From the NCBI GenBank assembly GCA_003144275.1, contig NJBF01000010.1, forward strand, positions 1 to 32,000: 32,000 nt of DNA, in the 5' to 3' direction. The notes below the pieces were generated by a model, which saw only the letters and a list, made by a program, of their open reading frames with translations, was not told the DNA's origin and did no database searches. This document shows, piece after piece, positions 1 to 32,000 of the stretch. The DNA comes from Candidatus Heimdallarchaeota archaeon B3_Heim (lineage in GTDB: Archaea; Asgardarchaeota; Heimdallarchaeia; Hodarchaeales; Hodarchaeaceae). The translations under genes and the position numbers were made by a program. Positions within the stretch are counted from its first letter, which is position 1, and every line of letters starts with the position of its first letter.

Positions 1-125
1 AATTCAAAGCGTTTTTCTTTGAATGAAATCATCTAAAGACAAAAATCGTTCCCATAAAATCAGCTTGTTCCAATATCAGACAATTTATTAACTAAATATT
101 TCTACTTAGCGCGAAGTGAGCCGAA

Positions 126-533
126 GTGGATTTACTACCCAATCAAGAGGAATTTGGATCAAATATAAGGTTAGTTGTTTCGGTCCTTACCAAATTATTG
201 TTATCTGATGTTTTGATTTCAATTATTGTGTTTTTGCTATTTAGTTCACCTGATTACAATAATTTCATAAGTTTAACAAATATTAAGAAATTTATCTTCA
301 CAATAGCTGCAGTAATAGCACTTACTGGATTCATCGTGCTTATCCTATTTGCATTTACCTCTCAGCGGACAACGAGTGCCGCAATAATGACTTCACAGTG
401 GGGTAAGTCTTCCAAAGGACCGAGTGATTATTCTAATGAAATAATTTCTCGACAGATGAGAGATTGGCCGACTTTAATGGCTGGATTCATTTGTGTATTA
501 CTTGGTCTTCTTATTATGGGCTTCACACGATAG
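126..533 (+). CDS. hypothetical membrane protein (about 3 hydrophobic segments)
   Basis: 135-aa ORF, GTG start; hydrophobic stretches VLISIIVFLLF, FIFTIAAVIALTGFIVLILFAF, LMAGFICVLLGLLIMG; no family recognised. Confidence 0.6.
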   Translation: MDLLPNQEEFGSNIRLVVSVLTKLLLSDVLISIIVFLLFSSPDYNNFISLTNIKKFIFTIAAVIALTGFIVLILFAFTSQRTTSAAIMTSQWGKSSKGPSDYSNEIISRQMRDWPTLMAGFICVLLGLLIMGFTR

Positions 534-1248
534 AAATCTGTTACTATACAGAAAAATTAGTTTTAAGGAACACTTACTGATCAAGTACTTTGGATGACTA
601 GATAATACAACATTTATCATATCTTTATTTGTCAGGATGATCGACATCTACTTGCCTCATCTGAAGATAAAAATTGTTAGTCAGGTTTTTTTGTATAATT
701 TGAAGACAATTTCTCTGCTACTTATGATTATAGACTTTAGTTATCTTTTTTTTAAAATTTCTTATTCGTCGATCCACCAAAATTCGGGCATATAATTTTT
801 AGTTTGTGTTTTAGTCACTAAACTAAGTTTACACGTATTAATCGCTTAATATGGATGCTAGTAATTGAGTTCGGGGTAACCGATGGGTGAAATACCAAAG
901 ATGATTCCTATCACTATTTCTATGTATAATAATCAAACAGAGACGTTTAAAACTCAATTTGACTTTTTAAAATAATTTTAAATGTCGTCAAACACGGATT
1001 TGACGAAAGCCAGCTTTAAATATTCAAACCTTAATTTGACAGCGATGGATGGAAACCATGAGAAAAAACCAAAGGGGACCTCCCTCACATATTGGTATTT
1101 TGAGGGAAAATAGACAGATCATCGTTAGAAAAGGTTAAATGAAAACTGCTAGTAGAATCATATTGCTTGGAAACACTCGGAATAAGCACCTTACGAAACT
1201 AGTATTCTTATCTTCGGAAAAGGGAAAGTTTCCTTATTTGATTTGGTT

Positions 1249-1346
1249 AGCGGCTTAGGGTAGCTAGGTTATCCCGCGGGGCTCATAAAGAAGGAATTCT
1301 TGCGAAACCCCGAGATCGGATGGTTCAAATCCTCCAGCCGCTACCA
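1249..1346 (+). tRNA. tRNA-Met(CAT), initiator type, with 19-nt intron and encoded CCA
   Basis: Acceptor stem AGCGGCT/AGCCGCT (A1-U72), D-stem with G11-C24, anticodon stem CGGGG/CCCCG (three consecutive G-C pairs at 29-31), anticodon CAT at 1284-1286, TTCAAAT T-loop, ends ACCA. Confidence 0.93.
1288..1306 (+). other. tRNA intron at canonical 37/38 position, bulge-helix-bulge-like
   Basis: Intron A-AGAA-GGAA-TTCT-TGCG-AA: AGAA/TTCT stem closed by a GGAA (GNRA) loop; TGCG pairs with exon CTCA (3 of 4 pairs); 3-nt bulges TA|A and AA|A. Confidence 0.85.
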
Positions 1347-1600
1347 CCTCTTTTTACCATTCTACGATTCCCATTGTGGTTCCTAGGTTGTTCTTTTACA
1401 CATCCATTGAATTTAAATCTAAATATGGCACTAAATTCTCGAGAAAATTAGATCAAAAGAAAGACAAATGGCCTAGCTCAGATGCAAATAGCTCCTCTTT
1501 CATTCCTAGAAATAGATCTTTGAATTCCGTAATGGTAAGACTTTTTTAGTTCTTGAGGCATTTCTTACCTGAAAAACAACAAAAGGTGGCAGCATAATCA

Positions 1601-1843
1601 GTGGCAATTAGAGGTGCTGACTTGAAAAAAAAGAGAACAGAAACATCCATATGGTTTAAATTTGCAGAAGAGGAGGGTTTAGATCCTCATAAGTCAGTTT
1701 GGGCAGATTATAGTGACAAAGAGATCCAATCGACTGATACGAAGAAAAAGCTACCTCAATTTCGATTTTGTACTCAATGTGGAGCTCAACTCTCTCCCGA
1801 ATCTCGTTTTTGCGAACGATGTGGAAATCATATTAAAAAATGA
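1601..1843 (+). CDS. small zinc-ribbon protein (C-terminal CxxC...CxxC)
   Basis: FCTQCGAQLSPESRFCERCG at the C-terminus. Confidence 0.75.
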   Translation: MAIRGADLKKKRTETSIWFKFAEEEGLDPHKSVWADYSDKEIQSTDTKKKLPQFRFCTQCGAQLSPESRFCERCGNHIKK

Positions 1844-1995
1844 TTCAGAAATGAATCGAATTTTAACACTAATCACTCCTAGATTGTAATAGGGGTGGTT
1901 AATACACCATAATTTTTTATCCTGATATATTTGTCTTAATAGCTCGTTAAATTTTCGTTTATACCACATGACGATATTAAGGAAGAGTTTAGCAC

Positions 1996-2505
1996 ATGAA
2001 AAATGAGGAAAATATCAATACATTTTTTTATCCCAACCCAGTTATCTTAGTATCAGCGAAACAAAACACAAATGAATCGATAATTACGCTCTCATGGGCA
2101 GGTACGTGTTGTTCAAATCCCCCAATAGTCTCAATAGGAGTAAGACCTGAACGGTATTCGTATGCTTTAATTAAAGAGTCAGAAGAATTTGTAATTAACT
2201 TTCCTACAGAAGCTTTGCTAGCCCAAGTAAAAATATGTGGAACTAAGTCAGGAAAAGATATCGATAAATGGAAAGAGTGTAATTTTTCAAGAGAGAAGAG
2301 TAGTAAAGTGAGCGTTCCTTCCATCAAAGAGTGTCCTGTTAATATGGAATGTGAGGTAGAACAAATTATTACTCTGGGAACGCATGATTTATTTCTTGCA
2401 AGGATCGTTGCTCTACACATTGATGATAAATGGAAAACCGAAGGGTATCCTGGAATGATTACTTATTCGCGGGGAAAATATGGAGTTGTAAAAGAAGTTT
2501 TGTAA
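1996..2505 (+). CDS. flavin reductase-like FMN-binding protein (DIM6/NTAB family)
   Basis: YPNPVILVS, LSWAG, NPPIVSIGVRPERYS, EFVINFP, CGTKSG, IKECPVNMEC, GTHDLFLARI. Confidence 0.9.
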   Translation: MKNEENINTFFYPNPVILVSAKQNTNESIITLSWAGTCCSNPPIVSIGVRPERYSYALIKESEEFVINFPTEALLAQVKICGTKSGKDIDKWKECNFSREKSSKVSVPSIKECPVNMECEVEQIITLGTHDLFLARIVALHIDDKWKTEGYPGMITYSRGKYGVVKEVL

Positions 2506-2582
2506 AAAAGATACAAACAAACGGCCTTACTTCAAGTAAAGCTAATTTGAAAGTAATTATATAGAGAATAGAGCAAACAAAA

Positions 2583-2765
2583 TTATCTTCGTCTTTCTTG
2601 ACGAAATTCTGGTTGACCAACTGGCATATCTCTCACGATTCTCTTTATATAATTCTTTTTATTGCGTAAGATGGGTGTTAGTCCTTTTCTTTTGCGCCCT
2701 TCTACTTTAGGGGTCTGATTTCGAACTTTTCCAGCTTTTGTAAGGCTTCCGTGACTACCTGCCAT
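2583..2765 (-). CDS. rps30e: small-subunit ribosomal protein eS30
   Basis: HGSLTKAGKVRNQTPKV signature; 60 aa, highly basic; archaeal/eukaryotic-specific protein. Confidence 0.96.
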   Translation of the reverse strand: MAGSHGSLTKAGKVRNQTPKVEGRKRKGLTPILRNKKNYIKRIVRDMPVGQPEFRQERRR

Positions 2766-2853
2766 AATAATTCACTCGTATAACGAATCTTCGTTATTCT
2801 ACTCTCTTTTCTAAATCCTTCTTAATGTTTTACTTTCTAGTTCTTACTTTGTC

Positions 2854-3813
2854 TCAAGAAGTGTAAAATTGAGACAGAACTTCCTGTGGGAGCTCTCCCT
2901 GAAGGACTAAGTATGTTTTATTCGCGAAACGGCTTAGAAGTTTGTTTTTCGTCTGAGTTATAATATTGAACCAAAAGGAGGGTAAAATGGAACTAGCGTA
3001 AAAAGAAGATAATTGGTCAATATAAGTTGGATTGTTTAACAATGAATTGTTATCATCAAAATCCATTTTTATTTGCTTAATCAGCCAAAGAGCAGCAATA
3101 GAAAATACCAATTGTGCATTTTCAATAGCTAGTTGCAATCCCACAGGACTCCAAACAAGCCAATTAAGAACCGAATTGAGAGATTTTCCTATCTCTTCAT
3201 CCTTTATTATACCTATAACTGTTTCATGTATAGATGGAAAAAATTGAGAAAAAGTGGAAAGAGTAACATCTGTCACAGCCTTCATCAAGAAATGGTCTTC
3301 AGAAGTGTGACGATAAAATTCTGTTTGCTCCCGTACTCGTGATGAGGGAATGTTAATGTAAGGATTATTTTTATCTATTTCTTCTCCCCAGTACACGTCG
3401 AAATGATTGCTAGTCTTGAGTAGAAGCCGTTCAACGGAGGAATTAGTGATGTTTGAATTTTTTGTTGAGTACCATTGAAAGCCTTTTCCCCGACAGGGAT
3501 GAATAGATACTAGAGTATCACTCTGGTTGAATCGCCAAAATATTAAAGGATAAATTAGGCATGTGAGAGGTTTAAGTGATGTGGTATGAAGTTGACAATG
3601 TCCTCCCTTGGTCAAGAACGGACATGAATTCCCACGAAGAATTATATCCCCATCTTCTGTGGATTGCAGGTAATACTGGTATTCTGGATATTCTTTAGAT
3701 AAATGATATTTTTCTGATCTACAAAGAGGCAGATTAAACTCAGTGGCACAGCATTTCATATGGCAGTCCGCGCATGTGTACCTGGTATATTCTGAAAAGC
3801 CTCTAATCAACAA
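2854..3813 (-). CDS. YkgJ-family cysteine-cluster (Zn/Fe-chelating) protein with C-terminal extension
   Basis: CADCHMKCC...CPFL...HCQLH...KPLTCLIYP...PC pattern; TTG start uncertain. Confidence 0.8.
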   Translation of the reverse strand: MLIRGFSEYTRYTCADCHMKCCATEFNLPLCRSEKYHLSKEYPEYQYYLQSTEDGDIILRGNSCPFLTKGGHCQLHTTSLKPLTCLIYPLIFWRFNQSDTLVSIHPCRGKGFQWYSTKNSNITNSSVERLLLKTSNHFDVYWGEEIDKNNPYINIPSSRVREQTEFYRHTSEDHFLMKAVTDVTLSTFSQFFPSIHETVIGIIKDEEIGKSLNSVLNWLVWSPVGLQLAIENAQLVFSIAALWLIKQIKMDFDDNNSLLNNPTYIDQLSSFYASSILPSFWFNIITQTKNKLLSRFANKTYLVLQGELPQEVLSQFYTS

Positions 3814-3954
3814 AGATGTGAACCTCGGTGAAGTATATTTATCTAGAAAAAGCTTACCTCGATTATATAGTGTTATTGGTTATCTATTATACGAAATAAC
3901 TCCCTTGATTTGATGGTATTAACATTCAGGAAGTTTGAGATAAAATAGAATTAA

Positions 3955-3990
3955 TGATTCGTCAGACGATTCATAAAATTATATTTAAAG
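3955..3990 (+). promoter_or_regulatory. candidate operator palindrome abutting a TATA-like element upstream of the BMC cluster
   Basis: TGATTCGTC-A-GACGATTCA (3955-3973, 8 of 9 pairs) directly followed by TAAAATTATATTTAAAG, about 60-70 nt before the ATG at 4047. Confidence 0.35.
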
Positions 3991-4046
3991 AGTGATAGTT
4001 TCACCTTTTGCTACTGAAATCTAAGTTGAAATAAAAAGGCCTTACA

Positions 4047-5903
4047 ATGATTGAAGAACATAGCCACAAATCAACAGGACTTCGTGGTGTTGAGGTTGCG
4101 GACACAAATATTTGCCTGATTGAAGGAGATAAAGGAAATCTTTTCATCCGAGGTTATGATATCAAAGATTTAGCAAAGAATTCAACTTACGAAGAAGTAG
4201 TATACTTACTTCTTTTTGGAAATTTACCTTCTTTTGATCAACTGAAATCTCTTCAAAACACAATTAGGTCAAATCAAGATCTACCTGCGGAATTGATTAC
4301 TCATCTACAGAAAACCACAAAAAATACGCCTTCGATGAGTGTACTTCAGTCATCCCTAGCCCTCTTAGCTGGTTATGATACTGAAGTTGAAAAAGAAACA
4401 AAAGAATCTAATCGCAATATTGCTATTAGGATTATTTCTCTATTACCTATAATTGTTACAGCATGGGAACGAATTAGGAATAATAAAGAACCAATATCTC
4501 CCAATAAGAATCTTTCTTATGCGGCGAATTTCCTGTATATGCTAAATGGAGAAATGCCAACAAAAGAAGAGGCGAGAATATTTGATGTATCGCTAATACT
4601 TCATGCCGAGCATTCTTTCAATGCATCGACATTTACTGCCAGAGTAATCGCCTCCACAGGAGCCGATCTCTATGCTTCAATTTCAGGAGCAATTGGTTCA
4701 TTATCTGGGAAATATCATGGAGGGGCGAATCATCTTGTTTATGAAAGTCTTTTAGAAATAAAAAAGATGTCAAATATTGAAGAATGGGTAAAGAACCGTT
4801 TTGATGATGGTAAACGAGTTATGGGAATGGGTCATGCAATTTATAAGACAATGGATCCGAGAGCTAAGATTCTAAAGGAAATGGCTTCAGAATTGGTGAA
4901 AAAACAAGGTGGATTAGCTCAATGGATGTATGATACAACAAATAAGATGGTTGAAATAACTCAAGCTGAATTTAAAAAACGGAAAAATAGGAGTATATAT
5001 CCAAATGTAGATTTGTACGGTGCTACAGTTTATACAAGTCTTAATATTCCTGTAGAGCTTTTCACTCCAATTTTTACTACGTCTAGAGTAGCTGGATGGG
5101 CTGCACATATTTTAGAAGAGAAATATCCAGAAACACCCACCGTTAAACCTGTGATTTATCGGCCTTCAGCTGACTACATAGGGAGATATTGTGGACCTTT
5201 AGGCTGTGAATTCACACCAATAACTCAGAGAAATGCAACAGCTAATGATAATAACTTAATAAGAAGATTAATTACTCAGGAACTCACTAAAATTCTCGAT
5301 GGTCATTTAATCCCAGTTTCATTATCTGCACGACATATTCATTTGAAGAAAGACGATTTTCATAGACTTTTTGGAGAAAAAAGTGATTTACATCCAATTA
5401 ATTCCTTGTCACAACCAAAAGAATTTGCTTGCGAAGAGGTAGTTGATCTAATTGGTCCAAAACGAGCAATCTATGGAGTTAGAGTCCTGGGTCCTTTCAG
5501 AAATGAAACTCAAATCGAAATTTCTCGTAGTGATGGATATGTTCTAGGAATCAATCCACCCACACGTCAATCAGGTGACTTGGAGGGGACTCCTGGAATT
5601 CATGTCATCGGACCGAAAGGAGCAATCAATTTAGAAAAGGGAGTTATATGCGCCGCACGACACATTCATATGTCACCAAAGGAAGCACAGAAACTAAACA
5701 TGTCTGATAAGCAAATGGTTGCGATTAAATTTTCTGGAACACGTGCTGGTATATTAGATGAAGCTATGACTAGAGTTCATCCTGATTACACTTTGGAACT
5801 ACATTTAGATCTAGATGAGGGTAATGCCCTCGCATTGAAAACAGGAGATATGGGAACGATCATTTCAGATTTTGAAAAGGAGTCATATTCCCCGTTCAGG
5901 TGA
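4047..5903 (+). CDS. citrate (or 2-methylcitrate) synthase fused to PduL-type phosphate acyltransferase
   Basis: N-part: GLRGV, HAEHSFNASTFTARV, HGGAN, GMGHAIYK..DPRA, PNVD, SRVAGWAAH. C-part from about 5310: IPVSLSARHIHL, LSQPKEF, TQIEISRSD, SGDLEGTPG, ARHIHM, HLDLDEGNA. Confidence 0.92.
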   Translation: MIEEHSHKSTGLRGVEVADTNICLIEGDKGNLFIRGYDIKDLAKNSTYEEVVYLLLFGNLPSFDQLKSLQNTIRSNQDLPAELITHLQKTTKNTPSMSVLQSSLALLAGYDTEVEKETKESNRNIAIRIISLLPIIVTAWERIRNNKEPISPNKNLSYAANFLYMLNGEMPTKEEARIFDVSLILHAEHSFNASTFTARVIASTGADLYASISGAIGSLSGKYHGGANHLVYESLLEIKKMSNIEEWVKNRFDDGKRVMGMGHAIYKTMDPRAKILKEMASELVKKQGGLAQWMYDTTNKMVEITQAEFKKRKNRSIYPNVDLYGATVYTSLNIPVELFTPIFTTSRVAGWAAHILEEKYPETPTVKPVIYRPSADYIGRYCGPLGCEFTPITQRNATANDNNLIRRLITQELTKILDGHLIPVSLSARHIHLKKDDFHRLFGEKSDLHPINSLSQPKEFACEEVVDLIGPKRAIYGVRVLGPFRNETQIEISRSDGYVLGINPPTRQSGDLEGTPGIHVIGPKGAINLEKGVICAARHIHMSPKEAQKLNMSDKQMVAIKFSGTRAGILDEAMTRVHPDYTLELHLDLDEGNALALKTGDMGTIISDFEKESYSPFR

Positions 5904-5907
5904 TATT

Positions 5908-6219
5908 ATGGATGCCTTAGGTTTCATGGAAACATGCGGTCGTATTGGAGCAATTATAGCCACGGACACGGCATTGAAAGCAGCGGATGTGAATTTAATA
6001 TCATTAAAACGAGTTTCTGGTGGTTTAGTCATAGTGATCATTGAAGGAGAAGTCGCTGCGGTTCACGAAGCAATCAGCGCAGCAAAAAATCAATTACGTC
6101 AAATTTCCTGTGGATTACTAACCAATGTTATTCCACGGCCAGATGAAGTGACAGTTGAACTCATTGAAAAATTCAGAATGCGTACCCCAAGTGTAAAGGA
6201 AGATCCTGGTAGAGATTGA
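5908..6219 (+). CDS. BMC-H shell hexamer protein
   Basis: MDALGFMETCG...DTALKAADV...EGEVAAV...VIPRP; start moved from 5872 to ATG 5908, which has AGGTGA at 5898-5903. Confidence 0.92.
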   Translation: MDALGFMETCGRIGAIIATDTALKAADVNLISLKRVSGGLVIVIIEGEVAAVHEAISAAKNQLRQISCGLLTNVIPRPDEVTVELIEKFRMRTPSVKEDPGRD

Positions 6220-6229
6220 CTAGAAGGTA

Positions 6230-6955
6230 ATGGTTATGGAAGAGAAAGAACTCGAATCACTTGTCACACAACAAGTAAGGAGCGCTCTCGGTAGTAACCA
6301 GAAACTAGGCCCCTATAATGTATTGGGTATTTTAACACATATGGGTCAAGGGTTGGAAGATTTATTTGAAGCTCTTATCAGGTTAGCTCAAAAAAACATG
6401 AATATTCTGATATGGACTAAAAAAGAAGTTAATGAAGCTTTGGAACTCACATCACGAGCCAGTTCAATTCCTACTATGGATATTATTGTCAATTCAACTG
6501 GAGATTTCTGTTTAAGCTTTTATAATGATCTCGAATCTATCATGTATGGTGCTTTTAGTTTTGAAATCGCAAACAAAGTTACTCTTTTAGAAGATTCGAA
6601 TTCAACTGTTAATTTATTACTCCAAGGATTATTATCTAAAATTCCAGTCTATATAGTTACACCATTTCCTCCAACAGATTTAACATTTGATTATGGTCCC
6701 TCAGGCATGCTAACGAATGAATTAAGTAAACGATTGTCTTTTCTAATAGAAATGGGATTTAGATTGGTTAATGTTGAAGATTTAGCTGATCAATTTGTGA
6801 AGCATACACCAGCTGTGCCAAATTTAATAACAGAAGACTATTTGGAAGGTTTAAAAGGAAAAAAACACGAAATATTTGTACCACATTCTACAATCATAAC
6901 ACCCTTAGCCCAAGAAAGGGCCAATACTCTTGATATTAAAATTATAAAGATTTAG
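6230..6955 (+). CDS. BMC-associated flavoprotein-like protein with N-terminal encapsulation peptide
   Basis: N-terminal amphipathic ELESLVTQQVRSAL; degenerate HFCD/flavoprotein-like core (IANKVTLL...LLQGLLSKIPVYIV); C-terminal LITED...IITPLAQERANTLDIKI motif of the kind seen in BMC-locus accessory proteins. Confidence 0.6.
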   Translation: MVMEEKELESLVTQQVRSALGSNQKLGPYNVLGILTHMGQGLEDLFEALIRLAQKNMNILIWTKKEVNEALELTSRASSIPTMDIIVNSTGDFCLSFYNDLESIMYGAFSFEIANKVTLLEDSNSTVNLLLQGLLSKIPVYIVTPFPPTDLTFDYGPSGMLTNELSKRLSFLIEMGFRLVNVEDLADQFVKHTPAVPNLITEDYLEGLKGKKHEIFVPHSTIITPLAQERANTLDIKIIKI

Positions 6956-6966
6956 GTGATAAAAAC

Positions 6967-7257
6967 ATGAAAGTATGTAAAGTCATTGGAAATGTAGTAA
7001 GCACTGAGAAAGATGAAGGGATTAAAGGTTTCAAACTCCTTATTGTCGAACCAGTGGATATGGTCGATCTGAAACCTGAGAGTGCTCCATTTGTAGCAAT
7101 CGATGCAGTAGGCGCGGGAGAGGATGAAGTTGTCTTAGTTGTTACTGGGAGTTCTTCTCGTTTAACTGCAATGACAAAAGATCGTCCAACTGATGCAACT
7201 ATTCAAGCAATAATTGATTTTATTCAAATAAAAGGAAAAGAAACGTATAGAAAATAA
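6967..7257 (+). CDS. BMC-P shell pentamer (EutN/CcmL family)
   Basis: MKVCKVIGNVVSTEK, AIDAVGAGEDEVVLVVTGSSSR, DATIQAIID; SD AGGTGA at 6954-6959. Confidence 0.95.
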   Translation: MKVCKVIGNVVSTEKDEGIKGFKLLIVEPVDMVDLKPESAPFVAIDAVGAGEDEVVLVVTGSSSRLTAMTKDRPTDATIQAIIDFIQIKGKETYRK

Positions 7258-7307
7258 TATTTTAAGTAATTCAATTAATATAATCTCATATAAGCGAAGG
7301 TAATTAA

Positions 7308-8735
7308 ATGACATATGATGAACAACAAATTGCCAAGATTGTCAATACTGTTGTGCAAAAAATACGCGCATACCAAGTCTATTCAGGTTTAGAAGATCTC
7401 CCCGCGATTGCTGGGGGAGGTATCTTTCAGGATATAGAACAAGCGATTGAAGCGGCAGAGAATAGTCAAATTACGCTAATGGCTCTCTCACTTGAAGAAC
7501 GTAAAGAGATTATTCAATCAATGCGCGAAACAGCGATTAAGCACTCTCGCTATCTAGCTGAATTAGCAATTCAAGAAACTAATCTTGGTCGATTAGAAGA
7601 TAAAGTTGCAAAAAATCTATTATGTGCACGTAAAACCCCAGGCCTAGAAGATTTGGTACCAAACACGTGGACAGGAGATAAGGGATTGACTCTTGTAGAG
7701 ATGGCTCCATACGGTGTAATTGGCTCCATAACACCCTCTACAAATCCAACTGCTACAGTAATCAATAATGGAATATCAATAGTCACGGCTGGAAATAGTG
7801 TCGTTTTTAATCCTCATCCTTCAGCGAAACGAGCAAGTAATGAAGCGGTTAGGTTATTAAATAGGGCTATTCTTGAAGCTGGAGGTCCAGAAAACGTACT
7901 AACATCAACAGTTTCTCCTTCAATAAAATCAGCTCAAATTCTTATGAAACATAAGAAGATACGGTGTCTTGTTGTGACGGGTGGAAGCGCAGTAGTAAAG
8001 GCCGCAATGCAATCTGGTAAGAAAGCAATATGTGCAGGGCCGGGAAATCCTCCTGTAATAGTTGATGATACTGCAGATATTCAAAAAGCCGCAAGAGGCA
8101 TAGTAGAGGGAGCAAGTTTTGATAACAACATTGTTTGTCTCGTAGAAAAAGAAGTTTTCGCATTTGATTCCATTACTGATCGGTTGAAAAGCGAAATGAA
8201 GCATTATGGTGCATATGAAATAACTGGAGATCAGATAAAACAATTGGAAAATCTTGTCTTCACAGGGAAAAAGGGAAGATTTCCAATTGTTAATAGGGAT
8301 TTCATAGGTAAGGATGCAAAAGTTCTTCTTGAGGGAATAGGCATTCAGGTTGGTGACAATATACGACTAATTATTGCAGAAGTTCCTGATGACGAGCATC
8401 CCTTTGTAATATCAGAAATGCTAATGCCTGTTTTACCAATAGTACGAGTCAAAACAATAGAAGAAGCTTTACAAAAAGCGAAAAAGGCAGAACATGGATT
8501 TAAGCATACAGCTATGATGTGGAGTGATTCTGTAGGAAATATGAGTCTTGTGGCAAAAAATATTGAAACAACAATTTTTGTGAAAAATGCTCCTTCGCTT
8601 GCAGGGATCGGTTTTGGAGGAGAGGGGTATACTACAATGACGATAGCTGGTCCTACAGGTGAAGGACTTACATCGGCAAAAACATTTACACGTCAGAGAA
8701 GATGTGTGCTTGTAGACGCGTTTAGAATAATTTAG
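7308..8735 (+). CDS. CoA-acylating aldehyde dehydrogenase (EutE/PduP family) with N-terminal encapsulation peptide
   Basis: PYGVIGSITPSTNP, GNSVVFNPHP, VTGG, AGPGNPP, FDNNIVCLVEKE (catalytic Cys), EMLMPVLP, IAGPTGEGLTSAKTFTRQRRC. Confidence 0.95.
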   Translation: MTYDEQQIAKIVNTVVQKIRAYQVYSGLEDLPAIAGGGIFQDIEQAIEAAENSQITLMALSLEERKEIIQSMRETAIKHSRYLAELAIQETNLGRLEDKVAKNLLCARKTPGLEDLVPNTWTGDKGLTLVEMAPYGVIGSITPSTNPTATVINNGISIVTAGNSVVFNPHPSAKRASNEAVRLLNRAILEAGGPENVLTSTVSPSIKSAQILMKHKKIRCLVVTGGSAVVKAAMQSGKKAICAGPGNPPVIVDDTADIQKAARGIVEGASFDNNIVCLVEKEVFAFDSITDRLKSEMKHYGAYEITGDQIKQLENLVFTGKKGRFPIVNRDFIGKDAKVLLEGIGIQVGDNIRLIIAEVPDDEHPFVISEMLMPVLPIVRVKTIEEALQKAKKAEHGFKHTAMMWSDSVGNMSLVAKNIETTIFVKNAPSLAGIGFGGEGYTTMTIAGPTGEGLTSAKTFTRQRRCVLVDAFRII

Positions 8736-8759
8736 GATAATGAAAAGAGGCAGACTTAG

Positions 8760-10085
8760 TTGAGTTCTGATATCGCAGAGATGGCACGCAGTTCCGGTAT
8801 AGTCGGAGCAGGTGGAGCTGGTTTTCCTACCCATGTGAAACTTTCTGCGAAGGTAGATACTTACATTGTCAATGCGGCTGAATGTGAACCTCTCTTAAGA
8901 GTTGATCAACAATTAATGCAGAAATATCCAGAAAAGTTGATAACTGGATTACAACTAGGGATGAAAGCCACAGGGGCAAAAAGAGGTATCATTGCTATAA
9001 AAAGAAAATATAAGTCTGCAATTAAAAAGGTAAAGCAAGCTATCAAAACTGATTCGCGTCTAGAGATTTTTCTATTAGAGGATGTATATCCTGCTGGAGA
9101 TGAGCACGTTCTCGTTTATGAAGCTTTAGGAAAGACAATTCCTGAAAGTGGACTTCCTCTCGATATAGGGGCTGTGGTGAATAATGTTTATACATTAATA
9201 AATCTTGCTGATGCCTCTGAAGGAAAATCGATAGTTTCACGATATGTTACTGTCACAGGTGCAGTAAAAAAACCTGTAACTATGGATTTCCCAATTGGTA
9301 CCTCGATCTTGGATACTATCAAAGCAGCAGGTGGAGCAACGATCGATAATTTTGAAGTATTGATTAATGGACCAATGATGGGAAGTCTTATTGACCCTAA
9401 AAAGCCTATAACAAAGTTAACTTCAGGAGTAATCGTTTTACCAGAGGATCATTTTGTTATTCGAATGAAAAATGAACGTATCTCCTCAAAGGTCATTGTT
9501 ACCAAGGCAGCTTGCATACGCTGCCAGTTGTGCACAGAAGTATGCCCACGATTTCTCCTAGGTCATCAATTATATCCCGATAAGGTCATGCGAGGGATTG
9601 CATGGGGAGCTCCAGAGAGACCCGAGTATATGACAGGAACATTCCTCTGTGTGGAATGTGGTGCATGTACATATTATGGCTGTCCCATGGGCTTAGATCC
9701 TTGTAAAATGATGACAGAAGTCAAAGGTCAGTTGAGAGTAGAGGGATTAAAAAATACTCATAATCGAAAAGTCTTATCGATTCATCCTGAGAGGGAATAT
9801 CGAAAACTACCTGTAAAGAGATTAATGTCTAGGTTGGATTTACTCAATTATGACAATGAGTGTCCAATTCGAAAGCGGAAATTACAGATTCGAGAAGTTT
9901 CAATACCTCTCAAACAACATATCGGTGATCCTGCTATTCCCATCGTGAAGGTAGGAGAAACGGTAAAAAAAGGCGTACTCATTGGAAAGATTCCTGATGG
10001 GTCACTTGGCGCGGTAATTCACGCTAGTATAAGTGGAATTATCCGACATATTGGACAAGAAATTGTCATTGAAAAAACAAAATAA
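8760..10085 (+). CDS. pduS: PduS/RnfC-like flavin, 2x[4Fe-4S] oxidoreductase
   Basis: [72 protein letters not shown]; TTG start. Confidence 0.88.
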
Positions 10086-10110
10086 GAAACATACAAATGG
10101 TGAAATAAAA

Positions 10111-10389
10111 ATGGCTAAAGAAGCACTTGGATTAATAGAAACAAAAGGATTAGTTGCGTCTATTGAAGCAGCTGATGCAATGGTGAAAGCTGCGAACGTT
10201 CATTTATTGGGACGTGAAGTTATTGGAGGCGGTTATGTCACTGTGATGGTTAGAGGTGATGTAGGTGCAGTTAAAGCTTCCGTTGAAGCTGGTGCAGTTG
10301 CTGCGCGAAAAATTGGTGAGTTAGCTTCAGCACATGTAATCCCCCGTCCTCATGATGAAGTCGAGAGCATTCTTCCCAAGAAAGGATGA
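10111..10389 (+). CDS. BMC-H shell hexamer protein (PduA/EutM-like, probable major shell protein)
   Basis: [27 protein letters not shown]...[15 protein letters not shown]...HVIPRPH; start moved from 10033 to ATG 10111, which has GGTGA at 10099-10103. Confidence 0.97.
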
Positions 10390-10396
10390 GTGTAAG

Positions 10397-10421
10397 ATTA
10401 GCTGCAGAACGAGCAGCTAAT
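10397..10421 (+). promoter_or_regulatory. intergenic stem-loop after the BMC-H gene
   Basis: ATTAGCTGC-agaacga-GCAGCTAAT, perfect 9-bp stem, no following U-tract. Confidence 0.4.
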
Positions 10422-10466
10422 ATTCACTACTTTCATCTCTGTTAACAATCTTAGAGGTAAAATCAG

Positions 10467-11012
10467 ATGCGTGCAATAGGAGTTCTAGAAACAAATGTAA
10501 TAGCTCGTGGTATATTGAGTGCAGATACAATAGTCAAAACTGCAGATGTAAAGCTATTATTTGCATCACCAGTATGCCCTGGGAAATATCTCATAATTAT
10601 TCAAGGAGCCGTTGCAGCTGTTAAAAGCTCCTTACTTGCTGGAAGTGAAATTGCTGGAGAAACACTAGTAAATTATACAGTAATACCAAATATTCATCCA
10701 GAAGTCTTTCCAGCAATTGCAGGGTCAACTGGTATCGATAAAGTGGGGGCAATAGGAGTGGTTGAAACTTATTCTGCTCCAACAGCTATTATGGTTGGCG
10801 ATGAGGCTGTTAAAAGTGCACAAGTACGACTAATCGAAATTCGGATGAGTCGTGCCATAGGTGGAAAGGCTTTCGTAGTCTTAACAGGAGAAGTCGGTGC
10901 AGTGCGAGCAGCTGTAGATGCTGGTGTTAATCGCGTAAAAGGTGAAGGATTAATATTATCTATGGCAATAATTCCCGCTCCTCATCCAGATTTAGTAAAA
11001 ACTCTCCTATAA
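10467..11012 (+). CDS. pduT: BMC-T tandem-domain shell protein, PduT-like
   Basis: Two BMC domains (AIGVLET...GAVAAV; GAIGVVET...GEVGAV...IPAPH); VCPGKY with Cys37 matching the PduT Fe-S-binding Cys. Confidence 0.9.
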   Translation: MRAIGVLETNVIARGILSADTIVKTADVKLLFASPVCPGKYLIIIQGAVAAVKSSLLAGSEIAGETLVNYTVIPNIHPEVFPAIAGSTGIDKVGAIGVVETYSAPTAIMVGDEAVKSAQVRLIEIRMSRAIGGKAFVVLTGEVGAVRAAVDAGVNRVKGEGLILSMAIIPAPHPDLVKTLL

Positions 11013-11038
11013 AAATAGTTTAAACAAGCTGAAGTCAG

Positions 11039-11497
11039 ATGAAGAAAATAATAATTGGATCCGATCATGGTGGGTTTCATCTTAAGAATGATTTAATGAA
11101 ATTTCTTAAAGGTTTGGGATACGAAGTTTCAGATTATGGGTGCTATTCTACAGACCCTGTTGATTATCCTGACATCGCTTTATTAGTAGCACAAACAGTA
11201 GCTGTCTCGTTGGAATCTTTTGGAATTCTTATTGATGGAACAGGTGTTGCTAGTGCAATTGTGGCAAATAAAATCAAAGGTATAAGAGCAACTCCGTGTA
11301 CTGACGAATTTACTGCCAATTCTGCTCGCGAACATAATAATTCCAATATCCTAACTTTAGGGGCTAGAGTTATTGGTCCTGGGATAGCGCAGAATATTGT
11401 GAAGATTTGGTTAACTACTCACTTTGGTGGGGGAAGACATGAAACAAGAGTGAATAAAATTACTGAGATTGAATTGAAATATCTAAAATCAGCGTGA
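11039..11497 (+). CDS. rpiB: RpiB/LacAB-family sugar-phosphate isomerase
   Basis: GSDHGG, VDYPD, ANKIKGIRA, AREHNNSNILTLGARVIG, FGGGRH; canonical CGTG is DGTG here. Confidence 0.9.
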   Translation: MKKIIIGSDHGGFHLKNDLMKFLKGLGYEVSDYGCYSTDPVDYPDIALLVAQTVAVSLESFGILIDGTGVASAIVANKIKGIRATPCTDEFTANSAREHNNSNILTLGARVIGPGIAQNIVKIWLTTHFGGGRHETRVNKITEIELKYLKSA

Positions 11498-11501
11498 TCT
11501 T

Positions 11502-12056
11502 ATGAAACTTGGTAAAGTAATAGGAAATGTAGTTGCTACAACAAAAGACCCGGGTCTCAATACTTTAAGGCTTTTAGTGGTTCAAGGTTTAGACGATAAC
11601 CTACAACCTCTTGGAAATCCATATGTTGCAGCAGACGGAATTGAAACAGCTGGTCCAGGAGATATCGTCTATGTTGTCAGTAAAAAAGAAGCGGCAATTG
11701 TATTTCCAAAAGAACTAGTTCCAATCGATGAGTGTATTGTCGGATATGTAGAGGAATATTACGTTACGAAAAGCGCAAAACGGAAGCCACAGAAGATACA
11801 AACGAGGAAATCACCTCCACCAACAATTAAACCTCTTGACGAAATTCCCGAAATAAAATCTGACGAAATTCCAGTAGAAACTACGGCCAAACCTATCCCT
11901 AAAACTAAGATAATACCAACAGAAGTAGAAGAGATAACGAAACCAATACCTAAATCAAGGACTAGAACAAAACCTAGATCAAAAGCAACTAGGACAAAAA
12001 AGACAAGAAAAATTAAAGAAAAACAACCTACTTCAAAAGGAAGTGAATCAGAATGA
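11502..12056 (+). CDS. BMC-P shell pentamer with 96-aa Lys/Arg/Pro-rich C-terminal tail
   Basis: MKLGKVIGNVVATTK...AADGIETAGPGDIV...IDECIVGYVE (residues 1-88), then a low-complexity tail. Confidence 0.9.
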   Translation: MKLGKVIGNVVATTKDPGLNTLRLLVVQGLDDNLQPLGNPYVAADGIETAGPGDIVYVVSKKEAAIVFPKELVPIDECIVGYVEEYYVTKSAKRKPQKIQTRKSPPPTIKPLDEIPEIKSDEIPVETTAKPIPKTKIIPTEVEEITKPIPKSRTRTKPRSKATRTKKTRKIKEKQPTSKGSESE

Positions 12057-12340
12057 TTCTTGCTAAGGTTATCGGCAATGTTGTCGCTCCGGTAAAGACT
12101 AGAAGTCATGAAAATGGAAAAATTTTGGTAGTCCGTCCGATAGATATGAAAGGACAATTTACTGAACCATCATTTATCGCGATAGATGTAGCAAGAGCTG
12201 GTATAGGGGATTGTGTTCTCATTATTCGAGAAGGAAATTCTATTCGGAATATAATGAAAGATAATCAAGCAGCAGTCGATGCGTTGATAATAGGTGTTGT
12301 TGATTACGTCCAAGTAGACGGTAAGAATAGTGAATTATAA
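12053..12340 (+). CDS. BMC-P shell pentamer (EutN/CcmL family)
   Basis: MILAKVIGNVV, AIDVARAGIGDCVLIIREG, VDALIIGVVD; ATGA overlap with the previous stop. Confidence 0.93.
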   Translation: MILAKVIGNVVAPVKTRSHENGKILVVRPIDMKGQFTEPSFIAIDVARAGIGDCVLIIREGNSIRNIMKDNQAAVDALIIGVVDYVQVDGKNSEL

Positions 12341-12363
12341 ATAGATAAGTGAAGGTGTAGGAA

Positions 12364-13812
12364 ATGAGTAATGAGATGATTCAAAAAATAACTGAAGAAG
12401 TGATGAGAAAATTAAATCAAGAGGATCTCTCCCCGGTCAAACAAACCAATCTAAATATACAGTCTTCCAAGAAGAATCTTAATTATACCATTTCATCTGG
12501 AAAATCAGCATTAATTTTACTTTGTGGAGGAAATAAAGAAATACAGGAAGTCATGCGACAAATCGAAATCATATCTAAAGCGTATACACATACTTACGTC
12601 GTTATGACACATGCAGCAATAAAATTAATCGGGATACCCGATATTAGAAAAGTCTCCGAAGGAGCAACAATTATCACAGAATTTTCTGAAGAGTATTTTG
12701 ACGATATTTTGGGACGGGTTGATGTTATTTATGTACCTATACTATCCTTAAATACAGCAGCAAAAGTTGCACTGTTAAATGCTGATTCTCTAGGAACTAT
12801 TACACTAGTTTTTGGTTTAATGTACGGAAAACCTGTAATTGCTGCTCATAATTCCATTTACTGCTGTCAAATTGAAAAAGAACAAGTACCACCTATTATG
12901 ATTCGACGTATTGAAGGAATTATTGATCAGTTGACATCAATGGGAATAACTATGGTAAATATCCATAGTTTATCAGACCAACAACCTTCCCCTTATACTC
13001 CAACAACACCTGAGCGCTCATATACGGTTGGAACTGCAGGAAAAGATATTGGCTTAGATGGAAAATCACAAGTTGCTGTCAAAGCATTAGTCAATGGAGG
13101 AGCAGCAAGAATAACTTCGGAGACTGGAATCAATGGTTATGACATGGACCTAGCTCAATATATTGATCATACTAATTTACGAGCAGATGCAACAGAGGAT
13201 GAAATTAAGCAGTTGTGTGAAGAAGCAGCTAATTACAAATTTGCGTCAGTTTGTATAAATCCCACAAATGTTTCAAAAGCTGCTAAAATTTTGAAGGGTA
13301 GTTCGGTAAAAGTCTGTACTGTTATAGGTTTTCCTTTAGGTGCGACAACCCCAACTGTTAAGGCAATAGAAACCCGTGATGCAGTAGCAAATGGTGCTGA
13401 GGAGGTAGATATGGTTATTAATGTTGGAGCGTTGAAGTCGGGAAATGACGATCTCGTGCGCGAGGATATCGAAGCCGTTGTAAATGCTGCTGCTGGGAAG
13501 GCAATTGTTAAAGTTATCCTTGAAACTGCTCTATTAACAAAAGAACAAATCGTTAAAGGTAGCTTATTCACAAAATTGAGCGGGGCCGACTTTGTAAAAA
13601 CCTCAACAGGGTTTAGTACAGCAGGAGCTTTAGTCGAGGATATAGCTCTCATGCGAAAGACTGTGGGGCCAGAAATGGGAATAAAGGCTGCTGGAGGGAT
13701 TAGAACACATGAAATTGCAGAAGACATGATTAAAGCAGGCGCAACTCGAATTGGAGCTTCTGCCTCGATAGCTATTGTTAAAGAGACTGATACGAAGTCA
13801 GGTAAGTACTAG
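12364..13812 (+). CDS. deoC: encapsulation peptide + flavoprotein-like domain fused to deoxyribose-phosphate aldolase
   Basis: N: [13 protein letters not shown]; middle: [13 protein letters not shown]...GKPVIAA; C: [55 protein letters not shown]. Confidence 0.93.
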
Positions 13813-13822
13813 AGGGTATTGG

Positions 13823-15001
13823 TTGATTATCCTAACCATTAATTCAGGTTCTTCATCTCTAAAATATTCAATTTACCAAATGGAGAATCGTAAAATTTTA
13901 GCAAAAGGATTAGTGGAAAGAATAGGTCTCTCCAATCCTCATATTTCTCATAATAGCGAAGCTAAAGAGATTAAGGAACAGATAAAGTGTAATAACCATG
14001 AAGATGCCATAAGTTATGTATTAAACTTCTTTAATTTACACGAAGTTGATGCAGTGGCGCATAGGGTAGTACATGGAGGAGAAAGATTTCAGAAAGAGGT
14101 AATCATTGACACAAAGGTTGAATCTGAAATAGAAAACCTTTCTGAATTGGCCCCACTTCATAATCCCGCAAATCTAATAGGAATTCGAGCTTGTCAAAAA
14201 ATGCTTCCAGATATTCCACATGTAGCAATATTTGATACATCTTTTCATAATACTATTCCAGAGTATGCTTTTCGTTATGCAATCCCAGCAAAATGGCATA
14301 TAGAAAAATCCTTTAGAAGATATGGTTTTCATGGTACTTCCGTTGAATTTGTAACAAGTAGAACTATTGAAATTCTAGGATTGGAGAATAGTCGACGGAT
14401 AATTGTATTACATCTTGGAAATGGAGCATCAATAACTGCTGTGCGCAATGGTGAGTCTATTGATACAAGCATGGGCTTAACTCCTCTCGAAGGCCTTATT
14501 ATGGGGACACGTTCAGGGGATATCGATCCAGGTCTTATACTTGCTATGATGCGATCACAGAAAATGTCAGTCGACCAAATAGATCAAGAACTCAACACTA
14601 AGAGTGGCTTGCTAGGAATAACTGGTAAATTCAGAGATATGAGGGAGATTCAGATTAATGCCCAAGAAGGAAACTCTGCAGCACAATTAGCAATCCAGAT
14701 GGCAGTTTATCGGATACAAAAATATATTGGTGCATATTTTGTCGCCTTGGGTGGTCTAGATGCCATTGTATTTACAGGGGGAATAGGGGAAAGGTCTTCT
14801 TATTTCCGAAATTCTATCGTCAAAGGATTAGGGAGTCTGGGTATACTACTAGATCATTCTAAAAATAAAACTTCAGATGGAGAGGAAGAAGAAATAATTT
14901 CTTCTTTAGAATCTAAAACTCAAGTATTAGTAATTCCAACTAATGAAGAATATATGATGGCCTTAAAAACTCTGAAATTGTTGGCAATAGAGAGTAAGTA
15001 A
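13823..15001 (+). CDS. ackA: acetate/propionate kinase
   Basis: INSGSSSLKY, HRVVHGG, APLHNP, FDTSFH, RRYGFHGTS, HLGNGAS, TSMGLTPLEG, FTGGIGE, IPTNEE; start placed at TTG 13823 after GAGGGT. Confidence 0.95.
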   Translation: MIILTINSGSSSLKYSIYQMENRKILAKGLVERIGLSNPHISHNSEAKEIKEQIKCNNHEDAISYVLNFFNLHEVDAVAHRVVHGGERFQKEVIIDTKVESEIENLSELAPLHNPANLIGIRACQKMLPDIPHVAIFDTSFHNTIPEYAFRYAIPAKWHIEKSFRRYGFHGTSVEFVTSRTIEILGLENSRRIIVLHLGNGASITAVRNGESIDTSMGLTPLEGLIMGTRSGDIDPGLILAMMRSQKMSVDQIDQELNTKSGLLGITGKFRDMREIQINAQEGNSAAQLAIQMAVYRIQKYIGAYFVALGGLDAIVFTGGIGERSSYFRNSIVKGLGSLGILLDHSKNKTSDGEEEEIISSLESKTQVLVIPTNEEYMMALKTLKLLAIESK

Positions 15002-15026
15002 GCCTTTAGCTTTTCGGGGTATATTT

Positions 15027-16169
15027 TTAAGTTTTGAAGTCCTTGGGTAGGCCGATTTGACGAGCTATTATTTCACTCAGTTTATCTGAACGTGGACGTG
15101 AATCAGTAAGAAATTCCTCTAGATTAATTTCAACCTGTTTTAATTTCTCTCTCTCATCAGAATGTAGATTACCTTTAGATATGTGATATTCAAAAAACTT
15201 GCATGCCAATTGAGGAGCTTTTGTCATTTGGATTATATCCTCATCTGGAAGCATTCGAATTCTATAAAAGGTTTGATTTACACGAGAATCAAAAATGTGG
15301 CTTTTAGGATGAACAATAGCGGTTAAATAACTTCTCCCTTGTGTTACATCGTCCTCCTCCATCCAGATATCACTTCCAAAAGACCACATTTCATAATCTA
15401 TTCCCCATATTCGTGATGCTTTTTTATTTTTGTCCATTTGAACTAAGTAGTTACCAGCATTTCGATCAGGATCATTTAACCAAATATCAAATGGTAATAG
15501 AAGATAAGCATCATCAATGCTTTGTATTGCAGCAAAACCAGCATCTAAATCGGCCTTTTGATCATCTAAGTATTCATCGATATTCTTACTATCAGGAATT
15601 TTCTCTTGGAGGAGAGCTAAGACATCAACGGCTTTCTTACGATTACTTTTTTTGGCTAATACTTCCTCAAAGCGATCTGAAGTAGTTAAAGATCCAATTT
15701 CACGTTCTGAAAAATGATAAAATTCTTCAGCTGAATCCCCTTCATCTTCCTCCTCATCTAAAATTATAACATCATCCTCTCTAAGGATTGTAGTAGATTT
15801 GAGTACAAATTTGGAAACTTTCCGAGAACAAATTAGATGTGTTTCTGGTACATTTAAATATAATCGTCTCCCAAGACGCGAAGCAGTCATCTCGTTTAAA
15901 GCTCGCCATAAATGAAGACGATCTCGGCTACGTTCGGGAGTATCTTGGATATCTACTTCCAAGTCTGATACTTTTTTTACGTCAAAGTCGATAATGTGAG
16001 AAAACACTTTTAGAAGCCACTCTTTCCCTTGATGGTCAACGAGAATCGTGGCTTTTCCATGTTGGCCAGCTGCAGACAGAGTTTTATCAGAAAGTTTTAA
16101 TTTATTCTTGATGTTTATTCGTTTATCATCTGTGTAAAGAACTAAATCCCATTCAGACATAATAATCAT
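15027..16169 (-). CDS. HipA-like / PI3-PI4-kinase-like atypical kinase
   Basis: WLLKVF (beta-3 Lys), NEMTASRLGRRLYLNVPET (alpha-C), FDIWLNDPDRNAGNYL (catalytic loop), IWGIDYE; start may be ATG 16160. Confidence 0.72.
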   Translation of the reverse strand: MIIMSEWDLVLYTDDKRINIKNKLKLSDKTLSAAGQHGKATILVDHQGKEWLLKVFSHIIDFDVKKVSDLEVDIQDTPERSRDRLHLWRALNEMTASRLGRRLYLNVPETHLICSRKVSKFVLKSTTILREDDVIILDEEEDEGDSAEEFYHFSEREIGSLTTSDRFEEVLAKKSNRKKAVDVLALLQEKIPDSKNIDEYLDDQKADLDAGFAAIQSIDDAYLLLPFDIWLNDPDRNAGNYLVQMDKNKKASRIWGIDYEMWSFGSDIWMEEDDVTQGRSYLTAIVHPKSHIFDSRVNQTFYRIRMLPDEDIIQMTKAPQLACKFFEYHISKGNLHSDEREKLKQVEINLEEFLTDSRPRSDKLSEIIARQIGLPKDFKT

Positions 16170-16222
16170 CCCTAAAATATGAGATAAATTAGTTCTTGAA
16201 AGGAATAGATTATTAAAAAACT

Positions 16223-18361
16223 TTAGCTTACTTTCGTCCCATTAGAGACATCTTTATCAGGAATCAATAATCCTAAATCTTTACCTTCTACTGCTGCAAG
16301 AAGCATTCCTTCAGATCTAACACCACGAATGGTTGCAGGTTCTAAATTAACAATAACTGTAATTTTTTGATCTATCAATTCTTCAGCATTGCGGAAAGAT
16401 GCGAGTCCAGCTACCAATTGTCTTTCTCCAATTTCTTCTCCTAAATCAACCCTTATCTTAAGGAGATTTTTGGCTTTAGTTATTTTTTCGGCTTTTCTAA
16501 TTGTTCCTATTCGGATATCAAGTTTTTCAAAATCTTTGAATGGAATAATTCTTCTATCTGGCAATTTTTTCACCTTTTTTGTCTTTTTACTTTGTTTTCT
16601 ATGAATATCCTCAAGTTGTTTCTGTATCTTTTCTCTCTCAATTTTAGCGAATAGGGGTTTGGATTCTAGTATTTCAGAACCAGGATTTAATTTGAGTTTT
16701 CCTGCCTCACTTAAAAGCTGATTATGGACGCTTCCCTTCTGTTTAAGCACTTTCCATATTCTAGTGGCCGAATCAGGTATGATTGGTGATAGCAAAATAC
16801 TTAGTGTAGCAACTGATTGAACACAAAGATATAAAGTGGTTTCTACTGCAGTAATATCAGTTTTTATTAATTTCCAAGGTTCTTTTGAACTCAAATACCC
16901 ATTAGCTGTTCGTGCAAAATCAATTATGGCACTAGTTGCCTTCTTAAATTCAAAATTGTCAAAATTATCAGCAACAGATTCGGGAACAGTGTGAATAGCA
17001 GAAACAAATTCTCTATCCGTAGCATCTAATCTGTGACATTCAGGAATCTTACCTTCGAAATATTTGTGTAGTAAAACAAAAACTCGATGAATATAATTTC
17101 CCAAAACGTCATTGAGATCGCTATTCACACGTTGTTCTAATTCAGGCCATGTAAAAGAAGTATCTTTAATTTCAGGGCGAGTTGCAGCCAAATAATATCT
17201 CCAATAATCAGTTGGTAGAAGTTTAGCTGCCTCATCAATCCAGATACCAACACCTCGAGATTTACTGAATTTTTTATCATCAAATATAAGAAATTCAGTA
17301 GTGCTCACATTGTAGGGGAGAACAAATGGATCACCGTAGCTATCCTTCGTTCCTAAAAGGAGTGCTGGAAAAAGGAGAGTATGAAAGAAGATATTATCCT
17401 TACCAATAAAGAAAATAGTACGAGTATCTTGATCAAGCCAAAATTGCTTCCAATAGTCTGGATCTTTGTATAAGCGTAGTCCAAGTTCGGCTGAAGCAGA
17501 AACATATCCTAAAACCGCCTCTAGCCATACATAAATTGATTTTCCCTCTGCTTCAGGTATTGCAGGGCCCGCAGGAATCCCCCATGCTAAATCTCGAGTT
17601 AAAGTTCTTGCTTGTAACCCCTCCTCCAGAATATGGTTGGAAAATTTTCGTGCATTATCAGGAAAGTTTTGATTTCGGTGTATGAAATCAGTCAATTCTT
17701 CTTGAAAAGCACCAAAATTATAATACCACTGGGTTGTGGACTTAAACACTGGAGGTTTTCCACAAATTTTGCATAAAGGACTGATTAATTCAACTGGACG
17801 AAGTGGTTTACCACAAGCTGGAGAATCACACTGATCACCTCGTGCTCCCGGGGTTTTACAATGCGGACAAGTCCCTTCAACAAATCGATCTGGTAAAAAT
17901 CGCTTATCTGTTTCACAGTACAATTGGTCAATCTCTTTACTAAATATAAATCCGTTTTCGAAACATCGACGGTAGAAATCCTGTACCCATTGATAATGGA
18001 AAGAATTAGCAGTTTTTGAATAGTTGAGATCAATATTCCATGTGTGGAGTAACTCTAGAATTTGAATGTGATGACGATTAACTAGCTCTTCAGGCGAAAT
18101 TCCTTCAGTTAGAGCCGCAACTTCAATCGGTGTCCCGTGACAATCCGAACCAGTTGCTGAAATTACATTTGCTCCGCGGAGCTTCAAGTAACGAACATAA
18201 ATATCAGCACTGAGTAGGTGTAAAACTGTTCCAAGATGGGGAACGGCGTTAACATATGGCCATGCAGGACACACAACAAATTTCTTATCAGTTAAATCTT
18301 CCAGGAGAGACACATCCAAAATAATGGCTAGTTTTTTTACGAAAATGATTATTAAGTACAA
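16223..18361 (-). CDS. metG: methionyl-tRNA synthetase with C-terminal tRNA-binding OB domain
   Basis: PYVNAVPHLG (HIGH-like), GSDCHGTPI, Zn knuckles (CPHC...GDQCD...CKICG), YVWLEA, FIGKDNIFFH, KFSKS, then LDIRIGTI...LEPATIRGVRSEGMLLA; true start probably GTG 18313. Confidence 0.97.
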   Translation of the reverse strand: MYLIIIFVKKLAIILDVSLLEDLTDKKFVVCPAWPYVNAVPHLGTVLHLLSADIYVRYLKLRGANVISATGSDCHGTPIEVAALTEGISPEELVNRHHIQILELLHTWNIDLNYSKTANSFHYQWVQDFYRRCFENGFIFSKEIDQLYCETDKRFLPDRFVEGTCPHCKTPGARGDQCDSPACGKPLRPVELISPLCKICGKPPVFKSTTQWYYNFGAFQEELTDFIHRNQNFPDNARKFSNHILEEGLQARTLTRDLAWGIPAGPAIPEAEGKSIYVWLEAVLGYVSASAELGLRLYKDPDYWKQFWLDQDTRTIFFIGKDNIFFHTLLFPALLLGTKDSYGDPFVLPYNVSTTEFLIFDDKKFSKSRGVGIWIDEAAKLLPTDYWRYYLAATRPEIKDTSFTWPELEQRVNSDLNDVLGNYIHRVFVLLHKYFEGKIPECHRLDATDREFVSAIHTVPESVADNFDNFEFKKATSAIIDFARTANGYLSSKEPWKLIKTDITAVETTLYLCVQSVATLSILLSPIIPDSATRIWKVLKQKGSVHNQLLSEAGKLKLNPGSEILESKPLFAKIEREKIQKQLEDIHRKQSKKTKKVKKLPDRRIIPFKDFEKLDIRIGTIRKAEKITKAKNLLKIRVDLGEEIGERQLVAGLASFRNAEELIDQKITVIVNLEPATIRGVRSEGMLLAAVEGKDLGLLIPDKDVSNGTKVS

Positions 18362-18756
18362 TTAAGGGAGGAGTTGATAGGCAAGTAGAATGAAAAGCTT
18401 CAACCCTAATAAGGCGAACTAAGGTATTATCTTGAAAGAAACCAAAAAGGACTTCAAAGTAATTCAAGCATTTGGCAATCCCACATGTTATTTCGCCTCA
18501 AAAAGAGCAGAAAAACGAGCATTTAAAATTCTTTCGAGGTTTTACTCAATATTGGATAAATTTTTGTTATGTGTATAAAAGAAAAATGTAAATCTTATAC
18601 TGTCGAGTATCTACTGAGAAGTGTGTATTTTGTCTACGAAGAGAATAAGGGCTTTTTTCGTGTAGCTTATAAAAAATATTATAAAGTTCTGCAAAGGAAG
18701 CTCCCATGACCAGTTAGACACTTGAGGTTTAATCGGTATAAAAACAAGAATACGAT

Positions 18757-18804
18757 GGGATTCAGCGTGCCAAAAAACATTGTTTTTTATTAGCGCTGGA
18801 TCCC
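18757..18804. other. long imperfect hairpin in a 670-nt intergenic region
   Basis: GGGATTCAGCG...CGCTGGATCCC (11 pairs, one is G-U on the + strand) enclosing AAAAAAC-att-GTTTTTT; followed by a polypyrimidine tract. Confidence 0.45.
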
Positions 18805-19034
18805 CTCCCTCCCCCCTCTTACTGTTTCTCTTATTTAATAACTTAATTTACTTTAATTGAATTTTCGAATGCATTTTATTTGTTTTCAGAAATAATCGAA
18901 GAAAACTAAAGCTTTCAAAAAACTAATGACTAGTTAAATGGTTGAACTCGGCTAAAAATGACTTTTAATGGATAAAGAATAGTTCTCCTCTAGCAAAGTA
19001 CCCATTACTTGTCTCTTTGATGGTTTGCTCGGAG

Positions 19035-19331
19035 TTATCCTGTTTTACTCTTATTAATTTCTGATGCGTAGACTAAGGTAGCTGCAATGTCATCAACTGA
19101 ATCTCCTAAAGATTTACAGCTATCAACTTTTTCACGCATCGATTGTTTCATAGCTTTGAAAACTGCATATTGACGATCCAAGGAGAATTTTGAATACAAG
19201 CTCGCCATTACTAACATACTTGCGATTCGGGCTGTTTTTTTTGGATTTTTGCGAAATTCCTTGTCATCAAGAACCATAATTTCTTGGAGTTTGTTAAACC
19301 GTTCAAGAATATCTTTATACGCTTCACTCAT
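19035..19331 (-). CDS. hypothetical helical protein
   Basis: 98-aa ORF, ATG preceded by AGGTGA (minus strand, 19341-19346); no family recognised. Confidence 0.75.
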   Translation of the reverse strand: MSEAYKDILERFNKLQEIMVLDDKEFRKNPKKTARIASMLVMASLYSKFSLDRQYAVFKAMKQSMREKVDSCKSLGDSVDDIAATLVYASEINKSKTG

Positions 19332-19577
19332 GGAATAGAGTCACCTAATTCGTAGCTGTTTTGAAAGGTTAATATATTGAGGAGTATGATCGTAAGTTAT
19401 TGCCTTTTAAAATAAATAAAAGTGTTATCGTCAGATTATGTTTGTTAAAGAACCAACTTTCCTATAAACCTAATTTTATAGATACATAATTGCAAGTACA
19501 GTCAGAGTTTTATTCACTTATACTTATTAATTAGAAGCCTCTCCTTTGATACAGGTAAAAATTTCGGTGAAGATACC

Positions 19578-20030
19578 ATGCTAACGGAAGAAGAATGGTT
19601 AGATCGACTCGCAATTGAAGCTCAAGAACTAACTCGGGAACAACCTACCTTCCGATCAGTGAATAATGATTTAACTTTTTGGAAAGGAGAAATTCTTGGT
19701 TCGGGGTTATATGAGGGTGGTGTATTTGTAATAGAAATAAAAATTCCGCGTAATTACCCATTTGAACCACCTAAGGTACGATTTAAAACCCCTATTTGGC
19801 ATGTGAATATATTCAGGGAGAAAGTGTGTGTAGGTGTTCTTGGAAAGGATTGGAGTCCCGCCTATAGCTTGGTACAGATTGTCGAAACAATTCGATTTCT
19901 TTTAACTAGTCCTAACCCAGATGATCCGCTTAACGCGACCGCAGCACGTCAATGGAAACGGAACAAGAATGTATTTCGGAATCAGGTTCTAGATTATATT
20001 CGACGCTATGCCCACTGGAATCAAAAATAG
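19578..20030 (+). CDS. ubiquitin-conjugating enzyme E2 (active-site Cys present)
   Basis: YEGGVF.IEI.IP..YPFEPPKVRFKTPIWHVNI...VCVGVLGKDWSPA...LLTSPNPDDPLN; SD GGTGA. Confidence 0.93.
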   Translation: MLTEEEWLDRLAIEAQELTREQPTFRSVNNDLTFWKGEILGSGLYEGGVFVIEIKIPRNYPFEPPKVRFKTPIWHVNIFREKVCVGVLGKDWSPAYSLVQIVETIRFLLTSPNPDDPLNATAARQWKRNKNVFRNQVLDYIRRYAHWNQK

Positions 20031-20037
20031 ATGGAAT

Positions 20038-21069
20038 TTAAACTCCTCGATGAATTTCCCGCTTGACTGAATATTTTTCAGGATATTCAAGTCTCGCAAA
20101 GATTTTATCAGCCTTGACTTCCTGCTTCAAGGTCTCTAACCAAGTTGTGTCATCTTCTGCATCTAATCCCCATACAAATAATGCTTTTTTATATCCACTT
20201 TCTTCATAGAGAGTTGAACTACGAAGTGCATGAGTTAAAGCATCCCAACTCGGTGTACCAGGTTCTGGATACATGGGAGAATAAGGCATGATATGATATA
20301 TTACATATCCACAAATTTCTATAATTCTATCCAGATTTATCCCATAATGACGTATAAATCCTTCTTGCCATTCAGTTTCAGGATCAACTGGGACAACCAT
20401 GCCAATATCTAAGCTAGGTCGCTCGCTTCTTGCATTCTCGACTGTTTGACGAAATGCTCTACTGATAAGATCAACACGCCAATCTTCAAACATTCGTTGA
20501 ATAGAAGGGTCCTTCTGGATATCGAGGTAGCTGGTATCAAGACTTACACCTGATAATTCCGCAAACTTACGAACTGCTCTTTTTGAAAATGAAAATTCCT
20601 GTCTCGGGAAGAGAAATTCTTGGAGAACTAATGATCGAATGGGTTTACGGGCCACCTCACGAGATATTTGGCTCAGATGTTTCCAGTACCCCTCCATACT
20701 GGGGTCGACATATGTAGTCATTAGAGTGCCATCAGAGCGACCAATTGAATAATTCGGATCCGATCCGAGATATGAATCACCAAAGGCATAGGAAAAAGCA
20801 TGGGTTTTCATACCAAGGTCATTCGCTAATTCTGTAAAATCAGTAAAGAAATTTTCATAATTCCGATCACTAGGCGCTGCTCCACTTCGAAAAGTCACCA
20901 ATCCATCCTCTTTCTTGCAAACAAGCGCTACTTCTTCAACCACTCCTCCGTATTCAGCAAGAAACGCGTTTGCTCCTTGGCCTGCAAGTGAATCAGGTGT
21001 AGTAGGATCAATTACAGGAATAAAACCATGTTCGATTAATTCGTCTAAGTTCAATATGGTATCCCTCAA
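20038..21069 (-). CDS. putative glycoside-hydrolase-like TIM-barrel protein (GHL10/DUF4015-like)
   Basis: KKEDGLVTF, ELANDLGMKTHAF, YVDPS...YWKHL..ISREVA, LVLQEFLFP, YHIMPY; resemblance by eye only. Confidence 0.5.
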   Translation of the reverse strand: MRDTILNLDELIEHGFIPVIDPTTPDSLAGQGANAFLAEYGGVVEEVALVCKKEDGLVTFRSGAAPSDRNYENFFTDFTELANDLGMKTHAFSYAFGDSYLGSDPNYSIGRSDGTLMTTYVDPSMEGYWKHLSQISREVARKPIRSLVLQEFLFPRQEFSFSKRAVRKFAELSGVSLDTSYLDIQKDPSIQRMFEDWRVDLISRAFRQTVENARSERPSLDIGMVVPVDPETEWQEGFIRHYGINLDRIIEICGYVIYHIMPYSPMYPEPGTPSWDALTHALRSSTLYEESGYKKALFVWGLDAEDDTTWLETLKQEVKADKIFARLEYPEKYSVKREIHRGV

Positions 21070-21242
21070 AGGACTCTCGTATACGATCTTGATTCTAGTG
21101 ATTCTTTTTAAAAATTATCCTTTATTGTTGTAGAAAAAATCTTAAACAGAAATCCTACCTCCTCCACCGAAAGGCATTAATAAAGAAATTAAGAGGATAT
21201 TAAACGTAAAAAATCACTTTACCGTGAAATGTGTGAACAATC

Positions 21243-22187
21243 ATGGGGAACTTCGTAGAATGGGCTCCTGGAGTATTTCGGATTGTAGGGAAAACAGGTA
21301 AACAAAAAGAAGAATTTGCTAGCTATTTGGTCATGGGGGAAAAGATAGCAATAATTGATTTACCCTCGAGATCAGTTGGAAAGGACATAATTTCGTATGT
21401 TAAAAAAGAAGGGAGAGATACTTCAGATATCAAATACATAATTCTAACACATACTCATCCTGATCATTGGGCTGGTATTAGTGCACTGTCAAAGATAAAA
21501 CCACAAATCGTAATTCATGAGTCAGGATTAAAAGCCCTGACCGAAGGGCAGAAATACATACTGGATAAGCAATTCCCAAATCCTTCGAAATTTAGTTTGG
21601 CAATGAAATCATCTCTCTTCTCGAAAATTGGGAAAGTAAAAGAAGAACTCATTACGTGTATTAGTGATAGTGAAACAATTGATTTAGGATCAGAAGAACT
21701 AATTTTACAATCAACAGGAGGACATTCTAAAGATTCTATCCTAATTCAAGCATATTCAGCCAAGTGCACATTTATTGGCGATGAGGGAAATATTGCACCC
21801 GAACAAGCTGCCTCATTCTTCATTGATGGTACTGGAAGTTCTCAGAAACGGTTGAAATTGCTAAAAATGTTGTCTAATATATCTACAGAGGTAATATGTC
21901 CAGCTCACCAGAGTCCTGTTCCACATCCTTTTGATTTATACCTACACAATTTGATTTTTGAGCATAAACACACGAAAGATACAATATATGATATTCTTGT
22001 AAGTGCAGGAGAAGCTAAAATCCATTACATTGCCGAAGAATACCTTAATACACTTGGAATATCATGGGAATCCCCATTTGAAGATTTAGGAGTGGCATCA
22101 ACGACAGCAACTGCGTTTCTAAAGGAAATGGAGGATGAGGGACGAACCCAATACGAAACTCATTCAAAACGATGGAGTATTAACTGA
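21243..22187 (+). CDS. metallo-beta-lactamase-fold hydrolase
   Basis: THTHPDHW (HxHxDH), TGGHSKDS, FIGD, ICPAH. Confidence 0.9.
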   Translation: MGNFVEWAPGVFRIVGKTGKQKEEFASYLVMGEKIAIIDLPSRSVGKDIISYVKKEGRDTSDIKYIILTHTHPDHWAGISALSKIKPQIVIHESGLKALTEGQKYILDKQFPNPSKFSLAMKSSLFSKIGKVKEELITCISDSETIDLGSEELILQSTGGHSKDSILIQAYSAKCTFIGDEGNIAPEQAASFFIDGTGSSQKRLKLLKMLSNISTEVICPAHQSPVPHPFDLYLHNLIFEHKHTKDTIYDILVSAGEAKIHYIAEEYLNTLGISWESPFEDLGVASTTATAFLKEMEDEGRTQYETHSKRWSIN

Positions 22188-22197
22188 ATTCCTTCCT

Positions 22198-22653
22198 TCA
22201 ATCAAGAAACCAAGCTGAGTTTTCAATTAGGTCAATATCAATTGAAATCCAGGTATCATTACTACCGTCAAGATTTGTTTCGTGTAGCAAACGTACATAT
22301 ACAAACATTTCAGGTTGGTAAAGGTATAAATCCCACGTAAATCCTTGTTTAATGGAAAAAGCGTTAATTCCTGCATCAAAAATTTGCCCCTTCTTAATTT
22401 CAGAATAAATGAGCTCACCATCTAGAGGTTGTTCCAGAATTCGTGAAATTATTTTCTGTAAATCAGAGAATATTCCTGTAATTTCCTTTTGAGGCTCAGA
22501 GTAGATATTCCAAGTTATAATGGTATTTTGATTCTGTTTCTTTATCTTAACAGGTAATGTTCTTTTACGATTTGGTGTTAATTGGTCCAAATGATATTCT
22601 AGTGCCTGTACCAGTTCTTGGAGAACTATAGGTAAGTGTGTTATTTCGTTCAT
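22198..22653 (-). CDS. hypothetical protein
   Basis: 151-aa ORF starting 1 nt after the RING gene stop (operon-like); no family recognised. Confidence 0.65.
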   Translation of the reverse strand: MNEITHLPIVLQELVQALEYHLDQLTPNRKRTLPVKIKKQNQNTIITWNIYSEPQKEITGIFSDLQKIISRILEQPLDGELIYSEIKKGQIFDAGINAFSIKQGFTWDLYLYQPEMFVYVRLLHETNLDGSNDTWISIDIDLIENSAWFLD

Positions 22654-22654
22654 A

Positions 22655-22867
22655 TTACCACTTTTTATTACAGTAAGGACAATAATTTTTCTTTGCTAAC
22701 CAACGTAGCATATGTTGTTGATGGGCTTTACTATGACAGTGGGGACATTCCATTAATGGATCGTCATCTTTAACAGGCTTCCAACAGATAATACACCGTG
22801 AAGAGACTTGAAATGGATCCCAGTTTCCAATGGGACGAGAAATTATTTTTATTCGATTCCCTTTCAT
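22655..22867 (-). CDS. small RING-finger protein (putative E3)
   Basis: CIIC-x12-CPHC-x4-H-x2-H...RWL...CPYC; conserved RING Trp. Confidence 0.8.
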   Translation of the reverse strand: MKGNRIKIISRPIGNWDPFQVSSRCIICWKPVKDDDPLMECPHCHSKAHQQHMLRWLAKKNYCPYCNKKW

Positions 22868-22958
22868 GTTTTAATTCTCCATCCGCTTTTGCCAGTTTTT
22901 AGAGCCTTCAAGAGTGAATTTAATTTTGTACTGAATGATTTGTCCCATAAGAGTGCGT

Positions 22959-23342
22959 CTACCTCTCATTGGTTGTCATTAGCGATTCTAATTTGCTGAG
23001 AATCCGTGATAAGTCCTTTTTCAATGTTAATAAATCAATTGTTTCAATATGTCGGTTATTGGTTGTAATAGACTGCTGTTGTTCCATTTTACGGTCTAAA
23101 ATTCCTAATATTACAATCAAATCAGAGAAACTTTTACTCAGATCGGTTATGAGATCTGATTGACTCGTGATTTCTTTTGAAACAGTTTCCAATTTTTGTT
23201 GAAGCATATCGAACCTGTTTTCTATTTTTCCATATTCAGAAAAGACTGAATCAATTACCGTTTCCAATCCTTTAACAGTCGGTACGTCTCCTTTTGGAGT
23301 TTTTAAAGATTCAATTTCGATTTCACGCGATTTTTTAACCAT
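22959..23342 (-). CDS. hypothetical coiled-coil protein
   Basis: Heptad-like hydrophobic pattern (IENRFDMLQQKLETVSKEI...LSRILSKLESL); start placed at ATG 23342 (track start 23375). Confidence 0.65.
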   Translation of the reverse strand: MVKKSREIEIESLKTPKGDVPTVKGLETVIDSVFSEYGKIENRFDMLQQKLETVSKEITSQSDLITDLSKSFSDLIVILGILDRKMEQQQSITTNNRHIETIDLLTLKKDLSRILSKLESLMTTNER

Positions 23343-23578
23343 TTTAATCCACAAAAAGTAATATCCTTGCTTCAATACAGCTAAGAAATTTACCCATAAA
23401 ATTCTATTGAAATAACATTCTTATTTTCTAAGTCCTTAAATTCAATTTTAGTTTGGAATCTCTTTTAAAGTTTCTATTCCTTTTTTAATCCGTGTATAGG
23501 AGATACAACATACATCAGTATCTTTAATGTCTGAGTTCTATTTCAGACGTTAGCATTAATGAAAGGATTTATTTCCAT

Positions 23579-24148
23579 ATGCAAATATCATCTGAAAACA
23601 TATTCTCGGTAATATTACTCGGTACAAGTGGAGTGGGAAAATCCTCCATCGCCTTTTACTTAGAACATGGTTATCCCGCGCCAGGTAATATAAAACCAAC
23701 GATTGCCTTTGGCATCTCTCATGTCGAGATTGGATCTACATTATTGGGTTTAATTGATGTTGGCGGGCAGAAGAGATTTTTAGATATGCGGTATCATGAA
23801 CGCTTTGTTCGTACTGCTGATGGAATTGTTTTTGTTGTAGATAGTTCACAAAGAAACTTTAGATACGATGAACAGTGGTTAGATGAAGCATTACGTTTAA
23901 TACCTGGCAAGATACCAATCTTAGTAATAGCAAATAAACAGGACTTACCTATAGCATTATCTCCAGACTTTATTCACAAAGCTTTCGTTGAAGCTCATCT
24001 AAAGGAGTATGAATATCAAATTTTTGGCACTGTAGCGACAGATCCTGGTGGGGTTCGAAGTGGTGAAAATCTTGAAGCAGCTTTTGAGTATCTAGTAGAA
24101 GAAATGATAAAATATCGCAAAGTTGTGGTTGAGCAAACCCAAGTTTGA
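23579..24148 (+). CDS. Arf/Sar-like small GTPase
   Basis: G1 GTSGVGKS, G2 PTIAF, G3 DVGGQ, VFVVDSS, G4 NKQD. Confidence 0.85.
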   Translation: MQISSENIFSVILLGTSGVGKSSIAFYLEHGYPAPGNIKPTIAFGISHVEIGSTLLGLIDVGGQKRFLDMRYHERFVRTADGIVFVVDSSQRNFRYDEQWLDEALRLIPGKIPILVIANKQDLPIALSPDFIHKAFVEAHLKEYEYQIFGTVATDPGGVRSGENLEAAFEYLVEEMIKYRKVVVEQTQV

Positions 24149-24328
24149 AAATCAAATGAAAATATTTAAGATTTATCCTTATAGACTAATCTAGCTAAGC
24201 TTGAAGCTTTTTTATGAATTTTAAGGATTAATTTTCAATTCTAAGATAAGATTTAGGTTCCCTTGAATTGAGTTCAACTAATAAGTAATGGAGTTGTATT
24301 TTTCACCAGATCCCCTCAGAGGATATGT

Positions 24329-25129
24329 GTGCTACACTTGTTCGAAAAAATACGCGTAACTAGTGGTATTCGTTATTTAGATGAGCTTACACAAGGCGGC
24401 CTTATCAAGGGTACAACAAATCTGATCATTGGGCCTGCTGGAGCTGGAAAAACTATTTTCGGGTTACATTTTCTGTCAGAAGGAGCATTAAAGAATGAAA
24501 ATGGTCTACTTGTAGCTATGCAGGAACCTCCATGGGCTATTCGTCGTGACGCGAGTAATTTTTCTTTTTTTGATCATAATCACTATGTTGAACCAGAAAA
24601 AATTGTTATGCTTGATTTTACCCCTTCAGGTTGGGAATTATGGGATCCAGATAGTCTTAATTTAACAGAGGACACTCCATTTGTCATTGAAGCCGAAGGT
24701 GTGCCATACGATGAAACTTCATTGCCAACCTTCCTACATAGAGTGTTTTACCATATAAGTCAAGTGGTGGAAGAAAAGAAAATTGAACGTATTGTTATTG
24801 ACCCATTAGCGGCATTTCGATTTTATGACTATGGTAATGATCAGGGTTTTTTAAGGAAAATAACTACAGGCTTTTTAGCTAATATTGCCTCACTTAATGT
24901 AACCACACTAGCAATATCAGAATTACCAAGTAATTCAGGCACTTCAATCTTTGGAGAAGAGTATATTGCCGATTCGATTATTCATCTGGATATGCTGTCA
25001 GTACGAGGAGAGATGATGAGAATCCTCAGAATCAGTAAAATGAGAGGAACAAAACATACTACTAAAACATTGACATTTCAGATCACAAATGACGGGATAG
25101 TATTTCTCGAAGCAGATGATGAGGAATAG
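24329..25129 (+). CDS. single-domain KaiC/RAD55-like RecA-superfamily ATPase
   Basis: GPAGAGKT, RIVIDP, EEYIADSII, ISKMRGTKH. Confidence 0.88.
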   Translation: MLHLFEKIRVTSGIRYLDELTQGGLIKGTTNLIIGPAGAGKTIFGLHFLSEGALKNENGLLVAMQEPPWAIRRDASNFSFFDHNHYVEPEKIVMLDFTPSGWELWDPDSLNLTEDTPFVIEAEGVPYDETSLPTFLHRVFYHISQVVEEKKIERIVIDPLAAFRFYDYGNDQGFLRKITTGFLANIASLNVTTLAISELPSNSGTSIFGEEYIADSIIHLDMLSVRGEMMRILRISKMRGTKHTTKTLTFQITNDGIVFLEADDEE

Positions 25130-25308
25130 GTGTAATTCTCCTATTTATCCAGAGAAGAAGAAGAATTCTATGGGCTCTCAAAATCCCCTTTCGTATCGTT
25201 TATAAGTTAAAGGTCAAGTAAATAAGTGGGATCGACAAGTTATCCTCAAAAACAGATAAATTACGGTTAACTTGATTTGGTGAATAATTTAAAGGCTGGT
25301 AATCAAAT

Positions 25309-25551
25309 ATGCAGATAAATATAGTTCAGGCAATTGGAGGAGGACAGATTACACTCACCTGTGAGAAAACAGAATCTTTGGCATCAATTAAAGAGCGAGT
25401 TGCTCAACAAAAAAGAATTCCTGCTCGTTCAGTCATTCTTGTATTTCAGGGGAAGCAGCTTGATGAGAGCGAGACCTTAAAGTCAGCAGGAATAGAAGAC
25501 CTAGATAAATTATATATGATTACGAGAACAACTGGCGGAATGGTTCGTTAG
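25309..25551 (+). CDS. ubiquitin-like protein, precursor ending GG-MVR
   Basis: SIKERV, LVFQGKQLDE (compare ubiquitin LIFAGKQLED), TRTTGG followed by 3 extra residues. Confidence 0.92.
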   Translation: MQINIVQAIGGGQITLTCEKTESLASIKERVAQQKRIPARSVILVFQGKQLDESETLKSAGIEDLDKLYMITRTTGGMVR

Positions 25552-25557
25552 TCATCA

Positions 25558-25565
25558 TTTTTTTT
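25558..25565 (+). terminator. candidate archaeal oligo-T terminator
   Basis: T8 tract 6 nt after the ubiquitin stop codon. Confidence 0.35.
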
Positions 25566-25774
25566 AACCCCCCCTTTTGTAGACATTTGTATGATAATTT
25601 TGTTATCTAAGGGGCATTTACCTTAAGAAAGAGCCGTTCTTAAAAACTATTTTCAATTTCCTCTTGGAATTCTTTTGTTATTGTTTCCAAGGAAATATAA
25701 AATCTCTATTGATATGTTAAAAACACAAAGCAAATGAACGTGAAATCTTGCTTTGTTTGATTCGGGTAGCAAAA

Positions 25775-26797
25775 ATGAATACTTTTACTCAAGATTCCCA
25801 AACTATTCGCTATGATAGACAAATTTTGATAGAAAATTGGAATCAGGATAAAATTCGTGAAGGTAAGGTTATAATAGTGGGGATGGGTGCATTAGGATTA
25901 GTAGCAGCTGTTTCACTAGCAATGGCGGGGGTAGGAGAGTTAATATTAGTTGACTTTGACACAATCGAAATAAGTAATTTAAATCGGCAATTACTATTCC
26001 GAATGGATGATATAGGCAAATCTAAAGTAGAAGTAGCTGCTCGAGAGTTATTGAAAATTAATTCCGGGTTAAAAATTACCGCACTGAACATGAAGATACA
26101 GGATGTTCCACAAACTGACTTGGAATCAGTATCTGTTATTGTAGAAGGGTTGGATACATTCATTGATCGAAGATGGGTTAATTCATATATTGTTGAACAT
26201 AATATTCCATTAGTTTCAGGAGGAATGTTTGGATTCTTAGGAAATATACAGGTAATAATCCCTCATGAGAATGCATGCTTGGAGTGTCAATCATTAATCC
26301 CAGAAGAAGAATTACAGAAAGCGTGTACTCCTTTTGGGGAGGGTAGAAAAGAAATTCGTCAAGAAGAACCTTTAGAAGAGAATATTCCATCAGTATCAAG
26401 CGTATCGTTTGTGATAGGAGGATTAATGGCTCAAGAAGCGTTGAAAATCCTCTTAAAATTATCACCACTCAAAGATTACTTATTTTGGGATGGTTCAGTT
26501 GGAGTATTTACTGCTATCGAACTTTCAAGGCGTGAAAACTGTTTTGTGTGCTCTAGTGAATATCAACTGAACGCAATTCCTGTTAGATCAGCATTCGACC
26601 AACAAATCAATGATTTTGTAACTCAGTTACGATATTCTTTCAATCTTGGAAAGGAAATGGTCATGATCCATGGAACGGTAAAAATTGACTCCTCCGAGGA
26701 AAAATTATCCACTGTACTTAAATCTGCAGATATTGTTCGTGTAATAGATCCCTCTTTGTCTAAACCGTTGAAGTTTCAAGTAACTTTTGATTCTTAA
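25775..26797 (+). CDS. ubiquitin-activating enzyme E1 (UBA2/UBA3-like, ThiF family)
   Basis: RYDRQ, GMGALG, DFDTIEISNLNRQ, ACLEC...KACT (thioester Cys position), CFVC; about 80-aa C-terminal domain; start placed at ATG 25775. Confidence 0.9.
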   Translation: MNTFTQDSQTIRYDRQILIENWNQDKIREGKVIIVGMGALGLVAAVSLAMAGVGELILVDFDTIEISNLNRQLLFRMDDIGKSKVEVAARELLKINSGLKITALNMKIQDVPQTDLESVSVIVEGLDTFIDRRWVNSYIVEHNIPLVSGGMFGFLGNIQVIIPHENACLECQSLIPEEELQKACTPFGEGRKEIRQEEPLEENIPSVSSVSFVIGGLMAQEALKILLKLSPLKDYLFWDGSVGVFTAIELSRRENCFVCSSEYQLNAIPVRSAFDQQINDFVTQLRYSFNLGKEMVMIHGTVKIDSSEEKLSTVLKSADIVRVIDPSLSKPLKFQVTFDS

Positions 26798-26816
26798 TAT
26801 CCTATGTTTGTTTTGC

Positions 26817-27566
26817 TCAAAGAAAAATGGGAATAAGGTAAAATAAAGCAAAAAAATTGCTCGCTATTGCGCTTGAAAGTAGGTAGGAGTAGGTAGGATT
26901 TAGTAGATGTCCAGATTGGAGACCATTACCACAATGATAAGCACATACTGCTAAGAACGGTAGGTAGAGCATATCAAAAATGGCATAACCAGATGAAAGC
27001 CAGGTGTCAGTAACATCGAGGGGTCTACCCAAAATGATAATAACAAAAGAAACAACTAAGGAAGCGGTGATAAGTGGCCCTAATGAATAGCCTACAATAC
27101 TATACGTATCTCGCAAACTTGCTTTTCCACCAAGGGTTTTAGCTATTAGCCATATAACAAGTGTACTAGCAATCCAGCCAAACAATGCCAATATAAGAAA
27201 ACCTATTCCTGTTAACCAAGGTGAAATGAGAAAGTAAATGAAATGGAAATCATGCCAAGACGACTTACTCCCTTTAATAGCAAAAGTTCCCAGCCGAGTT
27301 GCATAAGAAACCGATAATAAGTACAATAAGATAATGACTCCTAACCGGTCTGGATTAACGCCTATCTCGTTAAATAAAATTTTACTATCACGAGGATCTG
27401 AAAGACTTCTCCATATACGTGAAAATCGTTCTCTGAAGGTAATACCTATTCTTTGTTTTTGACGCAGTATATTTGTCAGATCAAATCCACAGTAGGGACA
27501 CAAAATATATCCAGCTGGACTTCTTTCACTACAGTTTGGACATACTATTGATTCAGATTCACTCAC
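26817..27566 (-). CDS. zinc-ribbon + Yip1-like multi-pass membrane protein
   Basis: CPNC...CPYC at the N-terminus; about 5 TM segments; IAKTLGGKAS..DTYSIVGYSLGP Yip1-like motif. Confidence 0.72.
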   Translation of the reverse strand: MSESESIVCPNCSERSPAGYILCPYCGFDLTNILRQKQRIGITFRERFSRIWRSLSDPRDSKILFNEIGVNPDRLGVIILLYLLSVSYATRLGTFAIKGSKSSWHDFHFIYFLISPWLTGIGFLILALFGWIASTLVIWLIAKTLGGKASLRDTYSIVGYSLGPLITASLVVSFVIIILGRPLDVTDTWLSSGYAIFDMLYLPFLAVCAYHCGNGLQSGHLLNPTYSYLLSSAIASNFFALFYLIPIFL

Positions 27567-28069
27567 GAGAGATCACTTCGAAAAGACTGGTACTTCTCTG
27601 ATTATGGAATAATGATTAATTAAATTCACTTATTGATAATTATTTTCATTTCTAAGAATGATATGAAGAAGAACTCGCCTTATTCTTATATTAATTTGGA
27701 AGAAAGTTTAAATGTAATCTTTCACACTTATTCGAAACAGGTGCTGAATCAAGTCCGATCTTTTATTTGGGCCTTTGGGGTGCGAGTATATTACAACAAA
27801 TACAGATTCTTTCCAATAGCTTTTTGTATCGCAATTATAATTCCTTGGATGTTTTCTAAATTTGAATAAATTCTGAATTAATAATTTTCCAGTTAAAACT
27901 ATTCCCTTCTCATCCCAATAGGAAGTAAGCAATTGAATTTATTCAATTTTTGATAAATCTACTCTAGGTACGAATTGGATTTCACATTTTTCCTTCTGGA
28001 AATATGGTGTAATATTTAAGGAACTGAGACTCTAATATATCAGACCCCAATTTGAAATGGAGATAAACT

Positions 28070-29284
28070 ATGTCGGATGAAGATGATAAGAAGTCTTCTC
28101 CCCAGGATAGCCCAGATTATACTTCCATACTTGAGAAACAAATAGAATCAGATATTACCGCCATGGAAATGGAAGAATTCTATTTAAAGGCACAAGTGGA
28201 TCTAGAAAATGCGCTAACTGATGGTGGTGATTTTCTTCACATTCTAGAAGATGCCTACTCCCATTCCCATACAACAGAGGAGGAAGAACAGAAGAAATTC
28301 GAACAATTTGGGTTATTTCACTCTCAAAAAACTGAAGAAATTGTAATGTTAACATGTTTCAAGGATTCTGGACGTCCTTTATTTGAGATTTGTCTCTCAG
28401 ATAAGGCTAGCTGCCAAACTTCCTTGAGTTTTATTTTAAATGCTATGAAAAATTACGTTCGATATAAACTTGGGGAACTCATTGAAGAATTATCCTTGGA
28501 ATCTCAAACAATTCATTTCTTTGTGATCGAGGAGAAATACATAATTTCAATTGTCACAACAAAACAAATCACTAGAGACAGAATCGGACAACTCGCAGTA
28601 CAGATTGTTACGATCATGAAACGGTACTCCGATGAGCGATTACGGGCAAGTACTGACTTTAAACAAGAAGTACTAAAAACAATAGACGGTTTTCAAGCTT
28701 CTTTTGTTAAAGAACACCATACACTTAAAATAATTCTAATCGGAGACGGTGCAGTCGGGAAAACATCGATTAGAAGACAATATCTGGGAGAAGGGTTCAG
28801 GAATGATTATCAGATGACCATAGGAGCTGATTTAGCAAGTAAAGAGTCACCTGTTTTATATTCCGGTGGAAGGCAAGTCAAATACTTAATTTGGGATCTT
28901 GCTGGTCAGCCTCGGTTTGAAGGAGTCCGAAAAGCTTATTATATGTCCGCTATGGGAGCTATTGTGGTTTTTGATACCACTCGTGTTGAGAGTTTTCAAA
29001 ACACTGTTGGGTGGATGAATGAATTTTGGAAACTTAATGGTAGGGGACCAGTTCCTATTATTATATTAGGAAATAAAGCGGATTTACGTGATGAAGGGGT
29101 AATGGGTGTTTCTGATGCAAAAGCTAGAAAATTTGCTAGTACACTCTCTCATGTGGCTAAACAATATAGGGGTTTTGACATTCATTATCTCCCAACAAGT
29201 GCGAAAACAGGTTTAAATATCAATTTAGCATTTGAGTTATTGGGAGAGGCAGTAATGGACTTTTTTGAATCAGTAAAGAAATGA
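28070..29284 (+). CDS. longin-like domain fused to Rab-like small GTPase
   Basis: Acidic N-terminus; longin-like IVMLTCFKDSGRPLF...TIHFFVIEEKYIISIVT; GDGAVGKTS, TIGAD, WDLAGQPRF, GNKAD, TSAKTG. Confidence 0.85.
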   Translation: MSDEDDKKSSPQDSPDYTSILEKQIESDITAMEMEEFYLKAQVDLENALTDGGDFLHILEDAYSHSHTTEEEEQKKFEQFGLFHSQKTEEIVMLTCFKDSGRPLFEICLSDKASCQTSLSFILNAMKNYVRYKLGELIEELSLESQTIHFFVIEEKYIISIVTTKQITRDRIGQLAVQIVTIMKRYSDERLRASTDFKQEVLKTIDGFQASFVKEHHTLKIILIGDGAVGKTSIRRQYLGEGFRNDYQMTIGADLASKESPVLYSGGRQVKYLIWDLAGQPRFEGVRKAYYMSAMGAIVVFDTTRVESFQNTVGWMNEFWKLNGRGPVPIIILGNKADLRDEGVMGVSDAKARKFASTLSHVAKQYRGFDIHYLPTSAKTGLNINLAFELLGEAVMDFFESVKK

Positions 29285-29485
29285 TGAACTGTGGTTCAGA
29301 GCTTTAAGAGAAATTCTGGGATTATAGGCGAATCACAGTGTACTACGGGTTTTTTCTCTTCCTAATTGTGAGGATTTTTTAAGCATAGCAAGTAATGTTA
29401 ACCTGACTAAGAGATAAAATGATAGCGGAGTATGCTTGAAGAAAAGTAATCTTCCTCCCTATTTCCATAGTTTTAGGTGAAATTA

Positions 29486-30220
29486 ATGGATAGAGACTTT
29501 ATATTAGCGAGAGAGGCACAATTAACATATTCTAATAATGCTGCATCGGGATTCAATCCAGTAGGAGAATCTCTTGTTCGTTGGCAAGGAACATTAACTT
29601 ATACAACAAACAGGGGAAGGAATATGTTCACATTTGAGATTTTCCTCCCAGAGTACTTTCCCAATGTACCTCCAGTTGTAACTGCAATTGGGTGGATGGA
29701 TCATCCAAATATTGATAAAGATGGATTTATTCAGTTACGGATTCTGGATAATTGGCGAGCGGAATTTCATCTCTACCAGGTGATTATTGCTTTAAAAAAT
29801 CTCATGTCTCGTGTACCACCAACCCCACGCGGAGAAACAGCTAAGTCAGTACGCGATACTATGGTGAGAATAACTGAACCAGCAATTGAAAACAGAGATT
29901 CTAGATCAGCTGCAGAAACAAAAGCATTACGTACAGAATTAACTGCGAAGAATGCTCAATTAACTGCAAAGGATGAAGAATTGGCCAGATTAAGAGCTAG
30001 GTCCATGATGAGCTCCGAGGAGTCATCAAAGACTCTGAGAATGAAAGTTACCGATCAACAAGTGCTAGAATCTGAACGAATTGCCATTTCTGATCTCCTA
30101 TCATCATTAGAAGATCGATATACTGCTGGTGAGATCTCAATCTTTGAATATTCACGTTTATACAAGAAATATACCAAAGAGCTTTATTTACTCCGGAAAC
30201 AGTTAGAATACTTGAGCTAG
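29486..30220 (+). CDS. vps23: ESCRT-I Vps23/TSG101-like protein (UEV + coiled coil + steadiness box)
   Basis: UBC fold with HPN but Gln in place of the catalytic Cys (GFIQLRIL); coiled coil; SLEDRYTAGEISIFEYSRLYKKYTKEL; start at ATG 29486 after AGGTGA. Confidence 0.85.
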   Translation: MDRDFILAREAQLTYSNNAASGFNPVGESLVRWQGTLTYTTNRGRNMFTFEIFLPEYFPNVPPVVTAIGWMDHPNIDKDGFIQLRILDNWRAEFHLYQVIIALKNLMSRVPPTPRGETAKSVRDTMVRITEPAIENRDSRSAAETKALRTELTAKNAQLTAKDEELARLRARSMMSSEESSKTLRMKVTDQQVLESERIAISDLLSSLEDRYTAGEISIFEYSRLYKKYTKELYLLRKQLEYLS

Positions 30221-30229
30221 GTAAAAACA

Positions 30230-30850
30230 ATGTCATTTCCTCAAAACTTATCACACAGATGGGATCTAGAAGCCCGATTATTTGCGAATATTGGGACTCT
30301 CGATTTAATTTCACGTACTTATGATCGTGGAGAGATCGATTCGAGTACATATCATAAACAGCATAGAACCCTTCTAACTAGTATTATAGAAACACGTGCA
30401 GAGTTAGAACAGTATAATTTTGATGTTGATAGATTTATTGAAGAAGAAGGAATTAGCCAACTTTTCCCTTCGGGTCTTTCAAAACTCAAAATGACTGAAG
30501 GAGCCGGTGATAATGCCTATAGTCGAATTGATTATTCAAGCATAAAGAAACTTCCAACAATTGCTGCGGAGTTTGTAGCAAATGCGATTGAATTACTAGA
30601 TCTTCTACATTTAGAATCAATCGCAACTGTTGATCGAGTGTTACCCTATCTTGATGAAATTCACGATATCTTAGTTAGAGTACCAATGTATGGAAATGAT
30701 CATTGGGTAACACAGGACATAAATCAGTGGATTAACTGGATGGATAAACAAAAACCAGGACAATTATTGAAAAACAAGGAGATTAAGAAATTAGAATTAC
30801 AAGGTTCTCGCTGGCTTTCTGACTTCAGAAGGGAACTAAAAAATCTATAA
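30230..30850 (+). CDS. vps28: ESCRT-I Vps28-like protein
   Basis: LFANIGTLDLISRTYDRGEID..TY...LL (N domain); EFVANAIELLDLL...DRVLPYL...WI.WM...L...EIKKL (C four-helix bundle); directly follows vps23. Confidence 0.85.
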   Translation: MSFPQNLSHRWDLEARLFANIGTLDLISRTYDRGEIDSSTYHKQHRTLLTSIIETRAELEQYNFDVDRFIEEEGISQLFPSGLSKLKMTEGAGDNAYSRIDYSSIKKLPTIAAEFVANAIELLDLLHLESIATVDRVLPYLDEIHDILVRVPMYGNDHWVTQDINQWINWMDKQKPGQLLKNKEIKKLELQGSRWLSDFRRELKNL

Positions 30851-30859
30851 GAATCGTTC

Positions 30860-31999
30860 TTATAAAAGATTAGTTTTACCAGTTCTTATAAGCAGCTCTG
30901 TCCTTTCTTCAGCAATTTTCGCTAATTCAAATTCAAATTGTTTCAAGAGTTCGAAATATTCACGACCCGCTACTTTTTTACGGCCTTCTTTTAGTTCCTG
31001 TAAGGCTCGTTTTGATGCAAGTTCATGAATGCGCAAGTCTCGTAGTCTTTCCTCTAAAAAACCATTAACAAAATCTGGGATATTCTCTGGACTCTTACTT
31101 GGAGGCTTATTGGAGGAAGATGGGGTACTTTTATGGTTCTGAAAATTTAATGCTGCAAGGATTTTTTCCTGATAAATTTCCGAAGACCAATCACGGAATG
31201 GTTCATTGATATACAAGTCACTTGGACGACCTAGATAACTCAACTTCAGTGAATTGAATATCCGAATAAGATTTTGAGCATCAGACTGTATGACAAAATC
31301 TCGTTTAATAGCAGTTATTAAAAGCTTATCCCGCTTTAAAAATCCAGAGTTCTTTTTTTGTACATCCATTAGCGCTTTGGGAGAGAATTCATCACAAATG
31401 ATAGTTTTATGGCTTAAAACATTAGTCCTCTTTTTCTGAAGTAATACAATCCTATCCGTTGTAATAATTAAATCAATAGTAGTCTTCCTAAAGCTATCAT
31501 TATTGAGATCTAAATTTGAAAAATAGCCAATACCCAATTCACCTGGGATTAAGACGAAAATATCGAGACATCGGGCTAGGTGTTTTCGCGTTTCATCAAA
31601 TAAATCACATTTTTTCTCTACTTGTTCTATAAGGGCGGAGATAGTTTCAAGTTTCGATACAACCGTCTGATCAAAGCTCGCTATATGTTTTTGAAATAGA
31701 GAGATTTGCAAAGATGAGTTACGAAAAGAATTCTCCGATATTGGGTGACGTACTACATTATGGTAGATTCTTTGGAGCTTTGAAGCATATTCCTGAAATT
31801 CATTCAAAGTAAAATTTTCAATTTTCTTTGTCTCTAGAAAGATTTTATCAATCAGATTGCCAGGAATGAGAAATTGTTTGCGAAAGGAACGTAATCTTGA
31901 CTCCAATTGGCCAGTTCGTTTTAAGAGGATAACAGGACGATATCCTACGTGCTTGAGAGATCGTTTAAGGACAAAAATTTCTTCTAATAAGTCCGCTTT
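30860..31999 (-). CDS. 5'-truncated protein with PH-like domain and C-terminal steadiness-box-like helix
   Basis: Frame stays open from the window edge (KADLLEEIFVLKRSLKHVGYRPVILLKRTGQ) into the tracked TTG at 31906, so the start lies outside the window; LIITTDRIVLLQ...RDKLLIT PH-like; EYFELLKQFEFEL near the end. Confidence 0.65.
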   Translation of the reverse strand, partial: KADLLEEIFVLKRSLKHVGYRPVILLKRTGQLESRLRSFRKQFLIPGNLIDKIFLETKKIENFTLNEFQEYASKLQRIYHNVVRHPISENSFRNSSLQISLFQKHIASFDQTVVSKLETISALIEQVEKKCDLFDETRKHLARCLDIFVLIPGELGIGYFSNLDLNNDSFRKTTIDLIITTDRIVLLQKKRTNVLSHKTIICDEFSPKALMDVQKKNSGFLKRDKLLITAIKRDFVIQSDAQNLIRIFNSLKLSYLGRPSDLYINEPFRDWSSEIYQEKILAALNFQNHKSTPSSSNKPPSKSPENIPDFVNGFLEERLRDLRIHELASKRALQELKEGRKKVAGREYFELLKQFEFELAKIAEERTELLIRTGKTNLL

Positions 32000-32000
32000 T

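Follow-up and report, generated by a model that had tools for sequence, protein, structure and literature searches.

A probable type I archaeal microcompartment operon with citrate synthase-PduL and flavoprotein-aldolase fusions in Hodarchaeales

Analysis of a 32,000-nucleotide stretch of DNA (the window) indicated that region 4047-15001 is very probably a Hodarchaeales operon of the kind known as 'type I archaeal microcompartment' (AMC). It would encode a metabolosome for sugar-phosphate utilisation (SPU) that derives from bacteria, has long resided in this Asgard lineage and has been inherited vertically within it. This type of operon, including its fusions and the assembly of its shell, has already been reported (Du et al., bioRxiv, Nov 2025; PMC12747264). 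A preliminary description of the window had proposed an SPU-class metabolosome that cleaves deoxyribose-5-phosphate, confines the aldehyde and contains a PduL/AckA branch; gene families, host and synteny all supported this proposal.

Gene content and organization of the operon

The ORF listing placed 13 tightly packed genes on the plus strand between 4047 and 15001, encoding two BMC-H, one PduT-like BMC-T and three BMC-P shell proteins, a CoA-acylating aldehyde dehydrogenase (AldDH), a PduS-like NADH dehydrogenase, PduL, acetate kinase (AckA), deoxyribose-5-phosphate aldolase (DERA) and RpiB. The operon and its upstream region comprised the following features:

3814-4046, plus strand: divergent intergenic region 5' of the operon, candidate archaeal promoter region as read from the sequence
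4047-5903, plus strand: 618-aa ORF, citrate synthase (residues 11-395) fused to PduL-type phosphotransacylase (residues 422-606) (PF00285, E 7e-123; PF06130, PTAC/PduL, E 7e-69; NCBIfam)
5908-6219, plus strand: BMC-H1 shell hexamer protein (PF00936, E 3e-21; ORF open from 5872, likely ATG at 5908)
6230-6955, plus strand: 241-aa 'DUF' cargo/assembly protein with N-terminal amphipathic helix, degenerate flavoprotein-fold domain and C-terminal PduM/eut_hyp-like 'ITPLA' module (hhalign, AF2, Foldseek)
6967-7257, plus strand: BMC-P1 shell vertex pentamer protein (PF03319, E 1e-28)
7308-8735, plus strand: CoA-acylating AldDH of the EutE/PduP type (NF011927, 658 bits; tree)
8760-10085, plus strand: PduS-like metabolosome NADH dehydrogenase (Pfam Complex1_51K, SLBB, Fer4, RnfC_N; NCBIfam rnfC subfamily)
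10111-10389, plus strand: BMC-H2 shell hexamer protein (PF00936, E 6e-29; ORF open from 10033, likely ATG at 10111)
10467-11012, plus strand: BMC-T (Ts), single-stack, PduT-like (two BMC domains; TIGR02526, E 8e-35)
11039-11497, plus strand: SPU-type RpiB-family protein (PF02502, E 1e-52)
11502-12056, plus strand: BMC-P2, pentamer domain (residues 1 to about 90) plus tail (PF03319, E 6e-21)
12053-12340, plus strand: BMC-P3 shell vertex protein (PF03319, E 2e-21)
12364-13812, plus strand: Flav-DERA, with encapsulation-peptide-like helix, flavoprotein-like domain (residues ~45-205), linker and DERA (residues 263-472) (DeoC, TIGR00126, 288 bits)
13823-15001, plus strand: AckA (PF00871, E 7e-138; ORF open from 13775, TTG at 13823 giving the usual N-terminus)

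Spacing between listed operon ORFs did not exceed 77 nt. Two of three overlapping ORF pairs were eliminated by likelier start codons, and the sequence suggests 5908 (H1), 10111 (H2) and 13823 (AckA) as the likely true starts. Pfam/NCBIfam assignments far above thresholds were obtained for 12 of the 13 genes. Together with the ORFs, they confirmed the co-oriented 13-gene set with a full shell complement that had been described before, and left no ambiguity as to the families of the claimed metabolosome core (AldDH, PduL, AckA and PduS). Features that had not been noted earlier were the citrate synthase-PduL fusion, the flavoprotein-like N-terminal domain of DERA, the 241-aa gene without a Pfam family, the tail of BMC-P2 and Asp66 of RpiB.

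All four BMC domains in the 3.95-Mb genome were located in the operon (two BMC-H and the tandem BMC protein), whose GC content was 0.377 versus 0.361 for the genome. The AT-rich upstream region, in which a TATA-like sequence (AAAATTATATTTAAA) lies some 55-70 nt ahead of the start codon, may represent an archaeal promoter. T-runs were found 3' of the AckA stop codon.

Archaeal context and distribution

The operon was flanked by archaeal markers:

1249-1343, plus strand: intron-bearing tRNA, anticodon CAU (Rfam RF00005, 46.2 bits)
2583-2765, minus strand: ribosomal protein eS30 (NF006817, E 4e-20; syntenic in all relatives)
16223-18361, minus strand: methionyl-tRNA synthetase (MetRS) with C-terminal tRNA-binding domain (Pfam; syntenic in relatives)

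The earlier identification of these flanks as archaeal was borne out by NCBIfam, Rfam and Pfam. The tRNA, which was missed by ARAGORN and by a whole-window Rfam run at gathering thresholds, showed an insert of approximately 19 nt after position 37, an A1:U72 pair and a G-C-rich anticodon stem; these identity features suggest an initiator-like tRNA. For the putative bulge-helix-bulge intron, the minimum-free-energy fold contained only a 5-bp hairpin. Ubiquitin and ESCRT genes, previously claimed to occur on the same sequence, were indeed found in the flank as E2, RING, ubiquitin, E1, a UEV-like protein and Vps28, representing a ubiquitin system and ESCRT-I. These Asgard signature genes share one 93-kb contig with the operon. 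The nearest loci (92-96% for Ts and AldDH) were from Candidatus Hodarchaeota, Hodarchaeales and Heimdallarchaeota and, as judged from these relatives, the host is a member of Hodarchaeales.

Both junctions and the 13 genes were syntenic in at least seven other Hodarchaeales records, two of which, CP070760.1 and CP070695.1 (the latter without AckA), are at chromosome level. In records with sufficient flanking sequence, the operon was adjoined on the left by zn-ribbon/eS30/hyp319 and on the right by hyp380/MetRS; DZ3S.51 ends inside the operon, so that only the left junction is visible there. In addition, a contig from an independent run bridged 14015-16270. All 13 ORFs were intact in the window and in relatives (44-96% protein identity over a genus-level spread), and identities of operon and flank proteins dropped in parallel among relatives.

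Within the order, BMC-P triplets were detected in 8 of 24 species genomes. Asgard sequences formed a single clade (99) in the AldDH tree, nested among bacterial SPU AldDHs. A donor among Myxococcota has been claimed for the operon (PMC12747264).

Shell and cargo proteins

BMC-T (Ts) carried the CPGK cysteine, which in PduT-type proteins ligates a 4Fe-4S cluster. The 93-aa tail of BMC-P2 was rich in K, R, P and T and had a net charge of +14; the tail of an orthologous P2 binds DNA/RNA (PMC12747264). Assembly of an orthologous shell has been observed in E. coli and in vitro (PMC12747264).

Amphipathic helices of one common pattern occurred at four sites. AldDH, Flav-DERA and the 'DUF' protein each had one at the N-terminus, and the fourth lay in the linker of the citrate synthase-PduL protein (NNLIRRLITQELTKILDG); those of AldDH, Flav-DERA and the linker resemble encapsulation peptides. 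What had been described as a plain PduL gene contained the expected PduL domain, but with a citrate synthase fused to its N-terminus. The motifs HAEH, GHAIYK and NVDLY were visible in the citrate synthase translation and presumably hold the catalytic His, His and Asp. Citrate synthase and PduL were fused in most relatives and encoded by separate genes in loci L021 and L170. The citrate synthase clustered with enzymes from a TCA context, whose only named members are archaeal. In AldDH, Cys277 was invariant in the alignment and is taken to be the catalytic residue. The PduS-like protein comprised an FMN domain, an SLBB domain, two 4Fe-4S motifs and an RnfC_N barrel. Absence of AckA from the otherwise syntenic, complete locus of CP070695.1, a close relative, indicated that the acetate/ATP branch is dispensable.

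Both the DeoC and RpiB families named in the preliminary description were present, but neither protein was of the standard form. The DeoC match was confined to residues 263-472, leaving an N-terminal extension of 260 aa. Alignment of the DERA domain with a solved DERA (phmmer, E 1.8e-81) showed identity in VKTSTGF and in an 11-residue stretch, which presumably contain the catalytic Asp and two Lys. The Flav domain in the extension weakly matched PF02441 (E 0.017) and carried a 12-residue motif; its stand-alone bacterial homologues matched CoaBC/flavoprotein models. Alignment of the RpiB-family protein to solved RpiBs showed that the catalytic Cys66 is replaced by Asp, with the His99 equivalent retained, and Asp66 was found in 80 of 80 BMC-linked RpiB homologues. 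Lack of the catalytic cysteine makes a standard step of the 'sugar-phosphate' interpretation doubtful. The Asp66 variant is nearly inactive on ribose-5-phosphate and binds DERA (PMC11585597), and by analogy the protein is probably a partner of DERA rather than a ribose-5-phosphate isomerase.

A Pfam search with the 241-aa 'DUF' protein matched no family, and only 14 representatives at E ≤ 1e-3 were retrieved among 1.84 billion proteins. Its remote relatives matched TIGR02536 (E to 2e-11) and PduM, and in hhalign it matched the Flav domain of DERA (98.8%, E 1e-16). The AF2 model (pLDDT 79; helix at residues 5-21) matched UbiX, CoaBC and PduM in Foldseek (predicted Salmonella PduM, E 1.8e-4); the flavoprotein signature motif was degenerate. 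As an addition to the published account, these sequence and model comparisons identify the protein and the Flav domain of DERA as diverged paralogues, the former carrying a PduM-like module at its C-terminus.

Proposed function

In the proposed mechanism, the six shell proteins (H1, H2, Ts, P1-P3) would form a polyhedral shell, to which AldDH, the 'DUF' protein, Flav-DERA and, via its linker, citrate synthase-PduL would be recruited by their amphipathic helices; helix-dependent recruitment has been shown for orthologues (PMC12747264). DERA, with the Asp66 'RpiB' as its most likely non-isomerising partner, would cleave deoxyribose-5-phosphate, the aldehyde being retained in the shell. The trapped acetaldehyde would be converted by AldDH to acetyl-CoA and NADH, and NAD+ restored by electron export through the PduS-like flavo-iron-sulfur protein and the Fe-S-bearing Ts tile. 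CoA could be recycled via PduL to acetyl-phosphate, from which AckA, probably outside the shell, would form acetate and ATP. The citrate synthase fusion would add a second exit, from acetyl-CoA to citrate. The basic P2 tail may bind nucleic acid at the shell surface. Four nucleoside-phosphorylase-family genes in the genome could feed the pathway. The course of the pathway in vivo, the export of electrons and the origin of the substrate are inferred, and the functions suggested for the flavoprotein-like domain, for the 'DUF' protein and for an encapsulated citrate synthase are proposals.

Alternative explanations

A bacterial BMC locus that had been misassembled or misbinned with archaeal DNA would imply that no archaeon carries the operon. 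Every component has bacterial relatives at 40-65% identity, the window begins at a contig end, and the assembly consists of 103 contigs with an estimated contamination of 3.9%. However, several studies have independently assembled the two junctions with the same arrangement of genes, and because junction synteny is conserved in chromosome-level records, the synteny check that had been called for among Asgard genomes effectively ruled out both a chimera and absence from relatives. With eS30, tRNA, MetRS, ubiquitin and ESCRT genes on the same contig, GC content in agreement with the genome, the right junction spanned by a contig of another run and operon proteins diverging in step with flank proteins, such an artefact is extremely improbable. 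That the operon is a decaying relic, acquired from bacteria and now out of use, would fit its patchy distribution (8 of 24 species genomes), the loss of AckA in one lineage and the RpiB without catalytic cysteine. This explanation is nevertheless very unlikely: the ORFs are intact here and in relatives, Asp66 is conserved throughout SPU systems rather than being a sign of decay, and transcription has been reported in a cultured strain (PMC12747264).

A different weighting of the same pathway is a real possibility, if somewhat short of probable. Its main output would then be reducing power and citrate, with citrate synthase as the principal CoA recycler, electrons passing via the PduS-like and Ts proteins to a respiratory chain, and PduL/AckA as auxiliaries. 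Consistent with this option, citrate synthase occurred in every Hodarchaeales locus examined (fused to PduL in the window), as did the PduS-like and Fe-S Ts proteins, while AckA was missing from the complete CP070695.1 locus; modelling in the preprint, which interprets the compartment as a 'bioenergetic engine', also favours it (PMC12747264). However, PduL is as well conserved as citrate synthase, AckA is kept in most loci, an encapsulated citrate synthase would require entry of oxaloacetate and exit of citrate across the shell, and the flux estimates are purely model-based.

Comparison with known systems

As an SPU-type AMC operon, the region resembles the bacterial SPU microcompartments (Sutter et al., 2021, PMC8217296; 2024 characterisation, PMC11585597); DERA activity and a DERA-RPI complex have been shown for one bacterial SPU system (PMC11585597). 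Shared characteristics are DERA as signature enzyme, the Asp66 RPI, acylating AldDH, PduL, a PduS homologue and H/T/P shell genes, with window proteins 40-65% identical to those of Bacillota, Chloroflexota and Elusimicrobiota loci. The window operon differs in its archaeal host and in the basic disordered tail of P2, and the bacterial SPU loci retrieved for comparison all lacked a citrate-synthase gene in the operon, the 241-aa 'DUF' protein and a Flav-DERA fusion. With the PduM/TIGR02536 (eut_hyp) proteins, which belong to Pdu loci and to the Eut loci of Gram-positive bacteria, the 241-aa protein has the C-terminal 'LxTE...ITPLA' module in common, whereas the fold of its main domain is that of a UbiX/CoaBC-like flavoprotein with a degenerate signature motif; its TIGR02536 score of 16 bits, against a cut-off of 152.6, places it outside that family by the curated threshold.

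The type I AMC of Du et al., whose description covers the fusions, binding of DNA by the tail of P2 and the assembly of shells in E. coli (PMC12747264), shares with the window operon its host order and the content and order of its 13 genes; the published locus tags give P1 ... Ts. P2, P3 at equal spacing. Also common to both are a shell of two H, one Ts and three P proteins, the CS+PTAC and Flav+DERA fusions, the 'DUF' gene, the K/R-rich P2 tail, a PduS-like MNdh with the CPGK Ts, RPI and AK. Nothing of substance sets the two apart, and the window operon is a member of this type. To the published account (PMC12747264), the present analysis adds the DUF-Flav homology, the PduM-like C-terminus of the 'DUF' protein and the clustering of the operon's citrate synthase with TCA-context enzymes whose only named members are archaeal.

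Gene Content and Class of the Operon

The window covers the initial 32 kb of a contig of 93,451 bp that belongs to a 3.95-Mb genome (103 contigs, completeness estimated at approximately 94%). Positions 4047–15001 carry 13 open reading frames on the + strand, tightly spaced or overlapping, of which 12 were identified far above threshold by profile searches.

Genes of the operon
4047–5903, + strand: fusion of citrate synthase (CS) and a PduL-type phosphotransacylase (CS-PduL), 618 amino acids, by profile search; PduL PF06130 E 7e-69, NF011652 242 bits (cut-off 209)
6230–6955, + strand: DUF protein, 241 amino acids, no Pfam family
12364–13812, + strand: Flav-DERA, 482 amino acids; deoxyribose-phosphate aldolase (DERA) at residues 263–472, TIGR00126 288 bits (cut-off 117)
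two genes, + strand: BMC-H, single-domain PF00936
one gene, + strand: PduT-like BMC-T with a CPGK cysteine, tandem PF00936
three genes, + strand: BMC-P, PF03319
one gene, + strand: EutE-type acylating aldehyde dehydrogenase (AldDH), NF011927 658 bits
one gene, + strand: PduS-like flavo-iron-sulfur protein, by profile search
one gene, + strand: RpiB-family protein, by profile search
one gene, + strand: acetate kinase (AckA), by profile search

Likelier true starts were assigned at 5908 for H1 and 10111 for H2, the two BMC-H proteins, and at 13823 for AckA. Two single-domain and one tandem PF00936 protein and three PF03319 proteins were thus located within 11 kb together with enzymes, as in a microcompartment locus, and the full shell set of two BMC-H, one PduT-like BMC-T and three BMC-P among 13 co-oriented genes, as given in the preliminary description, was confirmed. 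No BMC-domain genes were found elsewhere in the host genome.

The metabolosome core was represented by the acylating AldDH, the PduL phosphotransacylase and the PduS-like protein, the last as the predicted NAD+-recycling component. Profile matches upheld the earlier identification of these three enzymes and AckA, which had overlooked that PduL is part of a fusion with CS. Similarly, DeoC and RpiB were both present as claimed, while a 260-amino-acid N-terminal arm on DERA and an Asp66 in the RpiB-family protein had escaped notice. The DERA domain belongs to the DeoC family, a signature of sugar-phosphate-utilisation (SPU) metabolosomes, and its stretches [11 protein letters not shown] and VKTSTGF were identical to those of solved DERAs in an alignment; these stretches presumably form the site of the catalytic Lys/Lys/Asp. 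In the RpiB-family protein, Asp replaced the Cys that the aligned solved RpiBs have in their "CGTG" stretch, which corresponds to E. coli Cys66 (PMC11585597). The same Asp66, a further SPU trait, occurred in all BMC-linked homologues in the fetched loci (80 of 80).

The shell composition of two H, one Ts (the PduT-like BMC-T) and three P proteins is that of type I archaeal microcompartments (AMCs). A third H protein, a triosephosphate isomerase and a class II aldolase were absent from the 13 open reading frames, none of which matched PF00121 or PF00596. Further type I traits were a P2 protein with a K/R-rich disordered tail (93 amino acids, enriched in K, P, T, and R; net charge +14), which had likewise gone unnoticed before, the Flav+DERA fusion, and the association of CS with PTAC, the PduL phosphotransacylase. 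Amphipathic helices with a shared pattern were recognized by sequence at four places in the operon cargo, one of which was also helical in a structure model; the function of such helices as encapsulation peptides has been tested on orthologues (PMC12747264). The operon belongs to the type I AMC, a system that had been described before. Gene identities and the soundness of the assembly supported the core interpretation offered initially, an SPU-class metabolosome in an Asgard archaeon.

Flanking Genes, Host and Integrity of the Locus

Genes on either side of the operon were of archaeal type, and eukaryote-signature genes were densely clustered at 19578–31906.

Flanking genes and members of the downstream cluster (19578–31906; start positions given for cluster genes)
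1249–1343, + strand: tRNA, anticodon CAU, Rfam 46 bits
2583–2765, - strand: eS30, by profile search
16223–18361, - strand: MetRS, by Pfam
19578: E2
22655: RING
23579: Arf-like GTPase
24329: KaiC-like ATPase
25309: ubiquitin
25748: E1
26817, - strand: zinc-ribbon Yip1-domain protein
28070: Ras-like GTPase with a 210-amino-acid N-terminal extension
29477: UEV/E2-like protein
30230: Vps28

The archaeal MetRS on the right and the ubiquitin/ESCRT genes on the same sequence (E2, RING, ubiquitin, E1, the UEV-like protein, and Vps28) were found where they had been reported. On the left, eS30 and an intron-bearing tRNA were recovered. The tRNA surfaced only in a permissive Rfam scan of positions 1–4100; ARAGORN and Rfam at gathering thresholds detected no tRNA in the whole window. 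It contains an insert of approximately 19 nt after position 37, its intron, as well as an A1:U72 end pair and a G-C-rich anticodon stem, features that we take to be those of an initiator tRNA-Met. For the bulge-helix-bulge geometry attributed to this intron, neither folding nor inspection by eye yielded a convincing canonical motif. Two proteins without a Pfam family are the immediate neighbors of the operon: a 319-amino-acid protein (2854–3813, - strand), with a Cys-rich CxxCxxxCC at its start and weak FliB/DUF3109-like matches, and a 380-amino-acid protein (15027–16169, - strand). Both keep their position in Hodarchaeales loci with the same flanks; in locus L020 the right end is missing, and in L170 the flanks differ.

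The closest relatives of the operon proteins were in records titled Candidatus Hodarchaeota, Hodarchaeales or Heimdallarchaeota. By these titles and by the Asgard signature genes on the same contig, the host is a Hodarchaeales archaeon.

A chimeric assembly could place a bacterial-type operon between archaeal genes. Synteny spoke against this: when all proteins of the window were searched by tblastn in the fetched loci, the order zinc-ribbon protein, eS30, 319-amino-acid protein, 13 operon genes, 380-amino-acid protein and MetRS was kept in three YT isolates, YT5_056, DZ3S.51 (whose record stops inside the operon and shows the left junction only), and the chromosome-level CP070760.1 and CP070695.1. 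Operon and flanks recur in related genomes, which disposes of the concern that the cluster might be absent from them. Operon and flank also diverged in parallel (AldDH 94% and MetRS 85% identical in a close relative, 75% and 72% in a more distant one), and the GC content of the cluster (0.377) was close to that of the genome (0.361). As to the proposed search for sequences spanning the junctions, an independent metagenome run supplied a contig that covered 14015–16270 and bridged the right junction; among the Logan pieces listed for four metagenome runs, short fragments from related strains that were 90–99% alike, none bridged the left junction. On the combined evidence of both junctions being syntenic in relatives, similar GC content, the right-junction contig, and parallel divergence, a chimeric assembly was rejected. 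A pseudogenised relic was also considered and rejected.

BMC-P genes occurred in 8 of 24 species genomes of the order, always three in each. CP070695.1 (loci L022 and L097) carries the whole operon except acetate kinase, with the 380-amino-acid flank gene directly after Flav-DERA. The same operon was found in a record labelled Odinarchaeota (L170; GCA_048885365.1, JBHLPY010000010.1, 10001–21426), with heterodisulfide-reductase-like Fe-S genes upstream and an Arf GTPase downstream. There, CS (496 amino acids, ending in an ITPLA tail) is encoded separately from PTAC, and the Flav-DERA frame, split by the gene caller, contains a CxxxxCxxCxxC motif absent from the window's protein.

The DUF Protein and Its Relation to the Flav Domain

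The 260-amino-acid N-terminal arm of Flav-DERA consists of an amphipathic helix and a domain that carries [12 protein letters not shown], a flavoprotein signature. Stand-alone bacterial homologues of this domain match CoaBC/flavoprotein models and, in Sporomusa and other Bacillota, are neighbors of BMC AldDH genes. Those in the Sporomusa loci L110 and L111 (approximately 7880–8470) and in L124, L151, and L100 were 26–32% identical, had the same N-terminal helix, and lay approximately 1.5 kb upstream of the BMC AldDH. DERA is missing from these Bacillota loci; the flavoprotein-like module is therefore not confined to SPU systems.

A search of 1.84 billion proteins returned only 14 representatives of the DUF protein at E <= 1e-3. 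Its remote relatives match TIGR02536 (eut_hyp) and PduM, whereas the DUF protein itself scored 16 bits against TIGR02536, below the curated cut-off of 152.6, so that its kinship to the PduM/TIGR02536 family is visible only via intermediates and fold. Profile-profile comparison with the Flav domain of DERA gave a probability of 98.8% (E 1e-16, 188 columns, N-terminal helix included). An AF2 model (pLDDT 79) matched UbiX/CoaBC flavoproteins in the PDB and AlphaFold DB, with Salmonella PduM at rank 4. Flavin binding by the DUF protein is doubtful because its flavoprotein signature is degenerate (SFEIANKV versus SLNTAAKV). The C-terminal "LITE...ITPLA" module of the protein also terminates the stand-alone long CS of sister operons; its weak, below-threshold resemblance to an E3-binding domain is no more than a hint.

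Origin of Citrate Synthase and of the Operon

Motifs that we take to hold the catalytic His/His/Asp of CS are visible in the translation, and the linker between CS and PduL is an amphipathic helix. In a phylogenetic tree, operon-borne CS, fused or long stand-alone, formed one clade (support 97) nested among stand-alone enzymes in TCA contexts: one, labelled Bathyarchaeia, is encoded between isocitrate dehydrogenase and fumarase, and another adjoins succinyl-CoA ligase. The host's housekeeping CS and all sampled bacterial CS fell outside that clade, in a biased bacterial sample that did not include the proposed Myxococcota donors. No CS occurred in the operons of the bacterial SPU loci fetched. 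This tree position and the lack of CS in those bacterial operons suggest that CS joined the operon from a TCA-type source, which may have been archaeal. Recent duplication of the housekeeping CS of the host was considered and rejected, the two enzymes being only 37% identical. Another CS, P0073, has a neighboring aldehyde dehydrogenase and was considered as a shell-less precursor; this neighbor is unrelated to the microcompartment AldDH (21% identity), and the pair was therefore dismissed.

Outside the microcompartment locus, the host genome encodes the separate CS that is 37% identical to the fused CS (C100:28301–29395), a second DeoC-family aldolase that is 44% identical to the DERA domain (C61:18426–19058), and a citryl-CoA-lyase-like gene (C11:61016–61750).

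In the AldDH tree, whose sample from pattern-limited scans included no record titled Myxococcota, the Asgard sequences formed one clade, with a sequence from another archaeal MAG as its sister and bacterial SPU enzymes around it. This topology is consistent with acquisition from bacteria before spread within Hodarchaeales. The sister sequence comes from a second, distant archaeal microcompartment locus (L098, CAZSUE010000258.1, "uncultured archaeon"), with AldDH 54–55% and Ts 56% identical. It may belong to one of the lineages, Thermoplasmatota or DPANN, to which PMC12747264 refers.

Tentatively, and at somewhat less than even chances in our estimation, the operon could be read as a product of mosaic evolution in which docking modules were reused among the extra, non-shell components. 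On this view, the Flav arm of DERA and the DUF protein would be paralogues with a flavoprotein fold, both preceded by an encapsulation helix of their own, and a PduM-like ITPLA module would end both the DUF protein and the stand-alone long CS of sister operons. CS would have been recruited from a TCA-type clade in which all named members are archaeal; ITPLA would first have attached it to the compartment, and fusion to the encapsulation peptide belonging to PduL would have followed. If this mosaic reading were true, an archaeal host would have re-engineered a bacterial organelle by grafting on a TCA-type enzyme, and the ITPLA module would serve metabolosomes in general as a means of docking to cargo or scaffold.

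Comparison With Known Systems

Protein-shelled metabolic organelles were once thought purely bacterial and are here encoded in the archaeal order closest to eukaryotes. Their presence in Hodarchaeales bears on how compartmentalised the lineage near eukaryotes was, a point that has already been published. Whether the case was unreported had been left open in the preliminary description; the literature showed that it is described in PMC12747264 (Du et al., bioRxiv November 2025), which is cited by a companion preprint. That study found AMCs in 66 of 111 Hodarchaeales genomes, classed them as SPU metabolosomes, and inferred transfer from Myxococcota (B64-G9 / HGW-17). The type I operon was defined by two H, one Ts, and three P proteins, CS and PTAC (fused in some lineages), a Flav+DERA fusion, a "DUF" protein, MNdh (the PduS-like protein) with a CPGK Ts, RPI (the RpiB-family protein), and AK (acetate kinase) (PMC12747264). 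Shells were assembled in vitro and in E. coli, as observed by TEM, with the orthologous operon of GCA_003144275, and the P2 tail was shown to bind DNA/RNA (PMC12747264). For bacterial SPU systems, an Asp66 RPI with negligible isomerase activity that forms a complex with DERA was reported in 2024 (PMC11585597).

The homology links of DUF, Flav, and CS are minor additions to this known system. The DUF-Flav link, the shared PduM-like module, and the affinity of CS provide starting points for work on flavoprotein-like modules, on CS in a shell, and on the Cys-less RpiB. With the published type I AMC the window shares its shell set, fusions, P2 tail, and Hodarchaeales host (PMC12747264), and since that case is already in print with biochemical support, the operon represents one more verified member of the system rather than a discovery.

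Follow-up and report, generated by a model that had tools for sequence, protein, structure and literature searches.

The window, a stretch of 32,000 nucleotides, carries at positions 4047–5903 of the forward strand a single open reading frame of 618 codons, which runs from ATG to TGA without an internal stop, as the preliminary description had stated. The predicted protein combines two enzymes. A Pfam search places Citrate_synt (PF00285) at aa 11–373 (E 7e-123) and PTAC/PduL (PF06130) at aa 423–597 (E 7e-69), with a short amphipathic helix resembling an encapsulation peptide (EP) between them, and the same CS-EP-PduL layout is found in orthologues. The fusion gene heads a series of 13 genes in the same orientation at 4047–15001. 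It is followed by the first shell hexamer gene, BMC-H, identified with Pfam at 5909–6219 (+). The ATG of this gene lies 5 nt past the stop codon of the fusion, so the two genes are probably co-transcribed. The remaining part of the type I operon occupies 6230–15001 (+) and was assigned with Pfam and NCBIfam profiles. After the first BMC-H come a DUF protein (241 aa, no Pfam family), a BMC-P, an acylating AldDH and a PduS-like Nuo51/RnfC flavoprotein (NADH dehydrogenase), then a second BMC-H, a BMC-T, RpiB, a BMC-P with a long basic tail and another BMC-P. A flavoprotein-DERA (482 aa, with an N-terminal extension) and acetate kinase close the operon. Judged by its genes, the operon is a complete sugar-phosphate-utilisation (SPU) metabolosome ending in ackA. 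The closest proteins are named Hodarchaeales or Heimdallarchaeota.

Both the fusion and its proposed role are already known from the 'archaeal microcompartments' (AMC) of Hodarchaeales described by Du et al. 2025 (bioRxiv 10.1101/2025.11.08.687404, 18 Nov 2025, PMC12747264), who name a CS+PTAC fusion. The full AMC type I gene set is present in the window, at 4047–15001 and in the gene order described: two BMC-H, one BMC-T, three BMC-P (one basic-tailed), DUF, AldDH, MNdh, RPI, Flav-DERA, CS, PTAC and AK. In their account, CS (PF00285) and PTAC (PF06130) offer two CoA-releasing routes, to acetyl-phosphate and ATP or to citrate, the EP is the linker between CS and PTAC, and the fusion occurs 'in some lineages'. 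The window protein belongs to the same protein family, lies in the same operon and has the same proposed role. Nothing essential differs; it is another member, 61–85% identical to the orthologues listed here.

The citrate synthase (CS) domain (aa 11–373; 4077–5165, +) is delimited by Pfam and by alignment to 1IOM and 1VGP, and is modelled by AF2 with pLDDT >90. It scores 410.6 bits with the PF00285 profile against a cut-off of 27, spans profile positions 1–356 of 357, and can be aligned over its full length to the Thermus, Pyrococcus and Sulfolobus enzymes (270–276 bits). The motifs named in the preliminary description are all found: HGGAN at aa 224–228 (nt 4716–4730), GHAIYK at 262–267 and NVD at 320–322, with the arginine motifs DPR at 270–272 and SR at 346–347. 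The catalytic residues His224, His263 and Asp322, and the oxaloacetate/citrate ligands His189, Arg272, Arg347 and Arg372, all align with 1IOM and 1VGP. Every one of them is invariant in the conservation alignment of 25 fused orthologues, which are 61–85% identical. The C-terminal arm of the domain (aa 361–401; 5127–5249, +) contains the invariant Arg372 in a YRP motif and a CGPLGC motif at nt 5190–5207; its confidence in the AF2 monomer model is low. In its score of 270–276 bits and in its His/His/Asp triad and Arg/His ligands the domain resembles the small dimeric type II citrate synthases of archaea and Thermus (1IOM, 1AJ8, 1VGP). However, those are free cytosolic TCA enzymes, whereas the window CS is encoded in a shell operon and fused to PduL. 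It further differs from them by its sub-clade, which is marked by CGPxGC in the C-terminal arm.

The best NCBIfam model for the domain is TIGR01800, a type II subfamily that mixes citrate and 2-methylcitrate synthases, and its score of 411.8 bits is just under the cut-off of 421.3. Among the NCBIfam models, no equivalog cut-off is reached by the CS domain. Because the TIGR01800 score is below its cut-off, the acyl-CoA preference is read from the operon context only, where DERA yields acetaldehyde and points to acetyl-CoA as the substrate. The mixed subfamily would also allow a 2-methylcitrate synthase, and a dimeric CS joined to a PduL that oligomerises (PMC4784909) could build networks, so that the domain might be catalytically idle and act as a dimerising scaffold by which PduL is cross-linked within the cargo core. 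We consider both of these very unlikely. The catalytic and substrate-binding residues are all kept down to 61% identity, a conservation that an idle scaffold would not require; propionyl-CoA has its own prpBCD cluster elsewhere in the genome; and the signature enzyme DERA gives acetaldehyde, not propionaldehyde. Scaffolding could nevertheless be an additional role alongside catalysis, as a dimeric CS and an oligomerising PduL in one chain could cross-link cargo.

In the genome as a whole (94% complete, 103 contigs), a search finds three CS-family genes. The second homologue, 383 aa long and 37% identical to the fusion, is flanked by PrpB-like and PrpD genes and is for this reason assigned as a 2-methylcitrate synthase (PrpC). 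The third encodes a 253-aa citryl-CoA-lyase-like protein. There is one PduL, and no classical Pta (PF01515) was found in the 94%-complete genome. By gene content, the genome thus appears to have no canonical citrate synthase and no phosphotransacylase other than the fusion. It also carries aconitase and a gene of the isocitrate-dehydrogenase family. Across the other sampled genomes with an AMC, further CS matches are only PrpC-like or partial.

The PduL/PTAC domain (aa 423–597; 5313–5837, +) is equally well defined, by Pfam and by alignment to 5CUO. It scores 231.5 bits with PF06130 (cut-off 25) and 242.4 bits with NF011652 (cut-off 209), and it aligns over its whole length with R. palustris rPduL (PDB 5CUO) at 175.7 bits. 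The dimetal site of rPduL is formed by His48, His50, Glu109, His157, His159 and His204 (PMC4784909). These Zn ligands map to His430, His432, Glu491, His539, His541 and His586 of the fusion, and all six are invariant in the 25 orthologues. Both HxH motifs that had been noted for PduL are therefore present, each as RHIH, at 429–432 and 538–541. The protein ends in a conserved YSPFR tail (5886–5900, +), recognized from the orthologue alignment and from stand-alone PduLs. It is carried by most Hodarchaeales PduLs and was not seen among the bacterial PduLs retrieved. Bacterial PduL (5CUO; Erbilgin et al. 2016, PMC4784909) has the same six Zn ligands and an EP directly N-terminal of the domain, but the bacterial proteins stand alone with about 190–230 aa, while in the fusion the EP is internal, behind a CS of 400 aa. 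Among the 120 of 263 matches listed, long PduL fusions from outside Hodarchaeales are limited to AckA-PduL(-cNMP-binding) proteins of Syntrophales and Rhodocyclales. In these, too, PduL is joined to an adjacent step in the metabolism of acetyl-CoA. Their partner, acetate kinase, is the next enzyme of the pathway, whereas the CS partner in the window is a competing enzyme.

The inter-domain helix lies at aa 402–417 (5250–5297, +), exactly where an EP-like linker had been proposed. Its assignment draws on the hydrophobic moment, the AF2 model and the split forms of the protein. The highest helical hydrophobic moment of the whole protein, 0.567, is found for the 14-mer at aa 405–418, which overlaps the helix, and the amphipathic pattern is kept across orthologues. 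The AF2 model (mean pLDDT 86.6) consists of two confident domains, at about 20–360 and 421–612, and a poorly ordered segment, 361–420, that carries a lone helix at 401–416. Low-pLDDT stretches of the linker, at 372–382 and 397–400, flank it. The full-length stand-alone Hodarchaeales PduLs recovered (220–228 aa) have a homologous helix at their start, immediately ahead of the first RHxH strand. The N-terminus of the split PduL in one genome, G008, bears a homologous helix as well. The position directly N-terminal of the PduL domain is the usual place of an EP in bacterial PduLs (PMC4784909). Because split and stand-alone PduLs start with the homologous helix, we take the internal EP of the fusion to be, on this homology, PduL's own N-terminal EP, enclosed when a CS gene lying upstream was fused to that of PduL. 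Du et al. 2025 (PMC12747264) report that EP-containing enzymes, CS+PTAC included, are recruited to shells and EP-deletion variants are not, and state that CS+PTAC has an EP. Recruitment was tested there in E. coli, with heterologous GFP fusions and a representative orthologue. Amphipathicity, homology to the EPs of unfused PduLs and these recruitment data all support the EP-like character of the linker.

The fusion is not peculiar to this assembly. The order was sampled with 24 species-representative genomes of Hodarchaeales. PduL is present in 9 of the 24, the BMC shell genes occur together with it in the same 9, and in 8 of the 9 PduL is in one frame of 615–625 aa with CS. A search for the PF00285 + PF06130 architecture, as the preliminary description had suggested, returns 32 protein clusters (609–649 aa, 61–85% identity), all named Hodarchaeales, Heimdallarchaeota or Hodarchaeota. 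The same description had raised the loss of a stop codon between the domains, and no sign of this is found: in two other metagenome runs from cold seeps, contigs cross the junction without gaps, covering 4994–5540 and 4982–5367. One split case exists, in genome G008, where a CS of 402 aa, a spacer of 47 nt and a PduL of 234 aa follow one another. Here about 30 extra codons of real sequence, and not one indel, lie between the conserved parts, so the two genes of G008 are genuinely separate and do not result from an error in a single base. The separate genes of G008 are what could make the fusion look like an assembly or sequencing artefact, with a lost stop codon or a frameshift. The chance of this is practically nil, since the architecture recurs in 8 independent species genomes and in 32 protein clusters from several sources, the contigs of the two other runs bridge the junction, and G008 differs by some 30 real intergenic codons.

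Close relatives of the locus are found in cold-seep and marine sediment metagenomes. The search of sequencing runs gave no run containing at least half of the sampled sequence words. As to expression, three 151-nt contigs of one metatranscriptome run match inside the CS part at 98–99% identity; carry-over of DNA is possible, and they were discounted.

The intact active sites, the SPU operon with its ackA and the same reading in PMC12747264 support the earlier proposal that the protein is a CoA-releasing branch point for acetyl-CoA derived from an aldehyde. From deoxyribose-5-phosphate, DERA would release glyceraldehyde-3-phosphate and acetaldehyde; the latter would be converted into acetyl-CoA by the acylating AldDH. 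The PduL half would then turn acetyl-CoA and phosphate into acetyl-phosphate, from which acetate kinase would make ATP, and the CS half would combine acetyl-CoA with oxaloacetate to give citrate. Free CoA would be regenerated by both halves. A single internal amphipathic helix would bring both activities into the shell at a fixed 1:1 ratio, and the CS route would require oxaloacetate and citrate to pass the shell pores. With a probability of roughly three in four, we read the protein as a bifunctional, microcompartment-targeted enzyme that regenerates CoA inside a deoxyribose-phosphate metabolosome and that arose by read-through from CS into pduL. Of these elements, both activities, the substrate, the position in the lumen in vivo and the way in which the fusion arose are inferred.

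As to location, another reading is conceivable. As the only canonical CS and only phosphotransacylase found in the 94%-complete genome, the protein might not be, or not only be, luminal; it could serve as the general citrate synthase and phosphotransacetylase of the cell, either in the cytosol or at the outer surface of the shell, with the helix mainly a flexible linker or an oligomerisation element. Citrate is presumably needed regardless of DNA degradation, given the aconitase and the isocitrate-dehydrogenase-family gene, and acetate kinase and RPI bound shells without a predicted EP (PMC12747264). Against this, the helix shares homology with the EPs at the N-termini of unfused PduLs and keeps its amphipathic pattern across orthologues, the gene stands first in a shell operon, 5 nt from BMC-H, and in PMC12747264 shell association was lost on deletion of the EP. 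We regard this reading as unlikely.

The direction of the CS reaction can also be questioned. Reversible citrate synthases are known in some anaerobes. Run in the manner of the 'reversed oxidative TCA' cycle, the CS half would cleave imported citrate into oxaloacetate and acetyl-CoA, and PduL would pull the reaction toward acetyl-phosphate and ATP. With consecutive enzymes in one chain, acetyl-CoA would be channelled more readily from CS to PduL, and ackA closes the operon. However, citrate cleavage without ATP is strongly endergonic, acetyl-CoA is already supplied by the AldDH of the operon, and most genomes of the order have ATP-citrate lyase (ACL) for citrate cleavage. In addition, related operons of type II keep CS without PduL and AckA, so that CS there is independent of PduL. 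Taken together, reverse operation has only a very slight probability, and synthesis of citrate by the luminal enzyme is the reading that we follow.

The origin of the CS half was approached with a maximum-likelihood tree of 54 CS sequences, none labelled Myxococcota. A contig scan with peptide patterns of the CS domain, which are poorly conserved, gave three close Hodarchaeota loci and unrelated bacterial CSs, and it served for outgroups only. All AMC-associated CSs, whether fused, split or longer and unfused, form one clade (support 100/97), within which the fused and split forms group together (89/92). The nearest relatives of this clade are stand-alone CSs of about 400 aa. One of them is from a Hodarchaeales genome that lacks the AMC and lies beside sucCD and fumarase; another is from a different Asgard family and lies near an isocitrate-dehydrogenase-family gene and a 2-oxoacid:ferredoxin oxidoreductase. 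The sister relation between the AMC clade and the Hodarchaeales CS of TCA context has moderate support (84/74), and the enclosing clades have 99/96 and 98/84. A pre-existing link between AldDH and CS was considered at an outgroup CS (P0046) and rejected; the neighbouring AldDH is 21% identical to the AMC AldDH and of the non-acylating type.

A related operon, located by way of a protein distantly related to the DUF protein, is arranged in the order PTAC, DUF, P, AldDH, MNdh, T, H, P, TIM, RPI, P, H, DERA and class II aldolase. This PTAC-first operon contains no CS, and a second contig agrees. Its gene order fits the Myxococcota donor type as described in PMC12747264. Two other contigs with DUF relatives are either too short or of the T-dp type without PTAC. 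As the CS groups with stand-alone Asgard CSs and the donor-like operon is without CS, the fusion is probably a chimera, in which a native Asgard CS was placed before an imported bacterial pduL and then fused to it. The event itself would have been read-through from the natively archaeal CS gene into the horizontally acquired bacterial pduL directly downstream.

The operon also occurs in variant forms. In part of the type I operons, CS (496–534 aa) and the PduL that follows it are separate proteins. The separate long CS often consists of an N-terminal EP-like helix, the CS domain, a further EP-like helix and a C-terminal domain of about 45 aa. Type II operons, which have TIM and class II aldolase, keep the long CS and lack both PduL and acetate kinase, and genes for ACL lie immediately upstream of CS. 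In these operons CS is the sole candidate for recycling CoA. ACL is present in 19 of the 24 genomes of the order. In the window genome (103 contigs, 94% complete) ACL (PF16114) was not found, which does not imply that it is absent. The CS-only type II operons that adjoin ACL genes, and the occurrence of ACL in 19 of 24 genomes, suggest that acetyl units may leave the compartment as citrate and may be cleaved again outside. The mitochondrial citrate shuttle, with CS inside and ACL outside, offers an analogy and nothing more: here too, an acetyl unit would leave a CoA-impermeable compartment in the form of citrate. The AMC, however, is a protein shell without a carrier, whereas the mitochondrial shuttle crosses a membrane. 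We therefore put forward only tentatively, as a rather doubtful proposal, the wider picture in which the native Asgard CS is a host addition to a bacterial organelle and, as the only canonical CS of the cell, lets carbon enter the citrate pool by way of the compartment, with CS as sole CoA recycler and re-cleavage by ACL forming a shuttle in type II.

The preliminary description had also held that CS is not a standard BMC component. This is true of bacteria: the survey of bacterial SPU BMCs (PMC11585597) nowhere mentions citrate. Besides PMC12747264, our literature search found no further paper that links citrate synthase to a metabolosome. The main text of PMC12747264 is silent on the origin of the linker EP, the phylogeny of CS, its status as sole canonical CS, the neighbourhood of ATP-citrate lyase and a shuttle. 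What is added here is incremental and computational, namely the origin of the linker EP, the probable chimera, the sole canonical CS and the link between type II operons and ACL. The window adds a member to a described system and is not a discovery of it. The recent discovery of microcompartments in the archaea most closely related to eukaryotes is notable, and citrate synthase as a core cargo is unusual for any metabolosome. If the fusion is indeed a chimera, the only citrate synthase of the cell would be tied to an acquired organelle. If the wider picture holds, a citrate/oxaloacetate shuttle would operate across a protein shell, functionally parallel to the citrate shuttle of mitochondria.

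The citrate synthase (CS) part of the fusion carries a CGPLGC motif in its C-terminal arm (window 5190-5207), which is invariant. The form CGPxGC is common to the stand-alone relatives of the CS sub-clade and is missing in other Asgard and bacterial CSs. The motif may represent a disulfide or a metal site. One of the closest stand-alone relatives is found in G014, a genome of the order that has no microcompartment, and belongs to the group that is sister to the clade of microcompartment CSs. Its gene (L044:9243-10442) adjoins sucC, sucD and a fumarase gene, and shows a single in-frame TAG at a position where Pro is invariant among the fused orthologues. This gene is either a pseudogene or affected by a sequencing error. 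At the other end of the fusion, the PduL domain terminates in a conserved YSPFR tail (window 5886-5900). The same tail closes most of the Hodarchaeales PduLs recovered, both fused and free, and none was seen among the bacterial PduLs retrieved. A different PduL fusion of about 773 aa, which links acetate kinase to PduL and to a cyclic-nucleotide-binding domain, is observed in many Syntrophales and Rhodocyclales (P0127–P0214). Upstream of the fusion gene, an A/T-rich, TATA-like stretch (window 3975-3992) precedes the ATG by about 55–70 nt, within the 233 nt that separate this gene from its divergent neighbour at 2854-3813. This stretch may serve as an archaeal promoter of the microcompartment operon.

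The same genome encodes a second CS homologue, P0122 (C100:28295-29389; L002:1450-2601). It is flanked by a PrpB-like gene and a PrpD gene, and is therefore a 2-methylcitrate synthase. In P0122 the first catalytic His is replaced by Asn (LNGGAN versus HGGAN), while all other CSs have His at this position; the replacement is shared by the P0122 orthologues of three other Hodarchaeales genomes. A citryl-CoA-lyase-like protein of 253 aa (C11:61016-61705; L003:1369-2130) matches NF004869 with 277 bits. Its gene is isolated; the neighbours on its two sides encode a GTPase and a pyridine-nucleotide-disulphide oxidoreductase (PF07992). The Citrate_bind domain of ATP-citrate lyase is present in 19 of the 24 genomes of the order, but none was found in this one. 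In the type II operons (L015:6731-11593 and L016), the head gene encodes a 530-aa CS with two ATP-citrate lyase genes immediately upstream, and both PduL and acetate kinase are missing.

The 241-aa protein without a Pfam family (window 6230-6955) ends in a module of about 45 aa (window 6818-6952), with the pattern LITE followed by ITPLA-x-x-RA-x-x-x-GI-x-I. This module also forms the C-terminal end of the distant relatives of this protein and of the long, unfused microcompartment CSs (P0037, P0039–P0044). The sole similarity found for it, to the E3-binding domain PF02817, is weak (E 0.013). Docking or oligomerisation is a possible role for this module, which the 241-aa protein and the long CSs have in common.

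What the first reader, a model, noticed from the sequence alone, without database searches (positions are those of the whole stretch)
11766..12056. Shell pentamer with a 96-aa basic, Pro-rich disordered tail (histone-H1-like); possible nucleic-acid-binding vertex
Seen: after an 88-aa BMC-P domain comes a tail with 27 K/R, 12 D/E and 14 Pro (hand count). It contains repeats KPIPK x2 and DEIP x2, and a 22-aa block KSRTRTKPRSKATRTKKTRKIK with 12 basic and no acidic residues. Established: BMC-P proteins are normally about 90-100 aa. Inference: five tails per vertex form a polycationic brush that could tether the organelle to DNA/RNA or membrane, capture polyanionic substrate (fits a deoxyribose-catabolic organelle), or drive condensation or positioning.
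Basis: partly seen in the sequence, partly recalled or inferred. Interest (0 to 1): 0.78.

Follow-up and report, generated by a model that had tools for sequence, protein, structure and literature searches.

The report
Asgard microcompartment vertex protein, basic tail

Summary
ORF 11502-12056 (+) is a 184-aa BMC-P (PF03319, residues 1-83).

The tail is not a frameshift artefact. Seventy-eight relatives carry tails of 31-138 aa; 76 are net positive (median +17). Tail dN/dS is 0.15-0.30 against 0.02 for the fold. All 8 P2 orthologues found in held genomes of the order are extended.

The window is a Hodarchaeales sugar-phosphate (DERA/RpiB) microcompartment operon, and the gene is "AMC-P2". Du et al. 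(bioRxiv Nov 2025, PMC12747264) already report this K/R-rich disordered region in 58 of 66 such operons. They show that an orthologue's tail co-purifies with DNA and RNA from E. coli. Novelty is therefore "already known".

Added here:
- The tail has a conserved layout: a basic collar, a variable and often acidic or repeat-based spacer, and a C-terminal basic block.
- Nearly all bacterial counterparts lack a tail, but short Arg-rich tails do occur (Eisenbacteria), which qualifies the preprint's "not observed in BMCs".
- "Histone-H1-like" holds for charge only.

The physiological role remains open between DNA capture as food, a nucleoid tether and other polyanion binding. The scan had not recorded this tail on other DNA.

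The parts
11502..11765 (+). BMC-P (EutN/CcmL) beta-barrel domain of AMC-P2, residues 1-88, acidic (pI 4.4, charge about -5.5)
   Evidence: PF03319 at 75.1 bits. AF2 with a 132-sequence alignment gives pLDDT 92-98 with strands E2-10, E24-30, E41-45, E55-60 and E77-82. Sequence matches to solved pentamers 4i7a, 2hd3 and 5v74. dN/dS is about 0.02. pI.
11766..11822 (+). Juxta-domain basic collar, residues 89-107 (TKSAKRKPQKIQTRKSPPP); the x-K-x-A-K-K-K plus PPPT motif is the only tail segment that aligns across clades
   Evidence: Alignment A1. The first 15 tail residues are net positive in 78 of 78 tails, median +6.
11823..11951 (+). Central Pro/Ile/Glu/Thr spacer, residues 108-150, about neutral, holding the DEIP x2 and KPIPK x2 short duplications
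   Evidence: Charge windows run from -4 to +2. The homologous segment is the most variable part and is replaced by tandem repeats in other lineages.
11952..12017 (+). C-terminal polybasic block, residues 151-172 (12 K/R, no acidic residue; net +11 per 20 aa), with a weak 12-nt periodicity
   Evidence: The last 25 tail residues are net positive in 72 of 78 homologues.
12018..12056 (+). Short mixed or acidic end (EKQPTSKGSESE) and stop codon; the stop overlaps the start of the next BMC-P gene (ATGA)
   Evidence: Sequence. The SE(S/T)E terminus is conserved in the closest clade.
12053..12340 (+). AMC-P3, a tail-less BMC-P of 95 aa, translationally coupled to P2
   Evidence: PF03319 at 77 bits. 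A 4-nt overlap with P2. The P2-P3 pair is conserved in bacterial and archaeal loci.
6967..7257 (+). AMC-P1, a tail-less BMC-P of 96 aa
   Evidence: PF03319 at 99.8 bits. The genome's only three BMC-P genes are P1, P2 and P3.
4047..15001 (+). The surrounding sugar-phosphate microcompartment operon: CS+PTAC fusion, BMC-H, 241-aa protein with no Pfam match, P1, AldDH, PduS-like NADH dehydrogenase, BMC-H, BMC-T, RpiB, P2, P3, flavoprotein-DERA, acetate kinase
   Evidence: Pfam scans. Gaps between genes run from -38 to +77 nt. The content matches the 'type I AMC' described in PMC12747264.

Best explanation
ORF 11502-12056 encodes AMC-P2, one of three vertex pentamer paralogues of the Hodarchaeales sugar-phosphate (deoxyribose-5-phosphate) microcompartment.

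Shown here: residues 1-88 form the standard BMC-P barrel. Residues 89-184 are an intrinsically disordered, net +15 appendage. It has three parts: a basic collar next to the fold, a flexible Pro-rich near-neutral spacer, and a polybasic block near the end.

Inferred: the C-terminus of BMC-P is accessible on the outside of assembled shells, so the tails should project into the cytosol from vertices that contain P2. There they would act as non-specific electrostatic tethers for polyanions, chiefly DNA and RNA. This binding was shown for an orthologue, not for this protein.

My preferred reading of the purpose is also an inference. The tail physically couples the organelle to nucleic acid, meaning the nucleoid or RNA-rich cytoplasm. 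This would keep shells spaced, non-aggregated and inherited, and only secondarily place them near nucleic-acid breakdown. Selection appears to act on charge, proline content and disorder rather than on exact sequence.
For: Domain and tail anatomy:
- Anatomy.
- Disorder: the tail sits on the disordered side of the charge-hydropathy plot, unlike the domain, P1 and P3. AF2 with a deep alignment gives no secondary structure beyond residue 92, with pLDDT 63-75 against 92-98 for the fold.

The tail is real and selected:
- 78 homologous tails are 31-138 aa long. 76 of 78 are net positive, with median K/R 33%, Pro 14% and hydrophobic 13%.
- Tail dN/dS is 0.15-0.30 against about 0.02 for the fold.
- 8 of 8 P2 orthologues in held genomes of the order have open frames of 140-196 aa.
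- Comparable segments are rare in this proteome, 5 of 3,325 ORFs.

Outside orientation:
- C-terminal Strep tags on BMC-P pull down whole shells (PMC10853475; PMC6056538).
- Du et al. purified archaeal shells through C-terminally tagged P1.

Nucleic-acid binding: full-length P2 and the isolated tail of an orthologue, but not tail-less P2, carry DNA and RNA out of E. coli. P2 was also found in shells assembled in vivo (PMC12747264).

For the tether reading:
- Bacterial SPU-type P2 counterparts run the same chemistry but lack the tail. Among 77 bacterial loci the proteins are 85-124 aa, and only one has a short basic tail. The tail therefore tracks the archaeal host rather than the pathway.
- Single-protein nucleoid tethers with basic, H1-like tails position PHB and polyphosphate granules: PhaM, PhaF and AlgP (PMC13052382).
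Against: - No experiment exists on this protein or in a native Hodarchaeales cell.
- Co-purification of nucleic acid with a +15 tail from E. coli lysate is expected for any polycation. It does not identify the physiological ligand.
- The number of tails per shell is unknown. There are three paralogues, and P1 alone caps shells in vitro.
- AF2 tail pLDDT of 63-75 is low but not the very low value typical of strong disorder calls. The first AF2 run, with a shallow alignment, was uninformative.
- dS is saturated (above 1), so the dN/dS values are approximate.
- A few tails are neutral or acidic overall: P0041 is -1, and the type-II-like P0082 is -2.
- Du et al. favour a different purpose, capture of DNA as a nutrient.
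Confidence: 0.65

Rival explanations
1. Nutrient DNA capture (the published reading). The tails grab cytosolic, imported DNA at the shell surface. Its breakdown then feeds deoxyribose-5-phosphate directly into the organelle.
For: - An orthologue's tail binds DNA and RNA (PMC12747264).
- The operon's signature enzyme is DERA, with RpiB.
- SPU compartments are thought to catabolise DNA breakdown products (PMC11585597; PMC8217296).
- Du et al. report that Hodarchaeales lack de novo purine synthesis.
Against: - Bacterial SPU compartments perform the same catabolism, yet their P2 counterparts lack the tail.
- The shell takes up a small sugar phosphate, not DNA. No nuclease, phosphorylase or mutase is encoded in the operon or known to be recruited by the tail. 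Without them, holding DNA at a vertex gives little kinetic gain, because small products diffuse away (physical inference).
- Inside a cell the dominant DNA is the cell's own chromosome, and the dominant polyanion is RNA.
- Binding was equally seen for RNA.
Confidence: 0.2
2. The tail is not chiefly a nucleic-acid binder. It may be an electrostatic device for other anionic targets: archaeal membrane lipids (docking the electron-exporting shell near the respiratory chain), polyphosphate, anionic metabolites, or acidic client proteins. Alternatively it is a blocky polyampholyte that drives shell-shell clustering or condensation.
For: - The plus/neutral-or-acidic/plus block pattern recurs across clades.
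- The operon's PduS-like NADH dehydrogenase and BMC-T are proposed to export electrons to cytosolic or membrane acceptors.
- AlgP's H1-like tail is associated with polyphosphate granules.
- Du et al. found that AckA and RpiB bind shells without recognisable encapsulation peptides.
Against: - No direct evidence exists for any of these ligands.
- The other shell proteins are near neutral (pI 6.5-7.9), so there is no obvious acidic facet for the tails to bridge.
- Nucleic-acid binding is the only activity actually observed.
Confidence: 0.12
3. The tail is an annotation or assembly artefact, or a neutral low-complexity run-on with no function.
For: - Low-complexity, repeat-prone sequence.
- One pair of near-identical orthologues differs by a 7-nt indel that switches the reading frame of the repeat array, and both frames stay open.
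- An antisense ORF is open across the tail.
Against: - The frame, length class, composition, basic collar and the ATGA overlap with the next gene are conserved in many independent assemblies.
- Tail dN/dS is well below 1.
- An orthologue's protein was expressed and purified at full length.
- Independent metagenome contigs that cover parts of the tail show no indels.
Confidence: 0.03

Closest known systems
AMC-P2 with K/R-rich IDR of Hodarchaeales archaeal microcompartments (Du et al., bioRxiv Nov 2025, PMC12747264)
   Same: Same protein family, same operon position (RpiB-P2-P3-DERA), same host order, and the same kind of tail. The preprint reports 36-137 aa tails in 58 of 66 operons; this tail is 96 aa. 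The operon has the same 'type I' content, including the CS+PTAC and flavoprotein+DERA fusions.
   Different: - The tested orthologue comes from another genome (GCA_003144275); this copy is untested.
- The preprint describes the tail only as K/R-rich. The collar/spacer/basic-block layout, the selection estimate and the repeat or frameshift turnover are added here.
- The preprint states that the fusion is 'not observed in BMCs'. Here a bacterial (Eisenbacteria) P2-position BMC-P with a 36-aa Arg-rich tail was found, along with a metagenomic one ending PPKRRRR.
Canonical bacterial BMC-P vertex proteins (EutN, CcmL, CsoS4, PduN, HO BMC-P; PF03319), including the 'BMC-P triplet' of SPU/HO loci (Sutter et al. 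2021, PMC8217296)
   Same: Same fold and same role as vertex cap. The same triplet of paralogues is present, with an adjacent, translationally coupled P2-P3 pair.
   Different: Bacterial proteins are 85-111 aa with at most a few extra residues. The catalogue notes long extensions for BMC-H but not for BMC-P.
Nucleoid tethers with histone-H1-like basic tails: PhaM, PhaF (PHB granules) and AlgP (polyphosphate granules)
   Same: One polypeptide joins an organelle-binding part to a basic, disordered, non-specifically DNA-binding C-terminal tail. Loss of these proteins gives fewer, larger or aggregated granules (PMC13052382). This is the closest working analogy.
   Different: - No homology.
- Those tails are Ala/Lys/Pro repeat arrays. 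This one is poor in Ala, has Ile, Thr and acidic residues, and has a block layout.
- Here the organelle-binding part is itself a structural shell subunit.
McdA/McdB carboxysome positioning system
   Same: It couples a protein-shelled microcompartment to the nucleoid. McdB is largely disordered and binds the shell (PMC6328274, PMC8359340; abstracts seen).
   Different: - It is a two-component, ATP-driven ParA-type system.
- The DNA binder (McdA) is a folded ATPase, not a tail on a shell protein.
- I did not search for a ParA partner of this operon.

Membership tests
BMC-P / EutN-CcmL (PF03319) | Sequence match to the family model above the curated cut-off | tested here: met
   75.1 bits against a cut-off of 25, residues 1-83 covering model positions 1-82 of 83.
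BMC-P / EutN-CcmL (PF03319) | Small beta-barrel fold like solved pentamers | tested here: met
   The AF2 domain has pLDDT 92-98 with five strands. phmmer matches to 4i7a, 2hd3, 5v74 and 2qw7 at E 2e-8 to 3e-7 over residues 1-89. No structural superposition was run.
BMC-P / EutN-CcmL (PF03319) | Encoded in a locus with BMC-H/BMC-T shell genes and cargo enzymes | tested here: met
   Two BMC-H, one tandem-domain BMC-T, AldDH, PTAC, DERA and RpiB lie in one co-oriented operon.
BMC-P / EutN-CcmL (PF03319) | Forms pentamers that occupy shell vertices | not testable with these tools
   Du et al. detected the orthologous P2 by mass spectrometry in shells purified from E. coli. Stoichiometry and homo- versus hetero-pentamers are unknown.
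Hodarchaeales AMC-P2-IDR (Du et al. 2025) | Second BMC-P of the operon, between RpiB and P3/DERA | tested here: met
   Gene order. The same order occurs in orthologous loci.
Hodarchaeales AMC-P2-IDR (Du et al. 2025) | C-terminal K/R-rich intrinsically disordered region of 36-137 aa | tested here: met
   96 aa, 28% K/R, net +15. Disorder indicators.
Hodarchaeales AMC-P2-IDR (Du et al. 2025) | Host is a Hodarchaeales (Asgard) archaeon | tested here: met
   Every homologue of 47% identity or more that carries a source name is Hodarchaeales, Hodarchaeota, Heimdallarchaeota or Promethearchaeota. The closest species-representative contigs are titled Candidatus Hodarchaeota. Same-genus and same-order genomes carry orthologues.
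Hodarchaeales AMC-P2-IDR (Du et al. 2025) | Tail-dependent DNA/RNA binding | not testable with these tools
   Reported for the GCA_003144275 orthologue only.
Histone H1 C-terminal-domain-like tails (eukaryotic H1; bacterial AlgP, PhaF, PhaM) | Composition dominated by Lys, Ala and Pro, with few acidic or hydrophobic residues | tested here: not met
   Ala 3 of 96, Ile 11 of 96, D+E 12 of 96, Thr 14 of 96. The H1 composition it is compared with is from my own knowledge.
Histone H1 C-terminal-domain-like tails (eukaryotic H1; bacterial AlgP, PhaF, PhaM) | Tandem arrays of short K/A/P repeats, or a match to a linker-histone-type family model | tested here: not met
   Only two 4-5-aa duplicates and one weak 12-nt x3.4 repeat. 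No Pfam family matches the tail at E <= 5.

The most novel reading that the evidence does not exclude
After a bacterial microcompartment operon entered the Hodarchaeales lineage, one vertex paralogue acquired a built-in nucleoid/RNA tether. It consists of a basic collar, an extensible spacer and a polybasic hook. This tether replaces the separate ParA-type positioning systems of bacteria and governs the spacing and inheritance of the organelle in the closest archaeal relatives of eukaryotes. The S/T-rich basic block might be switched by phosphorylation. This would be the first shell-encoded positioning device in any microcompartment, and a role distinct from the published 'DNA as food' reading.
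Probability: 0.25. Interest if true: 0.7.

Novelty: already known. Interest (0 to 1): 0.3.

Why it matters
Microcompartments in Asgard archaea bear on how the archaeal ancestors of eukaryotes organised metabolism. A shell subunit that carries its own nucleic-acid-binding tail is an unusual way of linking a protein organelle to the rest of the cell.

The feature and its nucleic-acid binding are already in the literature, so this window adds one more confirmed example and no discovery. The remaining open question is what the tail is for. Bacterial organelles with the same chemistry lack it, which suggests a role tied to the archaeal host cell rather than to DNA catabolism. That is testable now that an AMC-bearing strain (SC1) is in culture. 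The tail is also a natural example of exterior functionalisation of BMC vertices, which is of interest for shell engineering.

Tried and rejected
- **First AF2 run.** With a 30-sequence alignment of close relatives the mean pLDDT was 50.6 and even the barrel was poorly modelled, so it was uninformative. It was replaced by a 132-sequence run.
- **Expression evidence.** No RNA holder was listed for the P2 region. The runs found are DNA contigs from cold-seep and marine-sediment metagenomes with small word shares. I draw no habitat or expression claim from them.
- **Laying contigs of four runs.** They covered only parts of the tail (11743-11832 and 11981-12126) at low depth, with no indels. The middle of the tail was not covered.
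- **Taxon of the closest tail-less relative.** I tried to identify the source of P0081 (58% identity, 99 aa, same gene order) through species-representative genomes. Only more distant Bacillaceae and other bacteria came back, so its source stays unknown.
- **Source of the 115-aa Arg-tailed protein P0136.** Same attempt, same outcome. P0139 could not be located at all.
- **Myxococcota donor lineages.** I did not find P2 proteins from the lineages named by Du et al. (B64-G9, HGW-17), so I could not check whether they have tails.
- **Frameshift artefact.** Considered and rejected (see rivals).
- **Antisense ORF 11759..12157 as a gene.** Considered and rejected. It has no homologue evidence and is the mirror of an AAA/AAG-rich coding stretch.
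- **Complex prediction.** Not used. No specific protein partner is implied, and pentamers exceed the tool's copy limit.

Full report
**1. What is there**

The ORF at 11502..12056 (+) encodes 184 aa. Pfam EutN_CcmL (PF03319) matches residues 1-83 at 75.1 bits against a cut-off of 25.

- 27 K/R, 12 D/E and 14 Pro;
- KPIPK at residues 130 and 147;
- DEIP at residues 113 and 121;
- a 22-aa block at 151-172 with 12 basic and no acidic residues.

The folded part is acidic (pI 4.4, about -5.5), and the tail is strongly basic (pI 10.4, about +14.4).

Sliding charge windows divide the tail into four parts:
- a basic collar next to the fold (TKSAKRKPQKIQTRK, +7);
- a Pro/Ile/Glu/Thr spacer that is neutral to slightly negative;
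- a polybasic block (+11 per 20 aa);
- a short mixed or acidic end.

The stop codon overlaps the start of the next BMC-P gene (ATGA), and the preceding RpiB gene ends 4 nt upstream.

**2. Context**

The gene lies in a 13-gene co-oriented operon at 4047-15001. The gene order is:
- citrate synthase fused to PTAC;
- BMC-H;
- a 241-aa protein with no Pfam match;
- BMC-P1;
- acylating aldehyde dehydrogenase;
- a PduS-like FMN/Fe-S NADH dehydrogenase;
- BMC-H;
- tandem-domain BMC-T;
- RpiB;
- P2 (this gene);
- P3;
- a DeoC-type aldolase with an N-terminal extra domain;
- acetate kinase.

This is a sugar-phosphate-utilising (SPU-type) microcompartment. The genome's only three BMC-P genes are in this operon.

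**3. Whose genome**

All named homologues of the full-length protein come from Hodarchaeales, Hodarchaeota, Heimdallarchaeota or Promethearchaeota MAGs. The closest species-representative contigs are titled Candidatus Hodarchaeota. Earlier notes of this scan on the same window also record archaeal and Asgard markers around the operon. I did not re-test those markers.

**4. Is the tail real and conserved?**

A search of the 5.8-billion-protein collection returned 79 homologues of 119-227 aa. All have a highly conserved barrel followed by a fast-evolving basic, Pro-rich tail.

For 78 tails of 30 aa or more:
- length is 31-138 aa (median 77);
- net charge has median +17, and 76 of 78 are positive;
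- K/R median is 33%, Pro 14%, S/T 18% and hydrophobic 13%;
- the first 15 residues are net positive in all 78;
- the last 25 residues are net positive in 72.

Only the collar (x-K-x-A-K-K-K, often followed by PPPT) aligns across clades. The middle is replaced in different lineages by unrelated tandem repeats, such as EIPSEEIE, KPKPSSVP/PEAQPEPSPI, PKVEIEK and ISSTR.

Among the four closest genes, Nei-Gojobori dN/dS is 0.15-0.30 for the tail and about 0.02 for the barrel. Synonymous sites are saturated, so these ratios are rough. They do show purifying selection on a translated tail.

In the held genomes of the same order, 8 of 24 have a P2 orthologue. All 8 have open frames of 140-196 aa.

Such segments are rare in this proteome: 5 of 3,325 ORFs of 100 aa or more. 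A frameshift or run-on artefact is therefore excluded for this gene.

**5. Disorder and orientation**

The tail falls on the disordered side of the charge-hydropathy boundary. The barrel, P1 and P3 fall on the folded side.

AF2 with a 132-sequence alignment models the barrel at pLDDT 92-98. It gives no secondary structure after residue 92, with pLDDT 63-75. A first run with a shallow alignment was uninformative.

Solved BMC-P chains are 95-111 aa and align only to residues 1-89.

C-terminal Strep tags on BMC-P are used to pull down whole assembled shells (PMC10853475; PMC6056538). Du et al. purified the archaeal shells through C-terminally tagged P1. The C-terminus is therefore accessible from outside. 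An exterior location for this tail is inferred from that, not shown.

**6. Already published**

Du et al. (bioRxiv, Nov 2025; PMC12747264) describe 'archaeal microcompartments' in 66 of 111 Hodarchaeales genomes. [quoted passage not shown]

Their 'type I' operon matches this window. It has 2 H, 1 Ts and 3 P genes, the CS+PTAC fusion and the flavoprotein+DERA fusion.

For an orthologue from GCA_003144275, full-length P2 and the isolated tail, but not tail-less P2, co-purified with DNA and RNA from E. coli. P2 was also present in shells assembled in vivo.

They interpret the tail as a device for capturing cytosolic DNA as a nutrient.

(a) The tail has a conserved block layout (collar, spacer, basic block), not just K/R enrichment.

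(b) Bacterial counterparts were examined in 77 loci from many phyla, at 33-48% identity. Most have the same adjacent P2-P3 pair. The proteins are 85-124 aa and have no long tail. The nearest tail-less relative (58% identity, 99 aa) sits in an operon with the same TPI-RpiB-P2-P3-DERA order.

(c) The preprint's statement that such fusions are 'not observed in BMCs' needs softening:
- A Candidatus Eisenbacteria contig encodes a 124-aa BMC-P in the same T-P2-P3-aldolase arrangement. Its 36-aa tail has 10 K/R and 2 D/E and ends RRRRARAQGKRR.
- A metagenomic locus encodes a 115-aa BMC-P ending PPKRRRR.
- Among 144 more distant representatives, about half a dozen have short net-basic tails.
These tails are short and sporadic, so the long tail is still essentially a Hodarchaeales trait.

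(d) A type-II-like operon has a 61-aa Pro-rich tail with net charge -2. Another archaeal contig keeps only a tailed P2, P3 and DeoC.

(e) 'Histone-H1-like' is only a charge analogy. The tail has 3% Ala, 11% Ile and 12.5% acidic residues, no K/A/P repeat array, and no Pfam match even at E <= 5.

**8. Mechanism**

Shown: a BMC-P fold; a conserved, selected, basic and disordered tail; and, for an orthologue, tail-dependent nucleic-acid binding together with incorporation into shells.

Inferred: exterior exposure, and non-specific electrostatic binding of cellular polyanions.

The purpose is open. I rank a tether to nucleic acid (nucleoid or RNA-rich cytoplasm) for spacing and inheritance above nutrient capture, for three reasons:
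- Bacterial SPU compartments run the same chemistry without the tail. The tail therefore tracks the archaeal host rather than the pathway.
- The shell imports a small sugar phosphate, and no nuclease, phosphorylase or mutase is encoded in the operon. Holding DNA at a vertex should add little flux (physical inference).
- PhaM, PhaF and AlgP are precedents for organelle-bound proteins with basic DNA-binding tails that space granules on the nucleoid (PMC13052382).

Neither reading has been tested in a native cell. Other polyanions (membrane lipids, polyphosphate, acidic clients) and condensation remain possible. The other shell proteins are near neutral, which does not favour tail-to-facet bridging.

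**9. Verdict**

- Observation: confirmed.
- Interpretation: partly supported.
- Feature: real and interesting, but already described together with its nucleic-acid binding.
- Novelty: 'already known'.
- Interest: low to moderate. It rests on the unresolved purpose of the tail and on the small corrections above.
- The scan's index holds no earlier record of this tail on other DNA.

Noticed in passing
L129:1001-1560 versus L130:1031-1580 (orthologous P2 genes, proteins P0030 and P0054): The two genes are 99% identical and differ by a 7-nt indel just before a 15-nt repeat array of 7-8 copies. The array is therefore read as ISSTR repeats (basic) in one and PPPES repeats (acidic) in the other. Both frames stay open. 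Only the ISSTR version keeps the ATGA overlap with P3. This is either an assembly error or a natural frame-switch variant of the tail.
   Followed up: partly
L008:636-1010 (Candidatus Eisenbacteria contig WJJG01000062.1): A bacterial BMC-P of 124 aa with a 36-aa Arg-rich tail (10 K/R, 2 D/E). It sits in a BMC-T, P, P, class-II-aldolase arrangement, and its stop overlaps the next BMC-P start. It is a bacterial precedent for a basic tail on the P2-position pentamer.
   Followed up: partly
L098:8001-8450 (JGI metagenome contig, protein P0082): A type-II-like operon (three BMC-H, TPI, class II aldolase, separate citrate synthase) whose P2 has a 61-aa Pro-rich tail that is not net basic (12 K/R, 14 D/E). 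A large TnpB/Cas12f-like gene follows the operon. The host taxon was not determined.
   Followed up: no
L084:8001-10034 (GCA_016840025.1, JAEOTF010000506.1): An archaeal contig that carries only a tailed P2 (147 aa, tail +10), P3 and a DeoC gene. A LAGLIDADG gene precedes them, and no other shell or core genes lie within 8 kb. It may be a remnant or satellite of the operon.
   Followed up: no
window 11759-12157 (- strand): A 132-aa antisense ORF is open across the whole tail. It is the hydrophobic mirror image (F/L/V/I-rich) of the Lys/Thr/Pro-rich coding strand. No evidence suggests it is a gene.
   Followed up: partly
window 4047-5903 and 12364-13812: Citrate synthase is fused to PTAC in one 618-aa ORF. 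The DeoC aldolase carries an N-terminal region of about 260 aa with no Pfam match. Both fusions are mentioned by Du et al. as typical of these archaeal operons.
   Followed up: no
window 8760-10085: The PduS-like NADH dehydrogenase is by far the most basic enzyme of the operon (pI 9.3, about +17), whereas the shell proteins are near neutral.
   Followed up: no
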